DNA from: Spirochaetaceae bacterium UBA4077
Lineage (GTDB): Bacteria > Spirochaetota > Spirochaetia > Treponematales > Rectinemataceae
Assembly (NCBI GenBank): GCA_002383375.1
Contig: DFYR01000040.1
Location: 5,522-69,521 of the forward strand
Direction: 5' to 3'
Length of the DNA stretch: 64,000 bases
The notes below the pieces were generated by a model, which saw only the letters and a list, made by a program, of their open reading frames with translations, made no database searches and was not told the DNA's origin. How positions within the stretch are numbered: the first letter of the stretch is position 1; the number at the start of each line of letters is the position of its first letter. Both the position numbers and the translations under genes were made by a program. Shown here piece by piece: positions 1 through 64,000 of this stretch.

Positions 1-223
1 TGAAGACTTCGCCGTCGGCCGCCACGCGGGGCGCCGACATGGCTTCGATGGTCACTCCCTTGTCGCTCCGGGCGAAGATAACGAAGGTGCCGTAGGCCTT
101 GACGGCGGTTATCTGGGCCGGGTCGAGGTCGTTGGCGGTGAAGAATTCCTCGGCGCCCAGCGTGGCGGCCGCAAACAGGCCGGTTGTCAGGCAGAACAAC
201 AAGAATATCTTTTTCCCTTTCAT
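1..223 (-). CDS. exported hypothetical protein (N-terminal part; gene runs off the window start)
   Basis: Open frame from ATG at 221-223 to position 1, with GGAGG about 7 nt upstream. MKGKKIFLLFCLTTGLFAAATLGA looks like a Sec signal peptide. It is absent from the ORF track because there is no stop in the window. Confidence 0.5.
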   Translation of the reverse strand, partial: MKGKKIFLLFCLTTGLFAAATLGAEEFFTANDLDPAQITAVKAYGTFVIFARSDKGVTIEAMSAPRVAADGEVF

Positions 224-360
224 GGACATGCCTCCTCTACAGTACGACAATCCCCTATAGCTAAGCGGGGCGTATTACTAGTATACAATTGCCTTTTTAT
301 ACAAAACAGGCCGTTTTTTGGACAAATGCGGCTTGGCACCGATTCCCTTAATATTCTTGC

Positions 361-1062
361 TCAAAGGCTTTGGGATTGCTTGGACAGGGTGCGCTGGTAG
401 CTGGCATCCAGGTGCATGTGCATTGTCTTATAGGATTGCTCCGGATCCCGGGCGGCTATCGCCTGGTAAATACGTCGATGTTCCTCGAGGGCATGGCGGT
501 GATCCTCGGTAGTGCGGGGGGCGTCCTTGTAGGTCTTGGTGATCGACTCCATGATAATGGGGATAATGCGGGTAATAACCGGGTTCTTAGTAGCTTCGGC
601 GATACTCCGGTGAAAGCTGAGCTCAGCTTCTATATTTACCTTATTCTGAAGGACAATATCCTCCATTTCCTGGACGCTGGCGCCGATGGCCGCGATGGCC
701 GCTTCGTCGGCGTTCTGGGCCGCCAGCCTGGCCACGCCTGGCTCGATGATGATGCGGGCTTCTATGAGTGCCAGCCGCATATTAGAACTGACAACAAAGT
801 CCAGACCAAGGGGATCTTCGGAGATACCGGGCATCTGGCGCACGAAGGTGCCCTTACCGCGGCGGATCTCAATAATCCCCTGGGATACGAGCACCTTCAC
901 GGCCTCTCTGATGGTAGGCCGGGACACTGAAAAGTGTCCGCAGAGCTCCATTTCGTTGGGAAGCTTCTCGCCCGGCTTGAGCTTATTGTCGCGGATCAGA
1001 GTCTTGATGTGCGAAGCGACTTCCTGGGAGCGGCGGGGTTCCATTGATAGATTTTTGTACAT
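361..1062 (-). CDS. GntR/FadR-family transcriptional regulator (wHTH + FCD domain)
   Basis: The N-terminal wHTH (LPNEMELCGHFSVSRPTIREAVKVLVSQGIIEIRRGKGTFV) and helical C-terminal domain are typical of the FadR subfamily. I prefer the start MYKNLS at 1062 (GAGGAAGG upstream) over the track start at 1101, which sits inside a TATAAT box. Confidence 0.85.
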   Translation of the reverse strand: MYKNLSMEPRRSQEVASHIKTLIRDNKLKPGEKLPNEMELCGHFSVSRPTIREAVKVLVSQGIIEIRRGKGTFVRQMPGISEDPLGLDFVVSSNMRLALIEARIIIEPGVARLAAQNADEAAIAAIGASVQEMEDIVLQNKVNIEAELSFHRSIAEATKNPVITRIIPIIMESITKTYKDAPRTTEDHRHALEEHRRIYQAIAARDPEQSYKTMHMHLDASYQRTLSKQSQSL

Positions 1063-1099
1063 AGCCTTCCTCGCCCGGAATAGGCCGGGGTTTATTTTC

Positions 1100-1147
1100 A
1101 TTATATACCATCTGGCGATGAGGACAAGCTATGGGAGGTCAGACCTC
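1100..1147 (-). promoter_or_regulatory. candidate sigma-70 promoter plus palindromic GntR-type operator
   Basis: Read on the minus strand: -35 TTGTCC (1127-1122), 16-nt spacer, -10 TATAAT (1105-1100). A perfect 13-bp palindrome GAGGTCAGACCTC (1135-1147) with a GGT-N3-ACC core lies just upstream. Confidence 0.4.
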
Positions 1148-1194
1148 ATATCTCCTGCCGGTCTGGGTAAAAGGCGGCTGGCTTTGAAAGCTGC

Positions 1195-2427
1195 TCATTC
1201 CTCCAGAAACGCGGTTTCCTCGGGGCGGGCGACCACGTGGGGCGAACCGAGCCCAAGGAGTTTTTCAATTTCCTCGCTCTTCTTACCCTTTATCGCGCTT
1301 AGCTCGGTGGAGGAAAAATTCGTTATGAGTTTTGCCTTATTGTTGACCAGAACTACTGAATCGCGGCCGAAGTCACCCTGGACGTTTACCACGCCGCGCG
1401 GCAGAAGGGATTTGTGCGCCCTCATGGCTGCGAAGGCTCCTTCGTCTACGCTAAGGCTGCCCTTGGGCTGGGAATTTTTAAGCCAGCGGATTCTGTTCTT
1501 GAGGGCGCCCTCCGCGTCGAAGAGGGTGCCTATCGGCTCACCGGAGAGGAGTCTGGAGATAACCCGAGGCTCCCTGCCGTGGGCGATTACGACCCGACAA
1601 CCCGCATCTCGAGCAATCTCCACCGCCGCCAGCTTGGTTTTCATGCCGCCGGTGGAAAACTCCGAACCTCGTCCTCCCGCGAAAGAGCGCTGCTCCCCGG
1701 TGAGCCTGCGCACGTAGGGCACCGGTCTTGCCTGGGGATTCGTCCTGGGATCGGCATCGTAGAGGTAATCCACGTCCGAAAGGATTATAAGGAGATCCGC
1801 CCCTATTTTGCTGGCCACATAGGCGGAAAGCCTGTCGTTGTCCCCGAAGGCATTGCCGATTTCTGCCGTGGAAAGAGTATCGTTTTCGTTAAAAACGGGA
1901 ACGACCCGGTCGGCCAGCAGTGTTTCAATGGTAGCCTGGAGGTTCAGGTAGGAAGCCCTATCGTCCCAGGCGTCCCGGGTTACTAGGAGCTGGGCGGCGG
2001 TGAGGCCGTAGACGCCGAAGGCTTTTCGGTATTCTTCCATAAGAATAGGCTGGCCGATGGCGGCGCAGGCCTGGCGCATCCTTACTTCGGTTAGTCGTTT
2101 CGCGATGCCAAGCTCCCGGGCACCCATGCCGATAGCTCCCGAGGTGACGAGAATCAGCTGCTTGCCCGCGGCTACCAGCTCTGAGAACTGTTCGGCTACC
2201 TGGTGGATATAGGCGCTGTCCACCCCTGGCCGGCCCGTGTCGGCTCCGGAGGGCTTGTGAAAGCGGGTAAGGCGGACTGGGGCGCCTTTCGGTTTTGTTA
2301 TGGTCGCGGTACCGATTTTTACCACGATCCGAGTCGCCGCGGCCAGGGCGGCCCTGGCCGCCCTGGCCGCGGCTTCCTCGCTTACCGCCTGGAGGGTAGC
2401 TGTATTCAAAGCATCGGTCTGCATCAT
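1195..2427 (-). CDS. proB: glutamate 5-kinase with C-terminal PUA domain
   Basis: Amino-acid-kinase fold blocks IVVKIGTATIT and LILVTSGAIGMG, plus a PUA-like C-terminus. The ATGATG start at 2427 sits directly after the proA stop (2429-2431). Confidence 0.9.
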   Translation of the reverse strand: MMQTDALNTATLQAVSEEAAARAARAALAAATRIVVKIGTATITKPKGAPVRLTRFHKPSGADTGRPGVDSAYIHQVAEQFSELVAAGKQLILVTSGAIGMGARELGIAKRLTEVRMRQACAAIGQPILMEEYRKAFGVYGLTAAQLLVTRDAWDDRASYLNLQATIETLLADRVVPVFNENDTLSTAEIGNAFGDNDRLSAYVASKIGADLLIILSDVDYLYDADPRTNPQARPVPYVRRLTGEQRSFAGGRGSEFSTGGMKTKLAAVEIARDAGCRVVIAHGREPRVISRLLSGEPIGTLFDAEGALKNRIRWLKNSQPKGSLSVDEGAFAAMRAHKSLLPRGVVNVQGDFGRDSVVLVNNKAKLITNFSSTELSAIKGKKSEEIEKLLGLGSPHVVARPEETAFLEE

Positions 2428-2428
2428 A

Positions 2429-3790
2429 TCACAGCCCCTTTTCGTCCAGCGGAAGATCCTTGTGCACAAAGCCCCGCTTGCCGGATGCATAATCAGCGAC
2501 GATCTGGCCAGAGCCTTCTAAAAGCCACTTGTAGCTCAAGAGCCCTTGCAGCCCCATAGGGCCTCTGGCGTGTAGTTTGCCGGTGGAGATGCCCACCTCG
2601 GCGCCCAGGCCGTAGCGGTAGCCATCTGAGAAGCGGGTGCTGGCGTTATGATATACCGAAGATGAATCCACTCCTGCCATGAACCGGGCGGCTGCTTCGC
2701 CGGAAGCCGATACTATGGCGTCGGTGTGGCCGGAGCCGTATTTATTGATATGCTCGATAGCCTCTTCCAGAGAATCGACGATTTTTACCGCCATGCGTGT
2801 ATCCAGGTACTCCACCGACCAATCTTCGTCGTGCTTGACCGAATATGCCGGCAGCTTGGGTTCGGTTTGGGCCGAAGTCTCAGGAGAGCCGTCTTCGGAG
2901 GCTTTCTGCAATAGCAAAGCCTCGCTTCGCGGGCAGATGTCCAGTCGAACCCCCACCTCGGCCAGGTTCGATACCAGGGGAAGAAGTTCTCTCTCGGCGT
3001 AGCCCTTGTGGACTAGCAGCACTTCCGCCGCGTTGCAGGCGGCGGGGTACTGGATTTTTGAATCGATAGCGATGGCGGTTGCCATAGCCGGATCGGCGTC
3101 CTTATGAACGTATACATGACAGACCCCATCGGAGTGTCCAAGGACGGGAATGCTGCTCGTGGCCTGAATCCGGGCGACGAATTCCTTAGATCCCCTGGGG
3201 ATCACCAGATCAACATAGCGATCTAGGCGCAGAAGACTTCCGATTTCTTCCCTGGTTTCCAAGGCAACAAGCCAATTGGATGGCAAACCAGCACTCTCGC
3301 CGGCTTGGGCGATGAGCGCGGAGAGGACTCGGTTGGTTTTTTTTGCCTCGCTGCCGCCTTTAAGGACAATGGCGTTTCCACTTTTTGCTGCCAGGCATGC
3401 CATCTGTATCAGGGCATCGGGTCTGCTTTCGAAAATTGTGGCCACAAGGCCGATGGGACAGGATACCCGGTGCAAGACTAGTCCCTTGTCCAAAAGCCGG
3501 GCTTCTAAGATTTTACCGCAGGGATCGGGCAGTTTGATGAGGGCTTCGATGCCTTTGAGGGCTTCGTCGATTTTGGCGCCGCTGAATCCCAATCGATTTA
3601 GCAAAGGTAGAGGAAGGGCGGAACGCTCCGCCGCGGCTATATCGGCGGCGTTTGCCGTCTCGATCTGGGCTCTGGACTGGTCTATGCGCTGTGCTATGGC
3701 GCCTAGCGCCTTGTCCTTGACCTCGGAGCCGATGCCGAGAAAGGCAACAGCTGCCTTGGATCCCAGCCGGACTCTCTGTTCTGTATCCAT
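2429..3790 (-). CDS. proA: gamma-glutamyl phosphate reductase
   Basis: ALDH-like fold with the catalytic-Cys block YPAACNAAEVLLVH. The MDTEQRVRLG start at 3790 gives the usual length. The track start at 3847 would add a 19-aa extension, so the start is uncertain. Confidence 0.85.
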   Translation of the reverse strand: MDTEQRVRLGSKAAVAFLGIGSEVKDKALGAIAQRIDQSRAQIETANAADIAAAERSALPLPLLNRLGFSGAKIDEALKGIEALIKLPDPCGKILEARLLDKGLVLHRVSCPIGLVATIFESRPDALIQMACLAAKSGNAIVLKGGSEAKKTNRVLSALIAQAGESAGLPSNWLVALETREEIGSLLRLDRYVDLVIPRGSKEFVARIQATSSIPVLGHSDGVCHVYVHKDADPAMATAIAIDSKIQYPAACNAAEVLLVHKGYAERELLPLVSNLAEVGVRLDICPRSEALLLQKASEDGSPETSAQTEPKLPAYSVKHDEDWSVEYLDTRMAVKIVDSLEEAIEHINKYGSGHTDAIVSASGEAAARFMAGVDSSSVYHNASTRFSDGYRYGLGAEVGISTGKLHARGPMGLQGLLSYKWLLEGSGQIVADYASGKRGFVHKDLPLDEKGL

Positions 3791-4061
3791 GTGCGCCAGC
3801 GTATCAGAAAAAAAAACAATAGCCAACAGGAGTCCTTGTTTCGTCATCCCAAGCTTCCAGGGCGACCCAGGCTTTCCAGGCCACCCAAGCCCCTGCTGAA
3901 CCCGCCTGAATCTTCACGCCTGTCGTTTCTCCCCCGCATACACCTGTACCTAAAACACAATGTTTACTAGCCGCTGCGCACAGAAGGTTGACGCAAACCT
4001 GGAAAGACCTATACCCTTTACGAAAGAGGCCGGGTTGTACTGCTGCCTCAAGGAGGATGGT

Positions 4062-4763
4062 ATGGAAAATAAAAAATCCTTCGACAAGGAAACTGATTAT
4101 TTCGATGCAGGTCCGGGGACGTTGGCGATTAACTTTCTCGGTCACGGATCTCTGGCTATGGAGTTGGGCGATTTTGTAGTCTATGTCGACGCGGTGAGCG
4201 ATTACGGAATTTACACTAAGTATCCCAAAGCCGACCTGGTTCTTGTCACTCACGAGCACGCCGACCATCTGGACAGCACAGTGATAAAAACCCTGAGCAA
4301 GACCGGTACCCGGCTCATACTGTCCCAGCCGGCTAAAAACAAGCTTGGGGCTGGCGAAGTCTTAAAGCACGGGCAAGTACAGAAAATTACCGTTCCCGGG
4401 TGGAGCAGCGAAATTGAAATCTCAGCAGTGCCAGCATATAATATAAGCCAGGGACGAACGCAATTTCACCCAAAGGAACGAAAGGACAACGGCTATATTC
4501 TCACCATCGGCTCGCTGCGCATCTACGTTGCTGGCGACACGGAAGATATTCCGGAGATAAGCGATCTTGGACGCATCGACATAGCCTTTTTGCCGATGAA
4601 CCAGCCTTATACGATGCTGCCAGAACAGGTGGCCGCGGCTGCCCGACGCATCAAGCCGTCGATACTGTATCCTTACCACTTCGGTAGCAGCGATACAGAA
4701 AGGCTAATAAAACTGCTGGAAGGAGAAAAGGACATCGAGGTTCGCGTGCGTAAAATGCAGTGA
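4062..4763 (+). CDS. MBL-fold metallo-hydrolase
   Basis: HxHxDH motif VTHEHADHLD. AGGAGG lies 6 nt before the ATG at 4062; the track start at 3960 is probably too early. Confidence 0.8.
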   Translation: MENKKSFDKETDYFDAGPGTLAINFLGHGSLAMELGDFVVYVDAVSDYGIYTKYPKADLVLVTHEHADHLDSTVIKTLSKTGTRLILSQPAKNKLGAGEVLKHGQVQKITVPGWSSEIEISAVPAYNISQGRTQFHPKERKDNGYILTIGSLRIYVAGDTEDIPEISDLGRIDIAFLPMNQPYTMLPEQVAAAARRIKPSILYPYHFGSSDTERLIKLLEGEKDIEVRVRKMQ

Positions 4764-5007
4764 CAGCTCCGCCGTAAAATTAGAAATGGAAACGGCACTT
4801 TTTTCGACCAAAAAAGGTAATAAAATTTGCGTTGGCCGATTTAAATAAGATTAATATAGCGCGCAACCTTCAGCTAAGGCATCGAAGCTATCTAAGCCGA
4901 CCAAGGACATGGATGGTATATGATCCAGGATCTGAAGATTCTCTTTACATTGCCTCAGACGCTGCCTGAAAAGATAAAAAAGTATCGAATGAACTAAAAA
5001 ATCCAGG

Positions 5008-5035
5008 TTGACTTGCGCATCTTTGCCCGTATAAT
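5008..5035 (+). promoter_or_regulatory. sigma-70 promoter candidate (TTGACT-16 nt-TATAAT)
   Basis: TTGACT at 5008-5013 and TATAAT at 5030-5035, at the end of a 356-nt AT-rich spacer and about 85 nt upstream of the GTG at 5120. Confidence 0.55.
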
Positions 5036-5119
5036 GGATTTCTTAGAGGCGCTTTGAGGTTCTACATCAACCTGATCCTCTAAAAGCGGCGACATCCTTA
5101 GTTTCTCGGAGTAGCTCCC

Positions 5120-5821
5120 GTGCCTGTCGGATTTGTGTGGTTTGACCTTGGGTATACCCTTCTCTATAACGAAAGAGAAGAATTTTTTTTAAAATTGCTT
5201 GAAAGCCGCGGTCTTAAGCGGAGCGAAAACCAGATAGAGCTGGCGTTTCATAGTATAGATAAACGGTTTATGCGCGAATACCCCGGCTTGCTGGGAAGCC
5301 CTGCACAAGAGTTCATGCCCCGCTATTTCAGCCAGCTTTGCGAATACCTGGGCATCGACGGGGATCTGCTGAGCTTTCTCGACCAGTGGCTCGAGGCCTG
5401 GGAGGCGAAACGGCTGGAATGGCTGGCATACCCATTCGTCCCGGGGCTTCTGAAGGAACTCGGCAGGCGAGGCTACAGGCTGGGAGTGATCTCCAACTGG
5501 GATCCCAGCGCCCGGCCGATTCTCAAGCGGCTGGGGATTCTGGATTTTTTCGAGGTGACAGTAATATCCAGCGAGGTCGGCGTGACCAAACCGGACAGGA
5601 AAATATTTGAAGTCGCCCTGGAAAAAGCCTCGGTCAGCTCCGAAAAGTGTCTTTATGTGGGGGATAACTATTACGATGACGCCGTGGGAGCAAGCACGGT
5701 CGGTATGGAGTATAAGATCATAAACCGCTTCGGCAATTTCGGTGTGGAGGAGCTGGACAAGTCCATCCTTATACGCGATGTCACCGAGCTTCTGCCCTGC
5801 CTTGAAAAGGAGCGTCGATGA
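5120..5821 (+). CDS. HAD-superfamily hydrolase (subfamily IA-like)
   Basis: Motif I FDLGYT, motif II ISNWD, motif IV VGDNYYDD. GTG start; 4-nt overlap with the next gene. Confidence 0.8.
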   Translation: MPVGFVWFDLGYTLLYNEREEFFLKLLESRGLKRSENQIELAFHSIDKRFMREYPGLLGSPAQEFMPRYFSQLCEYLGIDGDLLSFLDQWLEAWEAKRLEWLAYPFVPGLLKELGRRGYRLGVISNWDPSARPILKRLGILDFFEVTVISSEVGVTKPDRKIFEVALEKASVSSEKCLYVGDNYYDDAVGASTVGMEYKIINRFGNFGVEELDKSILIRDVTELLPCLEKERR

Positions 5822-6558
5822 GCGAGTTCTCGCTGACTGTAATAGGTCACTGGGGCGCCTATCCCAGCCGCGGGGAAGCCACCAGCTGCTATCTGCTCCA
5901 GGCGGAAGACACCTCGGTTTTGCTGGACTGCGGTTCGGGAGCCCTATCGGTGCTTCAGGAGCATATGTTCCTGGCCGATATCGACGCGGTTATCCTGAGC
6001 CATTATCATGCCGACCACATTGCCGACTTGGGCTGCCTCCAGTATGCCGCGCTTATCGACATGGACCTGAACAGGAGGCAGAAGCCCTTAAGGATATACG
6101 GACACGACAGCTATACTCATACCGATATCCTGAGCTACAAAAATTGCGCCCTGGGCCAGACCTACGACAGGAACAGCCTGCTGGAGATCGGTCCTTTCAG
6201 GTTCAGCTTCGCGCCCACGACCCACCCCGATCCCTGCTTTGCCATTCGCGCCGAATACGGGTCGTCATCCCTGGTTTATTCGGGCGATACAGAGCCCTGT
6301 TGGGAACTAGTCCCCTTTTCCGAAGGCGCCAGCCTCCTGCTCTGCGAAACCAGCCTTTACGACCTCTATAAAGGCAAGATCCCCGGCCATATGAGCGCAG
6401 GCGAGGCGGGGGAACTCGCTCTCGCTGCGGGTGTCGGCAGACTCGTCGCTACTCATCTGCCCCACTGGGGGGCGCATAACGATTTGCTGGCACAAGCCAA
6501 GGCAACCTTCGGCGGCGAAACCATGCTGGCGCAAAAGTCGCTGCATTTAGAGTTGTGA
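5818..6558 (+). CDS. MBL-fold metallo-hydrolase
   Basis: SHYHADHIADLG (HxHxDH). ATGA overlap with the HAD gene. Confidence 0.8.
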   Translation: MSEFSLTVIGHWGAYPSRGEATSCYLLQAEDTSVLLDCGSGALSVLQEHMFLADIDAVILSHYHADHIADLGCLQYAALIDMDLNRRQKPLRIYGHDSYTHTDILSYKNCALGQTYDRNSLLEIGPFRFSFAPTTHPDPCFAIRAEYGSSSLVYSGDTEPCWELVPFSEGASLLLCETSLYDLYKGKIPGHMSAGEAGELALAAGVGRLVATHLPHWGAHNDLLAQAKATFGGETMLAQKSLHLEL

Positions 6559-6616
6559 CAACGATGAAAAACATGAACACCAATGCTAAAATCCACCCAG
6601 GAGGGCGGGAAAACAG

Positions 6617-7543
6617 ATGGATCTAGTCCGATTTTTCGTCAAACGCTTTTTACGACTCCTCCTTACGGTCTTAATCATTTCCACCCTTATATTCTTCGTG
6701 ATACGGATCATCCCAGGCGATCCGGCCCTCATCATAGCCGGCGTGGACGCGTCGGCCGAGGATATACAGATAATCCGTGAAAAGTTGGGTACCGACCGTT
6801 CCTTGCCCATGCAGTACCTGGCCTGGCTGTATTCAATAATCAGGTTCGATTTCGGCAACTCCATGATCTCGGGTGAGTCGGTGACCAAACTCATTTTCGA
6901 ACGATTCCCCCTCACCCTCACCCTGGCGCTCATGGGCATCTCCATTGGAATTCTGGTAGCCATACCTCTGGGCGTGATGTCGGCGGTCAAGCGATGGTCT
7001 CTCTGGGATTACTTCGGGCTTGTTTTCTCCCAAGCGGGAATGGCTATTCCGAGTTTTTGGCTGGGCATGGTGCTTCTGCTCCTGTTTGCGGTAAAAATAC
7101 CCATTTTCCCCCTCTTTGGCTCAGAAACCTTCGCCCACTACATTCTGCCCGCCCTGTCTCTGGGTTTTGGTAGAGCTGCGGTAATTCTCCGGCTGGCACG
7201 GGCATCCATGGTGGAAGAGCTGTCCAAGGAGTATGTCATTACAGCTCGTGCCAAGGGCCTGACGGAGACAATGGTCAAGTACAAGCATGCCCTTAAAAAT
7301 GCCCTATTGCCGGTAATAACCATAACCGGCATCGAGCTGGGCTACATGCTGGGCGGTGCTATCATCATCGAACAGGTATTCTCGCTTCCAGGCTTGGGCA
7401 GGCTCTTCCTCTTCGGTATTTACCAGCGGGATTTCACCCTGATACAGGGCGGAGTGGTATTCGTGGCCATCGTCTTTTCGATGATCAACTTCCTGGCCGA
7501 CATCCTCTACAGCGTTGTCAATCCAAAGATAAGGGTCGAATGA
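6617..7543 (+). CDS. ABC transporter permease (DppB/OppB type)
   Basis: Six-TM BPD_transp_1 permease with the EAA-like block EYVITARAKGLTETMVKYKHALKNALLP. Confidence 0.9.
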   Translation: MDLVRFFVKRFLRLLLTVLIISTLIFFVIRIIPGDPALIIAGVDASAEDIQIIREKLGTDRSLPMQYLAWLYSIIRFDFGNSMISGESVTKLIFERFPLTLTLALMGISIGILVAIPLGVMSAVKRWSLWDYFGLVFSQAGMAIPSFWLGMVLLLLFAVKIPIFPLFGSETFAHYILPALSLGFGRAAVILRLARASMVEELSKEYVITARAKGLTETMVKYKHALKNALLPVITITGIELGYMLGGAIIIEQVFSLPGLGRLFLFGIYQRDFTLIQGGVVFVAIVFSMINFLADILYSVVNPKIRVE

Positions 7544-8532
7544 TGGCTGAAAACCAAGCACTGCTGAAAGTTGAAAACCTCGGGGTCTGCTTTACCCATG
7601 GAGCCATGAAAGCCCACGCCCTACGGGGCATCGACCTGTCCTTTTATCGGGAAGAGATCCACGGCCTGGTGGGCGAGTCAGGCTCCGGGAAGACGGTCAC
7701 ATCAACCTGCATTATCGGGCTTCTACCCTCACCACCCGGGGAATACACCTCGGGGCGCATACTGTTCGATGGGGTGGACCTACTCGGCCTCAGTCAGGCC
7801 GAGATGCGGACGTATCGCGGCAGAAAGATCGCCATGGTCTTCCAGGAGCCTTCGAAGTATCTGAACCCGGCTTTCAAGATCGGGGAACAGATCACCGAAA
7901 TGCTGAAGCTCCATCTGGACATGAACAAGGAGCAAGCCCGCCAGAGGGCCATAGAGCTTCTGGGTCTGGTGGGCTTAGGCAAGGATGGCCGCGTCCTGGA
8001 TTCCTATCCCCACGAGCTCTCGGGGGGCATGAAGCAGCGGGCTATGATCGCCATAGCGATTTCCTGCAATCCTGAGTTCCTCATAGCCGACGAGCCCACC
8101 ACCGCCCTTGACGTGACCCTCCAGCTGCAGATTCTCAGGCTGATAAAAAAGCTCAAAGACCTATTGGGGATGGGCGTCCTCTTTATCTCCCATGACCTGG
8201 GCGTGGTAAAGGAGGTCGCCGACAGGGTGTCGGTGATCTACGCGGGGAGGATCGTAGAAAGCTCGACCAAGGGCATGCTTTTCGAAAATCCCTTGCACCC
8301 CTATACGAAGCTCCTCATGGCCTCCATACCCGATGCCCGCAAACGAGGCCAGCGCCTGGCCACGATCCCCGGCCGGGTTCCAGACGCTGACGCCACGCCT
8401 TCGGGCTGCGCCTTCCATCCGCGCTGCCCCTTGGCGGACGAACGCTGCAAAACCGAGAATCCGGAGCTGAAGGGAAAGGAAAACGGGCACGCGGCGGCGT
8501 GCCACCACGCAGGTGAATCATGGAACATCTGA
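7540..8532 (+). CDS. ABC transporter ATP-binding protein (DppD/OppD type)
   Basis: Walker A GESGSGKT, signature LSGGMKQR, Walker B FLIADEPT, and an oligopeptide-type Cys-rich C-terminus. Confidence 0.9.
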   Translation: MMAENQALLKVENLGVCFTHGAMKAHALRGIDLSFYREEIHGLVGESGSGKTVTSTCIIGLLPSPPGEYTSGRILFDGVDLLGLSQAEMRTYRGRKIAMVFQEPSKYLNPAFKIGEQITEMLKLHLDMNKEQARQRAIELLGLVGLGKDGRVLDSYPHELSGGMKQRAMIAIAISCNPEFLIADEPTTALDVTLQLQILRLIKKLKDLLGMGVLFISHDLGVVKEVADRVSVIYAGRIVESSTKGMLFENPLHPYTKLLMASIPDARKRGQRLATIPGRVPDADATPSGCAFHPRCPLADERCKTENPELKGKENGHAAACHHAGESWNI

Positions 8533-9524
8533 TCGAATGCAAGGATATCATCAAGATTTACCGCGGCAGGGGGATCGGCGGGGCTTCCCGGGGATTCAAG
8601 GCTGTGGATGGAATCTCGCTTTCCATCAGGAAAACCGAGAGTTACGGGCTGGTGGGCGAATCGGGCTGCGGCAAGACGAGTTTTGCTCGGTCCATCCTCT
8701 ATCTGGATCCGCCCAGTTCGGGCAAGGTTCTCTTCGACGGCACCGAGCTGGGAGCCTTGAGCCGCAAGGAGCTGAGAGGCTTCCGAAAGCGGATGCAGAT
8801 CGTGTTCCAGGATCCTAATTCAGCCCTTAACCCTAAAATGAGCATCCACGACTCCATGTCCGAGGGGCTTATCAACCGGAAGGTTCCCGAGACCGACCGG
8901 GTTAAGCGCATCAAGGAGCTTCTGGAACTGGTAGGCATTAGCTACTCTTACCGAAACCGCTACCCCCACGAATTCTCCGGCGGCCAGAAGCAGCGGATCG
9001 TCGTCGCCAGGGCGTTGACCATGGAGCCCGACTTCATGGTCCTGGACGAACCGGTGTCCAACCTGGATGTGTCCATTCAGGCTCAGATCATCAATCTGCT
9101 TTCGGATCTGAAAAAAGAGTTCGCCCTTACCTACATGTTCATCTCCCATGACCTTAACCTCGTGTCCTACATGTGCGACACTATAGGTGTCATGTTCAAA
9201 GGAAGGATCGTGGAAGAGGCGCCTTCGGAGCTCCTTGTCTCCTCGCCAAAGCATCCGTATACGCGCCGGCTTTTAGCGTCCATCCCCGGCGGCGCCCAGC
9301 GAAGCGGAGCAGAGGACCTGGCGGATGAGGAAGAGTCGGTGGAAACTCTCGCGGCCAGGGCCGGCTCCCGCCAAAAGGAAATGAAGGGAGGCAAGGCCTG
9401 CCCCTATTATCTCTTCTGTCCCCTCGGGGACGGCGAGTGCGTCTCGTCGGCCCCTTCGTTGCGAGATATGGATGGAGGGCACGTCGTGCCCTCGGGACAC
9501 AAAGTGTCCTGTCACAAAGCATGA
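8520..9524 (+). CDS. ABC transporter ATP-binding protein (DppF/OppF type)
   Basis: GESGCGKT, FSGGQKQR, MVLDEP. It carries an acidic low-complexity stretch before the Cys-rich C-terminus. Confidence 0.9.
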   Translation: MEHLIECKDIIKIYRGRGIGGASRGFKAVDGISLSIRKTESYGLVGESGCGKTSFARSILYLDPPSSGKVLFDGTELGALSRKELRGFRKRMQIVFQDPNSALNPKMSIHDSMSEGLINRKVPETDRVKRIKELLELVGISYSYRNRYPHEFSGGQKQRIVVARALTMEPDFMVLDEPVSNLDVSIQAQIINLLSDLKKEFALTYMFISHDLNLVSYMCDTIGVMFKGRIVEEAPSELLVSSPKHPYTRRLLASIPGGAQRSGAEDLADEEESVETLAARAGSRQKEMKGGKACPYYLFCPLGDGECVSSAPSLRDMDGGHVVPSGHKVSCHKA

Positions 9525-9597
9525 CCGGCAGCTGGACCGCGGCCTGACTCGAAGAGCTAGGGCAGTGGTTTCGGGTCGGTTAAAAAAGGAGAGTGCG

Positions 9598-11088
9598 ATG
9601 AAGAAAAGAATCATTCTCGGCCTACTCGTTCTGGCGCTGGTGTTCGCCACCGGCAGCGCCTTCGCCCAGGGCAAGGGGATCCTCAACTTCGGGCTGTCGG
9701 GCAACCCCGACACCCTGGATCCTCACAAGACTTCGGGAACCCTGACCTTCCAGGTGCTCAAGAGCTTCTACGACACCCTCATCGAGCCTGACCAGAAGGG
9801 CAACCTGGTCCCCGCCCTGGCGGAGAGCTGGACAGCCTCGGCGGACAGCAAGACCTGGACCTTCAAGCTGAGGAAGGACGTGGTATTCCACAACGGCCAG
9901 AAGTTCAGCGCCAAGGACGTCAAGGCAACCTTGGAGCGGATCAAGGCCAAGGAAACCGCTTCGCCCAAGGCTGGCGAGTTCGCGGTAATCCAGAGTATCG
10001 AAACGCCGGATGACTACACGGTAGTGTTCAAGCTAGGCTCTGCCTATACACCCTTCTTGGCCAGCTTGGCCTCGGGTTGGGGAGCCATCCTCCCCTCCGG
10101 ACTCATCGCTTCTGGTCATAATTTCGCCTCCGAGCCCGTGGGCACCGGTCCCTTCAAGTTCGAGAAATGGGTGAGGGACAACAAGATCACCATGACCAGG
10201 AACGACAACTACTGGATGAAGGGCTTGCCCAAGCTTCTTGCGGTAGAGTTCGACATAATTCCCGAACGGGCCGTGCAGGTGCAGGGTCTGCTCTCCGGCG
10301 CCATCGAGGCTGTGGAGTTCGTCGATCCCGAGGACCTCCCCATATTCGAAGGCAACAGCAAGGTCACCATCAAGAAGGAACTGTCATCCCTCATCATGGT
10401 AATGGGCATCAACAATTCCAGGCCTCCCCTGGACGACCTGAGGGTGCGCCAGGCAATAACCTATGCCATCGACAAGCAGACGGTCATGGACGTGGCCTAT
10501 GGCGGCGGTAAGGTGGGCACTACCTTCCTGGACACCGGCAACGCCTACTACACCGACTTCCCCTACTACCCCTACAACCCCGAAAAGGCCAAGGCCCTCT
10601 TAAAGGAAGCCGGCGTCGGGAACAAGGAATTCACCATTGCCGTGCCCCAGAACTATGCCCTCCATGTCAAGGCTGCCGAGCTCTATCAGCAGATGCTGGA
10701 GAAGGTTGGCATGAACGTGAAGCTCCAGCTGGTGGACTGGTCCACCTGGCTCTCGTCGGTCTATACCGGCGGCAACTATGACCTGACCGTCACCGGCCAT
10801 ACCGGCAAGCTCGATCCCGACGGCACCCTGGCCGGCTACGGCGGCGGCAAGTACGTCAAGTGGATGAACGCACCGGTTCTGGAGAAGATCAAGAAAGCGG
10901 TGACGATTTCGGACTTCGCCGAGCGCAAGAAGCTTTACACTGAGGTGCTGGACACCATGGCCAAGGAAGTTCCTCATTTCTACCTCGGGACCTCCTACCG
11001 CTACGCTGCCACCAGATCGAACGTCGTCGATTTCAGGATGACCCCGAACATCGACACCTTCGATTTCAGATGGACAGAGTTGAAGTAA
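9598..11088 (+). CDS. ABC transporter substrate-binding protein, family 5 (peptide/nickel/opine type)
   Basis: Signal peptide MKKRIILGLLVLALVFATGSAFA, and GGAG before the ATG at 9598. The SBP sits between the ATPases and the second permease (order B-D-F-A-C). Confidence 0.9.
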   Translation: MKKRIILGLLVLALVFATGSAFAQGKGILNFGLSGNPDTLDPHKTSGTLTFQVLKSFYDTLIEPDQKGNLVPALAESWTASADSKTWTFKLRKDVVFHNGQKFSAKDVKATLERIKAKETASPKAGEFAVIQSIETPDDYTVVFKLGSAYTPFLASLASGWGAILPSGLIASGHNFASEPVGTGPFKFEKWVRDNKITMTRNDNYWMKGLPKLLAVEFDIIPERAVQVQGLLSGAIEAVEFVDPEDLPIFEGNSKVTIKKELSSLIMVMGINNSRPPLDDLRVRQAITYAIDKQTVMDVAYGGGKVGTTFLDTGNAYYTDFPYYPYNPEKAKALLKEAGVGNKEFTIAVPQNYALHVKAAELYQQMLEKVGMNVKLQLVDWSTWLSSVYTGGNYDLTVTGHTGKLDPDGTLAGYGGGKYVKWMNAPVLEKIKKAVTISDFAERKKLYTEVLDTMAKEVPHFYLGTSYRYAATRSNVVDFRMTPNIDTFDFRWTELK

Positions 11089-11089
11089 T

Positions 11090-11920
11090 ATGATTGCGGC
11101 CCGCAAATCGCAGACGATCCTCTTTTCCCTGGCTGTCCTCTTTCTGCTTGTACTGGTGGCGGCTGCAATAGCCGCCCCGCTGGTGGCTCCCTACAACCCC
11201 ACGGAGCAGTTCCTGAGCAAGCGCTTCAAGGCGCCTACGCTGGAAAACCTCCTGGGTACCGACAATTACGGCAGGGATGTGCTTTCGAGGATTATCTACG
11301 GATCCAGGTCAGCCCTCATCGTGGGCATCGTCACCGTATCCATCGCCCTGACCTTGGGCGGCACGATAGGGCTCCTGGCGGGCCTGGGCTCGCCCAATCT
11401 GGACAGCGTCCTCATGCTGTTCATGGATTCGATTCTTTCCTTCCCGACGATTCTCCTGGCGATCACGGTGGTGTCCTTCCTGGGCTACGGCCTGGTGCAG
11501 GTGATGCTCGCCCTGGGCATCATATCCAGCCCCGTGTTCGCCAGGCTCGTCAGGGCTGAGACCTTGGCCATCAAGGGCGAGGGCTACGTGGAAGCGGCCC
11601 GCGCCCTGGGCACGCCGGTGGTCAAGATCGTCTTCAAGCACATAATTCCCAATATTCTGGGCAAGGTGGTGGTCCAGTGCTCCATCGTCTTCGCCCTTTC
11701 CATCGTCACCGAGGCATCCCTTTCCTACCTCGGGGTGGGCACCCAGCCCCCCGAGGCGAGCTGGGGCTTGATGCTCAAGGACGCCAGGAATTATCTGGTC
11801 CAAGCTCCCTGGCTGGCCATCTATCCCGGCCTGGTGCTGGCCTTAACCGTTCTGTCCTTCAACATCATCGGAGACACTTTGTCGGAGCGCCTGAACCCCA
11901 GGCTGACCGGATCCTCTTAG
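11090..11920 (+). CDS. ABC transporter permease (DppC/OppC type)
   Basis: BPD_transp_1 permease with GYVEAARALGTPVVKIVFKHIIPN. Confidence 0.9.
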   Translation: MIAARKSQTILFSLAVLFLLVLVAAAIAAPLVAPYNPTEQFLSKRFKAPTLENLLGTDNYGRDVLSRIIYGSRSALIVGIVTVSIALTLGGTIGLLAGLGSPNLDSVLMLFMDSILSFPTILLAITVVSFLGYGLVQVMLALGIISSPVFARLVRAETLAIKGEGYVEAARALGTPVVKIVFKHIIPNILGKVVVQCSIVFALSIVTEASLSYLGVGTQPPEASWGLMLKDARNYLVQAPWLAIYPGLVLALTVLSFNIIGDTLSERLNPRLTGSS

Positions 11921-11936
11921 GCTCTGGGGGCGGCTG

Positions 11937-12926
11937 GTGGGTGTTCGCATTGGGTTTATTTCTGATATTCATGTCGATCTGAACAGGATCAAGGGCGAGG
12001 ACCTGGTAACCGGACTCCTCGCCCGGGAATCCCATAAGCGCAAGCTGGATATTCTTCTTGTCGCTGGAGATCTTTCCTCTGACTATGCGCTAACCCTCAA
12101 AACAATAGCGGCGCTGGAAGCCGAGTCTGGAGTTCGGGTTCTCTTTGTGCCGGGCAACCACGATATCTGGAATGAAAATTATCCGGGGTGCAAGGCCTGG
12201 GATAGCTACAACGCCCTGCTGGAGAATCCAGGCAATCTGGCCCGGGGACCGGTATCGCTGGCTGAGGGCTGGACGATAGTGGGCGACCTGGGCTGGTACG
12301 ACTTTGCCTATGGTGATCCTTCTTTTAGTCTGGCAGAATTCCAGAAAATGAAGCATGGCGGCCGCACCTGGCAGGATAAGATAAAGTCCATCTGGGACAG
12401 ACCCACCCTTGATATGCACCGGCTTTTCCTGCAGCGGCTGGAAGCGAGTCTCGCGAAGGCAGCCGACGCGATTGAGACTAGGGAAGCGGACGGCTCAGGC
12501 ACCTCAGGCGGTGCTATAAACGATGTGAGCGTAGGAGCGGGCTTCACCACGAGCGCCTTAGGTGGCTCAAGCCCCTCAGTCGACTCAGGCGCTTTAGTAG
12601 ACGCTGCCCAGCGGAAGGTGATTTTCGTCACCCACGTGGTCCAGATACGGGAGTTCACCGTCCAAAATCCGGGGCCTCAGTGGAAATACTTCAACGCCTT
12701 CCTCGGTAGCCCTGAGTACGGCGAGCTTGCCTTGCGCCACGGGGCGAAGCTGGCGGTCTGCGGCCACATCCATTACCGTCGCCAGGTCATGAAGGGCGAG
12801 ACCCGATTCGTCTGCCCCTGCCTTGGATATGTGACCGAATGGCCGGCGCCGGCCGATCCGGAAAAGCAGATAGCCGAAACACTTCAGGTTTTTGAACTTG
12901 GGCCGCTGGGAGCGATACCTCTTTAA
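11937..12926 (+). CDS. metallophosphoesterase (calcineurin-like)
   Basis: Motifs SDIHVD, AGDLS, GNHD and CGHIH. GTG start. It contains a roughly 50-aa Gly/Ser/Ala-rich insert. Confidence 0.8.
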   Translation: MGVRIGFISDIHVDLNRIKGEDLVTGLLARESHKRKLDILLVAGDLSSDYALTLKTIAALEAESGVRVLFVPGNHDIWNENYPGCKAWDSYNALLENPGNLARGPVSLAEGWTIVGDLGWYDFAYGDPSFSLAEFQKMKHGGRTWQDKIKSIWDRPTLDMHRLFLQRLEASLAKAADAIETREADGSGTSGGAINDVSVGAGFTTSALGGSSPSVDSGALVDAAQRKVIFVTHVVQIREFTVQNPGPQWKYFNAFLGSPEYGELALRHGAKLAVCGHIHYRRQVMKGETRFVCPCLGYVTEWPAPADPEKQIAETLQVFELGPLGAIPL

Positions 12927-12987
12927 CGATTGAATAGGTAGACGGCGGCAAGGTATCATTCGGTGTAAAATTCCGGAGGAAAAATCC

Positions 12988-14748
12988 TTGAGTCCCAACC
13001 CATTCGTCTCGAAGCCCAAGCTCGCGATCTTCGTCGGGTATTACAAGCCTCATCTGCGCCTTTTCCTCCTGGACATGGGCTGCGCCTTCCTCATTTCCCT
13101 CATCGATCTGAGCTTTCCCCTGGTTTCCCGATTTTCTCTCAACACCCTCATACCCCAAAAAGCCTGGGGGCTATTCGCTATCCTGGTGGGGGTGGTGGCG
13201 GCTGCTTTTGTCGTCAGAGGATTCCTTCATTATATAGTGACGTATTGGGGTCATCTTTTAGGGGTGCGGATGGAGACGGACATCAGGCGGGATCTCTTCG
13301 TCCATCTGCAGAAGCTGCCTTTTTCGTTCTACGACAAGACGAGGACCGGCCACCTGATGTCCAGGGTCGTGAGCGATCTTTTCGAAATCGTGGAGCTGGC
13401 CCATCACGGGCCCGAGGACCTTTTCATATCCGCCGTCACCCTCACGGGTTCATTCATCGCCATGACCTTCATCTGGTGGCCCCTGGCCGCGGTGCTGGCG
13501 ATCTTCGTGCCCGCTATTGTGGTCTTCACCGCGAGGCGGAGAAAGGTCCTGACCAAGACGGCCCTGGAAGTGAAGCAGAAAACCGCGGGCATAAACGCCA
13601 ACCTTGAGAGTTCGATCTCGGGAGTGCGGGAGACCAAGGCCTTCGCCAATGAGGACTACGAGGTCGAGAAATTCCTGGAAGGCAACGGCCGGTACCGCCA
13701 GGCTCGGGGCAGTTATTACAGGGCCATGGGCGTCTTCCACGGGGGCATGGAGTTCGCCACCAGCATTCTCCACATAATCGTTTTAGCCCTGGGGGGCTAC
13801 TGGGTGATGAAAGGCAGTATGAACTATGCAGACCTGATCGCCTTCACCATCTACGTAAGTACCTTCCTGCAGCCCATCAAGCGGCTGGTGTCCTTTTTCG
13901 AGCAGTACTCCACAGGCATGGCTGGGTTCGATCGCTTCGTGGAGCTGATGCGGGTGGAACCGGACATTCAGGACAGGCCTGGGGCTATCGAACTGGAGAA
14001 TCCCCGGGGCGAGATCGAGCTTGAGGATGTTTCCTTCTCCTATAACGATTCGGTGTGCGTGCTGTCGGGCATAAATCTGAAGATCCGGGCGGGGATGAAG
14101 CTGGCCATCGTCGGTCCCTCGGGGGGCGGAAAGACGACCCTCTGCAGGCTTATCCCGCGATTTTACGAGATCCAGGGCGGCTCGATAAAAATCGACGGTA
14201 GGGATATACGGGACCTGAGCCTTGCATCCTTGCGGGAAAATATCGGCATTGTGCAGCAGGATGTATTTCTCTTCGCGGATACGATAAAGGAAAATATCCG
14301 CTACGGCAGGCTAGGCGCGACGGACGAGGAGATAGTGGCCGCCGCCAAGCGGGCTAATATCCACGAGTTCGTGCTCACCCTCCCCCAGGGCTACGATACC
14401 TACGTGGGCGAGCGGGGCGTGATGCTTTCGGGCGGGCAGAAGCAGCGGATTAGCATAGCCAGGATCTTCCTCAAGAATCCGCCGATCCTGATCTTAGACG
14501 AGGCGACAAGCGCCCTGGACACGGCTACGGAGCTGGCTATCCAGCATTCACTGGAAGAGCTGATGGAAGGACGGACCAGCCTGGTGATCGCCCACAGGCT
14601 TTCGACTATCAGAGACGCGGACGAGATTATCTACATCGATGACGAAGGTATACGAGAGCAGGGAACCCATAAGGAGTTGCTGGAGGCTGAGGGGGCTTAT
14701 GCCGCCCTGTATAAGGCCCAATTCGGGGACTTGGCGCCGTTGGCCTGA
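12988..14748 (+). CDS. ABC exporter, fused permease/ATPase (MsbA/multidrug type)
   Basis: Six-TM N-terminal domain, Walker A GPSGGGKTT, LSGGQKQRISIAR, ILILDEATSALD. TTG start in the track; the exact start is uncertain. Confidence 0.9.
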   Translation: MSPNPFVSKPKLAIFVGYYKPHLRLFLLDMGCAFLISLIDLSFPLVSRFSLNTLIPQKAWGLFAILVGVVAAAFVVRGFLHYIVTYWGHLLGVRMETDIRRDLFVHLQKLPFSFYDKTRTGHLMSRVVSDLFEIVELAHHGPEDLFISAVTLTGSFIAMTFIWWPLAAVLAIFVPAIVVFTARRRKVLTKTALEVKQKTAGINANLESSISGVRETKAFANEDYEVEKFLEGNGRYRQARGSYYRAMGVFHGGMEFATSILHIIVLALGGYWVMKGSMNYADLIAFTIYVSTFLQPIKRLVSFFEQYSTGMAGFDRFVELMRVEPDIQDRPGAIELENPRGEIELEDVSFSYNDSVCVLSGINLKIRAGMKLAIVGPSGGGKTTLCRLIPRFYEIQGGSIKIDGRDIRDLSLASLRENIGIVQQDVFLFADTIKENIRYGRLGATDEEIVAAAKRANIHEFVLTLPQGYDTYVGERGVMLSGGQKQRISIARIFLKNPPILILDEATSALDTATELAIQHSLEELMEGRTSLVIAHRLSTIRDADEIIYIDDEGIREQGTHKELLEAEGAYAALYKAQFGDLAPLA

Positions 14749-14793
14749 TTTGCCTTTAGATTTCATGCGTGGCAGCTCGCTGCGCCTTGGATT

Positions 14794-16239
14794 TTAGTCG
14801 GTTTCGGTCTTTTGGGACGTTGTGCGATATCGTAGGTTTTTAATACTGAGAGAGCGCAGAATTTTCCCAAGCCGCTCCAAGAAAAACTTGGCAGGGCTGA
14901 AGCCGGCGCTCAGCTGGTTCAGCCTTGCCAATCGGTTGTACGCCGCTGTATCTGAGGAGGCATAGGCTGTCCGCCTGTCTTCTGCTGCCTCATCTGAAAA
15001 GGCGGAGCTTGCCAAACCTGAGCCATACACTTCTTTCTCCACTTCCGCGACGATGGGAAGGGCCCTGTCTTTAGCCGCATCGAAGCAAGCCTCGAGGCGG
15101 AGGGCGTATTCCCGGGGAGTTTCGGTCACTGCGCGGGGAGCGCCGCCGGCGCGGCCTGCGGCCAGTACGCGGCGGTAGGCTTCCAGGGCGGGACTCAGGC
15201 CGCGCCGGCGCCTTAGGCGCCCTAAAAGTTTTTTAAGAAACCTCCGCAAGGCCTGCCAGAATGCCCGCAGCAGGGCGAACAGCGACCGCCCCTTCGGAGC
15301 AGCCGAGCTTGGCCTGGTTTTCCCCGAGAGGAATTTTATCAACATCGAAACGAGCAGAATCAGGACAGCAACAGCAACGAGGCTCAACACGGCGATGAGA
15401 ATCCACATAAGCACGGCGGGCATTCCCTGTTGACCTATTTCCTCGGCCATCTGCACAGCCCCTCCACCAGTATCTGACATTTCGCCAAACCTTGGGGGTC
15501 CTTTGCGGGCAAAAAGCCAGACAAGAATAGCGGCGATTATGTTCACTATGGACAAAGAAAACTCTTTTAGGCTTGAAGCCGCCACCTTGGCAGGCTCTAT
15601 AAGGGAAGGGATAAGCAGGGCTAGTCCAAGAGCCCCGAGCACAAAAACACCGGCGGTGGAAGCGATCATCGCCCCCCTGGATCTGCCAGAAAGACCACCT
15701 CTTCGGTTTTCGTCCGCATTGGAAGTCCCTAGCGCAAGAATTCCGAATACGAAGTAAGGAATCGCCAGCCTGGCCGGCAAGGTATTCTCTAGTTTGATGA
15801 GCACCGTGAAAAACAGACACAGCATGAAAAGCAGAATGCCCTCGTCGAAGCGCAGAGCTGTGAATTCGTGCTCGGAGCCTTGTTTCAGGATCCAAAGCCC
15901 CCTGAGCCAATAGAGCGCCAATACCCCCAGGAGGATGAAAAAGGAGAGGCTCGCTGGTTTCCCCAGAGGAAAAAGCGCTGCCACAGCTACCGGGTTCCCT
16001 AGTGTTAGCAGGAAGATTAAATAGAACGAAGCGGCGAAAACCGCCAGATGTACTAGAAAGTAAAAGAAAACCCGCCTGCTTTTCCTGGCGAGGATCCTGT
16101 CGGTGCCCAGGGCGATCGCATAGGCAAGGCTCAAGGGCGCCAGCGGAAGGCTTTGCCCTGCTATCAGAAATAAAAAGGATGAAAGGCAGTGCAGTTTGAT
16201 CAGCTCCATGGCCGACAGAAAGACGAGGGATATTTTCAT
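14794..16239 (-). CDS. polytopic membrane protein with C-terminal DUF4129-like domain
   Basis: Many hydrophobic helices, then an Arg-rich linker and the ETPREYALRLE block typical of DUF4129. The start at 16239 overlaps the DUF58 stop (ATGA). Confidence 0.7.
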   Translation of the reverse strand: MKISLVFLSAMELIKLHCLSSFLFLIAGQSLPLAPLSLAYAIALGTDRILARKSRRVFFYFLVHLAVFAASFYLIFLLTLGNPVAVAALFPLGKPASLSFFILLGVLALYWLRGLWILKQGSEHEFTALRFDEGILLFMLCLFFTVLIKLENTLPARLAIPYFVFGILALGTSNADENRRGGLSGRSRGAMIASTAGVFVLGALGLALLIPSLIEPAKVAASSLKEFSLSIVNIIAAILVWLFARKGPPRFGEMSDTGGGAVQMAEEIGQQGMPAVLMWILIAVLSLVAVAVLILLVSMLIKFLSGKTRPSSAAPKGRSLFALLRAFWQALRRFLKKLLGRLRRRRGLSPALEAYRRVLAAGRAGGAPRAVTETPREYALRLEACFDAAKDRALPIVAEVEKEVYGSGLASSAFSDEAAEDRRTAYASSDTAAYNRLARLNQLSAGFSPAKFFLERLGKILRSLSIKNLRYRTTSQKTETD

Positions 16240-17459
16240 AACTCGTCCCTTTTTTGCCCATGCTCCGCTTCGCTGCCGTCTTCGTCGCCGCCAGATCCGA
16301 GAAGCTCCTTGAAGCTGCAAGAGCGGTAGGCATGGCCGGTCTTGTCGGGGCTGTGTTTAGAAAAAACGAAAAAAAGCCGCTCCTGCCTGAAGGGCGAGGG
16401 AGGCAGGAATTTTTTGATCGAGTCACCGGCTTCTCTGGCAATGACCACGAATTCGGCGCCTTGGGGGCTTAAGAGGGGTATCAGCTGGGCTAGAGTCTGG
16501 CCGAAGGAAAATTGGCAGCGTGCGAGGAGCTCCAGGGTCGAGCCCAAATGATCGGGCCCTCTTCCCAGAGGGAGGATCGGGGAAAAACTCCCCAGCGCGC
16601 GGTCGGTGGCTACCGAAAAATAGGCGTCGCTCTCGGCAAAGGCCGACGCCAGGGAGGCGGCGATCTCCAGAGCTCGCTCAAAGCCCTCCCTGTCCTCGGT
16701 TTTGGCAAAGCCCGCCCCATCCACCAGGATTAAAATCTTTCGCTGGGTGCTGGGTTGAAAAACCTTTTCCTGGAGTTGATTTAGTCGCGCGCTGGCCTTC
16801 CAGTGAATCGCCCTGGCCGATCGGTTGCCAGTGTATTCCCTTGTGCCTTCGTACCAGGCGGGGTCTTCCACGAGTCCTTCGGTCGTTCTGGCGCCGAAAT
16901 ACTCCCGGAAGGGAAGATCCAGGGGGTGGAGAGGCAGAAGCCGCGGGTAGACGATTATCTCCTGATCCAGGACTATGCGTTTTTCCCTTCGGTAGAGGTT
17001 GAGAATATCCCCGGCGCTGAGCTTGGCTGGGCCAAGGCTGTAGACGCCCCGCCTATCGGCCTTGAAGCGCCAGGTTCCCTGCAGTTTTTCATAGGGAAGG
17101 AGGGTGCTCTCGCCCTGGACTCCCTCCTCCAAAAGAGGAACAAGGGCATCGGGTCTGTCCAGGCTTATCCGAAGCCATACAGGGAGTATCTTGGCGTTGT
17201 GTATTTTCGCCTTCAAATCGAATTCTTCTCCCCTGAAAAGGCGACGGGCACCCAATTCAAATATGATATGTACATTGGCCAGACCCAAGCGCCCGTTTAA
17301 TCGCAGCGCCATCATTAAAACGAGAGCGATGGCAGAAAAACGGGCTAGGGCTTCCGAGGCCTTGGCTGCGGCGAAGAAGGCGACGAGCCCCAGGAATACC
17401 AGGGATAAAGGTATGACGAAGTAGCTCGAAACGCTGTAGTCGCTTTTTTTATATTTCAT
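16236..17459 (-). CDS. DUF58 domain protein (vWA-like, MoxR partner)
   Basis: Two N-terminal TM helices, a DUF58 core and a vWA-like strand KILILVDGAGF. This is the usual position directly after moxR. Confidence 0.8.
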   Translation of the reverse strand: MKYKKSDYSVSSYFVIPLSLVFLGLVAFFAAAKASEALARFSAIALVLMMALRLNGRLGLANVHIIFELGARRLFRGEEFDLKAKIHNAKILPVWLRISLDRPDALVPLLEEGVQGESTLLPYEKLQGTWRFKADRRGVYSLGPAKLSAGDILNLYRREKRIVLDQEIIVYPRLLPLHPLDLPFREYFGARTTEGLVEDPAWYEGTREYTGNRSARAIHWKASARLNQLQEKVFQPSTQRKILILVDGAGFAKTEDREGFERALEIAASLASAFAESDAYFSVATDRALGSFSPILPLGRGPDHLGSTLELLARCQFSFGQTLAQLIPLLSPQGAEFVVIAREAGDSIKKFLPPSPFRQERLFFVFSKHSPDKTGHAYRSCSFKELLGSGGDEDGSEAEHGQKRDEL

Positions 17460-17467
17460 CGAAACAC

Positions 17468-18397
17468 TTAGACCGGCGACGGCACGGCCAGGGAAGCGAC
17501 TATCTCGCTTACCACAGCCTCTGCCGTAAGTCCTTTGGCCCGCTCCTCGTTCCGTACGATAATCCTGTGGGGCAGGACCGATCCGGCTAGTTCCTTTACG
17601 TCGTCAGGAAGCACGTAGTTTCGGCCTCGTACCAATGCGAGGGCTTGGGCCGAGCGCGTCAGTCCCAGAGAGCCCCGGGGGCTGGCTCCATAGCGGACCT
17701 TGGGGTGCGTACGCGTGGCACCCACCAGGTCGGTGATATACTCCCGCACCGGCGCCGAGACGAGGACGTTTTTTCGCTCCTGCTGCAGGGCAAGAATGCG
17801 CTCGGGACTGGACACGGCGCTCAGGCTCAGCATGGGATCCTGGCTTATGAAACGCTCCAGGAGGCTCAGTTCCTCTTCCTTTTTTGGATAGCCGATATGG
17901 ATCTTCATGAGAAAACGGTCCAGCTGGGCTTCAGGGAGGGGAAAGGTGCCCTCCAGCTCGATGGGATTCTGTGTGGCTATGACGAAAAAGGGCTTTGGCA
18001 GCTCCAGGGTCCGCCCGTCCACCGTCACCTGCCCTTCACCCATGCTCTCCAATAGGCTCGCCTGGGTTCGGGGGATGGTTCTGTTAATCTCGTCGGCCAA
18101 AAGGACATTGGACATGACCGGGCCCGGATGGAAGACGAATTCTCCGCTTTTCTGGTTGTAAACCGATAACCCTGTCACGTCGGAAGGCAGGAGATCGGGG
18201 GTACACTGGATCCGTTTGAAACTGCCTCCGATGCTCCTGGCCAGGGCCTTTGCCATGAGGGTCTTGCCCAAACCCGGCACGTCTTCCAGAAGAATATGAC
18301 CGCCGGCCAGCAGGGCCACGGTCATCAGTTCGAGGGCTTTGCCCTTGCCGATGATTACCTGGGAAGCATTTTCCACTATCAAAGCGCTTTCGTTCAT
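17468..18397 (-). CDS. MoxR-family AAA+ ATPase
   Basis: Walker A VPGLGKTLMAKALA, Walker B LLADEINR, and about 309 aa, typical of MoxR/RavA-like proteins. Confidence 0.9.
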   Translation of the reverse strand: MNESALIVENASQVIIGKGKALELMTVALLAGGHILLEDVPGLGKTLMAKALARSIGGSFKRIQCTPDLLPSDVTGLSVYNQKSGEFVFHPGPVMSNVLLADEINRTIPRTQASLLESMGEGQVTVDGRTLELPKPFFVIATQNPIELEGTFPLPEAQLDRFLMKIHIGYPKKEEELSLLERFISQDPMLSLSAVSSPERILALQQERKNVLVSAPVREYITDLVGATRTHPKVRYGASPRGSLGLTRSAQALALVRGRNYVLPDDVKELAGSVLPHRIIVRNEERAKGLTAEAVVSEIVASLAVPSPV

Positions 18398-19833
18398 TGT
18401 TTTCCTTCGAGTCGATGCAGTTTTTCGCCCTGGATGCGTTCGGCCTCGGCCAGAACCCGGGTGATATCGATAGTCGTGAATTTGCCGCTTTTATACAAGA
18501 TCTGTCCGTCCACCATGGTGAGGACGATATCGCTGGAATCGGCGGCGAAAAACACCGAAACCAGGGGATCGTAATCCGGCCGCATGCGGGGGGAGTCTAG
18601 GTTGAAGACTATGATGTCGGCCTTCATGCCCTCCTCGAGAGTACCGCAGTCCGTCCTGCCCTGGGCTAGGGCTCCGTTCCGGCTGGCTAGTTCCAGAAGC
18701 TGGGCTGGCCCTAAGGCCAGGGGATCACCGGTGAGTCCTTTCTGGAGCAGGGAGGCCAGATTGGCTTCCTTGAGAAGGTTGAGGTTGTTGTTGCTGGCCG
18801 CCCCGTCGGTGCCCAGGCATACCCGGATGCCCCGGTCGATGATTTTCTGTATCGGCGCCATGCCCGAGGCTAGTTTTAGGTTGCTCACAGGGCAGTGGGC
18901 TAGGCTTATCCCCCGCTCGGCGAAGATATCAAGATCCCTGTCCTCGAGCCAAACCCCGTGGGCTGCTATCGCTGGCACTTCGAAAAGGCCGCAGGAATCG
19001 AAAAAAGCAGTAGGCGTGCAACCCCGTTTAGCCTTGCAGGTTTCGTGTTCGTCCTTTGTCTCGGATAGATGAATCTGGACGCGAAGGCCCTCTCGGCGGC
19101 AGAATTCGGCGATTTCCCTTCCGAAGCGCTCATCGCCGAAGGTGTACTCGGCGTGGACCGCGGCGTCGGGGACGAGGCGTCCGCTTGTATCCGTCCGGGC
19201 AGCTTCCATGAGAAACCTGGTGCCTTCGTATGCCCTGGAATCGGCAAAACCCTTGCTCTTCGGCGCCGTAGAGTAGCCGTGGGAGAGATTGGCCTTGATG
19301 CCGCTCTCGGTAACCGCCTTAGCTATGCCGGGAGTGAGGAGGTACATATCCGAAAATGAAACCGTGCCTGAGGCCAGCATTTCGGCGATGCCCAATAGGC
19401 TACCCCAGTAGCAGTCCTCCTCGGTCAGCAGGGCTTCGAAGGGAAAAATCCGCTCAAAGAGCCAGGTTTTCAAAGGTAGGCCTTCGCCGTAGCCCCGAAG
19501 CAGGGTCATGGGAACATGGCTGTGAAGATTGTAGAAACCCGGCAATGCCAGCTTGCCCCGGCCGTCATAGACTTCGGTTGAATTCCCTAGCCGGGCTGTC
19601 GGGCTTGAGCCGCCGGAGGTCGTGGCGGCTCCGACGGTGCTGGCGGTCTTTGGTGCAGGTGGTCGAGCGGTCCTTGCGGGCTGTACCGCAAGAGGCGCCG
19701 CCACCCCGCCGCTGGGACTGATCGAAACAATCCTATCGTTCTCCACCAGAATGTCCCGGTCCTCCAGCACTTCGCCGGACGCTGCGGCCAGGGCGATGTT
19801 TTTAAAGAGAAAGCGCTTCGGTTCCGGGGGCAT
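18394..19833 (-). CDS. amidohydrolase, 5'-methylthioadenosine/S-adenosylhomocysteine deaminase-like (MtaD family)
   Basis: PGFYNLHSHVPMTLLRGYGEGLPL (HxH metal site with the MtaD-like following block), plus later HLSET and GTDGAASNN blocks. A low-complexity insert lies near the N-terminus. Confidence 0.8.
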   Translation of the reverse strand: MPPEPKRFLFKNIALAAASGEVLEDRDILVENDRIVSISPSGGVAAPLAVQPARTARPPAPKTASTVGAATTSGGSSPTARLGNSTEVYDGRGKLALPGFYNLHSHVPMTLLRGYGEGLPLKTWLFERIFPFEALLTEEDCYWGSLLGIAEMLASGTVSFSDMYLLTPGIAKAVTESGIKANLSHGYSTAPKSKGFADSRAYEGTRFLMEAARTDTSGRLVPDAAVHAEYTFGDERFGREIAEFCRREGLRVQIHLSETKDEHETCKAKRGCTPTAFFDSCGLFEVPAIAAHGVWLEDRDLDIFAERGISLAHCPVSNLKLASGMAPIQKIIDRGIRVCLGTDGAASNNNLNLLKEANLASLLQKGLTGDPLALGPAQLLELASRNGALAQGRTDCGTLEEGMKADIIVFNLDSPRMRPDYDPLVSVFFAADSSDIVLTMVDGQILYKSGKFTTIDITRVLAEAERIQGEKLHRLEGKQ

Positions 19834-20663
19834 CAGAGCGCTCTCAGGATAGCCCCGATCAGGGCTTTCAGCCTGCCCGAGGCTTCCCCGGCAGCCAGGG
19901 ATACCTCTTCGCCCGAGAGTTTTTCCAGCCCGATGCCCGCCGCCATGTTGGTGATGAGGGAGAGGCCCAGGATATCCATGCCGCAGTGGGCAGCGGTGAG
20001 CGCTTCGGTGACCGTGGACATGCCCACAGCATCTCCGCCCAGGATCCTGGCGGCCCTTATTTCCGCCGGGGTTTCGAACTGGGGTCCACCGAAATAGAAA
20101 TACACCCCCTCCCGAACCCTATCCTTCAGGCCGAGGGTCTCCGCCTGGGCTAGGGCGAGGGATCGCAGGGCAGGGCTGTACATGCCGGTAACATCGAAGA
20201 AGCGGGGGCCGAATTCCGGAATATTGGAACCTCGCATGGGACTGCCCAAGGCGAATTTGATGTGATCTCGTATGATCATTATATCGCCCACCCGGTAGCT
20301 TTCATTCACCGCCCCGGCGGCGTTGGTGAGGATGGTCCGCTTTACGCCCAAGAGCTTGAGCACCCGCATTGGGGCGGCCAACTCCTCGAAGGCGTAGCCT
20401 TCGTAGTAGTGGAAGCGCCCTGACATGCAGGCAATGAATTTCCCCTCCAGGGTACCGAACACAAATTTTCCCGCATGTGACTCCACGGTGGAGACCAAAA
20501 AATTGGGGATGTCCCTGTAGTCAACCTCTACTGGATTTTCGATTCCCTCGGCGAGGGATCCCAGGGATGAGCCCAGGACCAGGGCGGTTTCGGGGTTCTG
20601 GGGCAGCTTCTCCAGAATATAGTCAGCGCTCTTTTTGTAATAACCGATAGAATATGGTGACAT
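19833..20663 (-). CDS. purine nucleoside phosphorylase family protein (PNP/MTAP family)
   Basis: SGRFHYYEGY, GGDAVGMSTVTE, and about 276 aa. RBS GAGGAGAAGG before the ATG at 20663. Confidence 0.85.
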   Translation of the reverse strand: MSPYSIGYYKKSADYILEKLPQNPETALVLGSSLGSLAEGIENPVEVDYRDIPNFLVSTVESHAGKFVFGTLEGKFIACMSGRFHYYEGYAFEELAAPMRVLKLLGVKRTILTNAAGAVNESYRVGDIMIIRDHIKFALGSPMRGSNIPEFGPRFFDVTGMYSPALRSLALAQAETLGLKDRVREGVYFYFGGPQFETPAEIRAARILGGDAVGMSTVTEALTAAHCGMDILGLSLITNMAAGIGLEKLSGEEVSLAAGEASGRLKALIGAILRAL

Positions 20664-20832
20664 GGGCCTTCTCCTCGACGTTGCGGATATTCTACACCAG
20701 CCGAGGATCTTATTCCAACCATAACTTTTAGGGATGACCGATGCTCATGTATTGGAAGAAAGCTGCTTTCTATCGCCTGTTGCCCGAAACGCGATTCAAG
20801 ACCTATACTGACCATAGGGAGAATTATTAATT

Positions 20833-21933
20833 ATGACAGCCCTCGGCTCTATTACCCATGAAAAAAAAGCTACTATCATGGTGGTGGACGACACCCAGGA
20901 AAATCTTGTGCTCCTGGCCACCATACTTCAGCCCGAAGGCTATAAGGTGATGACACTTCCGGACGGCAAGATGGCCGTGGATGCGGCGCGGCTGCGGAAT
21001 CCAGACCTGATCCTGATGGATATCATGATGCCCAAGATGGATGGATATACGGCTTGCGGTATACTCAAAGCTGATCCTAAAACAGCCTCTATACCGATCA
21101 TCTTTTTAAGCGCCCTTTCGGATCCGGCGGATAAAATAAAGGCCTTTGAAAAGGGCGCAGTGGACTACATCACTAAACCTTTCAATGTCATGGAAGTGCG
21201 GGCGCGGGTAGGCGTACACCTTGAACTGAAGTTCCTGCGCGCGGAATTGGAGTCGCACAACGCGCAGCTCGAAGAAAAAGTGAGGCAGCAGGTGGAAGAA
21301 CTCTCCCAAGGCCACCTTTCGCTTATAACCACCATGACCAAGCTTGCCACGGTGAGAGACACCGAAACGGGGGAGCATATCGAGCGCACGCGGCGGCTTT
21401 GCCGCCTGATGGCTCAGCTTTTAAGCAAAGAGCCAGAGTTTTCCTCGGTGGTGAACCAGGGCTTTATAGAAAACATCTACAACGCCAGCCCTTTGCACGA
21501 TATCGGCAAGGTAGCCATCAGCGATGCGATTTTACGCAAGGATGACGAACTTACGCCGGAAGAATACGAACGCATGAAGCAGCACACGGTAATAGGCGCC
21601 GAGTACCTCGCCCAGGCTTTGGCCAAGTCGCCCAAGAATAGCTACCTGAAGATGGGCATGGAGATAGCCGGCAACCATCATGAGCATTGGGACGGCTCGG
21701 GATATCCTGCCGCCATCAGCGGCCGGGATATCCCTTTAAGCGCAAGGATCATGAGTCTATTGGATGTCTACGACGCGCTCAGGTCCCAGCGCGTATACAA
21801 GAACGCCATTGATCACGAAGAGGTTGTCGCCATGATAGCAGAACAGCGAGGTATAAGTTTCGACCCGGCGATAGTGGACATTTTTTTGGAGCATCACCGA
21901 GAATTCGAAACTACCCGCGACGCCAGCGATTAA
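20833..21933 (+). CDS. response regulator with HD-GYP domain (RpfG-like c-di-GMP phosphodiesterase)
   Basis: REC domain (MVVDDTQEN...LILMDIMMPKMDG) followed by HD-GYP motifs HDIGKV and HHEHWDGSGYP. Confidence 0.9.
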   Translation: MTALGSITHEKKATIMVVDDTQENLVLLATILQPEGYKVMTLPDGKMAVDAARLRNPDLILMDIMMPKMDGYTACGILKADPKTASIPIIFLSALSDPADKIKAFEKGAVDYITKPFNVMEVRARVGVHLELKFLRAELESHNAQLEEKVRQQVEELSQGHLSLITTMTKLATVRDTETGEHIERTRRLCRLMAQLLSKEPEFSSVVNQGFIENIYNASPLHDIGKVAISDAILRKDDELTPEEYERMKQHTVIGAEYLAQALAKSPKNSYLKMGMEIAGNHHEHWDGSGYPAAISGRDIPLSARIMSLLDVYDALRSQRVYKNAIDHEEVVAMIAEQRGISFDPAIVDIFLEHHREFETTRDASD

Positions 21934-21958
21934 TCGCACAACGCTAAGTTTATAGTAA

Positions 21959-24922
21959 TCATTCCTTGCCGTTAGTCAGCATCAGCAGTCGATCCATCTG
22001 GAATTTTTCAGAAAGCTCGTTAAGGGTTTCGCCTAGATTTTTGTCAAGACCTGAAATTTCCTTGGCGATCTGGGCGACCTCTTCCAGGTCTCCTGAGATT
22101 ATGGAATCGCGTAATTTTTTAGCCATAGAATCGGGAATTAACGTTAGACGATATAGTAGCTCTTCATTTTGGAGCAGGGCTGTGTTTTGGCCTTCCTGAT
22201 CATCGATGCAGCTATATTCTATGCAGGCCAGGCGCTTTATTTCTGCGAGCAGGAGAGTCTCATCCACCGGCTTGGCTAATAAGCCATCGGCGCCTAGCGC
22301 GTTTATGTCGATTTTTTGATTTTCCTGCAGACTTCCGGTCATTACGATGACTCCGAGCTTGCGGCCACCAGGCAGGTCGCGTAGAGCCTGAATCAGCTCT
22401 CGGCTGCTGATGCCGGGCATGACCAGGTCGAGTATCGCTATATCGAAAGGCCGTGCGCGGAAGGCCTCGATGGCGGATTCGCCGTTTTCGGCCTGCTCGA
22501 CGGCAAAGCCGATGGGCGAGAGCATCTTGTCCACGATATCCCTGTTTATCGCCTTGTCGTCAACCACGAGAATACTGGGCGCTTTAGGGCTGGCAATAGA
22601 GAGCACCTTCGAAGCTAGGGCTTGGTCATGCAAAATCCCTTCCTCACAGTCGGGAGCCCTGATGGTAAAGCTGAAGGTGCTGCCCTTTCCGGGCTTGCTC
22701 TTAACTCTGATCTTCCCTTCTAAAAGCTCGCAGTAGGTTTTGCATATCGCTAAGCCCAACCCCGTTCCTCCCTGGCTGCGTCCCTCTTTAGTCTGCTCGA
22801 AAGGTTGAAAAAGTCTGGGAAGGGCGGTGGCTGGAATCCCCTTGCCCGTATCGCGCACGGAAAATTCCAGTTCATCCACGGCCTGAGCCGATCTGGCGGC
22901 GTAAATTTCGATAGATCCCGAGTCGGTAAACTTTATGGCGTTGCCCACCAAATTGATGAGAATTTGCTTCAGCTTGGAGCGATCGGTCTTTACGCAGGCG
23001 GGAAGATCTTCATGCGCCGTAATGGAAAAAGCCAATCCCTTTCGTGACGCCTGGCCTGAAAACAGGCTCCGAATCTCATCCAAGATTACCAAGGGCTGGC
23101 AGGGTGCTATGTCCAGCTGAATCTTGCCAGCCTCAATTCTCGACATCTCCAAGACCTCGTTGATGAGGCCGAGTAAATGCTCTCCGCTGGTATTGATCGT
23201 TTCTATCTGGCGCAGCGATTCTTGGGAGAGCGTCCTGTCCCGCATGAGAATCTGTGAATAGCCTAAAATAGCGTTCAAGGGGGTTCGGATTTCGTGGGAT
23301 ATGCCTGCAAAAAAGCTGCTTTTTGTCCGGTTGGCCTCTTCGGCTTCCTGCCTGGCTGCACGAAGTTTGTCCTCGGTTGCCATGTGCTCGGAAATTTCTT
23401 TCTTCAATTCCTGGTTAATGTATTTGATATCCTTTGTCCTCTCGGCTATGCCCTCTTCCAGGTTGAGCACAGCTTTGGTGAGGCTGTCATAGAATTTATT
23501 TATTCCTCCCAGGACTGCGAAGAAAAGCATGAAAAAGGACAAGACCGAGAAAGGCCAGGAGCGGGGTGAAAGAAAGAATGAAGGATTCGTGCTGAATGGT
23601 TGGAGGACACCAATATAGCTCAGTACGAGAGTAAGGAGAGTGACTAAGAGCCCTAATGTCAGAGTAGCGATTCCGAGACGCCGGCCTTGAAGTATGGAGG
23701 CGAGAATGGCCGCCAGGAAGAAATAGGAAAATCCGATGCCGCTGTTACCCCTGGCCAGTGTGATAACAGTGCCGGAGATGAGGAGAAATCCCATAAGCCC
23801 CGTGGTTTTCAGTGCAAGGTTTACTCTTTTTTTAAAGAATACATGGAAGATAGGAACTATTTGGGCGGGGACGAAAAACCAGATAAAGGGATCTCCTCCC
23901 ACAGTGAAGGCGTAATGAAGGGCTAGAAAACCCAGGGGCAGCGCGAAAATCGAATACGCCGCTAGGCTACTGTCTACAATCGACTCGCGGATATCGCCCA
24001 TGCTCTGGAGATTGCTGTAAAACTGCTCTATCTGGATCTTGTCCCGGCGCCCGATCTTCATCACATAAATAACTACAAGAATTAAAAAGAGAAGACCGAT
24101 TCCAACAAGGCTTAGCCTGCCAATTAAAGCCTGGGTTTCGGCTTCCTTGGAAATCTGGGGCTTGAGGAAGGTATCGAAGGCTTGGTGATAGGCGCTGTTC
24201 GGCGTGCTGATCAATGCGCTCAACCGCGTGTCTATTAGGGTGATCAATGCCTGGTTGTAGGCAGCTCCCTTCGGAAAGGCATAACGAATTTGGCTGGGAC
24301 TAAAGGAAATGGATGTTCTGTGGGGGTTGCCCCCGACCTCGTTCATGAGACCGAAGAGTCGGTTTACCACCGCTGCGTCGGCCATGCCATTTCGTATAGC
24401 CGCAAAACATTCTTCCTGGGACTCCAGTTCGAGTATGTCGATTGTAATACCGAATTCCTGGGCGAGTTTTTTAACCCCCTGCTCCCCAGAGGCATAAATA
24501 CTGTCTTTCATAACCGCCACCCGAGTCCCGTCGAGATCGGTGATACTGTTGATTGATGAGAGCTGGGATGTGTAGACCACCCCCCAGTTGGTTATGACAG
24601 ATACGGAAGTGAAATCGAAATTGTGGGACCTTTCCTCCGAATAGGCCATGTCCAGGAGCATATCGATTTCGCCCCGTTCGAGCTTCGCTACGATATCATC
24701 CCATGTATCGACCACGTATTCTTTGCGAATGCCTGTACCTTCCAGAATGGCGTCCAACAGGGAGATATGGAATCCGGACACAGTTCCGTCCGGCGAAATA
24801 GTCAGCTTAGGAGGATTGTTGTATACACCAATTTTGAGGGAGTCGGGGAGCTTGAGCCCTTCGGTGCCATATACCGCCCCGCACATAGCCAGGAACAGGG
24901 CAATTATCCAAAACTTTTTCAA
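21959..24922 (-). CDS. hybrid sensor histidine kinase (periplasmic SBP_bac_3-like sensor, multi-TM, HisKA/HATPase, REC, His-less C-terminal tail)
   Basis: Signal/TM region, then a type-3 solute-binding-like domain and about 6-7 TM helices. H-box SHEIRTPLN; NLVGNAIKFT, DTGKGI and GGTGLGLAI boxes; REC ILVVDDKAINR...DLVMPG. TTG start at 24922 after GAGGA. Confidence 0.9.
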   Translation of the reverse strand: MKKFWIIALFLAMCGAVYGTEGLKLPDSLKIGVYNNPPKLTISPDGTVSGFHISLLDAILEGTGIRKEYVVDTWDDIVAKLERGEIDMLLDMAYSEERSHNFDFTSVSVITNWGVVYTSQLSSINSITDLDGTRVAVMKDSIYASGEQGVKKLAQEFGITIDILELESQEECFAAIRNGMADAAVVNRLFGLMNEVGGNPHRTSISFSPSQIRYAFPKGAAYNQALITLIDTRLSALISTPNSAYHQAFDTFLKPQISKEAETQALIGRLSLVGIGLLFLILVVIYVMKIGRRDKIQIEQFYSNLQSMGDIRESIVDSSLAAYSIFALPLGFLALHYAFTVGGDPFIWFFVPAQIVPIFHVFFKKRVNLALKTTGLMGFLLISGTVITLARGNSGIGFSYFFLAAILASILQGRRLGIATLTLGLLVTLLTLVLSYIGVLQPFSTNPSFFLSPRSWPFSVLSFFMLFFAVLGGINKFYDSLTKAVLNLEEGIAERTKDIKYINQELKKEISEHMATEDKLRAARQEAEEANRTKSSFFAGISHEIRTPLNAILGYSQILMRDRTLSQESLRQIETINTSGEHLLGLINEVLEMSRIEAGKIQLDIAPCQPLVILDEIRSLFSGQASRKGLAFSITAHEDLPACVKTDRSKLKQILINLVGNAIKFTDSGSIEIYAARSAQAVDELEFSVRDTGKGIPATALPRLFQPFEQTKEGRSQGGTGLGLAICKTYCELLEGKIRVKSKPGKGSTFSFTIRAPDCEEGILHDQALASKVLSIASPKAPSILVVDDKAINRDIVDKMLSPIGFAVEQAENGESAIEAFRARPFDIAILDLVMPGISSRELIQALRDLPGGRKLGVIVMTGSLQENQKIDINALGADGLLAKPVDETLLLAEIKRLACIEYSCIDDQEGQNTALLQNEELLYRLTLIPDSMAKKLRDSIISGDLEEVAQIAKEISGLDKNLGETLNELSEKFQMDRLLMLTNGKE

Positions 24923-25056
24923 ATTATCCTCAATAACTTTTAATATCCTTCGCTAGTATAATGGAATCGAAAAAAAATGCAAAGAGGTATGCTGCGGTGG
25001 TTTTTCTCCATTCCGGCTGGCTGCGTCGCCTTTGCCCTTAGTAGGAAAAATAGTAT

Positions 25057-25121
25057 TTGACAAAACACGGAACCTGATCGATACTGAGTTTCACTGGTTA
25101 ACCAGTTTGGTTAACCAGTTT
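25057..25121 (+). promoter_or_regulatory. promoter candidate plus tandem palindromic GntR-type operator
   Basis: TTGACA (25057-25062), 17-nt spacer, GATACT (25080-25085). An exact 13-bp tandem repeat TGGTTAACCAGTT occupies 25095-25107 and 25108-25120, and the first copy lies inside the 14-bp perfect palindrome ACTGGTTAACCAGT (25093-25106). Confidence 0.5.
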
Positions 25122-25132
25122 GAAAGGAAAGG

Positions 25133-25957
25133 ATGGCCAGCCTGGTGGAAAAGACAGGGAGCGTAAAAAACGAAGCGGAACTTCGGGTATTCAAGTACCT
25201 GAGGGATGAAATGGCCTTCGGAAGGCTCAAGGCCGGGGTCAAGCTTCCTTCGGAACGCTCTCTGGTTGAGGTGCTTGGAATAAGTCGGGGTTATGTGCGC
25301 AAAGCGCTAGCTAAGCTGGAGCACTATGGGCTTATAAAAACCTTGCCCAAGAGCGGCACGATCGTTGCCGACCTGGGGCCCAAGGCGATAACCGGCCTTA
25401 TCGCCGCTATCGGCAACCTGGATGAGGCCTTCGATCCGAGCAGCCTATTCGAAATACGGGATGTGCTGGAGGTTTTTGCGGCGGGACAGGCAGCCCGTAA
25501 GTGCAATAAAGAGGGAGTGGCGGAAATATTGAAATGGCACGGCGAGTTCAAGACTAAAGCCGACAAAGGCCAACGGGCTTTGGATGAAGACCATCTTTTC
25601 CACCTTGCCATAGCCAAGGCCAGCGGAAATCCGGTCTGCATTTCTCTGGTCAGTTATATAACACCCCAGATAATTTCGCTTAACGCAGACTTCGCCGAGA
25701 GCGATCCGGAGCGTTTCTCCCATACCTTCGCCGAGCATGATGCGATCGTGAAAGGGATCCTGGGATCTGATCCCGGAGCCGCGGAAAAGGCCATGCGCTT
25801 TCACATGCAACAGGCATGGAAGAGAAGACTCCCCGGTCTGCCGCAGGGGACAACGGCCGCGCCTTTACAGGATGTAGGGGCTGGCCTTTCCTCGGTGCGC
25901 ATCGCCCGGGCAGCCCTTGATCAAGGCAGCTTTGTCCAGACACATGGACTTGCGTAG
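25133..25957 (+). CDS. GntR/FadR-family transcriptional regulator
   Basis: wHTH LPSERSLVEVLGISRGYVRKALAKLEHYGLIKT with an FCD-like C-terminal domain, followed by a non-conserved tail. Confidence 0.85.
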   Translation: MASLVEKTGSVKNEAELRVFKYLRDEMAFGRLKAGVKLPSERSLVEVLGISRGYVRKALAKLEHYGLIKTLPKSGTIVADLGPKAITGLIAAIGNLDEAFDPSSLFEIRDVLEVFAAGQAARKCNKEGVAEILKWHGEFKTKADKGQRALDEDHLFHLAIAKASGNPVCISLVSYITPQIISLNADFAESDPERFSHTFAEHDAIVKGILGSDPGAAEKAMRFHMQQAWKRRLPGLPQGTTAAPLQDVGAGLSSVRIARAALDQGSFVQTHGLA

Positions 25958-25996
25958 GGTTTTTTTTTTTAGGTTCCATTTTCCAAGGAGGTTCGA

Positions 25997-27226
25997 ATGA
26001 TGAAAAGAATCATGATGGCGGCGCTGGCGATGGCCATGGTCTTCGCCTTCACGGTCTCCGCCGCGGACAAGGTCACCGTCACCCACTGGTACTGGGCCGA
26101 CAATCCCAAGTACTCAGCCACGATGCAGCAGATGGCCGCGGATTTCAACGCGACCAACGGCAAGGGCATCACCGTGGTGGCCCAGGAGTATCCCTGGGAC
26201 GGCGGCGCCTATTCCCAGACCCTCTTCACGGCGGTGATGGGCGGCGGCGGGCCGGACACTTCGTCCTTCAAGCTCACCTCGACCCCGCTGTTCACCGCGA
26301 ACAACCTGCTGGTCAACCTGGACGGCTACCTTAACTCATGGAAGGACAAAAGCCTCATCGAGGCAAGCCTCTACGACACGATGCGCCAGGCCTCGGGCAC
26401 CAAGAGCGTGTACGTGATGCCCTGGAACACCCAGGTGCTCTACGTCTACTACAGGCCTTCCCTTATGAAGAAAGCCGGGATCGACGTGCCCAAGACCTAT
26501 GCCGAGTTCCTCGAGGCGGCCAAGAAGCTCACCATGGACACCAACGGCGATGGCAAGGTCGATGTCTACGGCTTCGGCATGCGAGGCGCCAAGGGCGGGC
26601 AAGAACCCTGGGGCTCCTTCATCTGGGCCAGGGGCGGCAACTTCGAAAAGATGGATAGCCCCCAGGCCATTCAGGGCATGCAGGACTATGTCGATCTTTT
26701 CAAGAACGGCTATGCTCCCCCCACCGCCCCGATGGATGGCTTCAACGAGATCATCGCCAACTTCAAGTCGGGCAAGACCGCGATGACTGTCCACCACATC
26801 GGCTCGGCGGTCGGCATGATGGAGACCTTCGGCGACGACGTGGGCGCCTTCCCCTTCCCCGGTGGAGTAGGCAAGTGGACCTCCATGGGCGACACCGAGA
26901 ACGTCATGCTCAAATCGGCCAAAAACAAGGACGCGGCCTTCGAGTGGCTGGCCTACCTGGCCACCGGCAAGGGGCAGGAAACATGGTGCACCGTCACCGG
27001 CAACGTCCCCGTCTCCAAGACGGTCAAGGAACTCCCCTTCTTCCAGAACAACAGGTTCATGAAGGTTTCCATCGAGGGAGCCCCCTGGGCCGGCATACTG
27101 CCTATTCTGGACACCACCACCGATTGGATCAACAACATCTGGCCCAACACGGTTTCCTCCGCCCTCCTGGGCAAGATCTCCGCCGCCGAGGCGATGAAAA
27201 AGCTGCAGGCGGGACTCTGGGACTAA
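25997..27226 (+). CDS. sugar ABC transporter substrate-binding protein (family 1)
   Basis: Signal peptide MMKRIMMAALAMAMVFAFTVSA, SBP_bac_1-like length and composition, AAGGAGG RBS. Confidence 0.9.
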   Translation: MMKRIMMAALAMAMVFAFTVSAADKVTVTHWYWADNPKYSATMQQMAADFNATNGKGITVVAQEYPWDGGAYSQTLFTAVMGGGGPDTSSFKLTSTPLFTANNLLVNLDGYLNSWKDKSLIEASLYDTMRQASGTKSVYVMPWNTQVLYVYYRPSLMKKAGIDVPKTYAEFLEAAKKLTMDTNGDGKVDVYGFGMRGAKGGQEPWGSFIWARGGNFEKMDSPQAIQGMQDYVDLFKNGYAPPTAPMDGFNEIIANFKSGKTAMTVHHIGSAVGMMETFGDDVGAFPFPGGVGKWTSMGDTENVMLKSAKNKDAAFEWLAYLATGKGQETWCTVTGNVPVSKTVKELPFFQNNRFMKVSIEGAPWAGILPILDTTTDWINNIWPNTVSSALLGKISAAEAMKKLQAGLWD

Positions 27227-27260
27227 TCTAGCCCCTAGGATCACGAGAACAGGAAAAACG

Positions 27261-27287
27261 CCGGCCCCGGGCATAGCGCGGGGCCGG
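27261..27287 (+). terminator. intercistronic GC-rich stem-loop after the SBP gene (partial terminator or mRNA stabiliser)
   Basis: CCGGCCCCG (27261-27269), 9-nt loop, CGGGGCCGG (27279-27287), followed by TCTTTCC. It lies between the SBP and the first permease. Confidence 0.5.
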
Positions 27288-27326
27288 TCTTTCCTCAAAG
27301 ACCCGACCATCTTGCGGAGGATGTAG

Positions 27327-28211
27327 TTGATCAAGCGAAACAGCTCCATATGGCCTTATCTTCTGGTCGCTCCCGCTCTCATCGTGGTGCTCACCGTGGT
27401 ATTCGTCCCGGTGATCAACGCCATCCTCATGAGCTTCCAGAGCTACGACCTGAGGCGGCCCAGCAGGATAGGCTTCAACAATTTTAAGAACTATGTGGAA
27501 GTCCTCAAAGATCCCCTGTTCTGGGGCGCCCTCTGGAAAACCATAGTCTGGGTGGTAGCCGGCGTGGGGCTGCAGTTCGTCTTCGGCTTCATGCTCGCCC
27601 TGCTTCTGAACAAAAAATTTCCCGGCAGGGGGATTGTCCGCTCCATTAGCCTCATCCCCTGGGTGACCCCGGGCGTCCTCATAGGCCTCATGTGGCGCTG
27701 GATTTTCGACGGCAACTACGGCGTTCTCAACGATCTTCTGCTCAAGCTGGGGCTCATACAAGAATCCGTGCCCTTCCTAGCCCAGCCCTCCACCGCATTC
27801 CCTGCTGTAATCCTGACCATTGTGTGGCAGGGAATTCCCTTTTTCGCCATCATGCTCCTGGCGGGACTCCAGGCCATACCCGACGAGCTCTACAATGCCG
27901 CCGATGTGGACGGTGCCAACAGCGTGCAGAAGTTTTTTCTTATAACTGTCCCATCGCTAAAAAGCGTCATCTACGTGACCACCCTGCTCAGGGTGATCTG
28001 GGTCGCTAACTCGGTGGACGTCATTTTCAACCTCACCGAGGGCGGACCGGCTTACGCCACCCAGACCCTAAGCGTCTATATTTTCAACAAGGGCAACTCG
28101 CTCAACCTGGGCTACGCCGCCACCCTCTCCATAATGCTCACCCTGGTGCTCGCCACCGTGGCGGTACGCTACCTCAAAACAATGTTCCAGAACCAGGAGG
28201 GCAAGGCATGA
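27327..28211 (+). CDS. sugar ABC transporter permease (MalF/UgpA type)
   Basis: BPD_transp_1 with LYNAADVDGANSVQKFFLITVPSL. TTG start 6 nt after GGAGG. Confidence 0.9.
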   Translation: MIKRNSSIWPYLLVAPALIVVLTVVFVPVINAILMSFQSYDLRRPSRIGFNNFKNYVEVLKDPLFWGALWKTIVWVVAGVGLQFVFGFMLALLLNKKFPGRGIVRSISLIPWVTPGVLIGLMWRWIFDGNYGVLNDLLLKLGLIQESVPFLAQPSTAFPAVILTIVWQGIPFFAIMLLAGLQAIPDELYNAADVDGANSVQKFFLITVPSLKSVIYVTTLLRVIWVANSVDVIFNLTEGGPAYATQTLSVYIFNKGNSLNLGYAATLSIMLTLVLATVAVRYLKTMFQNQEGKA

Positions 28212-29044
28212 AAAAGCGCGGACCGGAACGCCTGAAGAGCGCCCTTTCATACCTGCTCCTGGCGGCGCTCATCATCTTTCTTCTCTTTCCCTTTTATTGG
28301 ACCTTTGTCACTTCCATTAAAACTAGCGCCGAACTCTACAGCCAGAATGTGACCTACTGGCCCAAGGCGCCCACCTTCGAGTCCTACCGAAGGCTATTCA
28401 GCGAATATAACTTTTTAAAGCCTATGGGCAACAGCCTTTTGGTGGCGGTACTTACCACCCTCATTTCGGTGACCGTGTCCGTCCTGGCTGCCTACAGCTT
28501 CTCCCGCTACCGCTTCAAGGGACGCAAATTTCTTATGTCCATGTTCCTCACGAACAACATGTTCCCCACCGTCCTCCTCCTCATCCCTCTCTACGCGATC
28601 ATGAGGAAGATCGGCATTCTCTATACCCCCGCGTCCCTGGTCCTCTCCTACACCACTTTCACCATTCCATTTTCCATCTGGCTCCTGAGCGGATTCCTGG
28701 ACGACCTTCCCCTCTCCCTGGAGGAGGCGGCCATGGTGGACGGAGCCAACAGGGCCCAGGCCTTCCTGAAGATCATCCTGCCCATACTGATGCCCGGCAT
28801 CGTGGCCACTGGGGCCTATATATTCATGAATTCCTGGAACGAGTATACCTTTGCGGTCATGTTCACCAACGAAGCCAACAGGACTATTCCTGTCGCCCTT
28901 AAGAACCTCATCGGCCAGCTCGGCGTCGAATGGGGCATGCTCACGGCGGGGGGAATAATCACTATAATTCCCGTATGCATCATGTTCTTCTTTGCCCAAA
29001 AGCGTCTGATATCGGGCCTTACCGCAGGAGCGGTAAAAGGCTAG
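28208..29044 (+). CDS. sugar ABC transporter permease (MalG/UgpE type)
   Basis: EAAMVDGANRAQAFLKIILP block. ATGA overlap with the previous permease. No ATPase gene follows. Confidence 0.9.
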   Translation: MKKRGPERLKSALSYLLLAALIIFLLFPFYWTFVTSIKTSAELYSQNVTYWPKAPTFESYRRLFSEYNFLKPMGNSLLVAVLTTLISVTVSVLAAYSFSRYRFKGRKFLMSMFLTNNMFPTVLLLIPLYAIMRKIGILYTPASLVLSYTTFTIPFSIWLLSGFLDDLPLSLEEAAMVDGANRAQAFLKIILPILMPGIVATGAYIFMNSWNEYTFAVMFTNEANRTIPVALKNLIGQLGVEWGMLTAGGIITIIPVCIMFFFAQKRLISGLTAGAVKG

Positions 29045-29158
29045 AGGCCGGGGAACCGCGAATCATCGCCTGGAACGATTACGGCCGATAGGCTGGATCC
29101 CGAGCAGGCGCCGGTATGCGGAGAATCGGCTTTCGTGTTCCATAAAGGAGTTTCGAGA

Positions 29159-29977
29159 ATGAGCGACACGACTCTGGACGGCCTCGCCGTACAGTTGCGT
29201 AGAGACATCCTGGAGATGCTCTACCGCTGCCAGTCGGGACATCCGGGAGGTTCCCTCTCGGTGCTGGAGATCCTCATGGCCCTTTACTACAAGACCATGA
29301 AGACTGATCCCTCCAATCCCCAATGGGAAGACAGGGACAGGCTGGTCCTTTCCAAGGGCCACGGCTGCCCGGCTCTCTACGCCATCCTGGCGAACAAGGG
29401 ATTCTATCCCAGGGAAGACCTCTGGAACCTGCGCCAGCTGGGAAGCCACCTGCAGGGACATCCCGACATGGCCAAGACCCCGGGCGTGGACGCCAACACC
29501 GGATCCCTCGGCCAGGGCGCTTCCATCGCCGTAGGCATGGCGCTGGCGGCCAAGTATAAAAAGGCTTCGTACAGGGTATTCGCCGTGCTGGGCGACGGGG
29601 AGCTCCAGGAAGGCCAGATCTGGGAAGCCGCCATGTCCGCCGCGCACTATAAGCTGGACAATCTGACCTTCATTCTCGACCACAACGGCCTGCAGATAGA
29701 CGGCTCCAACGACGAGGTCATGGGCCTGGGCAACGTGATGGACAAATTCGCGGCTTTCGGCTTCGAATGCTTCGACGTGGACGGCCACGATATCGATGCC
29801 ATCGCCGCGGCCCTGGCAGCGCCCGTTTCGGGCAAGCCCAGGTTCGTCCGCTGCCGCACGATAAAGGGCAGGGCTGTGTCCTTCATGGAAAATAACGCAG
29901 GCTGGCATGGCAAGCCCATGAACGCCCAGGAATTCGAAAGCGCCATGAAAGAACTAGGGGGTAAGCAGAATGGCTGA
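29159..29977 (+). CDS. transketolase, N-terminal (ThDP-binding) subunit
   Basis: Split-transketolase N-terminal half with GDGELQEGQIWEA. AAAGGAG lies before the ATG at 29159; the track GTG at 29135 is probably too early. Confidence 0.9.
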   Translation: MSDTTLDGLAVQLRRDILEMLYRCQSGHPGGSLSVLEILMALYYKTMKTDPSNPQWEDRDRLVLSKGHGCPALYAILANKGFYPREDLWNLRQLGSHLQGHPDMAKTPGVDANTGSLGQGASIAVGMALAAKYKKASYRVFAVLGDGELQEGQIWEAAMSAAHYKLDNLTFILDHNGLQIDGSNDEVMGLGNVMDKFAAFGFECFDVDGHDIDAIAAALAAPVSGKPRFVRCRTIKGRAVSFMENNAGWHGKPMNAQEFESAMKELGGKQNG

Positions 29978-30911
29978 ATCCAAATCCCTGCGCGTGGCCT
30001 ACGGCGAAGCCCTGGCCGAACTGGGCGCCGTCAATGACAAGGTAGTGGTGCTGGACGCCGACCTGGCCCATGCCACCATGACAAGTCTCTTCCAGGCCAA
30101 GCATCCGGAGCGCTTTTTCAACTTCGGCCTGGCCGAGGCCAACATGATGGGGGCGGCGGCAGGCATGTCCCACTCGGGGCTCATTCCCTTCGTCTCCACC
30201 TTCGCCCTCTTCGGAACCGGACGGGCTTACGAGCAGATCCGCAATTCCATAGCCTACGTGAACGCCAATGTGAAGTTCGGCCTCTCCCATTCGGGCCTTT
30301 CGGTGGGCGAGGACGGGGGCAGCCACCAGAGCGTGGAGGACATAGCCCTCATGAGGGTGGTGCCCAACATGACCATCTTCGTGCCCTGCGACTCCGCCGA
30401 AACCCGGAAGGCGGTCTTCGCCGCCGCCGAGATCGACGGTCCCGTCTACATCAGGGTCGCCCGGCCCGTGGTGGAGACTTTTACCGGCCCCGATACCCCC
30501 TTCTTCCCCGGCAAGGCGAACCTGCTGAGGGAAGGGCGGGATGTCTGCATCGTGGCAACGGGGCTCATGGTCAAGGAAGCCCTGACGGCGGCCGGGAGCC
30601 TGGCGGGGAAGGGCATCAGGGCGGCGGTACTCAACGTCCATACGATAAAGCCCTTCGACTCGGAGACCGTACTAGCCGCCGCGAATCGCTGCGACGCCGT
30701 GGTGAGCGTGGAGGAGCATTCGGTCATCGGCGGCCTAGGATCTGCTGTAGCAGAGACCCTTGCCGGCCAGTCGGCCGCCACGTTCCGCCGCCTGGGCATA
30801 CAGGACCGATTCGGCCAGTCGGGCAAGCCGGCTGATCTCTTCAAAGCCTACGGCCTCACGCCTGCCCATATCGAGGAAGCTTGCCTGAAGCTGTTGGGTA
30901 AGAACATCTAG
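29970..30911 (+). CDS. transketolase, C-terminal (pyrimidine-binding) subunit
   Basis: Split-transketolase C-terminal half (FNFGLAEANMMG...). It overlaps the N-subunit gene by 8 nt. Confidence 0.9.
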   Translation: MAESKSLRVAYGEALAELGAVNDKVVVLDADLAHATMTSLFQAKHPERFFNFGLAEANMMGAAAGMSHSGLIPFVSTFALFGTGRAYEQIRNSIAYVNANVKFGLSHSGLSVGEDGGSHQSVEDIALMRVVPNMTIFVPCDSAETRKAVFAAAEIDGPVYIRVARPVVETFTGPDTPFFPGKANLLREGRDVCIVATGLMVKEALTAAGSLAGKGIRAAVLNVHTIKPFDSETVLAAANRCDAVVSVEEHSVIGGLGSAVAETLAGQSAATFRRLGIQDRFGQSGKPADLFKAYGLTPAHIEEACLKLLGKNI

Positions 30912-31093
30912 TTAGAGCGGCGCGGGCCGGCGATTCACGGGATAGATCTTGCGGACCGCCGGCCAGAGCGGTATATCTGCGGCGGTCGGTAAATGCCGAA
31001 AATGGCGTGCCAGCCGAACGCGGCGCAATTAAGCGACGGCGATCGTCCTGGGCAGGGGAGGCGAAGACAGTCCGCCGTAAAAAGGAAGTAATT

Positions 31094-31498
31094 ATGGAAA
31101 TCCAAAAATTCGAGTATAAGGGCGAAGGCCTTGTCAGGGTCTACGAAAACGCCAAATGGATGGTGGGCATAAAGAACTGGAAGCCCGCCAACGACATAAC
31201 GGGAATCGATTGCCTGGAGCGGCACAACGAAACCGACGAGCTCTTCATCCTCCTGGCGGGAAGCTGCACGCTTTTGTCCGCCGAGGAGAGTCGTGACGGC
31301 CTTGTCATCAAGGCGACTAAAATGGAGCCCATGAAGGTCTACAACATACCCCGGGGCCTGTGGCACAATACGGTGACTACCAAAGAGGTTAAACTCATCT
31401 TGGTGGAGGACTCTGCCACGGGGGCGGCGAACAGCGAGGTGCTGCCGCTGAAGCCCGAACAGCTGGCGGCGGTTAAAGACCTAGTCGCCAGGGGCTAA
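31094..31498 (+). CDS. cupin-fold protein
   Basis: About 134 aa with a beta-rich pattern (ERHNETDELFILLAGSCTLL ... VYNIPRGLWHN) consistent with a cupin barrel. AAGGAAG lies before the ATG at 31094. Function unknown. Confidence 0.6.
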   Translation: MEIQKFEYKGEGLVRVYENAKWMVGIKNWKPANDITGIDCLERHNETDELFILLAGSCTLLSAEESRDGLVIKATKMEPMKVYNIPRGLWHNTVTTKEVKLILVEDSATGAANSEVLPLKPEQLAAVKDLVARG

Positions 31499-31528
31499 AG
31501 CTTGATCGATTATGATGCGTGAAAAATC

Positions 31529-32470
31529 ATGAAAACCAGCGAAGTATTCAGTCCTCGAAGATCGCGCATAGTCGAAACGAAGATGCCTGAGATCGGTATC
31601 AACGATGTGGAGATCAAAGTAAGGGCTTGCGGGATATGCGGATCCGAGTACTTTGCCTGGGACAAGGCGGAAAACGCGCCCCTGCGGCTCGGGCACGAGG
31701 CGGCAGGAGAAGTGACAGGAATCGGCGCTGGGGTGTCGGGCATCGCGATTGGAGACACGGTGACAGGTCTTTTCAGGCGTGGTTTTTCAGAATTCGCCGT
31801 AGCCGACGCCGCGGCTGTCATGAAATATCCGGAGTCGCTGGATTTCGATAAAGCATCCCTCGGTGAGCCGATTGCCTGCGTGGTGAGCGGAGCCCTGCGC
31901 ACCGATGTAGGTCTTGGAAAGACGATAGTTGTTATCGGCCTTGGCTTTATGGGGCTTCTCGCGCTTCAGCTCATGAAGCTCAGAGGCGCGTACCACCTCA
32001 TTGCCATCGATACGCGCAAGGAAACCGAGACGCTTGCCAGATTCTGCGGCGCCGACGAATTTATGCTTGCTGGGGATGTTCCTAAGGAGGATCTTCTTAG
32101 CGACAGTACTGGTAATGGCGGCGTCGACATCGTAGTCGAGTGTACTGGAAACGCTCAGGCGCTGGATCTCGCTATATTGATGCTCAATCGTCATTCGATT
32201 CTTTCTATCGTTGGATACCATCAAGGCGGCCCGCGCTGCGTCGATCTCCAGATGCTGAACTGGAAAGCCGTTGAAATCATCAACGCCCACGAAAAGCGGA
32301 TCGATCACACGATGCGTTGCATGAAGATAGGCTTGGATCTTGTGGCTAAAGGGCAGCTAGAAGTGGAAAAGCTCATGACGCATTACTATGGTATGCATAC
32401 TATAGATACGGCATTCGAAGACTTTGGGAACAAGCCGGACGGCTACGTCAAGGGGATCGTGAGGATGTAA
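31529..32470 (+). CDS. zinc-dependent alcohol/polyol dehydrogenase (MDR family)
   Basis: CGICGSEY and GHEAAGEV zinc-ligand blocks, plus the Rossmann motif VIGLGFMG. Confidence 0.85.
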   Translation: MKTSEVFSPRRSRIVETKMPEIGINDVEIKVRACGICGSEYFAWDKAENAPLRLGHEAAGEVTGIGAGVSGIAIGDTVTGLFRRGFSEFAVADAAAVMKYPESLDFDKASLGEPIACVVSGALRTDVGLGKTIVVIGLGFMGLLALQLMKLRGAYHLIAIDTRKETETLARFCGADEFMLAGDVPKEDLLSDSTGNGGVDIVVECTGNAQALDLAILMLNRHSILSIVGYHQGGPRCVDLQMLNWKAVEIINAHEKRIDHTMRCMKIGLDLVAKGQLEVEKLMTHYYGMHTIDTAFEDFGNKPDGYVKGIVRM

Positions 32471-32494
32471 TTTCCCGGCCGAGGAGGGCTGCAC

Positions 32495-33607
32495 ATGAAG
32501 CGGATACGCGCCGGCATAATCGGCGTCGGAAATATCGGCAACGCCCACATTGAAGCCATCCATAGGCTTGGATATGCGGATGTAGCTGCGATATGCGTAC
32601 GAGACGAAGCCAGGGCGAAAGAACTCTGCGATTTTTATGGAATACCGAAGTACTTTACCGAGTACAGTGGAATGCTTGATGATCCGGACATCGACGTTGT
32701 GCACAACTGCACGCCCAATACCGCCCATTTCCAAATCAATAAAGACTGCATCATCGCGGGAAAGCACATACTTTCTGAAAAGCCGCTTACGGTCTATTCC
32801 AGCGAGTCTGGAAAACTGCTTGAGCTTTTAAAGTCGCACAACGTACAAAATTCGATCAATTTCGTATATCGCCATTATTCTCTTGTGCAGCATGCCAAAG
32901 GAATGATAGAGAACGGAGAGTTGGGCGACATTTACTCTATTCATGGGGCTTACCTCCAGGACTGGCTACTCCATGACAGCGATTACAACTGGAGGATCGA
33001 CGCAAGACTGGGCGGTCCCTCAAGGGCGATGGCCGACATAGGTTCTCACTGGTGCGATCTTGCCCAGTTTTTGCTGGGACAGAATATTTTGGAAGTCTGC
33101 GCCGATATGGCCACCTTCGTTCCATTCAGAATTGACGGATCGCCTGGGTCAGTCCAGGGCAAGCGCGTAGCGGTGGAGACCGAAGATTATGCAAGCGCGC
33201 TTCTTCGCTTTACCGGCGGCGCGCGGGGCAGTTTTACCGTTTCCCAGGTAAGCGCCGGATCGAAAATCGGGCTTTCTTTTGACATTGACGGGAGCAAGGC
33301 TTCCGTACATTGGGAGCATGGACAGGCTGACCGCTTATGGATAGGCCATCGCGATAGCCCAAACGAGGAGCTTCCCCTGCATCCGGACCTGCTCAACGAG
33401 AGCGGTAAGGACAGCACTCCTCATGGCAGAAAAAGCGAGCGCTGGCCCGATGCCCAAAAGAACATGATAGACAGCTTTTACCGGACTATTCTGCAGGGCG
33501 AAAAACCGCGCTATGCTGACTTCTCCGAGGGGCATAAAATAACGAAGGTCGTGGAAGCCGTTGTAGAGAGTTATCGCTCGGGTCGCTGGGAAAAAGTAGG
33601 CGCTTGA
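32495..33607 (+). CDS. Gfo/Idh/MocA-family oxidoreductase
   Basis: N-terminal Rossmann GIIGVGNIGNAH and the EKPL motif (LSEKPLT). Confidence 0.9.
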   Translation: MKRIRAGIIGVGNIGNAHIEAIHRLGYADVAAICVRDEARAKELCDFYGIPKYFTEYSGMLDDPDIDVVHNCTPNTAHFQINKDCIIAGKHILSEKPLTVYSSESGKLLELLKSHNVQNSINFVYRHYSLVQHAKGMIENGELGDIYSIHGAYLQDWLLHDSDYNWRIDARLGGPSRAMADIGSHWCDLAQFLLGQNILEVCADMATFVPFRIDGSPGSVQGKRVAVETEDYASALLRFTGGARGSFTVSQVSAGSKIGLSFDIDGSKASVHWEHGQADRLWIGHRDSPNEELPLHPDLLNESGKDSTPHGRKSERWPDAQKNMIDSFYRTILQGEKPRYADFSEGHKITKVVEAVVESYRSGRWEKVGA

Positions 33608-33628
33608 GCAGTCATAGCCTGCTCAAGC
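33602..33628 (+). terminator. hairpin overlapping the Gfo/Idh/MocA stop codon
   Basis: GCTTGAGCAG (33602-33611), 7-nt loop, CTGCTCAAGC (33619-33628), then TTAAAGC. Perfect 10-bp stem but a weak U-tract. It lies in a convergent gap. Confidence 0.45.
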
Positions 33629-33745
33629 TTAAAGCTCCGAAACAGGCGTCCTTTGTCGGCTTTAAGAGATCGCACAACGCTTTTAATTTTCAGGCGCAAC
33701 AATGGTTGAAAGCAACAACGAACAGCGTGGTGCCTTGTTAAAGTA

Positions 33746-34855
33746 TCAAGCCGTGCGCTGCTGATACTCTTCCTGCGCAAGCGCGAGGACGCCCTTGGCA
33801 TAAGCCAGCTCAGCGTTCAGCACCGAGGCACCAGCAGCCCCCCGTTCGGCGTTGTGTCCCAGGGCGATGAACTTAATGCCCAGAATTGGGCAGGGCCTGA
33901 CCCTTCCCACGGTTATTCTCATGCCGCCGTCGACCTCAGCATCCTTTCGGGGCTGGGGCCTGTCCGGCTCGGCGGATACGGCCAGGAAACGCTCCGGCGC
34001 CGAGGGAAGGCAGAGCCCGGCGGTGCCCGGTTCGAAGTAGTCCATGGCGGCTACTACATCTTTTACAGAGGGATTGCCCTTAAGCTTGACCGATATGGCG
34101 ATGGTATGCCCATCGATGACCGGCACCCTTGTGCAGGTCGCCGAGACGACGAAGCGCGAAGGCGTCAGGGAAGCGGATAAACCTGAACCCAGAAGCCTGC
34201 CCAGGATTTTTCGGGGCTCAGCTTCGACCTTGAGCTCTTCTTTTTTGATATGCGGGATCACGTTACCCTGAATATCCATGGCGCTCACTCCCGGGTAGCC
34301 GGCGCCGGAAATAGCCTGCATGCTGGTGGCCATGACCGCCTCGATGCCGAAGACTCTGTCCAGAGGCGCCAGGGGACTGGCGAGCATGACTGTGGTGCAG
34401 TTAGGGTTGGTAACGATGGCACCCTTCCATCCTCGCTGGGCTTGTTGACGTTCCAGAATGCCGAGGTGCCCAGGATTGATCTCTGGTATCAGGAGAGGAA
34501 TATCCTCATCCATGCGGTAGGCCGAAGCATTAGAAAAGACGAAAGCACCGCTCCTGGCGTAAGCGGCTTCGATCGAGACCGCCACATCGGCATCCAGGGC
34601 TGAGAAAACCAGGGGAGCCGGCGCCGAATCGGGAGTACAGGTGGTCACTACCATATCGCCGTAACCGGCGAAAGGCTCACCGCCCAGGTGCCAGAGGCAG
34701 GCGTCTTTGTACTTTTTACCTGCCGAACGATCACTGGCGGCCAAATAAGCGATCTCAAAAAAAGGATGATCTGCCAGCCGCCTCAAGAAGCGCTGTCCCA
34801 CGACACCGGTGGCGCCTAGAATGGCCACTGGGATTTTTCGTCTGCCTGTTGTCAT
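33746..34855 (-). CDS. asd: aspartate-semialdehyde dehydrogenase
   Basis: ILGATGVVGQR NADP site and catalytic-Cys block IVTNPNCTT, at about 369 aa. It is preceded by a lysine riboswitch. Confidence 0.9.
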   Translation of the reverse strand: MTTGRRKIPVAILGATGVVGQRFLRRLADHPFFEIAYLAASDRSAGKKYKDACLWHLGGEPFAGYGDMVVTTCTPDSAPAPLVFSALDADVAVSIEAAYARSGAFVFSNASAYRMDEDIPLLIPEINPGHLGILERQQAQRGWKGAIVTNPNCTTVMLASPLAPLDRVFGIEAVMATSMQAISGAGYPGVSAMDIQGNVIPHIKKEELKVEAEPRKILGRLLGSGLSASLTPSRFVVSATCTRVPVIDGHTIAISVKLKGNPSVKDVVAAMDYFEPGTAGLCLPSAPERFLAVSAEPDRPQPRKDAEVDGGMRITVGRVRPCPILGIKFIALGHNAERGAAGASVLNAELAYAKGVLALAQEEYQQRTA

Positions 34856-34974
34856 GTCCGTCTCCTTATGCTACGGAGACCAAGGTTGGAAGCTTCGAGC
34901 TGAATCCCTTGAAAGCGTCTGGGGAAGACGTTGAATACAGCCGGTATTCCGGGGGATGCTGCGGAAGTCACGTA

Positions 34975-35152
34975 CCTTAGGCTCTCCGCGAGGTTGTGAG
35001 CCTCGCGACAGCCGCCGGGTATTAGCCCGGTCGTCCAAGAACGGGGGCCTGGGTAAGCCCTCGATCCTTCGGCGATCCTCCCCTTTCCCGCAGCATCGTC
35101 GGGACCCAGCCCTTCACTGTGGTACTCTTGGGGATCGCTCCTCCATCGGTTT
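34975..35152 (-). promoter_or_regulatory. lysine riboswitch (L-box) aptamer in the asd leader
   Basis: Read on the minus strand: GGAGGAGCG...CAAGAGTA...GGGAAAGGGGAGGATCGCCGAAGG...CCGGGCTAATACCCGG...GGCTGTCGCGAGGCTCACAACCTCGCGGAGAGCC. The block order and conserved strings match the B. subtilis lysC and T. maritima asd L-box leaders as I remember them. Confidence 0.8.
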
Positions 35153-35287
35153 TGGCGAAAATAGCACATCCTTGAGGGCAGTGCAAGCGTTTTGCCCAGG
35201 GAATATCATATATTTATTGAATTAACCGCCTCAAAGCCCGCGAAGGGCGGCCTGCCATGCGTGCGCCATAACGGGCTTGATTCTAGA

Positions 35288-35911
35288 TCACTGAATAAAA
35301 TTCGTCTTGATCTGGGCTTCGAGAGCGGGCTTGGCAAGGCCTGCTTTACTGCCGGCTTCCAGCGATTTAAGAACCCATGCCATGTTGAGCCCCAAGGTAC
35401 GCATGGTCTGGGTGCCTTCCAGGTCGCGGAGCACTTCTTCGGGCTTGTTGCCGTGCACCATGTTCCAGTACTGGGAGCCTACGACGAGCATGCTGCTGAT
35501 GAGAAAGTATTTGTTGAGCTGATCCAGGGTCGCGGTCGCCCCGCCGCGCCTGCAGCTCACCACGGCGGCCGCCGGCTTGTGCTTGAAGGGGGCGCTCCCT
35601 GCCCTGAACAGCCTGTCCATAAGGGAGGTGATCTGCCCCGATGCGGAGGAATAATACACGGGAGAGCCGAAGACGAAGGCATCGGCGGTCTTGGCTTTTT
35701 CGATCAGCTCGTTGACCGGGTCGTCCTCGTACACGCAGCGCTTGAGCTCTGCGCATTTGCCGCAGGCCACGCAGCCGCGGACGGTCTTGGACCCGATATT
35801 GACTACTTCGGTTTCGATGCCTTCTTTTTCAAGGCTCTTGGCAACTTCGGCCAAAGCGGTTCTTGTGCAGCCCTGAGTGTGAGGGCTTCCGTTGATCATT
35901 AGTACTTTCAT
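35288..35911 (-). CDS. iron-sulfur flavoprotein / NADPH-dependent FMN reductase-fold protein
   Basis: MKVLMINGSPH flavodoxin-like start and a compact Cys cluster CVACGKCAELKRC (CX2CX2CX5C), as in Isf proteins. Confidence 0.8.
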   Translation of the reverse strand: MKVLMINGSPHTQGCTRTALAEVAKSLEKEGIETEVVNIGSKTVRGCVACGKCAELKRCVYEDDPVNELIEKAKTADAFVFGSPVYYSSASGQITSLMDRLFRAGSAPFKHKPAAAVVSCRRGGATATLDQLNKYFLISSMLVVGSQYWNMVHGNKPEEVLRDLEGTQTMRTLGLNMAWVLKSLEAGSKAGLAKPALEAQIKTNFIQ

Positions 35912-36159
35912 TGGATGATTGTACCCGGCTCCATCGCTTTTGTTCAATTAGAAGGTATTCGCGCTGAAATATATGGAAAAATCGATGATATATGGTAAAT
36001 TCAAGCTTCGTTTTACTATACTTTCAATAGCGACGATTGTTTCGAGCTCGGACCAAGGATGTTTTTCTCAGGCTTCGAGGAATGGATAGTCCCGGGAATA
36101 GTAGGCTATCGATTCAAAAAGACTGAAAGGTGACGAAAAATCGCGAGGGAGGAAAATCC

Positions 36160-37347
36160 ATGAAAAAACACCTGAAAGGCAACGTGTACTGGGTGGGCAA
36201 GATCGATTGGGAGCTCAAGAAGTTCCACGGCGAGGAATACTCGACCCACAAAGGTTCGAGCTACAATTCCTACGTTGTCCAGGAAGAGAAAACAGTACTC
36301 GTGGATACGGTATGGCTTCCCTTCGCCAAGGAGTTCGTGGACAATCTGGAGGCCGAGGGAATTCTCGACAAGCTGGACGCTGTCGTGCAGAACCATGGTG
36401 AAGTGGACCATTCGGGCGCCCTGCCCGAATTGCTGCGCCGCCGGCCGGACCTGCCAATATACTGCACTGCCAACGCGGTGAAGTCTCTCAAGGGCCAGTA
36501 CCACGAAGACTGGAACTTCAAGGTGGTGAAGACCGGGGATTCGCTGGATCTGGGCAATGGCAGGAAGTTCGTCTTCGTGGATGCGCGGATGCTCCACTGG
36601 CCCGACTCCATGTTTTCCTACCTCGCCGGCGAAGCCATCCTCTTCTCCAACGACGCCTTCGGCCAGCACTACGCCTCCGAGCTTCTCTTCAACGATCTGG
36701 TGGACCAGGACGAGCTCTACGACGAATGCATCAAGTACTACGCCAACATCCTCACCCCCTTCAGCCCCCTGGTCACGGCCAAGATCAACGAAGTGGTCGG
36801 CCTGAACCTTCCCGTGGACATGATCGCCACCAGCCACGGAATTGTATGGCGCAAGGATCCGCTGCAGATCGTCACAAAGTACGCTGAATGGGCCAAGGAG
36901 TATAAGGAAGACCGCATCACCATCATCTACGACTCCATGTGGGGCGGTACCAGGAAACTGGCGGAAGGCATCGCCAAGGGCATAGTCGAAGCCTCGCCCT
37001 CCACCGAGGTCAGGCTCCACAACGTGGGCAAATCGGACAAGAACGACGCCATCACCGACGTATTCCGCTCCCGGGCTATCCTCGTAGGCTCGCCGACCAT
37101 CGGCCAGGGAATTCTCTCTGCGGTGGCCGGTATTCTGGAGGAAATCAAGGGCCTGAAATTTAAGGGCAAGAAGGCTGGCGTCTTCGGCTGCTACGGCTGG
37201 TCCGGCGAAGGCAACAAGGTCCTGGCAGAAAACCTCAAGGCCAGCGGCTTCGAGCCGGTGGGCGAAGGGCTTAAAAACCAGTGGAACCCCGACGATGCCG
37301 GCTTCGCCGCGGCGGTAGAATTTGGGAAGAAGATAGCCAAGGCTTAA
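36160..37347 (+). CDS. flavodiiron protein (FprA/ROO type O2/NO reductase)
   Basis: MBL-like di-iron motif HGEVDH and a C-terminal flavodoxin domain. GGGAGG RBS before the ATG at 36160. Confidence 0.9.
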   Translation: MKKHLKGNVYWVGKIDWELKKFHGEEYSTHKGSSYNSYVVQEEKTVLVDTVWLPFAKEFVDNLEAEGILDKLDAVVQNHGEVDHSGALPELLRRRPDLPIYCTANAVKSLKGQYHEDWNFKVVKTGDSLDLGNGRKFVFVDARMLHWPDSMFSYLAGEAILFSNDAFGQHYASELLFNDLVDQDELYDECIKYYANILTPFSPLVTAKINEVVGLNLPVDMIATSHGIVWRKDPLQIVTKYAEWAKEYKEDRITIIYDSMWGGTRKLAEGIAKGIVEASPSTEVRLHNVGKSDKNDAITDVFRSRAILVGSPTIGQGILSAVAGILEEIKGLKFKGKKAGVFGCYGWSGEGNKVLAENLKASGFEPVGEGLKNQWNPDDAGFAAAVEFGKKIAKA

Positions 37348-37434
37348 ACCGCGGGGCGGGCGACCTGCAGGGCGAGCGGCCTACCGGGCGGACGGCTTAC
37401 GTGACAAGCGGCTTGTGGGGCGGGCAGCCCGTAT

Positions 37435-38046
37435 TTAACGGGCTCCACCCTGTCCGAATAGTCGATCGAGCGTCTTCTCATAGGCCTCGTACCCGAGAAA
37501 GTCGTAGAGTTCCGCTCTGGTCTGCATTAAGTCGATGACGCGTTCCTGGCTCCCCTCCTGGCGGATCGCCCGCATTACCTCCAAAGCCGCGCGCTGCATG
37601 GCGCGGGTGGCCGAGAGGGGGTAGAGAAGCATGGCGACGCCCTGCTCGCGCAGCTGATCCCTGGTAAAGCAGGGCGTGGCGCCGAATTCGGTCATGTTGG
37701 CGAGCACGGGGGCCTTCACTGCCTCGCAGACCTTTCCGTACATCTCCAAATCCGTCATGGCTTCGGCGAATATAGTGTCGGCCCCCGCTTCGACATAGGC
37801 ACAGGCGCGATCTATCACCCCCGAGAGACCCTCGCTCTGCAGCGCATCCGTACGGGCCATGAGCACAAAACCGGGATCGGTCTTGGCGTCGGCCGCCGCC
37901 TTAACCCGGTCGACCATCTCGCCTGCGGATACAATTGCCTTGTTAGGACGGTGACCGCAGCGTTTCTGCGCTACCTGGTCTTCGATATGGACCGCCGCCG
38001 CCCCGGCGGCTGCGCTGACCTTCTCGCGCTCGCAGTGTTCCTCCAT
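37435..38046 (-). pseudogene. 5'-truncated methylisocitrate lyase / PEP-mutase family gene (PrpB-like relic)
   Basis: The ORF starts in the middle of the family alignment ([28 protein letters not shown]...[14 protein letters not shown]...). The frame is open only back to about 38166, with no usable start. The expected Asp-rich metal block reads [10 protein letters not shown]. Confidence 0.6.
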
Positions 38047-38232
38047 CTGCTTTCCACGGCCTGCGGCGGCAAAGACAGGGATTTGCCTTAGATATAAACG
38101 CGGAAAAAGGCCGAACGATGCCAGGCACTCTTCAATAGCGCTCCAGTCCCTGTAACGGCTTAGCCAGTTTTAGGACTTGCCTCGCCACTATCGACCTTGC
38201 CCCAACGATTGCACTCCCCCATAATCAGAGCC

Positions 38233-38667
38233 ATGACAGAACAGAACCCATATTTCCACAAGACCCAGTACTACGAAACCGACCAGATGGGCATCGTCCA
38301 CCATTCGAATTTTATACGTTGGTTTGAGGAAGCGCGAACCGATCTTCTCGAGCGCGCCGGCTTGAGCTACGACCAAATGGAGAAGCTGGACATAATCGTT
38401 CCGGTGCTCGCTGCTTCCTGCGAGTACAAAACGAGCGTCCGCTACGGGGAAACCGTCGCAATAATCGCAACGGTCGAATCGTATACAGGTTTACGGTTAA
38501 CCATTTCGTATCGCGTGATCGACTCAGCCTCAGGCCAGCTGCGGGCGACCGGCGAAACGCGGCACGCCTTCCTGGATCGTAATTTTAAGCCTTCGCCCCT
38601 GCAGAGAAACCATCCGGAGGTAGACAGATTCATGAGGATTCTCGCACACAGCACAAGCCCGAAATAA
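38233..38667 (+). CDS. acyl-CoA thioesterase (4HBT/YbgC hot-dog family)
   Basis: YYETDQMGIVHHSNFIRWFEEAR is typical of YbgC-like thioesterases. I prefer the ATG at 38233. Confidence 0.8.
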   Translation: MTEQNPYFHKTQYYETDQMGIVHHSNFIRWFEEARTDLLERAGLSYDQMEKLDIIVPVLAASCEYKTSVRYGETVAIIATVESYTGLRLTISYRVIDSASGQLRATGETRHAFLDRNFKPSPLQRNHPEVDRFMRILAHSTSPK

Positions 38668-38746
38668 TCACTGTGAGCAATGCTGCTTCTGAAGCTTTTC
38701 GCTACACGCTTCGATGCAGTACTTTAATTTTTGAAAGGAGTTCGTC

Positions 38747-38929
38747 ATGGACAACAAGGAAAAGGTAATCCAGGCATTCAAGACTTCCGCCAAAGCATTG
38801 AGCGCGGCTCAGGTAGCCCAGGCCACACAAGTGGAGAAAAAAGAAGTGGACAAGATAATGGGCGCCCTCAAAAAGGAAGGCAAGCTCGAGTCTCCCAAGG
38901 CTTGCTTCTGGCAGTGGAAGAAGGCATAA
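38747..38929 (+). CDS. small (60 aa) winged-helix-like protein
   Basis: AAAGGAG RBS. The pattern ALSAAQVAQATQVEKKEVDKIMGALKKEGKLESPKACFW resembles small wHTH proteins. Function unknown. Confidence 0.5.
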   Translation: MDNKEKVIQAFKTSAKALSAAQVAQATQVEKKEVDKIMGALKKEGKLESPKACFWQWKKA

Positions 38930-38953
38930 ATCGCTCAAAAGGAGGGCTAGTGC

Positions 38954-39817
38954 ATGAAAACGATTGCGGTGCTAGGGCTGGGCAATATGGGTTTCAACAT
39001 TGCGGCTAATATCCTGAAGGCTGGTTATGAGCTGAGAGTCTACAACCGGAGTGAGGGAAGGGATGGGGCACTGGTGAAGCAGGGGGCGAAGAGGGCTGCC
39101 AGCCCCGCCGATGCGGTTCGGGGTGCCGACGCAGTGGTATCGGTGGTAGGGGATGATGATGCTTCCAGAGCTATGTGGCTCGGCGGACAGGGCGCACTGG
39201 CGGCTGCTCCGCCGGGCTGCTGCATTGTGGAGTGCAGTACTCTCTCCCTGGCCTGGGTGAAGGAACTGAGCGCCCTGGCTCAGGAACACAGCCTGCGGTT
39301 TGCGGATGCAGGCCTGGGCGGAGGTCCCGGCAGCATTCCCGGCGGTACGATGAACCTCTTCGTGGGCGCCGAGCAGGCGACCTTCGACGCCGTCCAACCC
39401 TTGCTCGCTGCCTTCAGCAAGCGGCAGTTCAGGTTCGGTCCCCCGGGTTCTGGCATGGCCTACAAGCTCATCAACAACATGCTCATCGATGTGCAGGTTT
39501 CTGCTCTTGCCGAAGCCCTGGCTATGATGGAGAAGGCAGGCATCGACATGGGAGAGGCTGAGAAAGCGATGATGGGCGGTTCCTTCTCCAGCCCCGCCGT
39601 GACATCCAACCTCAGGGACATGATGGCCGCCAGCTACGAGCCCGTGTCCTTCCAGCTGCGCTGGATGCGCAAGGACGCGGACTATATGAATCGTTTCGCT
39701 GAAGAAAAGGGCGTCAAACTTCCCGTCGCAGCGGCGGCGAGAAAGCTCTTGGAGGAGGCGGCTTCCAAGGGCTGGTTGTCCAGGAACTGGACCGTGATCC
39801 GGGAGCTGTACAGGTAA
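38954..39817 (+). CDS. NAD(P)-dependent beta-hydroxyacid dehydrogenase (HIBADH/6PGDH-like)
   Basis: IAVLGLGNMGFNIAANI Rossmann motif and a family-typical central block. GGAGGG RBS. Confidence 0.85.
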   Translation: MKTIAVLGLGNMGFNIAANILKAGYELRVYNRSEGRDGALVKQGAKRAASPADAVRGADAVVSVVGDDDASRAMWLGGQGALAAAPPGCCIVECSTLSLAWVKELSALAQEHSLRFADAGLGGGPGSIPGGTMNLFVGAEQATFDAVQPLLAAFSKRQFRFGPPGSGMAYKLINNMLIDVQVSALAEALAMMEKAGIDMGEAEKAMMGGSFSSPAVTSNLRDMMAASYEPVSFQLRWMRKDADYMNRFAEEKGVKLPVAAAARKLLEEAASKGWLSRNWTVIRELYR

Positions 39818-39855
39818 TCAGGCGGTGCCGAGAGCAGCTTCCGTTCGCTTCCTGC

Positions 39856-40908
39856 TCAGCCCAGCCTCCGGCGAAGCCGATAGGCGATGTCCTGGACGCT
39901 CATTGCCGCTCCTGGGGTTAAGCCGATCGGCGCTTCTCGTGAATCCTTTTCATCATCGCTGTGCGGGTCATTATGATTTGGCGCGAAAAGCAGGCCTTCC
40001 AGGCTGACCACCGCACTCCTCAAGGTGGAGCAGAGCGAGAGCATGGGGTCTTCTTCGGGGCCGGGAAACAGAAGCCTGTCATCTATTTTCCCGGGAGCAT
40101 TGTCCCAGAATTCTTTGCTTGCGGGTATGGTGAATTTCGCCACGAGTCTGCGGTTGAAATCGAGTTCGTTCTTGTCCTCGTAATTATCGCTAATGTCTAC
40201 GGTGCCTGCCAACAGAGCATCCTGGAAATAGGGACGCCGGGCCAGGGAGGGGCAGACGGAGAGAAGCCGCACCGACACAATTTCCTCCCGGGAATCTATG
40301 GATATGCCTCCGGTCGGGAAAGGAATGGCGAGCACGTAAAGGTAGGCTCTCTCGGAGGCAGGCTCTGGCTGAAGTCCCTGATCTGGTTCTGCGGTCGTGT
40401 TCGTGGCTGACACGAAGCCGGTCTCTACAAGGCCAGGCGACGAGTAGCCGGGCGAGGAACTCCACTGGGCGAAAGAGCAGGCTGCCCTGAGGGACTGGCT
40501 CAAATCCAAAAGGGAGGTTTCGCAGACCTGGTAGTGCTGGAGAATGGACTGTTGAAGATAGCGCCGCTTACGAAGCTCGTCCCCTGCCCGCCTGTCGAGT
40601 TTTTTCGTTTCCTCTATTAGGATGGCTGAGAGCTCGTCGAGGAGGGTGAAGTCCCGCTCCACCCTGGCTTTGCTGAGGACGTTCCTTCTATAAAGGGATG
40701 GATAGAGACTGCTCGCACCTGCCTTGTTGAGAAAATCTCTGGCCTGTCCCCGAAAGACCAAAAGATTCTCCCGGTTGAGATAGGAAAGTTCGGCGACGAT
40801 GCGGACAAGATCATTATAGCTTTCAACGGGGAAAGGCTCTGCCTTGGCTGCCGAGTCTCCGAAATGGGCTTTAAGCCTGCCGTCCAGCTGTGGCGTTATT
40901 TCTCTCAT
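39856..40908 (-). CDS. FRG-domain protein (function unknown)
   Basis: NLLVFRGQARDF...LYPSLYRR and LQHYQVCETSLLDLSQSLRAACSFA resemble the conserved FRG-domain blocks. It has a Ser/Pro-rich linker and an acidic C-terminal tail. Confidence 0.65.
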   Translation of the reverse strand: MREITPQLDGRLKAHFGDSAAKAEPFPVESYNDLVRIVAELSYLNRENLLVFRGQARDFLNKAGASSLYPSLYRRNVLSKARVERDFTLLDELSAILIEETKKLDRRAGDELRKRRYLQQSILQHYQVCETSLLDLSQSLRAACSFAQWSSSPGYSSPGLVETGFVSATNTTAEPDQGLQPEPASERAYLYVLAIPFPTGGISIDSREEIVSVRLLSVCPSLARRPYFQDALLAGTVDISDNYEDKNELDFNRRLVAKFTIPASKEFWDNAPGKIDDRLLFPGPEEDPMLSLCSTLRSAVVSLEGLLFAPNHNDPHSDDEKDSREAPIGLTPGAAMSVQDIAYRLRRRLG

Positions 40909-41216
40909 GCATTCTTAGTACAATAGTAAGGGTTCCAAGACAATACTTCCCCCGATCGATGTCAGACTATAATAGAGATGTCCTCCGATCGAACTACATT
41001 TAAACGCTCCGGGCATACGTTTTCTCATCGAGATTCTCTTCTCCGGCGAAAACTGATGAAAATATTATCACTGGTGGCGATTTTGCAACCAATACTGCTA
41101 TCTGGCTGATAAGTTTTGTTCCAGTTTGACATTATTCGGCATTGCAGATAGAAGAATTCTTCGCGGTGCTTGGGGAATGCTTCCCCCTTTATGCAGTAAG
41201 CGCTGATTAGAATTAT

Positions 41217-41232
41217 TGGCACGGATCCTGCA
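41217..41232 (+). promoter_or_regulatory. sigma-54 (-24/-12) promoter candidate
   Basis: TGGCACG-GATC-CTGCA versus the consensus TGGCACG-N4-TTGCW. GG at 41218-41219 and GC at 41230-41231. A GAFTGA-containing activator is encoded at 53834-55732. Confidence 0.55.
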
Positions 41233-41244
41233 AATATATCGGTA

Positions 41245-42573
41245 ATGGACTCACCATGGTTTATCATTGCAGACGACTTCACCGGATCGGGTGATTCGGC
41301 TGTCCAGTTCAGAACCGCCGAACGCCCAGCCCGATTTCTTCTGGATCTAAGCCAGAAAAACCTTACATCACTCGAGCTGTCAGCCTATGTGGTGAACAGC
41401 GATTCCAGATTTTTAACCAAGCTTGAAGCCTATGAAAGAGTTCGCGGCATCGCGCAGGCGATAGGCCAGAGAGCCTCGGGGAGACTTTATAAGAAAATCG
41501 ATTCAACCCTAAGGGGTAATATCGCTGAGGAAGTGGCGGCGGTGATGGACGGGGCGGGATTCTCCCGGGCTCTTGTCTGTCCCGCGGCTCCGCGCAATGG
41601 CCGGACCGTTGTGGATGGCCTCTGCCTTGTCAACCAGAAACCGATCAACTCAGGCATTGTGGCCAGGGATCACTTTACCCCCGTTGACGACGCCTGCCTT
41701 GCTTCTCATTTTGAATCGAAATTTCCTGGCCTCATCGCTCCAATTTCATTAAAGGAACTACGCAAGGGCGCCAATGCTCTGGCTGAGACAGTGGAGCGCC
41801 TGAGCGCCCAAGGGAAAAAAATTTTCACCGCCGATGCGGAAAGCATCGAGGACTTAGCGCTTCTGGCCACCCTGGCTGAGCTTCCCGGCCTCCTGTGCGT
41901 GGGTTCCTCCGGCCTGGCCGAGGCACTGGCCAACCACAAGGGCGCTGGGCGGGCAGAAACTTCGCCGCAGGGCATCCAGAAGGTGCCGACGGAAAAGGCT
42001 GTCTTCTTTGTAGGCTCTGTCACTCCCACGAGTGCAGCCCAGTGTGCCTTTCTGGCCGCATCGGGCAGTGTGCAGCGAATCGTCGTCGACGGCAGGAGCG
42101 CCGCCGACGAGCCTGCAAAGGAGATGGCTCGAATCCTCGCGGAAGCGGAAGCGCTGCCCGATGCGGCCCTCCTTTTCCATACCAGTTCGGTAAAAAAAGG
42201 CGTTTCGGCTGAACATGCCCGCCTGATGGGAACGCGGATATCCCAGTTCATGGGCGAGCTGGCCTTGGAAGTAGCCCGGCGAAGGTCGGTGGACTTTCTT
42301 TTTGCCATGGGCGGCGATACCGCGGCCCGAATCGTTTCCAGCCTGGGCGCTGACTATATCGATTTTACCGACGAGATCCTCCCGGGGCTCCCCTATGGCA
42401 TCTGCCGGTCCAGCGCCCTCGGGGCAGATTTGAAGTTTGCCTGCAAGTCCGGCGGCTTCGGGGCAATGGACGCCTTGGTGCAGGTTTTGGACAGAGTGAC
42501 GGGCATACCCTTCCAGGCTAAAGCGGTCCTTGAGGAGCGCTCGCCTGCTTTAATCAAGGAGAAAAACTCATGA
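41245..42573 (+). CDS. DUF1537-family four-carbon acid-sugar kinase
   Basis: N-terminal FIIADDFTGSGDSAVQF and a two-domain length of about 440 aa, typical of OtnK/DtnK-type kinases. Confidence 0.85.
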   Translation: MDSPWFIIADDFTGSGDSAVQFRTAERPARFLLDLSQKNLTSLELSAYVVNSDSRFLTKLEAYERVRGIAQAIGQRASGRLYKKIDSTLRGNIAEEVAAVMDGAGFSRALVCPAAPRNGRTVVDGLCLVNQKPINSGIVARDHFTPVDDACLASHFESKFPGLIAPISLKELRKGANALAETVERLSAQGKKIFTADAESIEDLALLATLAELPGLLCVGSSGLAEALANHKGAGRAETSPQGIQKVPTEKAVFFVGSVTPTSAAQCAFLAASGSVQRIVVDGRSAADEPAKEMARILAEAEALPDAALLFHTSSVKKGVSAEHARLMGTRISQFMGELALEVARRRSVDFLFAMGGDTAARIVSSLGADYIDFTDEILPGLPYGICRSSALGADLKFACKSGGFGAMDALVQVLDRVTGIPFQAKAVLEERSPALIKEKNS

Positions 42574-43727
42574 TTCCATTTTCCATTGCATCGCCCTCTC
42601 GGCTGGAGTTCGGACCGGGCAAGCTCGCTCTGGTTCCTTCCATTGTCAAGACTCTTACTCCATCGGGACTTGTCCTGGTATTGAGCGACAAGGGGGTTTC
42701 GCAGACCGGTACGCCTTCCAAGGTGGTCGAAGCCCTTGGGAGCGTGGGGTATACGGTATCCTTGGTGGATTCCGTGCCTCCCGAGCCTTCTATCCACGAC
42801 CTGGACAGGGTGGCGGCCGGCCTGAAGGGTAGCGCGGCGGCCATAGTGGCCATAGGCGGCGGCTCGGTGATGGATGCAGCCAAGATCCTGGCCGTGCTGG
42901 CCGGTAAGGGCTGGAGTACCGCCGAGCTGGCCGAACGGGGCGTTCCCGGAAGGGGTATCCCTACGGTGATGATTCCCACCACCGCGGGTACCGGTTCCGA
43001 GTCGACGCCCAACGCCATCGTCCTCTTCCCCGAAAAAAACCTCAAAGTGGGCATCGTGAGTCCCTATTTCATGCCCGACAGGGTAGTGCTGGATCCGGAG
43101 CTGATCCTGGGGCTTCCGCCTAAGCTCACCGCCTCCACCGGCGTGGACGCATTCTGTCATCTGCTGGAGTGCTTTATCTCGAAAAAGGCCAATCCCATGA
43201 GCGACATGATGGCCCGGGAAGGTATGCGACTCCTTTTGCCCGCTCTCCCCCTGGCCTATAAAAACGGCTCTGACATAGAAGCACGCTCGGCTACGCTTCT
43301 GGCGGCATATTACGGCGGCGCCTGCATCGCCTCATCGGGAACGACGGCCATCCACGCCCTTTCCTACCCTCTGGGCGGCACGTATAGGGTGCCCCACGGC
43401 GTATCCAACGCCGCCCTCCTGGTGCCGGTCATGAGCTATCAAAAGAAGAAAATAGCTCCCCGGTTGGCCGAGGCGGCCAGGGCTATCGGGCTGGTTGGTG
43501 CCGGTGGAGGATCAGGCGCGGATGAAGAGGCCGATCTCCTCCTACAGAGTCTGGACAGCCTGGTAAAGGAATTGAAGATTCCCACAAGCCTGAAGGATCT
43601 GGGAGTCCCCGACGGCGCCCTGGCTTCCCTCACCGAGGCGGCTTACGGCGTACGCAGGCTTTTGGACAACAACCCGGTGGACTTAAGCCGGGAGGATATT
43701 CGGACAATTTACGAGCTGGTGAAGTGA
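42570..43727 (+). CDS. iron-containing alcohol dehydrogenase
   Basis: GGGSVMDAAK, the metal-His blocks HALSYPLGG and VPHG, and about 385 aa. ATGA overlap with the kinase gene. Confidence 0.9.
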   Translation: MIPFSIASPSRLEFGPGKLALVPSIVKTLTPSGLVLVLSDKGVSQTGTPSKVVEALGSVGYTVSLVDSVPPEPSIHDLDRVAAGLKGSAAAIVAIGGGSVMDAAKILAVLAGKGWSTAELAERGVPGRGIPTVMIPTTAGTGSESTPNAIVLFPEKNLKVGIVSPYFMPDRVVLDPELILGLPPKLTASTGVDAFCHLLECFISKKANPMSDMMAREGMRLLLPALPLAYKNGSDIEARSATLLAAYYGGACIASSGTTAIHALSYPLGGTYRVPHGVSNAALLVPVMSYQKKKIAPRLAEAARAIGLVGAGGGSGADEEADLLLQSLDSLVKELKIPTSLKDLGVPDGALASLTEAAYGVRRLLDNNPVDLSREDIRTIYELVK

Positions 43728-43737
43728 GGAAGCCGAA

Positions 43738-44823
43738 ATGAGCGCGAACCTTGACCGGAGCCTCAGACCTCTGGTGGGGGTGACCATGGGAGATCCCGCG
43801 GGCATCGGTCCCGAGGTGATCGCCATGGCATTGAAGCGGGAAGATGTACGTGCTGCCGGAGAGTTTGTCGTTTACGGTTCCCCCGAAGCCATGGAGCGGG
43901 CTGCCGCGACTGTGGGGCTGGCTGCTCCCGTCAATGGGGCTGCCGATGTCGAACATTGCGTGTTTGGCGCCAACTTGATCAACGTTGTGCGATGCGGTGA
44001 GCTTCCGCTGGCCGGGTATGAGTTGGGCAAGGTGTCGGCCGCCTGCGGAGCCCTGGCTTTCGAGTCGGTGCGCAGAGCCATCGAGGACGCTCTCGCAGGG
44101 AAGATCCACGCTACCGCCACCGCTCCCCTCAACAAGGAAGCCCTGGCCCTGGCGGGCATCAAGTTCCCCGGCCATACGGAGATCTACGCCCATTTCACGG
44201 GCTCCAGCGAGTACGCCATGCTCCTCATGGAGGGCAACCTTCGGGTAGCCCATGTATCCACCCACGTTTCGCTGGCCGATGCGATAAAAGCCGTTACCAA
44301 GCCAAGGGTGGAGAGTGTCATACGCCTGGTTCACGAAGCCTTGGCCGAGATGGGTATTTCAAAACCGCGCATCGCGGTGGCGGGCTTGAATCCCCATGCC
44401 GGGGAGAACGGTCTTTTCGGAAGAGAGGACATCGAGCATATCGTGCCTGCCGTAAAGTCTACGGTCGCGTTGGGCGCTCTCGGACCATTTCCTGCGGACT
44501 CGGTGTTCTCCAGGGCCGCTGGCGGTGAATTCGACGCGGTAATAGCCATGTACCACGACCAGGGACACATTGCCCTCAAGATGGTGGGATTCCGATACTG
44601 CGAATGCGCGCCCGACGCCCCCAGCATTTCGGGGATAAACGTGACCCTGGGATCTTCGGTGATCCGCTGCTCGGTGGATCACGGCACTGCTTTCGACAGG
44701 GCGGGCAAGGGCACGGCGGATCCGGGCTCCATGGCCACGGCAATGATGACGGCGGCGGAGATGGCCGCCGGCAAGATAAGGCGAGAACGCGGAGACAAGG
44801 GCCAAGCGTCCCGCAAGGAGTGA
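43738..44823 (+). CDS. PdxA-family NAD-dependent (decarboxylating) dehydrogenase, paralogue 1
   Basis: GDPAGIGPE, GHTEI, GLNPHAGENG, MYHDQGHI, SVDHGTAF. Confidence 0.85.
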   Translation: MSANLDRSLRPLVGVTMGDPAGIGPEVIAMALKREDVRAAGEFVVYGSPEAMERAAATVGLAAPVNGAADVEHCVFGANLINVVRCGELPLAGYELGKVSAACGALAFESVRRAIEDALAGKIHATATAPLNKEALALAGIKFPGHTEIYAHFTGSSEYAMLLMEGNLRVAHVSTHVSLADAIKAVTKPRVESVIRLVHEALAEMGISKPRIAVAGLNPHAGENGLFGREDIEHIVPAVKSTVALGALGPFPADSVFSRAAGGEFDAVIAMYHDQGHIALKMVGFRYCECAPDAPSISGINVTLGSSVIRCSVDHGTAFDRAGKGTADPGSMATAMMTAAEMAAGKIRRERGDKGQASRKE

Positions 44824-44827
44824 GAAT

Positions 44828-45895
44828 ATGGACAACAAACTACCTATAATCGGCATCTCCATGGGGGATCCTGCGGGCATAGGCCCCGAGATAGCCGCCA
44901 AGGCCCTGGCCAATCCCGAAACCTACAAAAAGTGCAGGCCACTGATCACCGGCGACGCCTCGGCCATGGAGCAGGCGGTGAGAATCGCCAAGGTGAATTT
45001 GAAGGTAAACCCGATTGCCAAGCCCTCCCAGGCGAAGTTCGAATTCGGGACCCTGGACGTGATCGACCTGAAGGATGTCGATGTCGCCCAGCTTCAGCAC
45101 GGCAAGGTTTCGGCCATGGCGGGAAAAGCCGCTTTCGACGCGGTTAAAAAAGTCATCGAACTGGCCATGGCCGATGAGGTGGACGCTACCGTGACTGGTC
45201 CTCTCAACAAGGAAGCGCTCAACCTCGCTGGTTATCACTACACAGGCCACACGGAAATCTATGCGGATTTCACCAAGACCAAGGATTACACCATGATGCT
45301 GGCCGAGGACAAGCTGCGCGTAGTGCACGTATCCACCCACGTCTCCTTGCGTCAAGCTTGCGACAACGTGAAGAAGGAACGGGTTTACGCGGTCATCAAG
45401 CTGGCGTACGACACGATGCGCGATTTTGGTTTGGAGAATCCTAGGATCGGCGTCGCGGGACTGAACCCCCACGCCTCCGACGGCGGACTTTTCGGCTGCG
45501 AAGAAGCGGAAGAAATCGCCCCGGCCATCGCCAAGGCCAGGGCCGAGGGCATGACCGTGGACGGTCCCGTGCCCCCGGACACGCTTTATTCCAAAGCCTT
45601 GGGCGGCCAGTACGACATCGTCGTGGCCATGTACCACGACCAGGGCCACATCCCCCTCAAGGTCGTGGGCTTTACCTGGAACGACGCGGAAAAACGCTGG
45701 AATTCCGTGAGCGGGGTGAACATCACCCTAGGGCTGCCCATCATCCGCACTTCCGTGGATCACGGAACCGCCTTCGGAAAGGCGGGCAAGGGAACGGCCA
45801 CCGAGGAAAGCCTCATCAACGCCATCGACTACGCGGTCCAGTTCGCCAGGCAGCGATTGGCCAAGAAAGCGGCCGGAAGGAGCGAAAAACAATGA
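44828..45895 (+). CDS. PdxA-family NAD-dependent (decarboxylating) dehydrogenase, paralogue 2
   Basis: GDPAGIGPE, GHTEI, GLNPHASDGG, MYHDQGHI, SVDHGTAF. It starts 4 nt after paralogue 1. Confidence 0.85.
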   Translation: MDNKLPIIGISMGDPAGIGPEIAAKALANPETYKKCRPLITGDASAMEQAVRIAKVNLKVNPIAKPSQAKFEFGTLDVIDLKDVDVAQLQHGKVSAMAGKAAFDAVKKVIELAMADEVDATVTGPLNKEALNLAGYHYTGHTEIYADFTKTKDYTMMLAEDKLRVVHVSTHVSLRQACDNVKKERVYAVIKLAYDTMRDFGLENPRIGVAGLNPHASDGGLFGCEEAEEIAPAIAKARAEGMTVDGPVPPDTLYSKALGGQYDIVVAMYHDQGHIPLKVVGFTWNDAEKRWNSVSGVNITLGLPIIRTSVDHGTAFGKAGKGTATEESLINAIDYAVQFARQRLAKKAAGRSEKQ

Positions 45896-46791
45896 AGAAA
45901 ATCACCACCTTTACCGCCCTGGTCACCGCCTTCAGGCCCGACGAGAGCGTGGATTTCGGCGCCATAGCCGCCCAGGCTAGGCGCCAGCTGGCTGCTGGCA
46001 ACGACCTTTTCATCTGCGGCACCAACGGCGACTTTTCCAGCCTCACCTTCGCCGAGCGGATGAAGGTGGTGGAGACCTGCGCCGCTGTTAAGGGCGAGGC
46101 CAGGCTCATCGCCAACGCGGGGTTTCCCTCCACCTACGAGACCATCCTCCTGGCCAAGGAGTACCAGCGCCTGGGCGTCGAGGCGGTGGCTGCCATAACG
46201 CCTTACTTTATCTCCTGTACCCAGGAAGGCCTGTACCGCCACTATGCGGGCATAGCCGACGCCATTTCGGTTCCCCTCTACATCTATGAGATCCCCGCCC
46301 GCACGGGCAATTCCATCGAGGTGGCCACCGTAGCCAGGCTGGCCAAGCACGGCAACGTGAAGGGCATAAAGGATTCCTCGGGCAAGACAGAGCGCCTGGA
46401 CGGCCTGGCCCAGGTTTGCGCCGAGAATCCTGGCTTTGAGCTCTACAACGGTACTGACTCCCTCATCCTCTACGGACTCCGCAAGGGTGCCGCAGGCTGC
46501 GTATCCGGTCTGGCCAACGTAGCCCCCGAATGGGTGCGTGCGATAGCGAAAGCCTTCGAGTCCGGGGACCAGGACGCCGCCGACGCCGCCCAGAAAAAAC
46601 TCAACGGGCTCAGGGAAAGGCTCTACGCCTTCGGCTATCCCCCCGCCATGGTCAAGCGGGCTCTCTATCTTATGGATCCCAGCGTGGGCAACAACAGGCT
46701 TCCCGCCCTGGTTCCCGACAAAACGATCGACGAGGGGCTGGCAGCCCTTCTGGATGATTTAGGTCTTAAACGCGCGGATGCGCGTTTGTAA
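45892..46791 (+). CDS. DapA/NanA-family class I (Schiff-base) lyase
   Basis: Catalytic Lys block GIKDSSG and Tyr block YEIPARTG. GTNG in place of the usual GTTGE. About 299 aa. Confidence 0.85.
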   Translation: MKKITTFTALVTAFRPDESVDFGAIAAQARRQLAAGNDLFICGTNGDFSSLTFAERMKVVETCAAVKGEARLIANAGFPSTYETILLAKEYQRLGVEAVAAITPYFISCTQEGLYRHYAGIADAISVPLYIYEIPARTGNSIEVATVARLAKHGNVKGIKDSSGKTERLDGLAQVCAENPGFELYNGTDSLILYGLRKGAAGCVSGLANVAPEWVRAIAKAFESGDQDAADAAQKKLNGLRERLYAFGYPPAMVKRALYLMDPSVGNNRLPALVPDKTIDEGLAALLDDLGLKRADARL

Positions 46792-46810
46792 ATGTATTGA
46801 GGAGGTTCAG

Positions 46811-48421
46811 ATGAAACGAACGATTCTTTTGGCAATGTGCGTCCTAGTGGCAGCAGGCACGGCCTTTGCGGCCAATCCCCTTCCGGCCAAGGATCAGGTG
46901 CTCAACATCGCACAACCCGAGCTGAGCCAGACCTGGTCGCCCTTCCTGGGCGGCGGACACGTGGCTCGCTGGCAGTCCCTCTGGTGGGCGGCCCCCATGT
47001 ACTTCGACAAGGAAGGCAAGCTCCAGCCCTACGTGCTCTCCAAGGCAGTGGCTGACTCCACCTTCAAGACATGGACCCTCACCATCGATCCCAAGGCCTG
47101 CTTCTCCGACGGCTCCCCCATCACCGCCGAGGACGTCAAGGGTTCCTGGGAGCTCTGCGCCGTTCCCAGCACCAAGCACGCCCGGGTGGATCTCTTCCTC
47201 TCCGGCGTCGTTGGCTACAACGAAGTGATCACCGGCAAGAGCAAGTTCATGTCGGGCATCGTCGTCAAGGACAAGAGCACCGTGGTCGTCACCCTGAGCG
47301 CCCCGGACCCGATCTTCAACCAGAAAATCGCCACGGCTATGATTCCCCCGGTCAAGATTTCCCAGGCCAGGGATGCCAATGGCGAGCAGAAGCAGGAATG
47401 GTGGCACCCCAAGAATAAGGTAGTGGTGTCCGGCCCCTTCATGCCCCAATCCATGGATCTCGACCAGGGCATCGTCGTCTTCGTGCCCAATCCCAAGTTC
47501 TTCGGACCCAAGCCCAAGCTCAGCAAAATCGTGGTAACCTCCGTGGTCGATCCGGCCGTCGCCACCCTCATGCTCCAGCAGGGCAAGATGGACGCCCACA
47601 CCGAGCTCATCACCCCGACGATCATCGAGGACCTAGGCGCCGATTTCGTGTCCGGGCCCGCCACCGCCAAAGGCCAGCACTTCTGGTTCGGCGTGGACAA
47701 GGCACCCATGGACGACATCAATGTCCGCAAGGCACTGGTCATGGCGATCAATCCGGCCGACCTGGCCAAGGCCGCCTTCCCCGACGGACCCTACCAGCTG
47801 GCTACTCAGATTCTCAATAAGGTAGCGGGCGTGGATCCGGCCTACGAGAACTACAAGTACGATCCAGAAGGCGCCAAGAAAGCCCTGGCCGCCTCCAAGT
47901 ACAAGGAAGCCAAGAATCTGCCCAAGATCATGTTCGTCGGCATCAGCACCCCCACCCACGAAGCCGCGGCCCAGTATATCGCCGAGCAGTGGAGGCAGGT
48001 CCTGGGAATCACCGCCGTCGAGATGAAGTCGGCCATCGATACCTACTCTGGCCCGGACCAGAAAAACATCCAGATCTGGCGCGACGATGTGGGCACCCGG
48101 GTTCCCGACGCCGTCTCCTACCTCGTTGGCTCCATCCATTCCTCCTCGGGCAACGCCAAGAAGTGCCTGGGCGGCTGGAAGAACGCCGAAGTGGACAGGC
48201 TCCTGGAGCTGGCCAGCACCAAGGCCGTGGACAACCCCGACCGCATCAAGCTCGCTCAGCAGGCCCAGAAAATTTTCCGCGACCAGTACCTCTACATTCC
48301 CTACTACTATGACATAATGTCCAAGTGGGCCATGCCCTGGGTTATGGGCATGGAGAAGAACGACGACTGGCAGGTAATCGAGCCTTGGAATATCTACATC
48401 ACCGACGCGAAGAAGAAATAA
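46811..48421 (+). CDS. ABC transporter substrate-binding protein, family 5
   Basis: Signal peptide MKRTILLAMCVLVAAGTAFA. GGAGG lies 5 nt before the ATG at 46811. Confidence 0.9.
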   Translation: MKRTILLAMCVLVAAGTAFAANPLPAKDQVLNIAQPELSQTWSPFLGGGHVARWQSLWWAAPMYFDKEGKLQPYVLSKAVADSTFKTWTLTIDPKACFSDGSPITAEDVKGSWELCAVPSTKHARVDLFLSGVVGYNEVITGKSKFMSGIVVKDKSTVVVTLSAPDPIFNQKIATAMIPPVKISQARDANGEQKQEWWHPKNKVVVSGPFMPQSMDLDQGIVVFVPNPKFFGPKPKLSKIVVTSVVDPAVATLMLQQGKMDAHTELITPTIIEDLGADFVSGPATAKGQHFWFGVDKAPMDDINVRKALVMAINPADLAKAAFPDGPYQLATQILNKVAGVDPAYENYKYDPEGAKKALAASKYKEAKNLPKIMFVGISTPTHEAAAQYIAEQWRQVLGITAVEMKSAIDTYSGPDQKNIQIWRDDVGTRVPDAVSYLVGSIHSSSGNAKKCLGGWKNAEVDRLLELASTKAVDNPDRIKLAQQAQKIFRDQYLYIPYYYDIMSKWAMPWVMGMEKNDDWQVIEPWNIYITDAKKK

Positions 48422-48440
48422 GGCGCGGCGGAAGCTTTTA

Positions 48441-48479
48441 GGCGGCGTCGGGACTCGTGGCGAGAGTCCCGACGCCGCC
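48441..48479 (+). terminator. perfect 16-bp intercistronic stem-loop after the SBP gene
   Basis: GGCGGCGTCGGGACTC (48441-48456), loop GTGGCGA, GAGTCCCGACGCCGCC (48464-48479). There is no U-tract, so it is more likely an attenuating or stabilising hairpin than a full terminator. Confidence 0.55.
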
Positions 48480-48598
48480 CGGGCTTGACCTTGCTCGTTG
48501 CAGCGGGCGACTGCGCATGGCTCTTACTGCCAGGCGCGGCCGCTCGCGGATTTTCCCGGCGGTTCCTCCTGACGCCGGCGGGATGAATAGGAGTGCCT

Positions 48599-49555
48599 AT
48601 GGGTCGTTATGTATTGAATAGATTATTGAGATGGATACCCTCCGTCTTGTTTATCCTCCTGATCGTCTACGCCCTGGTGTTTTTCGGAGCCGGCGATCCC
48701 ATCAAGCTGATTTTCCTTCAGGCGCCCGGCGACGTGGCCTACGACCCGGTGCGCATCGAAGCTATCAGGGAGGCTTCGGGCTTGAACCGCCCCTTCCTGG
48801 TCCAGTTCAGTGACTATGTGATCCATATCCTTAAAGGCGATTTCGGCAACTCCCTGGTATCGGGCCGCTCGGTGAACGAAATGATCAAGGCCGCGGTACC
48901 CGTGACTTTCTCGCTAGGTTTGTCGGCTATAGCCATCATCGCGGTGATCGGCACGATCCTGGGCGCTATAGCGGCCCTCAACCAAAATCGATGGATCGAC
49001 AACCTCATCGTAGGCTTCGCCCAGTTTACCTGGGGCATTCCTGTCTTCGTGGCCGGACCGCTGATCATCGTATTCCTCGTTTTAGTCTTAAAAATGGACG
49101 TACCCTTTGGCTGGGGTGGTCTTTTCAGCCCCAAGGTGATCGTTCCCCTCATCGTCATGGGCCTCAATCCCATGGCTATCATCATACGCCAGGCCAGGGC
49201 CGGCGTTCTGGAAGTCCTGAGCGAGGACTATATCCGGACAGCCCGTTCCAAGGGCTTGCCTACTAAAACCCTGGTGTTCAGGCACATCCTGCGTCCCGTC
49301 CTCACCCCCGTGGTGAGCCAGACCGGCCTTTTGGTCATTGGCGCGCTGAACAATTCCATTCTGATCGAGAAAGTATTCGGTCTTCCGGGCTTGGGTCGCT
49401 TGACCGAAAACGCGATTACCCGCTCGGACTATCCGATAATCCTCGCAATTGTGTTGATTTTTTCATTCGTGGTAATGACCTCCAATCTCCTGGTGGACAT
49501 TTCCTATCCTCTCCTCGATCCAAGGGCGGCGAGCAAAAAGAAAGGAGAAGACTGA
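48599..49555 (+). CDS. ABC transporter permease (DppB/OppB type)
   Basis: DYIRTARSKGLPTKTLVFRHILRPVLTP block. AGGAG lies 5 nt before the ATG at 48599. Confidence 0.9.
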   Translation: MGRYVLNRLLRWIPSVLFILLIVYALVFFGAGDPIKLIFLQAPGDVAYDPVRIEAIREASGLNRPFLVQFSDYVIHILKGDFGNSLVSGRSVNEMIKAAVPVTFSLGLSAIAIIAVIGTILGAIAALNQNRWIDNLIVGFAQFTWGIPVFVAGPLIIVFLVLVLKMDVPFGWGGLFSPKVIVPLIVMGLNPMAIIIRQARAGVLEVLSEDYIRTARSKGLPTKTLVFRHILRPVLTPVVSQTGLLVIGALNNSILIEKVFGLPGLGRLTENAITRSDYPIILAIVLIFSFVVMTSNLLVDISYPLLDPRAASKKKGED

Positions 49556-50507
49556 TGGAGAGCGAAGCAAAGAAGACCGCCGTGGTCGAAGAAAAGCAGT
49601 ACAATCTGTTCAAGGACGCCATGAAGCGACTGGCGGCCAACAAGTTAGCCATGGTTGGGCTGATCGTCGTCTCCCTGGTCATCCTGATAGCGATCATAGG
49701 GCCAATGATCACTCCTTACGATTTCCTGAGCCAGGACCTCAACTACAGGAACAAGGCCCCCTCGGCCCAGCACTGGTTCGGCACCGACGACCTGGGCAGG
49801 GACGTTTTTAGCCGGGTCATCTACGGAGCCCGCACCGCGGTGATCGTGGCCATATCGGTCACTGTCCTGAGCTACCTCATCGGCATAGTCCTCGGCTCGC
49901 TGGCCGGCTACCTGGGAGGCAAGGTGGACGCCTTTGTGGTCTGGCTCATCGACGTCTTCATGTCGATTCCCTCCCTCCTTTTGGTGATTGTCGTCAACGT
50001 ATCGGTCAAACCTGTGCTGGTGAACTGGATGGACGCCAAGTTCCTGGAAACCCAGAACCAGTTTTTCCGGAACACGACCTGGGTGGATTTCGCCATAGTC
50101 TTCGGCTCCCTGGCCTTCATAAAGTGGCCCAAGGCGGCGAGGATAATTCGAGGACAGATCCTCTCCATAAAGAACAAGAACTATGTCGTCGCGGCTAAGG
50201 CCCTGGGCGTTCCAACGTCGAAAATCATACGACGCTACATAATTCCCAACTCGATCGGACCCTTCATCGTCTCCATAAGCTCCACCCTGGGCGAGGCCAT
50301 GGTGCTGGAGTCCTCCTTCAGCTTTCTGGGGGTAGGGGTTAAGCCGCCCATTCCCAGCTGGGGCAACATGATTTCCGACGGTCTGCGGGTCTGGCAGGTC
50401 TATCCCCATATACTCGCCGCCCCGGCCTTGGTGCTGGCGATCGTCACCATTTCGTTCAGTTTCTTAGGCGACGGGCTGAACGATGCGTTGAATCCGAGGC
50501 AGTGGAA

Positions 50508-50511
<4 letters not shown>
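49555..50511 (+). CDS. ABC transporter permease (DppC/OppC type)
   Basis: NYVVAAKALGVPTSKIIRRYIIPN block. Its start abuts the previous stop. Confidence 0.9.
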
Positions 50512-51496
<985 letters not shown>

Positions 51497-51500
<4 letters not shown>

Positions 51501-52489
51501 ACGCAGAGGTTAAACAGCCCAAAGTCCTGATGAAAGTTGAAAACCTGGTCAAGCATTTTCCCGTGCGCCTGGGCGCCTACGGCGAAAAAAAGGCCGTGGT
51601 GCACGCCATAGACGATATTTCCTTCGATATTTACCGGGGGGAAACGCTCGGCCTGGTGGGGGAATCGGGTTGCGGAAAATCCACCACGGGGTTCGCACTC
51701 CTCCAGCTCTACAAGCCCAGCTCAGGTAAAATAACTTTCGACGGGCTCGAGCTTACGGCGATGGAAGAAAAAGCCCTGCGCCCGGTGCGCAAGAGGGCGC
51801 AGATAATCTTTCAGGACCCCTATTCCACGCTCAATCCCAGGATGACCATACTGGACGCCATGGCCGAGCCCATTAGGGTGCACAACCTCCTGCCCGAAAA
51901 GGAAATCCCCGCAAGAATCGCCCAACTTCTCGACGATGTGGGGCTTAATTTCAGCTTTGCGAACCGCTACCCCCACGAGTTCTCGGGCGGCCAACGCCAG
52001 AGAATCTGCATAGCGCGAGCCTTGGCCAGCAATCCCGAATTCATCGTCTGCGACGAGCCCATCTCGGCGCTCGACGTTTCCATCCAGGCCCAGATTATCA
52101 ACCTGATGATGGATCTACAGGAAAAGTACAAGCTCACCTATCTCTTCATCGCCCACGATCTGGCGGTTGTGCGGCATATCAGCGACAGGGTGGTAGTGAT
52201 GTATCTGGGCAAAATCATGGAGATCGCCGATAAGAAAGAACTCTTTGACAATCCCAAGCATCCCTACACCAAGGCACTCCTGGCCGCGGTGCCCGAGGCT
52301 GATCCCGACCACGAGCGGAACAAGTCCAGGGTCATCCTGACCGGGGACGTGTCCAACGCTATCGACCCGCCTTCGGGCTGCAGGTTCCATCCCCGCTGCC
52401 AGTACGCCAAGGATGCGTGCAAGAAGGCGCAAGGCCCGCAGCTGATTAAGGTAGCTCCAGGGCATTTATCGGCCTGCCCCTATTTTTAG
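51497..52489 (+). CDS. ABC transporter ATP-binding protein (OppF type)
   Basis: GESGCGKST, FSGGQRQR, FIVCDEP. ATGA overlap at 51497-51500. Confidence 0.9.
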
Positions 52490-52503
52490 ACGTGGAGGAG
52501 ACC

Positions 52504-53691
52504 ATGGCGTCCACCGCCTTGAAATTCGAAGAATTGCCCATACCCGCGCCGAACGTGCAGAACCACGCGGCCAATCTCTGCGAGCTTTCCAATGGAGACC
52601 TGCTCTGTGTCTGGTTTTCAGGCACCCAGGAGGGAATGTCAGACATATCGGTCTATATGTCCAGGCTGCCGACAGGCGGTAGGGCTTGGTCAGCCCCGGT
52701 GAGGCTCTCCGACGACCACGACCGCTCCGAGCAGAATCCGGTTCTCTTTCCGGCTCCCGACGGAAGGCTCTGGCTCATGTGGACTAGCCAGCGGGCGGGC
52801 AACCAGGACACCGCCGTTGTGATGCACCGCATTTCCTCAGATATGGGCTATACCTGGACAAATCCATCAGTGCTTATCGCCAGGCCCGGCAGTTTCGTCC
52901 GACAGCCGGTGATCGTCAACGAGGCCGGGGAATGGCTTCTGCCCCTCTTCCGCTGCAGGCAGATCCCCGGACAGAAATGGGTGGGCGACGCCGATTACAG
53001 CGCCGTGGCGCTATCCGGCGATGCCGGCGCGACCTGGGAGATACGGCCTCTGCCCGGTAGCCTGGGCTGCGTGCACATGAATATCGTGCCCATGGACGAC
53101 GGCTCGATGCTGGCATTCTTTCGCAGCCGCTGGGCAGACTTTATCTACCGCACTCGTTCCGTGGACGGTGGCCATACCTGGGAGCAGCCCAAACCGACAA
53201 CGCTGCCCAATAACAATGCCTCGGTCCAATGCGTGAGGCTCCGGGATGGGAGGCTGGCCATGGTTTTCAACCGTTCCAGCGCGGTAGCGGCAACCCAGCG
53301 ACGCGAGTCGCTCTACGACGAGATCGAGGACGACGAGGCAGTCGAGCCTGACGGCGCCCCAGCCCTGGCTAAAGAAGCGGCAAGCCAGGCTGCCGCTGGC
53401 GGCTTCGTCCCCACCGGCCACGAAGGCGCTCCTCCCCCTGACGAGCGCAAGGCCTTCTGGGGCGCTCCGCGAGCTCCCCTATGCCTGGCTTTTTCCTCGG
53501 ACGGGGGCTTAAGCTGGCCGGAGAGCCTGGATCTGGAGGTGGGGGATGGCTTCTGCCTCACCAATAACTCCAAAGACTCGATGAACAGGGAATACTCCTA
53601 CCCTAGCATAATCCAGAGCAGAGACGGCCGGATCCATGTGGCCTATACCTATTTCCGACAGCGTATAAAATATCTACGATCCAACCTGTAA
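52504..53691 (+). CDS. BNR/Asp-box beta-propeller protein, sialidase-like (no signal peptide)
   Basis: Four Asp-box-like repeats: SSDMGYTW, SGDAGATW, SVDGGHTW, SSDGGLSW. The N-terminus MASTALKFEELPIP is not a signal peptide. GGAGGAG lies before the ATG at 52504. Confidence 0.75.
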   Translation: MASTALKFEELPIPAPNVQNHAANLCELSNGDLLCVWFSGTQEGMSDISVYMSRLPTGGRAWSAPVRLSDDHDRSEQNPVLFPAPDGRLWLMWTSQRAGNQDTAVVMHRISSDMGYTWTNPSVLIARPGSFVRQPVIVNEAGEWLLPLFRCRQIPGQKWVGDADYSAVALSGDAGATWEIRPLPGSLGCVHMNIVPMDDGSMLAFFRSRWADFIYRTRSVDGGHTWEQPKPTTLPNNNASVQCVRLRDGRLAMVFNRSSAVAATQRRESLYDEIEDDEAVEPDGAPALAKEAASQAAAGGFVPTGHEGAPPPDERKAFWGAPRAPLCLAFSSDGGLSWPESLDLEVGDGFCLTNNSKDSMNREYSYPSIIQSRDGRIHVAYTYFRQRIKYLRSNL

Positions 53692-53833
53692 TGCCTGATG
53701 GAACGTAAGATCCCAGGAGGATAACCGGGCTTCCCAATAGCTTTTCTTGACCATGACAGGGGTATCTGAGCGGAATCCTACACTAAGGATCCTAAAAAGG
53801 GAAAAACCAGGGTATACTGGTTCCAGGAAACCT

Positions 53834-55732
53834 ATGATAGTTTTCATCGCGCCCTACCTGAAACTTAAACAAATCGCCGATTCTCTGGCGGATCACTATG
53901 CCGAACCTATGCGCAGCGTGGTGGGCGATCTGGGCGCTGGGCTTGCCCTGGCCAGGGAGGCTTTAGACGAGGATGCAATCCTGGTCAGCCGGGGCGGCAC
54001 GGCCAAGCTTATACGCGAAAGCCTGGGCGTCGATGTGATCGAGATAGGGGTTTCCTATCTGGACCTCATGCGCATCCTCAAGCCCTACATGGGAAGCCGC
54101 AAGCCTATCGCGGTGGCTGGATTTCGTGCCCTCATCCATTACGCCAAGAACGTCTGCGAGGCCTTGGGGATAAAGGCTGAGTATTTGCCGGTAGACGATG
54201 AGGCTGAAATGACCAGCCGCATCGAGCAGGTGCGAGGAATGAACGTGGCCTGCCTGGTAGGCGATATGGTGGCGGTGCGCAGCGCCAAGGATCTTGGAAT
54301 TCCCCTGGCACTGATCGAGTCCGGGCCCGATGCGGTTGCAGAGGCGTTGGACAAGGCAGCCATGGTATCCAGAAGCCTTATGGCCCGCCGGGCTGGGGAA
54401 CTGAGACTGGGAGCCGTTCTTAACACCGTGCGGGAGGGCATTGTAGCGGTGGACCGATCAGGGCTTATCACCCACATCAACAGCACGGCGAAGGAACTGT
54501 TGGGTCCGCAGGCTGTGGTGGGCGTGTCTGCTGAAACCGTCCTGCCGGGCAAGTACATCGACCGAGCTATGACAGAACGTAAGGAAGCCTTTGGCAGACT
54601 TCTGGAGATTGGGGGCCATCGTACCGCCCTGAACGTGACGCCCATCGTCGCTCTGGATTCGGTGGAAGGTGCGGTCATTGTCCTGCAGAAAGTGGCCCAG
54701 ATTCAGGACATAGAGAAAAAGGTGCGCCGCCAGCTGAGTGCTGGAGAACTGGTGGCCAAGTATCACTTCGAGGACATGGCTTCCGAGTCCCCTGCCATGT
54801 GCGCCTGCCTGAGCGTGGCCAGGCAGTATGCCCGGAGCGCCAGCGCCATTCTCATCTATGGAGAAACGGGGACGGGCAAGGAAAGATTGGCCCAGAGCAT
54901 TCACAACGAGAGTTCCGTCAGGGACGGGCCCTTTGTGGCAATCAATTGCGGCGCCTTGCCCCCCAGTCTTCTTGAAAGCGAGCTCTTCGGTTACGTGGAG
55001 GGAGCCTTCACGGGAGCGGGCAGGGGCGGCAAGATGGGCCTTTTCGAATTGGCCCACGGCGGCACAATTTTTCTGGATGAGATCAACGAGTTGGATGTTC
55101 AGCTCCAAGGCAAATTGCTGAGGGTAATTCAGGAGCGAGAGGTGATGCGTGTCGGCGGGGTAAAGGTCATTCCCGTGAGCTTCCGCCTGATCGCCGCATC
55201 CAACGTGCCCCTCCAGGAAGAAATGGAAAAAGGTAAGATCCGCCGGGACCTTTTCTACAGGCTCAAGGTGCTGGACATCCGGCTGCCGCCTTTGAGGGAG
55301 AGACCCGAGGATATCGAGCAGCTCTTCGCTTCCTTCACCAGGGAATGCGCCCTGAGAGACGGGGACGCTGAGCCTCCTCCTCCTCCGGAGTGCTTTCTCC
55401 AGGCGCTGAAGGCCCACCAGTGGCCGGGCAACGTTCGGGAGCTGGAGAACGTTGCGGAGAAGTGGACCGTGCTGCGCAGGCTTTTAGATGCTGATGCGGC
55501 GGCAGCCCTCACCCTTGAATCCTTCGGCGGCCAGGAGGCCTGCGGCTCAGGTTCGCGGCTCGTTGCCGAGGCTGGGGACTGGTGCGCGGGAAGCCTGGAG
55601 GCCATCACGCGCCGGGCGGCCCTGGCGGTGCTGGACGAAGAAGGGGGCAACATATCCAGGGCCGCCCGGCGCCTGGGCATAGACCGCCAGACCTTGCGAA
55701 AGCACATCAAGGACTCGACGCCTGAGTTTTAA
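53834..55732 (+). CDS. sigma-54-dependent transcriptional activator with PrpR-type N-terminal domain, PAS, AAA+ and Fis HTH
   Basis: MIVFIAPY...GGTAKLIRE resembles a PrpR_N sensor. Walker A GETGTGKE, GAFTGA loop, C-terminal HTH NISRAARRLGIDRQTLRKHI. The start is uncertain (53747, 53753 or 53834). Confidence 0.85.
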   Translation: MIVFIAPYLKLKQIADSLADHYAEPMRSVVGDLGAGLALAREALDEDAILVSRGGTAKLIRESLGVDVIEIGVSYLDLMRILKPYMGSRKPIAVAGFRALIHYAKNVCEALGIKAEYLPVDDEAEMTSRIEQVRGMNVACLVGDMVAVRSAKDLGIPLALIESGPDAVAEALDKAAMVSRSLMARRAGELRLGAVLNTVREGIVAVDRSGLITHINSTAKELLGPQAVVGVSAETVLPGKYIDRAMTERKEAFGRLLEIGGHRTALNVTPIVALDSVEGAVIVLQKVAQIQDIEKKVRRQLSAGELVAKYHFEDMASESPAMCACLSVARQYARSASAILIYGETGTGKERLAQSIHNESSVRDGPFVAINCGALPPSLLESELFGYVEGAFTGAGRGGKMGLFELAHGGTIFLDEINELDVQLQGKLLRVIQEREVMRVGGVKVIPVSFRLIAASNVPLQEEMEKGKIRRDLFYRLKVLDIRLPPLRERPEDIEQLFASFTRECALRDGDAEPPPPPECFLQALKAHQWPGNVRELENVAEKWTVLRRLLDADAAAALTLESFGGQEACGSGSRLVAEAGDWCAGSLEAITRRAALAVLDEEGGNISRAARRLGIDRQTLRKHIKDSTPEF

Positions 55733-55780
55733 CTGCCTTAAACAGCTGTCCGGCGCCTAAAACCCGAGTGGCGTACTCTT

Positions 55781-56230
55781 TCAGTTTTTAAGCCACTCTG
55801 TGCCCGAACGGTCTGGGCGTGACTTTCGGATTTCCATCCACTCGTTCTGCCGTGTAAGGGTGCCGAAGCCCACCTTCCTATAGAGAGGATGGGCGTCCTT
55901 GGTGATCAGGAACCACTGGTAGACCTGTTTCATGGAAGGATGATCAAGCATGAAGCGCATCATTTCGGTGGCGACGCCCCTGCCACGGTAGTCCTTGTCC
56001 ACGAATACGTCGATCACGTAGGCGAAACGGATCTTGTCTGAAATGGCGCGGGCGCAACCTATCTGGATGCCCTTTTCATTGAAGGCTCCCACCTGGATGG
56101 CAGAGTTCTTGGCGCTGATGCGCAATTCCTCAGCACCGATGCCTGGGCACCAATGGGCTTGGGACAACATGGCCGACATGCGGTCGAAATCCATTTCTTC
56201 AAGGCGGTCCGAGTAGCGAATCTTTTCCAT
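55781..56230 (-). CDS. GNAT-family N-acetyltransferase
   Basis: Acetyl-CoA site YRGRGVATEMM, at about 149 aa. Confidence 0.85.
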   Translation of the reverse strand: MEKIRYSDRLEEMDFDRMSAMLSQAHWCPGIGAEELRISAKNSAIQVGAFNEKGIQIGCARAISDKIRFAYVIDVFVDKDYRGRGVATEMMRFMLDHPSMKQVYQWFLITKDAHPLYRKVGFGTLTRQNEWMEIRKSRPDRSGTEWLKN

Positions 56231-56273
56231 TGCCTACCTCCTGAGAATTGCTTCGTAGTGCTGGAGCCAGGGC

Positions 56274-56612
56274 TTACCGGCTTTCTTTGTTTGCCTGGAT
56301 TAGGCGGAGAACCGAAAGACAGAGGGATACTGCCGCGGCGATGTAGACGTTGACCGCTGCCGCAGCCTTGTAGCCGTAGAGGAAGGGCGAAAGCCCTAAT
56401 GATACGCTGAATACCAAATAAAGAATTCGGGATGCCCTGGAGTCTGGAACCGCGAGGCTCCAGAAGGCGATGAGGAAAAGAATGACTCCGGTAAAGCGGA
56501 CAAAGGCCTGGCCGTTGGAAATGGGGAAAAAGAAGGTGGATACGAAAATCCAGAGCGTGATGAGCACCTTGAGCCAATCCAGCGGGTTGTTAAAATTTTT
56601 GCGCTCGCTCAT
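56274..56612 (-). CDS. small four-TM membrane protein (possibly SPW-repeat-like)
   Basis: 112 aa with four hydrophobic helices and repeated P-containing helix ends (FFFPISNG, GLSPFLYGY). The family call is tentative. Confidence 0.5.
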   Translation of the reverse strand: MSERKNFNNPLDWLKVLITLWIFVSTFFFPISNGQAFVRFTGVILFLIAFWSLAVPDSRASRILYLVFSVSLGLSPFLYGYKAAAAVNVYIAAAVSLCLSVLRLIQANKESR

Positions 56613-56697
56613 GTCGCTTTACCTCCGGGAACATGTTTTTAAAAACGGTGGAAGCTGTTTCCCTCGGCTCCCGCCGGCTGGGATATGGTACTAAAAT

Positions 56698-57285
56698 TCA
56701 TAGCCGCGATGCAAGGAGGAGTTCGAGGACCGTATCGGCCTGGAGATTGGCGACGATGCCCACCCGGGGCGCCACCGGGGGCGACAGCGGGCTTGTCTCG
56801 GATTCGAAATCCCCGCAGATATGGAGTCTGCCCCGGTGAATCACCTTGATCGCTTCAAATCTACCGATCCCGGCCAGTCCGGAGGCTGCGACAATGTGGG
56901 CTTCGGGGAAAACCCGCAGGCAGGTTTCGATGAGCATGGCCTTTTCCTTCGCATCGTCGAGGGCTTCAACAATTACATCACAGCCAGCGAAAATGCGCCC
57001 TGCGTTTTCCCAGTCGATACGAATCTTGGAGGTGGCGATCTCCGCGTTTGGATCGATGGCGAGGAGGTTTTCCTTCAACGCATCAACCTTGAACCGGTCC
57101 ACCTGGGAATGGAAATAAAACTGTCGATCGAGGTTAGCGCTGGAGACTTTGTCGAAATCGACGATCACGAGCCTGCGGATACCCGCCCGCAGGAGGGATG
57201 CAGCGCAGTTGGAGCCAAGTCCCCCGGCTCCTGCTATGCCCACCTTAGCTTTTGAGACTATTGACCTAAACTGGTCGCGGTCCAT
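56698..57285 (-). CDS. thiF: short ThiF-type adenylyltransferase (E1-like)
   Basis: GIAGAGGLGSNCAASL nucleotide loop and DFDKVSSANLDRQ block. At about 195 aa it matches the short clostridial-type ThiF. No thiS, thiG or thiH is nearby. Confidence 0.75.
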   Translation of the reverse strand: MDRDQFRSIVSKAKVGIAGAGGLGSNCAASLLRAGIRRLVIVDFDKVSSANLDRQFYFHSQVDRFKVDALKENLLAIDPNAEIATSKIRIDWENAGRIFAGCDVIVEALDDAKEKAMLIETCLRVFPEAHIVAASGLAGIGRFEAIKVIHRGRLHICGDFESETSPLSPPVAPRVGIVANLQADTVLELLLASRL

Positions 57286-57294
57286 GTTGTGAGC

Positions 57295-57912
57295 CTACCG
57301 AACTTTATACGGGGACACAAGGCTGATATCGATGCTTATCAGGTCTAGGAATGGCGATATCTGGCCTGTTGTAAAATCGTATTGAACGCCCGTTGTTCCT
57401 ATCCGGTTTCTCTTTCCGTAGAAAAGGCTTCCTACGACCAACGGAGTGAATTTGATATATGCATGATAGCTGGCTGTCATTCCGGCGGATGTACGAAGTC
57501 CATGGAATCCTGTGGCGAAACCCGCGCCTATGAGCATGTTTACAAAGGCTGTAGGCTTTATCGCTGACAAGAAGTGAGGTGATAAAATCGCGTACGATAC
57601 GCTGGCGTCGAAAAATAATTCATTCATTGGCTGTGGGGTGATAGTGAACACCATTCCCAGCTCTGCTTCTATTCTCGGGGAAAAGCCTGTCGTAAAGCTT
57701 TGACGAATTAATGTACTTTTCGCGACAGGGCTGTAGCCAGAACCGTTGCCGATTAAGAAGGGAGCAGAAAACGAGAAAGAGCTTTTCTGCCCGTGGGCAT
57801 CGACGATCGGCGTAAAGAGAACGATCGCCACTATCGCGATCGTCGATAAGGAGCGGCGATTGGTCGAGCGTCGCATGGCCGCCGGACGGTTTTCCCGAAT
57901 TGTTTTGTCCAT
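57295..57912 (-). CDS. small exported protein, probable 8-stranded beta-barrel-like
   Basis: N-terminal hydrophobic signal (IAIVAIVLFTPIVDAHG) followed by alternating-hydrophobicity strands (SSFSFSAPFLIG, MTASYHAYIKFTPLVVGSLFYG, FLDLISIDISLV). Low-GC region. Confidence 0.45.
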   Translation of the reverse strand: MDKTIRENRPAAMRRSTNRRSLSTIAIVAIVLFTPIVDAHGQKSSFSFSAPFLIGNGSGYSPVAKSTLIRQSFTTGFSPRIEAELGMVFTITPQPMNELFFDASVSYAILSPHFLSAIKPTAFVNMLIGAGFATGFHGLRTSAGMTASYHAYIKFTPLVVGSLFYGKRNRIGTTGVQYDFTTGQISPFLDLISIDISLVSPYKVR

Positions 57913-57922
57913 ACCTTCTTCT

Positions 57923-58492
57923 TCACATCATATACGTGAATTCGAACAATCCGATTCCCCAGCCCGAAAGACCCATCGACGTGTCGAACAACAAACTCGC
58001 CGCTCCCACCGAGTAATAGCCGCTTCCTTCGAAAATTCGCAATGGCGAGAATGAAAACAGGTAATACATCTCCGACAGGTTTTTCAATGGGAATCCTGCT
58101 CCGAACCGCGCGAGCGGGGCCCAGCGGTGCTCCCTGATGAACCGATCGGACAACGGATGCCGCTCAGAATACGCTATCGTTAGGTCCAGGGTCACTCCTG
58201 CCTTCATCGCCGTAAGACTGAGGGAATCGGTAGGAATATACATATGTATTCCTAGCGCGGGGCTGAGATAAGGCCATTGAAATAAATGAAATCCCAAGGA
58301 TACATCCGCTATCGGAGCGGCGGTGAAAATTTTCGGAGCCGAATACCCATGTAAGGCGACTGAATAGAAGCTTCGACAGCTTTGCGTACGCTCATATTTT
58401 ATCGAAAAATCGTCAGCCGCCGCGACGTCGAAGGCTATGACCGCCAAAACGAGGACTAATGCGCCTGAGTATGCGCGAGAACCCGTGCTCAT
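57923..58492 (-). CDS. small exported protein, probable 8-stranded beta-barrel-like
   Basis: Signal peptide ALVLVLAVIAFDVAAA and beta-strand-like repeats (GVTLDLTIAYS, YYLFSFSPLRIF, GWGIGLFEFTY near the C-terminus). Its start codon directly abuts the PLD stop. Confidence 0.45.
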   Translation of the reverse strand: MSTGSRAYSGALVLVLAVIAFDVAAADDFSIKYERTQSCRSFYSVALHGYSAPKIFTAAPIADVSLGFHLFQWPYLSPALGIHMYIPTDSLSLTAMKAGVTLDLTIAYSERHPLSDRFIREHRWAPLARFGAGFPLKNLSEMYYLFSFSPLRIFEGSGYYSVGAASLLFDTSMGLSGWGIGLFEFTYMM

Positions 58493-59824
58493 CTATCCTC
58501 CAAGCAATAGTATGGCATGCAGCAATGAATTCGAGAGGGATCGATACGTTAAGGCTTCTGCCCTTTCGATTTTCCGGGAATTTTTCAGGAGAGCCTCCAA
58601 GTTTTCATAAGCAATCGCTCCAATTTCGTCGTCGTCATAGATGAAAGCGAGTTCTCGTGAAAGATGCTGGGACCTGAAGTTGAAATTGACGCCTCCGAAC
58701 GCGGTAAGGCTTCGATCGGCCATCATGAGCTTGTAATGTAAGAACCCGCGTTCCGGCGAATTATACATATACACGGAAGCCCCGGCGTCTATCATATCCA
58801 AAAAGCAATATTTCGCCGCGATTTCGTTGCCCATCCGGTCCGAATTCTCTGAGGCGAGGATGTTCACCGATACTCCGCGGGACGTCGCGTGTCTGATTTT
58901 TTCGATGAGCGGTCCGGTGGTGTACGCCAGTCCTTGAACCACCCATAGTTCTTTTTGGGCGCAGGTAAAGAACAAATCGAACATTTTGTCTACGACGCCG
59001 CGATCCTTGAGCCCTTGGTCCGCGATCCACACAGGCACTTCCCGCCTTGGTTCGGCTTCCGGCGCGGCGGATGCGAAATCCGCCGGCGATATCCTCGTGG
59101 GAGAGTTCGCGTTCCAGGTTTCGCAGAAGGAATCCGTGAGGTAGCGAGCGGCCCCGATGCTTTCAACTTCCAGAAACGTGTCTATTTGCCCGTCCTTATC
59201 GTACGGCGCGAATGAGAGATAATTGATATTCATGCCCCCCATGGCGACTCGAAAACCATCGACGATCCAGAATTTTCTATGTTCACGATCGAGAAGCCCA
59301 GGCAACATGAAAATCCGCTCTCCCGATATAGGATTGTACTCCGCCACGTGTACACCGGAATTCTTCAATCGTTTTATCGCCATCGGCATGAGATTCTTTT
59401 GTGCATAATCGTATTGTTCGTACGAGGAAGAATCGATGATGATATGCACTTTGACGCCAGCCTGGGCCTTTTTTATCAACGCTTCGTAGATAGGGGCCGT
59501 GTAATCGCAATAGTTGCCCAAAAAGATCGTTATGAGGATGGATTCTCTGGCGCTTTCGATAAGGGTAAGCGCCCGCGGCATCCAGGCTGAACTGGAGAAA
59601 TAAAAAACCGGCACGGTGGAATCGAAACGGGGGATATTGTTTTGTTGTAAGAATGCCGCTGGCACATATGGCTCGTCCTGATGCTCGTACGCGCGAATAG
59701 TGCTCGCGCAAGAAGATAGCAGAAAGATCGAGACTATTACTAACGAGGTCCCTAAAGCTGGGAATAGGCGTTTTCTTCGGGCAGCGCATAGCCCTGCATG
59801 ATCGACTATACGATGGTTTTTCAT
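58493..59824 (-). CDS. phospholipase D / cardiolipin-synthase-like lipoprotein (two HKD motifs)
   Basis: Lipobox-like FLLSSC after a hydrophobic segment. HKD-1 HRKFWIVDGFRVAMGGMN; HKD-2 HYKLMMADRSLTAFGGVN. Confidence 0.8.
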   Translation of the reverse strand: MKNHRIVDHAGLCAARRKRLFPALGTSLVIVSIFLLSSCASTIRAYEHQDEPYVPAAFLQQNNIPRFDSTVPVFYFSSSAWMPRALTLIESARESILITIFLGNYCDYTAPIYEALIKKAQAGVKVHIIIDSSSYEQYDYAQKNLMPMAIKRLKNSGVHVAEYNPISGERIFMLPGLLDREHRKFWIVDGFRVAMGGMNINYLSFAPYDKDGQIDTFLEVESIGAARYLTDSFCETWNANSPTRISPADFASAAPEAEPRREVPVWIADQGLKDRGVVDKMFDLFFTCAQKELWVVQGLAYTTGPLIEKIRHATSRGVSVNILASENSDRMGNEIAAKYCFLDMIDAGASVYMYNSPERGFLHYKLMMADRSLTAFGGVNFNFRSQHLSRELAFIYDDDEIGAIAYENLEALLKNSRKIERAEALTYRSLSNSLLHAILLLGG

Positions 59825-59979
59825 AAATGTCGCATCAGGGGAGCAAGTGATATCGGCGCCACGTTCATAACCGTGATTTTACCACGGGAGCACGGCCATC
59901 GCAAACTTGAATAAAAAGCGAATATTATATAGCTTAACGTTATCTTTAACGGAAGATATGCCGAGCAAAGGAGTCGATA

Positions 59980-60885
59980 ATGGATACAGTGTTTTGGTCG
60001 GCCCGACAGGGCGCGGAGTGGAAGACCAAGGTTGGCCTGGCTGAGATGCTTAAAGGCGGCGTCATCATGGATGTGACCAATGCGGCACAGGCCAAGATTG
60101 CCGAAGAAGCCGGCGCGGCGGCGGTTATGGCGCTGGAGCGCGTTCCCGCTGATATACGGGCTCAAGGCGGCGTCGCCCGCATGTCCGATCCGAAGATGAT
60201 AAAGGAAATTCAAGACGCTGTTTCCATTCCCGTCATGGCCAAATGCAGGATAGGGCATTTTGTCGAGGCTAGGATTCTCGAAGCCTTGGGCGTGGATTTT
60301 ATCGATGAATCCGAGGTGCTTACCCCCGCCGACGACAGATTCCATGTCTTCAAGAACGGTTTTAAGGTTCCCTTTGTCTGCGGCTGCCGCGACCTGGGCG
60401 AAGCATTGCGCAGGATAGGCGAAGGCGCCGCCATGATTCGCACTAAGGGCGAGCCCGGCACGGGCGACGTCGCCGAGGCGGTCAAGCACATGAGAAGCGT
60501 CGTGGACGGCATCGCAAGGCTTACCAGGCTTCCTGAAGAGGAACTCATGACCGCAGCCAAAGAACTGGGCGCCCCCTTCGAGCTGGTATGGGAGGTGGCC
60601 AAGACAGGAAAGCTCCCGGTGCCGAACTTCTCGGCGGGCGGGATCGCTACGCCAGCCGACGCGGCCCTCATGATGCAATTAGGCGCCGAGTCGGTCTTCG
60701 TGGGCTCGGGCATTTTTAAATCGGGCGATCCCGCCCGCCGCGCTAAAGCCATTGTAGGAGCGGTGGTGCACTACAAGGAGCCCAAGATCCTGGCTGAGCT
60801 CTCGGAGGACCTGGGCGAGGCCATGGTCGGCATTGGGCTCTCCGAACTGGACGAACAGCAGCGAATGGCCGTGCGAGGCTGGTGA
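59980..60885 (+). CDS. pdxS: pyridoxal 5'-phosphate synthase, lyase subunit
   Basis: LKGGVIMDV...[11 protein letters not shown]...GEPGTG...SGIFKS are highly conserved PdxS blocks. AAAGGAG RBS. Confidence 0.95.
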
Positions 60886-61487
60886 GCCCAATGGTCGGAC
60901 AATCTTCGGGCCGGAAACCCTTGGTAGGGGTTCTGGCCCTTCAAGGGGATTATGCCGCACACAAGGCTTCGCTTCAGGAAGCAGGCGCCGAGGTCCTGGA
61001 AGTCCGCTCGGGCGAGGACCTTGCCAAGGTCCAGGCAATGGTCATCCCTGGCGGCGAGAGCACGGTCATGGCTTCTCTCATGGAACGCTTCGGCTTCCTC
61101 GAGGAGTTCAGGCACAGAATCCAGGCAGGCATGCCGACATTCGGCACCTGCGCCGGGCTCATCCTCCTGGCAGCCAGGGTTGAGAAATGGAACAGGCCTA
61201 GCCTGGCAGTCCTGGACATCGATCTCAGGCGGAACGCATACGGTACTCAAGTGGACAGCTTCCGTGTCCCTATCACTACCACAATCCCAGGGATCTCCCG
61301 GCTGGAAGCTGTCTTCATCCGAGCTCCCAAAATCTTGTCGGTGGGTCCTGAGGTAGAAGTACTGGCTTTTCATGAGCAGGATCCGATCCTAGTCCGCCAG
61401 GGCTCGGTACTGGGAGCCAGCTTTCATCCCGAGCTTGTGCCCGGAGCCATGGTCCACCGCTGGTTTATACAAGGTTTGCCAGCGTAA
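60882..61487 (+). CDS. pdxT: pyridoxal 5'-phosphate synthase, glutaminase subunit
   Basis: VGVLALQGD, catalytic Cys in GTCAGLILL, and FHPE. The GTG at 60882 overlaps the pdxS stop; an alternative ATG lies at 60891. Confidence 0.9.
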
Positions 61488-61545
61488 AAACGCTAAAAAA
61501 TTATACATTTCTTTACTTTCTTCCCTAACATCTATCCTAAAGGCA

Positions 61546-61554
61546 TGATATAAT
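61546..61554 (+). promoter_or_regulatory. extended -10 promoter candidate (TGATATAAT)
   Basis: TG at 61546-61547, one nt, then TATAAT at 61549-61554, in an AT-rich spacer 27 nt upstream of the ATG at 61581 (AGGAG RBS at 61571-61575). Confidence 0.45.
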
Positions 61555-61580
61555 TAAAAAAATATATAATAGGAGTTCTC

Positions 61581-62336
61581 ATGATCGTCCGGGAAGTAAA
61601 AAAACAGGCAGTAAAGGAAGCCTTCGACGGGCAGCCGAGATTTCCGTTTACGGCGGAAGACAGGGACGTGCTGGAGCGCTACTTCTCTGTCGCCGAAATG
61701 ATCAGCCGCTGCTGCGGATCAGGTTGCGAAGTTCTGGTTTATTCGTATGAAGATTTCAACAAGGCGATAATTAAGATCATAAACGGACATGTCTCAGGAA
61801 GAAGCCTTGGAAGTCCCATAACAGAATTCGGTCTCAACTGCGCTAAGGTAGCTTTGGAGAGCGACCAGGATATCACCGGTCCGTACCTAGCCCGGACCAG
61901 GAGCGGATCACTTCTCAAGTGCATCAGCATGGTGATCCGCAACGAAAATAAACAGCCGGTCGGAGCCTTCTGTATCAATATCGATCTCTCTGTTCCCATG
62001 GAACGCTTCGTCAAGGAATTCCTTCTATCCATCGATAAATCAGGTGCGGCCGACGAGGTCCTTGTCCCAGATCTGAGCGAAAAGGTCGCTACCGTCCTAG
62101 CCGAGGAAATAGAAGCTCTTTCGCGGGTTACCGGCGTGTCTCCCAGCCACAAGAACCGTAATCTTGTAACAGCCTTGAACCACCGAGGTATATTCGACGT
62201 CAAGGGTTCGGTCGATCTGGTGGCGGGGGAGCTGGGAGTGACCAAGCATACGATTTATAAATACCTCAGGGAGCTTAAGAATAATCGCGCAAGCGGCGGT
62301 TTAAACCTAGAACCAAAGAAGGAAGACAGCGCATGA
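61581..62336 (+). CDS. YheO-like PAS-domain / HTH transcriptional regulator
   Basis: N-terminal PAS-like region (FPFTAEDRDVLERYFSVAEMI...) and C-terminal HTH VDLVAGELGVTKHTIYKYLRE. The architecture is that of YheO/DauR-type regulators. Confidence 0.7.
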   Translation: MIVREVKKQAVKEAFDGQPRFPFTAEDRDVLERYFSVAEMISRCCGSGCEVLVYSYEDFNKAIIKIINGHVSGRSLGSPITEFGLNCAKVALESDQDITGPYLARTRSGSLLKCISMVIRNENKQPVGAFCINIDLSVPMERFVKEFLLSIDKSGAADEVLVPDLSEKVATVLAEEIEALSRVTGVSPSHKNRNLVTALNHRGIFDVKGSVDLVAGELGVTKHTIYKYLRELKNNRASGGLNLEPKKEDSA

Positions 62337-62725
62337 ATAAGGAAACAGCCTCCACCCCTCTTATGCCCGGTACATTCGGAGCCTATGCCACAGCGGTTAA
62401 AGCCGGCAGGCTTGTTTTCATATCTGGACAGCTGGGGGTGGATCCTGCTACCGGTAAGCTTGCTCCCGGGGGAATTGAGGCCGAGACTCGTCAATGCCTG
62501 GCCAACATGAGGATGATCCTCTTCCAGCTTGGGCTTACCATGAGCGATGTTGCCAAGACTACTGTCTTCCTCAGGGATATCGCCGATATCGACCGGATGA
62601 ATGGCATCTACGCCGAAGCATTCGGAGAACACCGCCCAGCGCGCAGTACGGTGCAGATTGTTGCGCTCAATAAAGGCGCCTTGGTGGAAATCGAGGCTGT
62701 AGCCTACTTAGGCTCGGAGGACTAG
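62333..62725 (+). CDS. RidA-family (YjgF/UK114) enamine/imine deaminase
   Basis: FISGQLGVDPATGKL...ARSTVQIVALNKGALVEIEAVA. ATGA overlap with the regulator gene. Confidence 0.9.
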   Translation: MNKETASTPLMPGTFGAYATAVKAGRLVFISGQLGVDPATGKLAPGGIEAETRQCLANMRMILFQLGLTMSDVAKTTVFLRDIADIDRMNGIYAEAFGEHRPARSTVQIVALNKGALVEIEAVAYLGSED

Positions 62726-62752
62726 GCTTAAGGCCCGCTCCCGGCGAGGGCT

Positions 62753-64000
62753 TTAGGTCTGGGCTTCCAGTCCTTCGGGACTTTCTATAGCTTCTATTCT
62801 GCTCACGAGGAGCTTGTCGATCCTGTTTCCGTCCATGTCGACTATCTCGATGCGAAGTCCGGCCCACTCACAGCGCTCGCCAGCCTTGGGGATGGAGCCC
62901 ATGCAGAAGAGCACCAGCCCTGCCACGGTGTCGTAAGCGTCGGTGTCGAAGAAGTTTTCGTCCACCTCCAGCGCCTCGGCGAATTCGCTTATTGTCAGCG
63001 CCCCGTCCACCAGATATGATCCGTCCTCCCGTTTTGTCAGGCCTGCTGTTTGGTCGGATTCTCCCTGGTCGAGGCCTGCAAGCACTGAGAAAAGCAGGTC
63101 GGGAACTGTCACCAGGCCTGAAACGCCGCCGTACTCGTCCACGATGAGACCTGTACGTGCTTCCTTGTCCTTCAATATGGCCAAAGCCCGCAAGGCCGAA
63201 ACCGATTCTGGGATCAGAACGGGAGGGCTGAGTTGGGCTTTTATGTCAAAGGTCTTTCCTGAAGCCAGTACAGCCAACGCTCTGCGCATGTCCAACATGC
63301 CCACCACCCTGTCAAGATCACCTTCCACGGCAGGCAGGCAGGCATAGTCGGCATTGGCGAGGATTTCTTTCTGCAAAACCATAGTATCATCGTCCAGGTC
63401 GAGGGTTACCACATCGGTACGGGGAGTCATAAAGGCGGTAACTCTTCTGTCGTCCAGGTCCAGGACTCCTTCCACCATTTCCTTTTCGGAGTTCTCGAAG
63501 ACTCCCGATTCGGCTCCCTGGGCGATGAGTACCATCACTTCGTCTTCGGTAACCGCCGGTTCAGAGTTCCTGGCAAAGCCGAGAAGTTTTATGACAAGAT
63601 TCGTCGTTCCCGAGAGAAAATGGGCCAGAGGTGAAAAGGCGGTGCTGATTGCCTTCAAGGGACGTATGACCGCCGCGGCGATGGGTTCGGGCTTGGAGAG
63701 GGCGAGATTCTTGGGCACGAGCTCGCCCAGGACGACCGAAATCAGGGTAGTGAGCAATACCACGAGTATGACCGAAAGAGGATGGGCTATCGCCGCCAGG
63801 GCAGGGATGCTCTCGAGCCAGAGCCCCAGGTTTCTTGAGACTGTTGCTCCGCCTACCGCGCCGGTGAGAATGCCAATAAGGGTGATTGCAACCTGAATGG
63901 ATGAAAGGTAGGGTGCCGGCTGCTCGGCTGCTGCCAAGGCAAGGCTGTAGTTTTTCTTGCCCTGATCAGCCTCGTGGCGAAGCCGAGCTTTGCGCGAAGA
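62753..64000 (-). CDS. CNNM/CorC-HlyC family protein (DUF21 TM + CBS pair + CorC_HlyC); N-terminus beyond window end
   Basis: The frame stays open upstream of the track start (…SSRKARLRHEADQGKKNYSLALAAAEQPAPYLSSIQV…), so the gene continues past 64000. A CBS pair and the C-terminal CorC domain are present. Confidence 0.85.
   Translation of the reverse strand, partial: SSRKARLRHEADQGKKNYSLALAAAEQPAPYLSSIQVAITLIGILTGAVGGATVSRNLGLWLESIPALAAIAHPLSVILVVLLTTLISVVLGELVPKNLALSKPEPIAAAVIRPLKAISTAFSPLAHFLSGTTNLVIKLLGFARNSEPAVTEDEVMVLIAQGAESGVFENSEKEMVEGVLDLDDRRVTAFMTPRTDVVTLDLDDDTMVLQKEILANADYACLPAVEGDLDRVVGMLDMRRALAVLASGKTFDIKAQLSPPVLIPESVSALRALAILKDKEARTGLIVDEYGGVSGLVTVPDLLFSVLAGLDQGESDQTAGLTKREDGSYLVDGALTISEFAEALEVDENFFDTDAYDTVAGLVLFCMGSIPKAGERCEWAGLRIEIVDMDGNRIDKLLVSRIEAIESPEGLEAQT

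Follow-up and report, generated by a model that had tools for sequence, protein, structure and literature searches.

In the D-threonate pathway of Salmonella and E. coli, DtnK and PdxA2 belong to the same two families as the kinase and PdxA proteins described here, are encoded by adjacent, co-oriented genes and yield dihydroxyacetone phosphate (DHAP) as end product; Zhang and colleagues are said to have found in 2016 that DtnK and PdxA2 alone are sufficient for D-threonate catabolism. The glucarate/galactarate pathway (GarL, the tartronate-semialdehyde reductase GarR and the glycerate kinase GarK) and the HpaI step of homoprotocatechuate degradation share the logic that we propose below: aldol cleavage of a 2-keto-3-deoxy dicarboxylate yields pyruvate and an aldehyde-acid, which is reduced to a hydroxy-acid and phosphorylated. 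Nan clusters combine the NanA lyase with the NanQ/YhcH anomerase, a SiaT-type SSF carrier and a sialidase. [quoted passage not shown]

We analysed a 64-kb stretch of DNA from Spirochaetaceae bacterium UBA4077 (the window) that contains an operon with features in common with each of these systems. The D-threonate pathway lacks the aldolase, aldehyde reductase, importer and sialidase-fold protein that surround the kinase and PdxA here; because the pair sits inside this larger operon, D-threonate would be made intracellularly from a larger precursor. Compared with the GarL pathway, the fragment would be C4 rather than C3, a DUF1537 kinase and a decarboxylating PdxA replace glycerate kinase, and the window aldolase is of class I (Schiff-base). 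The initial annotation saw no match to the threonate/erythronate (Ltn/Otn/Dtn) or Nan loci, and in the literature that we searched, a set without Zhang 2016 PNAS and Thiaville 2016, no paper gives the gene set a pathway or substrate; one 2026 paper notes the cluster's existence in E. coli and S. meliloti and nothing more, meaning that the cluster has already been noticed, without an assigned function. The best explanation as a whole, which we hold to be somewhat better than even, is a sigma-54 operon for a sialic-acid-like sugar acid degraded via D-threonate.

Eleven tightly packed genes under a sigma-54 promoter

An ORF check placed all 11 genes and the activator gene on the + strand where the initial annotation had put them, and profile searches recovered every domain that it had listed. 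Gene starts were re-chosen by Shine-Dalgarno sequence, signal peptide or public gene call, with small corrections. The operon opens with a DUF1537-family acid-sugar kinase, predicted to be a D-threonate (tetronate) kinase (41245..42573; Pfam SBD_N and NBD_C), and an iron-containing alcohol dehydrogenase (Fe-ADH; 42570..43727), predicted from domain and model matches to reduce a 4-carbon aldehyde-acid. Two PdxA paralogues of 46% identity follow: an accessory copy, PdxA-a (43738..44823), and the core copy, PdxA-b (44828..45895), by domain and model matches and orthology a predicted decarboxylating 4-phospho-tetronate dehydrogenase. Next come a DHDPS/NanA-family class I pyruvate aldolase (45892..46791), assigned by domain and model matches and motifs, and a periplasmic family-5 solute-binding protein (SBP_bac_5; 46811..48421, start chosen at 46811) with the Sec signal peptide MKRTILLAMCVLVAAGTAFA. 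The importer is completed by two BPD_transp_1 permeases (48599..49555, start chosen at 48599, and 49555..50511, the latter of OppC_N type) and two ATPases, each with ABC_tran and an oligo_HPY C-terminus (50508..51500, start chosen at 50508, and 51497..52489). The last gene, the signature of the module, encodes a cytoplasmic six-bladed BNR_2 propeller of sialidase fold, assigned from its domain and a structural model (52504..53691; 395 aa from the chosen start, 52504). The close packing noted earlier is borne out by ATGA start/stop overlaps at 42570/42573, 45892/45895, 50508/50511 and 51497/51500, a 1-nt overlap at 49555 and gaps of 10, 4, 19 and 14 nt; a search for promoter or terminator signals inside the 11-gene operon found none above background.

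Ahead of the kinase gene lies the sigma-54 (-24/-12) promoter TGGCACGGATCCTGCA (41217..41232, + strand), which differs at one position from TGGCAC-N5-TTGCA, with its GG at 41218-19 and GC at 41230-31. No other site on either strand of the window comes within one mismatch of this consensus, in agreement with the near-consensus promoter annotated there, and the kinase gene of Lucifera butyrica, whose activator is 48% identical, is also preceded by a comparable sigma-54 motif. The predicted transcription start, at about 41243, is 2 nt ahead of the kinase ATG; this distance is unusual, and counts against the scheme. An imperfect inverted repeat about 90-170 nt 5' of the promoter (41050..41127, strand not assigned; 21-nt arms, 71% complementary) is, speculatively, a candidate activator binding site.

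The sigma-54 enhancer-binding protein encoded 3' of the operon (53834..55732, + strand; probable start 53834, giving 632 aa, within a longest ORF from 53747) carries PrpR_N, PAS, Sigma54_activat (AAA+) and Fis-type HTH_8 domains, with GETGTGKE at residue 372 and GAFTGA at 419, as the initial annotation had described. PrpR, the regulator of propionate catabolism, has the same order of PrpR_N sensor, AAA+ domain with GAFTGA and Fis HTH, whereas the operon that it controls is unrelated to the present one. The activator is not PrpR itself: it scores 339 bits on the PrpR equivalog model, below the cut-off of 499. PrpR responds to a carboxylic acid, 2-methylcitrate; the present activator may likewise sense an organic acid and turn on the whole operon in a sigma-54-dependent manner. 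In other lineages DeoR-type repressors regulate the same module.

The only long spacer (48422-48598), directly 3' of the SBP gene, does contain the perfect 16-bp stem-loop reported there (48441..48479, + strand; stem 48441-48456 / 48464-48479), whose fold has z = -4.3 against shuffles. It lacks a T-tract, and a strong hairpin of different sequence occupies the same position in loci L087, L004 and L088; its probable role is that of an intercistronic element for mRNA stability or attenuation. The sequence itself shows the gene content, the packing of the operon, the promoter, the domains of the activator and the conserved hairpin.

The gene combination recurs across phyla

We examined the neighbourhood of the BNR_2 gene, counting partners within 10 kb, in 62 species representatives whose genomes cover both flanks in full. 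PdxA was the most tightly linked partner (59/62 loci), followed by a pyruvate aldolase, either class I DHDPS-type or class II HpcH/GarL-type (56), an aldehyde reductase, either Fe-ADH or aldo-keto reductase (55), and the DUF1537 kinase (54); all four occurred together in 46 of the 62 loci, in several phyla and in varying gene order. Between Pseudomonadota, Bacillota, Actinomycetota and Spirochaetota, BNR family members share 53-61% identity, and the gene order of the window recurs in Sphaerochaeta and two metagenome relatives. This recurrence of the same functional set beside the BNR gene supports the earlier proposal of a single sigma-54/PrpR-type unit for import of an acidic sugar or conjugate, cleavage, and lyase, oxidoreductase, kinase and decarboxylation steps.

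Comparison also shows parts giving way to non-homologous enzymes of equivalent function. Actinomycetes have an HpcH/HpaI class II aldolase in place of the DHDPS-type enzyme, as do some alphaproteobacteria, an aldo-keto reductase in place of Fe-ADH, and the kinase and PdxA fused into one 822-aa protein. The transporter varies too: an SSF carrier is found in 28 of the 62 loci, the E. coli version, present in some 19% of complete E. coli genomes, has an SLC13/DASS transporter, and close relatives of the window locus have TctCBA; by family, the importers swapped in are carboxylate or sialate types. An SDR gene, absent from the window and with no role in our scheme, adjoins the BNR gene in 43 of the 62 loci.

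A predicted route through D-threonate

The route that we propose is predicted, in all its chemical steps, their order, the substrate and the part of the BNR protein, from family membership and gene context. The Opp-like ABC system would take up a 2-keto-3-deoxy sugar acid that resembles sialic acid, free or as part of a small conjugate, and the cytoplasmic sialidase-fold protein would release or pre-process the sugar acid. The DHDPS-family class I aldolase would cleave it to pyruvate and 2,3-dihydroxy-4-oxobutanoate, a 4-carbon aldehyde-acid, which Fe-ADH would reduce to a tetronic acid; the predicted product is D-threonate. The DUF1537 kinase would form the 4-phosphate, and PdxA-b would convert this by oxidative decarboxylation to DHAP and CO2. 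We are fairly confident of this general scheme of import, lyase, reductase, kinase and decarboxylation.

In the aldolase, the Lys for the Schiff base (GIKDSSG), the Tyr and the DapA-type Arg (YEIPARTG) are all retained, both motifs being located as first annotated. This Arg occupies the position of DapA Arg138, which in DapA binds the carboxylate of another 4-carbon aldehyde-acid, aspartate semialdehyde; the position is Arg or Lys in 46 of 51 cluster-linked homologs. For the substituting class II aldolase, the NCBIfam models that match best are those of GarL (2-dehydro-3-deoxyglucarate aldolase) and HpaI (4-hydroxy-2-oxoheptanedioate aldolase), enzymes that cleave 2-keto-3-deoxy dicarboxylates.

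For the back end, the E. coli island kinase scores 532 bits on the DtnK equivalog model (NCBI cut-off 450) and its PdxA 681 bits on that of D-threonate-4-phosphate dehydrogenase (cut-off 583), which by comparison identifies the E. coli orthologous pair as DtnK/PdxA2. The initial view that the locus does not fit Dtn-type loci needs refining for the kinase and PdxA, which correspond to the D-threonate (DtnK/PdxA2) back end. The window proteins lie below the same cut-offs: the kinase, which shares about 29% identity with E. coli DtnK, has DtnK as its best NCBIfam model with 207 bits (OtnK, 149), and PdxA-b scores 345 bits. Orthologues of PdxA-b are the single PdxA of L087 (79%) and L004 (61%) and L088_b (89%), and an orthologue of PdxA-a (70%) lies at the same position in L088, so that two paralogues are kept in two lineages. 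The second copy has no explanation in the proposed scheme.

By our own stereochemical derivation, C3-C4 cleavage of Dha and reduction of the aldehyde give exactly D-threonate, and we know of no other natural compound whose aldol fragment does so. Dha as the specific substrate, which follows from this chemical logic, is nevertheless tentative. The same route may instead serve another 2-keto-3-deoxy acid sugar, for example another stereoisomer of a heptulosaric or ulosonic acid, an ulosonic acid from microbes or algae, or the dehydration product of an aldaric acid; in that case the tetronate formed might be D-erythronate or some other small hydroxy-acid. The present data do not identify the substrate directly, the sub-threshold scores of the window kinase and PdxA leave room for such a compound, the paired paralogues could mean two stereoisomeric phospho-tetronates, and relatives carry accessory genes (for a second DHDPS, a 2-hydroxyacid dehydrogenase, an RraA-like aldolase and TctCBA) that suggest a broader range of acid substrates. 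Against it stand the singular fit of Dha, the D-threonate-specific scores of the E. coli pair and a plant-associated distribution that fits a pectin component, and we regard it as unlikely.

The sialidase-fold protein

The best structural matches of the BNR protein are GH33 sialidases, and a signal-peptide search found none, consistent with the signal-less, sialidase-like Asp-box propeller first described. The fold stands, but sialidase chemistry does not follow: a weak sequence alignment puts other residues in place of the triad's first Arg and of the Glu in the Tyr/Glu pair, the latter being His, and glycoside hydrolysis by this protein is, on these residues, not established. GH143 shares the sialidase-like beta-propeller fold type; however, it is described as five-bladed with a Tyr/Glu pair and belongs to an extracytoplasmic polysaccharide-degrading system, whereas the cytoplasmic BNR protein has six blades in its model and a His where that Glu aligns. 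By sequence we found no significant relationship between the two, the match to PDB 5mqr being marginal (E = 0.031).

The GH33 resemblance raises the improbable reading that the locus is a Nan-like variant scavenging sialic acid, KDN or Kdo, in which the BNR protein would truly act as an exo-sialidase or Kdo-hydrolase and the lyase as a NanA or Kdo aldolase, and the kinase, PdxA and Fe-ADH would handle a side product. Like Nan clusters, the locus does encode a lyase of the DHDPS/NanA family and a protein of sialidase fold, and many versions of the module add an SSF carrier and a YhcH/NanQ-like protein, the latter often encoded 3' of the BNR gene. Yet NanK, NanE and NagA/NagB-type genes are absent here, and Neu5Ac, KDN and Kdo give ManNAc, mannose and arabinose, for which the DUF1537 kinase and the nearly invariant PdxA are needless. 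The lyase, too, matches the NanA model weakly and scores higher on DapA, and keeps the carboxylate-binding Arg that NanA presumably lacks at the DapA Arg138 position; GarL/HpaI-type aldolases, moreover, take its place in some lineages.

Discussion

Slightly less probable still is a plain D-threonate/D-erythronate pair of kinase and PdxA2 beside unrelated lyase, ADH, ABC and BNR genes. The sufficiency reported for DtnK and PdxA2 would allow this, but the window genes are translationally coupled throughout, the four functions stay together through changes of gene order, and aldolase and reductase are exchanged for same-function enzymes beside the same BNR gene. Detoxification or salvage of 4-hydroxy-L-threonine, or a peptide conjugate taken up by the peptide-type importer, towards vitamin B6 is very improbable: DUF1537 kinases and PdxA2 can use 4-hydroxythreonine and its phosphate (Thiaville 2016, as cited by PMC12928451 and PMC9997740), both PdxA copies exceed the generic TIGR00557 pdxA cut-off and the importer is of the Opp/Dpp family, but this accounts for two or three of the 11 genes, leaves the conserved aldolase, reductase and BNR protein without a role, and conflicts with free exchange of the importer for SSF, SLC13 or Tct carriers and with the place of PdxA2 in organic-acid catabolism, not PLP synthesis (PMC9997740).

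For the Dha reading that we favour, the form of the substrate matters. Were it free Dha, the need for the invariantly present BNR protein would be unexplained; were it a Dha glycoside, the SSF and SLC13 carriers would be unusual importers.

The module is carried by Pectobacterium, Pantoea, Ralstonia, Rhizobium, Sinorhizobium, Agrobacterium, Azospirillum, Paenibacillus and digester anaerobes, an ecology that fits a plant-wall compound. Its conservation in soil, plant-associated and gut bacteria indicates that the gene combination is not accidental, and in the window it is a sigma-54-controlled operon that probably imports a sialic-acid-like plant sugar acid and converts it to pyruvate and a glycolytic triose.

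Layout and predicted regulation of the operon

The ORF list gives 12 same-strand ORFs from 41245 to 55732, in keeping with the co-directional gene set described in the initial annotation, and the ATGA overlaps and short gaps lie at the gene junctions where they had been placed. Pfam searches recovered the gene families that had been named: SBD_N and NBD_C in the kinase, Fe-ADH, PdxA twice, DHDPS in the lyase, SBP_bac_5 in the solute-binding protein (SBP), two permeases, two ATPases with oligo_HPY, and BNR_2; the downstream activator has the domain order PrpR_N-PAS-Sigma54_activat-HTH_8. Likely starts, all requiring small adjustments, are 46811 for the SBP (GAGGAGG Shine-Dalgarno and Sec signal peptide, which leaves 46871-48421 for the mature protein), 48599 for permease 1 (an in-frame ATG following GGAG), 50508 for ATPase 1 (an ATG yielding a 4-nt overlap), 52504 for the BNR protein (GGAGGAG Shine-Dalgarno; public gene call of 395 aa) and 53834 for the activator (public gene call of 632 aa).

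The near-consensus sigma-54 promoter was found as TGGCACGGATCCTGCA at 41217-41232, with one mismatch to the -24/-12 consensus and correct GG/GC spacing; it is the sole such site when both strands of the 64 kb window are scanned. The activator carries GETGTGKE and GAFTGA (residue 419), as had been noted, and scores 212.8 bits on Sigma54_activat. Both elements that mark a sigma-54 operon, a -24 GG/-12 GC promoter spacing and an AAA+ activator carrying GAFTGA, are thus present, and the operon is predicted to be sigma-54-dependent, with an enhancer-binding protein and a requirement for RpoN. The activator is not PrpR itself, scoring 339 bits against a cut-off of 499 despite its PrpR-type sensor domain.

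The -12 GC stands only 13-14 nt 5' of the kinase ATG (41245), where there is no Shine-Dalgarno, so the kinase transcript, with a predicted start near 41243, would be nearly leaderless; no alternative in-frame kinase start was found 5' of the conserved IIADDFTG motif. Scans for internal sigma-70 promoters and terminators were at or below shuffle expectation within the operon, and an Rfam search of 40500-56500 gave no matches. The sole long spacer, between the SBP and permease 1 genes, does hold the hairpin described earlier, with a perfect 16-bp stem and a fold z of -4.3; its position, not its sequence, is kept in 4 divergent loci. A stem-loop after a binding-protein gene commonly raises the mRNA of that gene relative to those of the membrane components, and the hairpin would fit this arrangement.

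The BNR gene marks a conserved module

Homologs of the BNR protein, the cytoplasmic sialidase-fold product of 52504..53691, number in the thousands and hold 53-61% identity across Pseudomonadota, Bacillota, Actinomycetota and Spirochaetota; the window lies on a metagenome contig of ENA, and the nearest species-representative genome has a protein only 61% identical to the window's. No other gene of the operon is as informative as that of the BNR protein. Neighbours within 10 kb of it were counted in 62 loci from species-representative genomes, all of which had complete 10-kb flanks. Final counts were made by tblastn because ORF calling, which recovered 61 of 85 BNR genes, was poor in high-GC loci. 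PdxA was found in 59 of the 62 loci, the DUF1537 kinase in 54, a pyruvate aldolase in 56 (DHDPS-type in 37, HpcH-type in 19) and an aldehyde reductase in 55 (Fe-ADH in 41, aldo-keto reductase in 15), with all four functions together in 46. The same families were top-ranked by unbiased all-against-all clustering of BNR neighbours. Most loci (43/62 by tblastn, among related loci L007-L086) encode an SDR of ~236 aa directly 3' of BNR, which is missing from the window and other ABC-type versions.

Sphaerochaeta and two metagenome relatives keep their genes in the order of the window, from kinase through Fe-ADH, PdxA, DHDPS and five ABC genes to BNR; the second PdxA is present in one of these window-order relatives, and a PrpR_N activator closes the cluster in both metagenome relatives. 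Extra genes that are absent from the window stand between BNR and activator in the closest relatives, L087 (11134-16057) and L088 (11318-16354): a D-2-hydroxyacid dehydrogenase and a TctCBA tricarboxylate transporter, with a second DHDPS-family gene in L087 only and an RraA-like aldolase in L088. The Paenibacillus cluster comprises a PrpR_N activator, DHDPS, Fe-ADH, kinase, PdxA, an SSF carrier, BNR, a YhcH-family protein and an SDR. A DeoR regulator is found instead in Serratia, Pectobacterium and E. coli, in which a kinase-PdxA pair runs divergently from an Fe-ADH-DHDPS-carrier-BNR-YhcH unit; the nine-gene island of E. coli MS 69-1 (L006; NZ_CP146675.1 3605390-3614369) encodes DeoR, PdxA2, dtnK, Fe-ADH, DHDPS-family, TerC-family, sialidase-family and YhcH-family proteins and an SLC13 permease. 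The cluster on pSymB of S. meliloti was confirmed by tblastn.

The module comes with a PrpR_N activator in relatives of the window and also in Treponema, Lucifera and Paenibacillus, and DeoR-type regulators serve it in Enterobacteria and Burkholderia. In Lucifera, TGGCATTAATCTTGCA lies ~55 nt 5' of the kinase start, which would be an independent case of control by sigma-54; in the Paenibacillus version no upstream sigma-54 motif was found, and the AAA+ domain of its activator is degenerate.

At least 589 species-representative genomes and 317 plasmids carry the module, as do ~19% of complete E. coli genomes (1048/5426), where it sits between glnS and nagE. Its carriers are mainly plant-associated (Pectobacterium, Pantoea, Ralstonia solanacearum, Rhizobium, Sinorhizobium, Agrobacterium, Azospirillum, Burkholderia and Paenibacillus), and anaerobes of plant biomass have it too. 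Overall, its distribution centres on pathogens and symbionts of plants and on gut E. coli.

A predicted D-threonate back end

The window kinase has the SBD_N and NBD_C architecture of D-threonate kinase (DtnK), and DtnK is its best model: it scores 207.5 bits on the DtnK equivalog NF047819, below the 450 cut-off, and 149 bits on OtnK. The E. coli island kinase reaches 532.5 bits on the D-threonate kinase equivalog, above 450, and the island PdxA 681 bits on the D-threonate-4-phosphate dehydrogenase equivalog, above 583. Both window copies of PdxA contain the PdxA domain; on NF002891 (cut-off 583 bits) PdxA-b scores 345 and PdxA-a 300, and both pass the generic TIGR00557 pdxA cut-off (290). We rejected B6 salvage as the role of the operon.

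PdxA is paired with the DUF1537 kinase in 54 of the 62 loci, and the two are also found fused. Nonomuraea and other actinomycetes encode kinase and PdxA as a single 822-aa protein, and fusions of ~780-870 aa occur in the actinomycete locus L077 (50-2518, minus strand), in L057, L025 and L022, and in other actinomycete loci; this fusion ties the kinase to PdxA. From these comparisons the back end of the module reads as a D-threonate module, in which the kinase is predicted to phosphorylate O4 of D-threonate. Although the activity of D-threonate kinase and PdxA2 (4-phospho-D-threonate dehydrogenase) is known, we know of no obvious natural source of their substrate.

Related loci have one PdxA, to which PdxA-b (44828-45895) is orthologous (61-89% identity). 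PdxA-a (43738-44823), 46% identical to PdxA-b, evolves faster: L088 has a counterpart in the equivalent position, with which it shares 70% identity, versus 89% for copy b. The tandem genes are old paralogues and not a recent duplication, with PdxA-a the accessory copy.

Lyase, reductase and importer

The lyase scores 199.7 bits on Pfam DHDPS and has the Schiff-base Lys and catalytic Tyr of the class I pyruvate aldolases of the DHDPS/NAL family; in the alignment to solved DapA structures, the Lys of GIKDSSG and the Tyr of YEIPARTG align with DapA K161 and Y133, and the Arg of YEIPARTG occupies the position of Arg138. In DapA, Arg138 binds the carboxylate of aspartate semialdehyde, a 4-carbon aldehyde-acid. 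The equivalent residue is Arg or Lys in 46 of 51 cluster-linked lyase homologs, all 46 of which carry GTNGE/D, and the lyase would appear to expect a distal carboxylate in its substrate. DapA proper is disfavoured by score (188.8 bits against the TIGR00674 cut-off of 206), by motif (GTNGD/E instead of GTTGE) and because the context is catabolic. NanA fares worse, with 125.8 and 103.2 bits against equivalog cut-offs of 281 and 382; the DapA score exceeds the NanA scores, and neither cut-off is reached. A true Nan locus was likewise rejected as the identity of the operon.

Nonomuraea and other actinomycetes have an HpcH/HpaI class II aldolase in place of the DHDPS-type enzyme, with GarL (2-dehydro-3-deoxyglucarate aldolase) and HpaI (4-hydroxy-2-oxoheptanedioate aldolase) as its best NCBIfam models, and an aldo-keto reductase in place of Fe-ADH. 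Such non-homologous swaps for the same type of reaction beside BNR argue for two required steps in the pathway: cleavage of a 2-keto-3-deoxy (di)carboxylate by a pyruvate aldolase, and an aldehyde reduction.

The importer has the five-component Opp/Dpp architecture with a family-5 SBP. On OppA, DppA, MppA, NikA and GsiB models the SBP scores at most 83 bits against cut-offs of 393-1098, short of what a predicted peptide specificity would call for, and a sequence search of the PDB returned remote Opp, Mpp, Dpp, Nik and AccA relatives only, with no ligand clue. A peptide importer with unrelated neighbours was rejected as a reading of the operon. Elsewhere the ABC system is replaced by SLC13/DASS (E. 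coli), TctCBA (close relatives) or SSF carriers, which are carboxylate or sialate types, and a YhcH/NanQ-like protein is frequently encoded next after the BNR gene.

The BNR protein may depart from classical sialidases

The AlphaFold2 model of the BNR protein (pLDDT 84.8) is a six-bladed propeller with the Asp-box (SxDxGxTW) fold of GH33, in line with the Asp-box propeller named in the initial annotation; the protein scores 221 bits on Pfam BNR_2, and four Asp-boxes are seen in the alignment. GH33 sialidases are its best Foldseek matches (TM 0.65-0.69, 12-16% identity). Among 181 family members 15 of 28 checked positions are invariant, and by this measure the family appears unusually conserved for an uncharacterised enzyme.

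Catalytic residues were compared through three weak local HMM-to-PDB alignments, one of them displaced by one blade. In these weak alignments the second and third Arg of the triad (NanB R557 and M. viridifaciens R342) align with invariant R211 and R327, the first triad Arg, of the RIP motif, falls on Q81 (or on Q23/N24/H25 in the other blade register), and NanB E541, the Glu that partners the nucleophile, is matched by invariant H195. At the position that a weak sequence alignment pairs with the Tyr nucleophile of the GYS motif, 153 of the 181 members have Tyr and 26 have Phe, which is Phe354 in the window protein; an invariant E367/Y370 pair on the next strand could be the real nucleophile equivalent.

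The propeller of GH143 is described as five-fold (PMC6811678), in contrast to the six blades of our model, and the match to the GH143 structure 5mqr is marginal (E = 0.031, 66 residues), short of significant similarity to the BT1020 N-terminal propeller. With a His at the aligned Glu and no Arg aligned at the first triad position, the BNR protein might represent a new cytoplasmic enzyme class on the sialidase fold, with a reaction other than the retaining hydrolysis of classical sialidases, for instance as a lyase, hydratase or ring-processing enzyme on a conjugate of Dha, the seven-carbon sialic acid analogue of RG-II; we regard this as speculative and, on balance, doubtful.

Proposed pathway and candidate substrate

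The operon is probably an acid-sugar catabolic operon, of known enzyme families, with a Nan-like/Gar-like front end and a Dtn back end. The initial interpretation, of acidic-sugar import followed by lyase, oxidoreductase, kinase and decarboxylation steps, is supported and sharpened by the recurring neighbourhoods, the enzyme swaps and the fusion. We propose that a seven-carbon 2-keto-3-deoxy dicarboxylic sugar acid would be cut at C3-C4 to pyruvate and 2,3-dihydroxy-4-oxobutanoate, that the aldehyde reductase would convert the latter to a tetronic acid, and that the kinase and then PdxA would yield DHAP and CO2. Apart from being one carbon longer, the scheme runs parallel to the galactarate route (GarL, GarR, GarK), and in this general form we consider it probable.

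Stereochemistry was derived on Fischer projections, by a method checked on the cleavage of Kdo, which yields D-arabinose and pyruvate. Dha has C4 left, C5 left and C6 right; cleaved, reduced and renumbered from the carboxylate, it would give C2 left and C3 right, which is D-threonate, the substrate of the back-end enzymes. GH143, a known Dha-releasing enzyme, is sialidase-like, and Dha is termed a seven-carbon sialic acid analogue (PMC6811678; PMC13501991). The carboxylate or sialate carriers that stand in for the ABC system, the YhcH/NanQ-like protein and the mainly plant-associated carriers of the module lend further context to this reading. We put Dha forward tentatively, as a specific candidate for the substrate of the operon. 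The scheme is weakest in the role that it leaves for the BNR protein: import of free Dha would leave it without a clear task, and for import of a Dha glycoside SSF and SLC13 would be odd carriers.

Genes flanking the operon

A beta-hydroxyacid dehydrogenase is encoded 5' of the promoter at 38954-39817 (plus strand). Its best NCBIfam models, all below cut-off, include tartronate-semialdehyde reductase, 3-hydroxyisobutyrate dehydrogenase and L-threonate dehydrogenase, and its predicted chemistry is close to that of the proposed pathway; an FRG-domain gene (39856-40908, minus strand) stands between it and the operon. The 203-aa ORF at 37435-38046 (minus strand) covers only positions 95-239 of the 240-position profile of the PEP mutase/isocitrate lyase family and may be a truncated gene or have a mis-called start. 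A metallo-beta-lactamase and flavodoxin protein of the flavodiiron type (36130-37347, plus strand) suggests that the source organism is an anaerobe.

Just past the activator, a packed block at 55781-61373 (minus strand) encodes a GNAT acetyltransferase, a ThiF-family protein, two ORFs without Pfam match, a PLD-like protein (PLDc_2) and two more ORFs without Pfam match. The block may be an operon of defence type or of some other, uncharacterised kind. No tRNA genes were found in the 64 kb window.

Discussion

A PdxA2/DUF1537 pair beside sialidase-like, dapA-like and adh genes has been described in E. coli BEN2908 (2026, PMC12928451); the same report, citing Thiaville 2016, points to these genes in S. 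meliloti too, there together with an ABC transporter, and takes the pair to be PLP-related (PMC12928451). Our full-text literature search found no functional or substrate assignment of the gene set, with Zhang 2016 and Thiaville 2016 as places that may carry neighbourhood comments, and no text naming both 'threonate' and 'heptulosaric'; nor was a catabolic route for Dha found in the literature searched.

With an aldolase, a reductase, an importer and a sialidase-fold protein placed upstream of D-threonate enzymes, the module makes a concrete prediction of the real nutrient. Because the module is common, assignment of its substrate would improve many annotations, among them 'exo-alpha-sialidase', 'PdxA' and 'dihydrodipicolinate synthase', and would bear on cross-feeding on pectin fragments. 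Dha, if it is indeed the substrate, would account for bacteria carrying D-threonate kinase and PdxA2.
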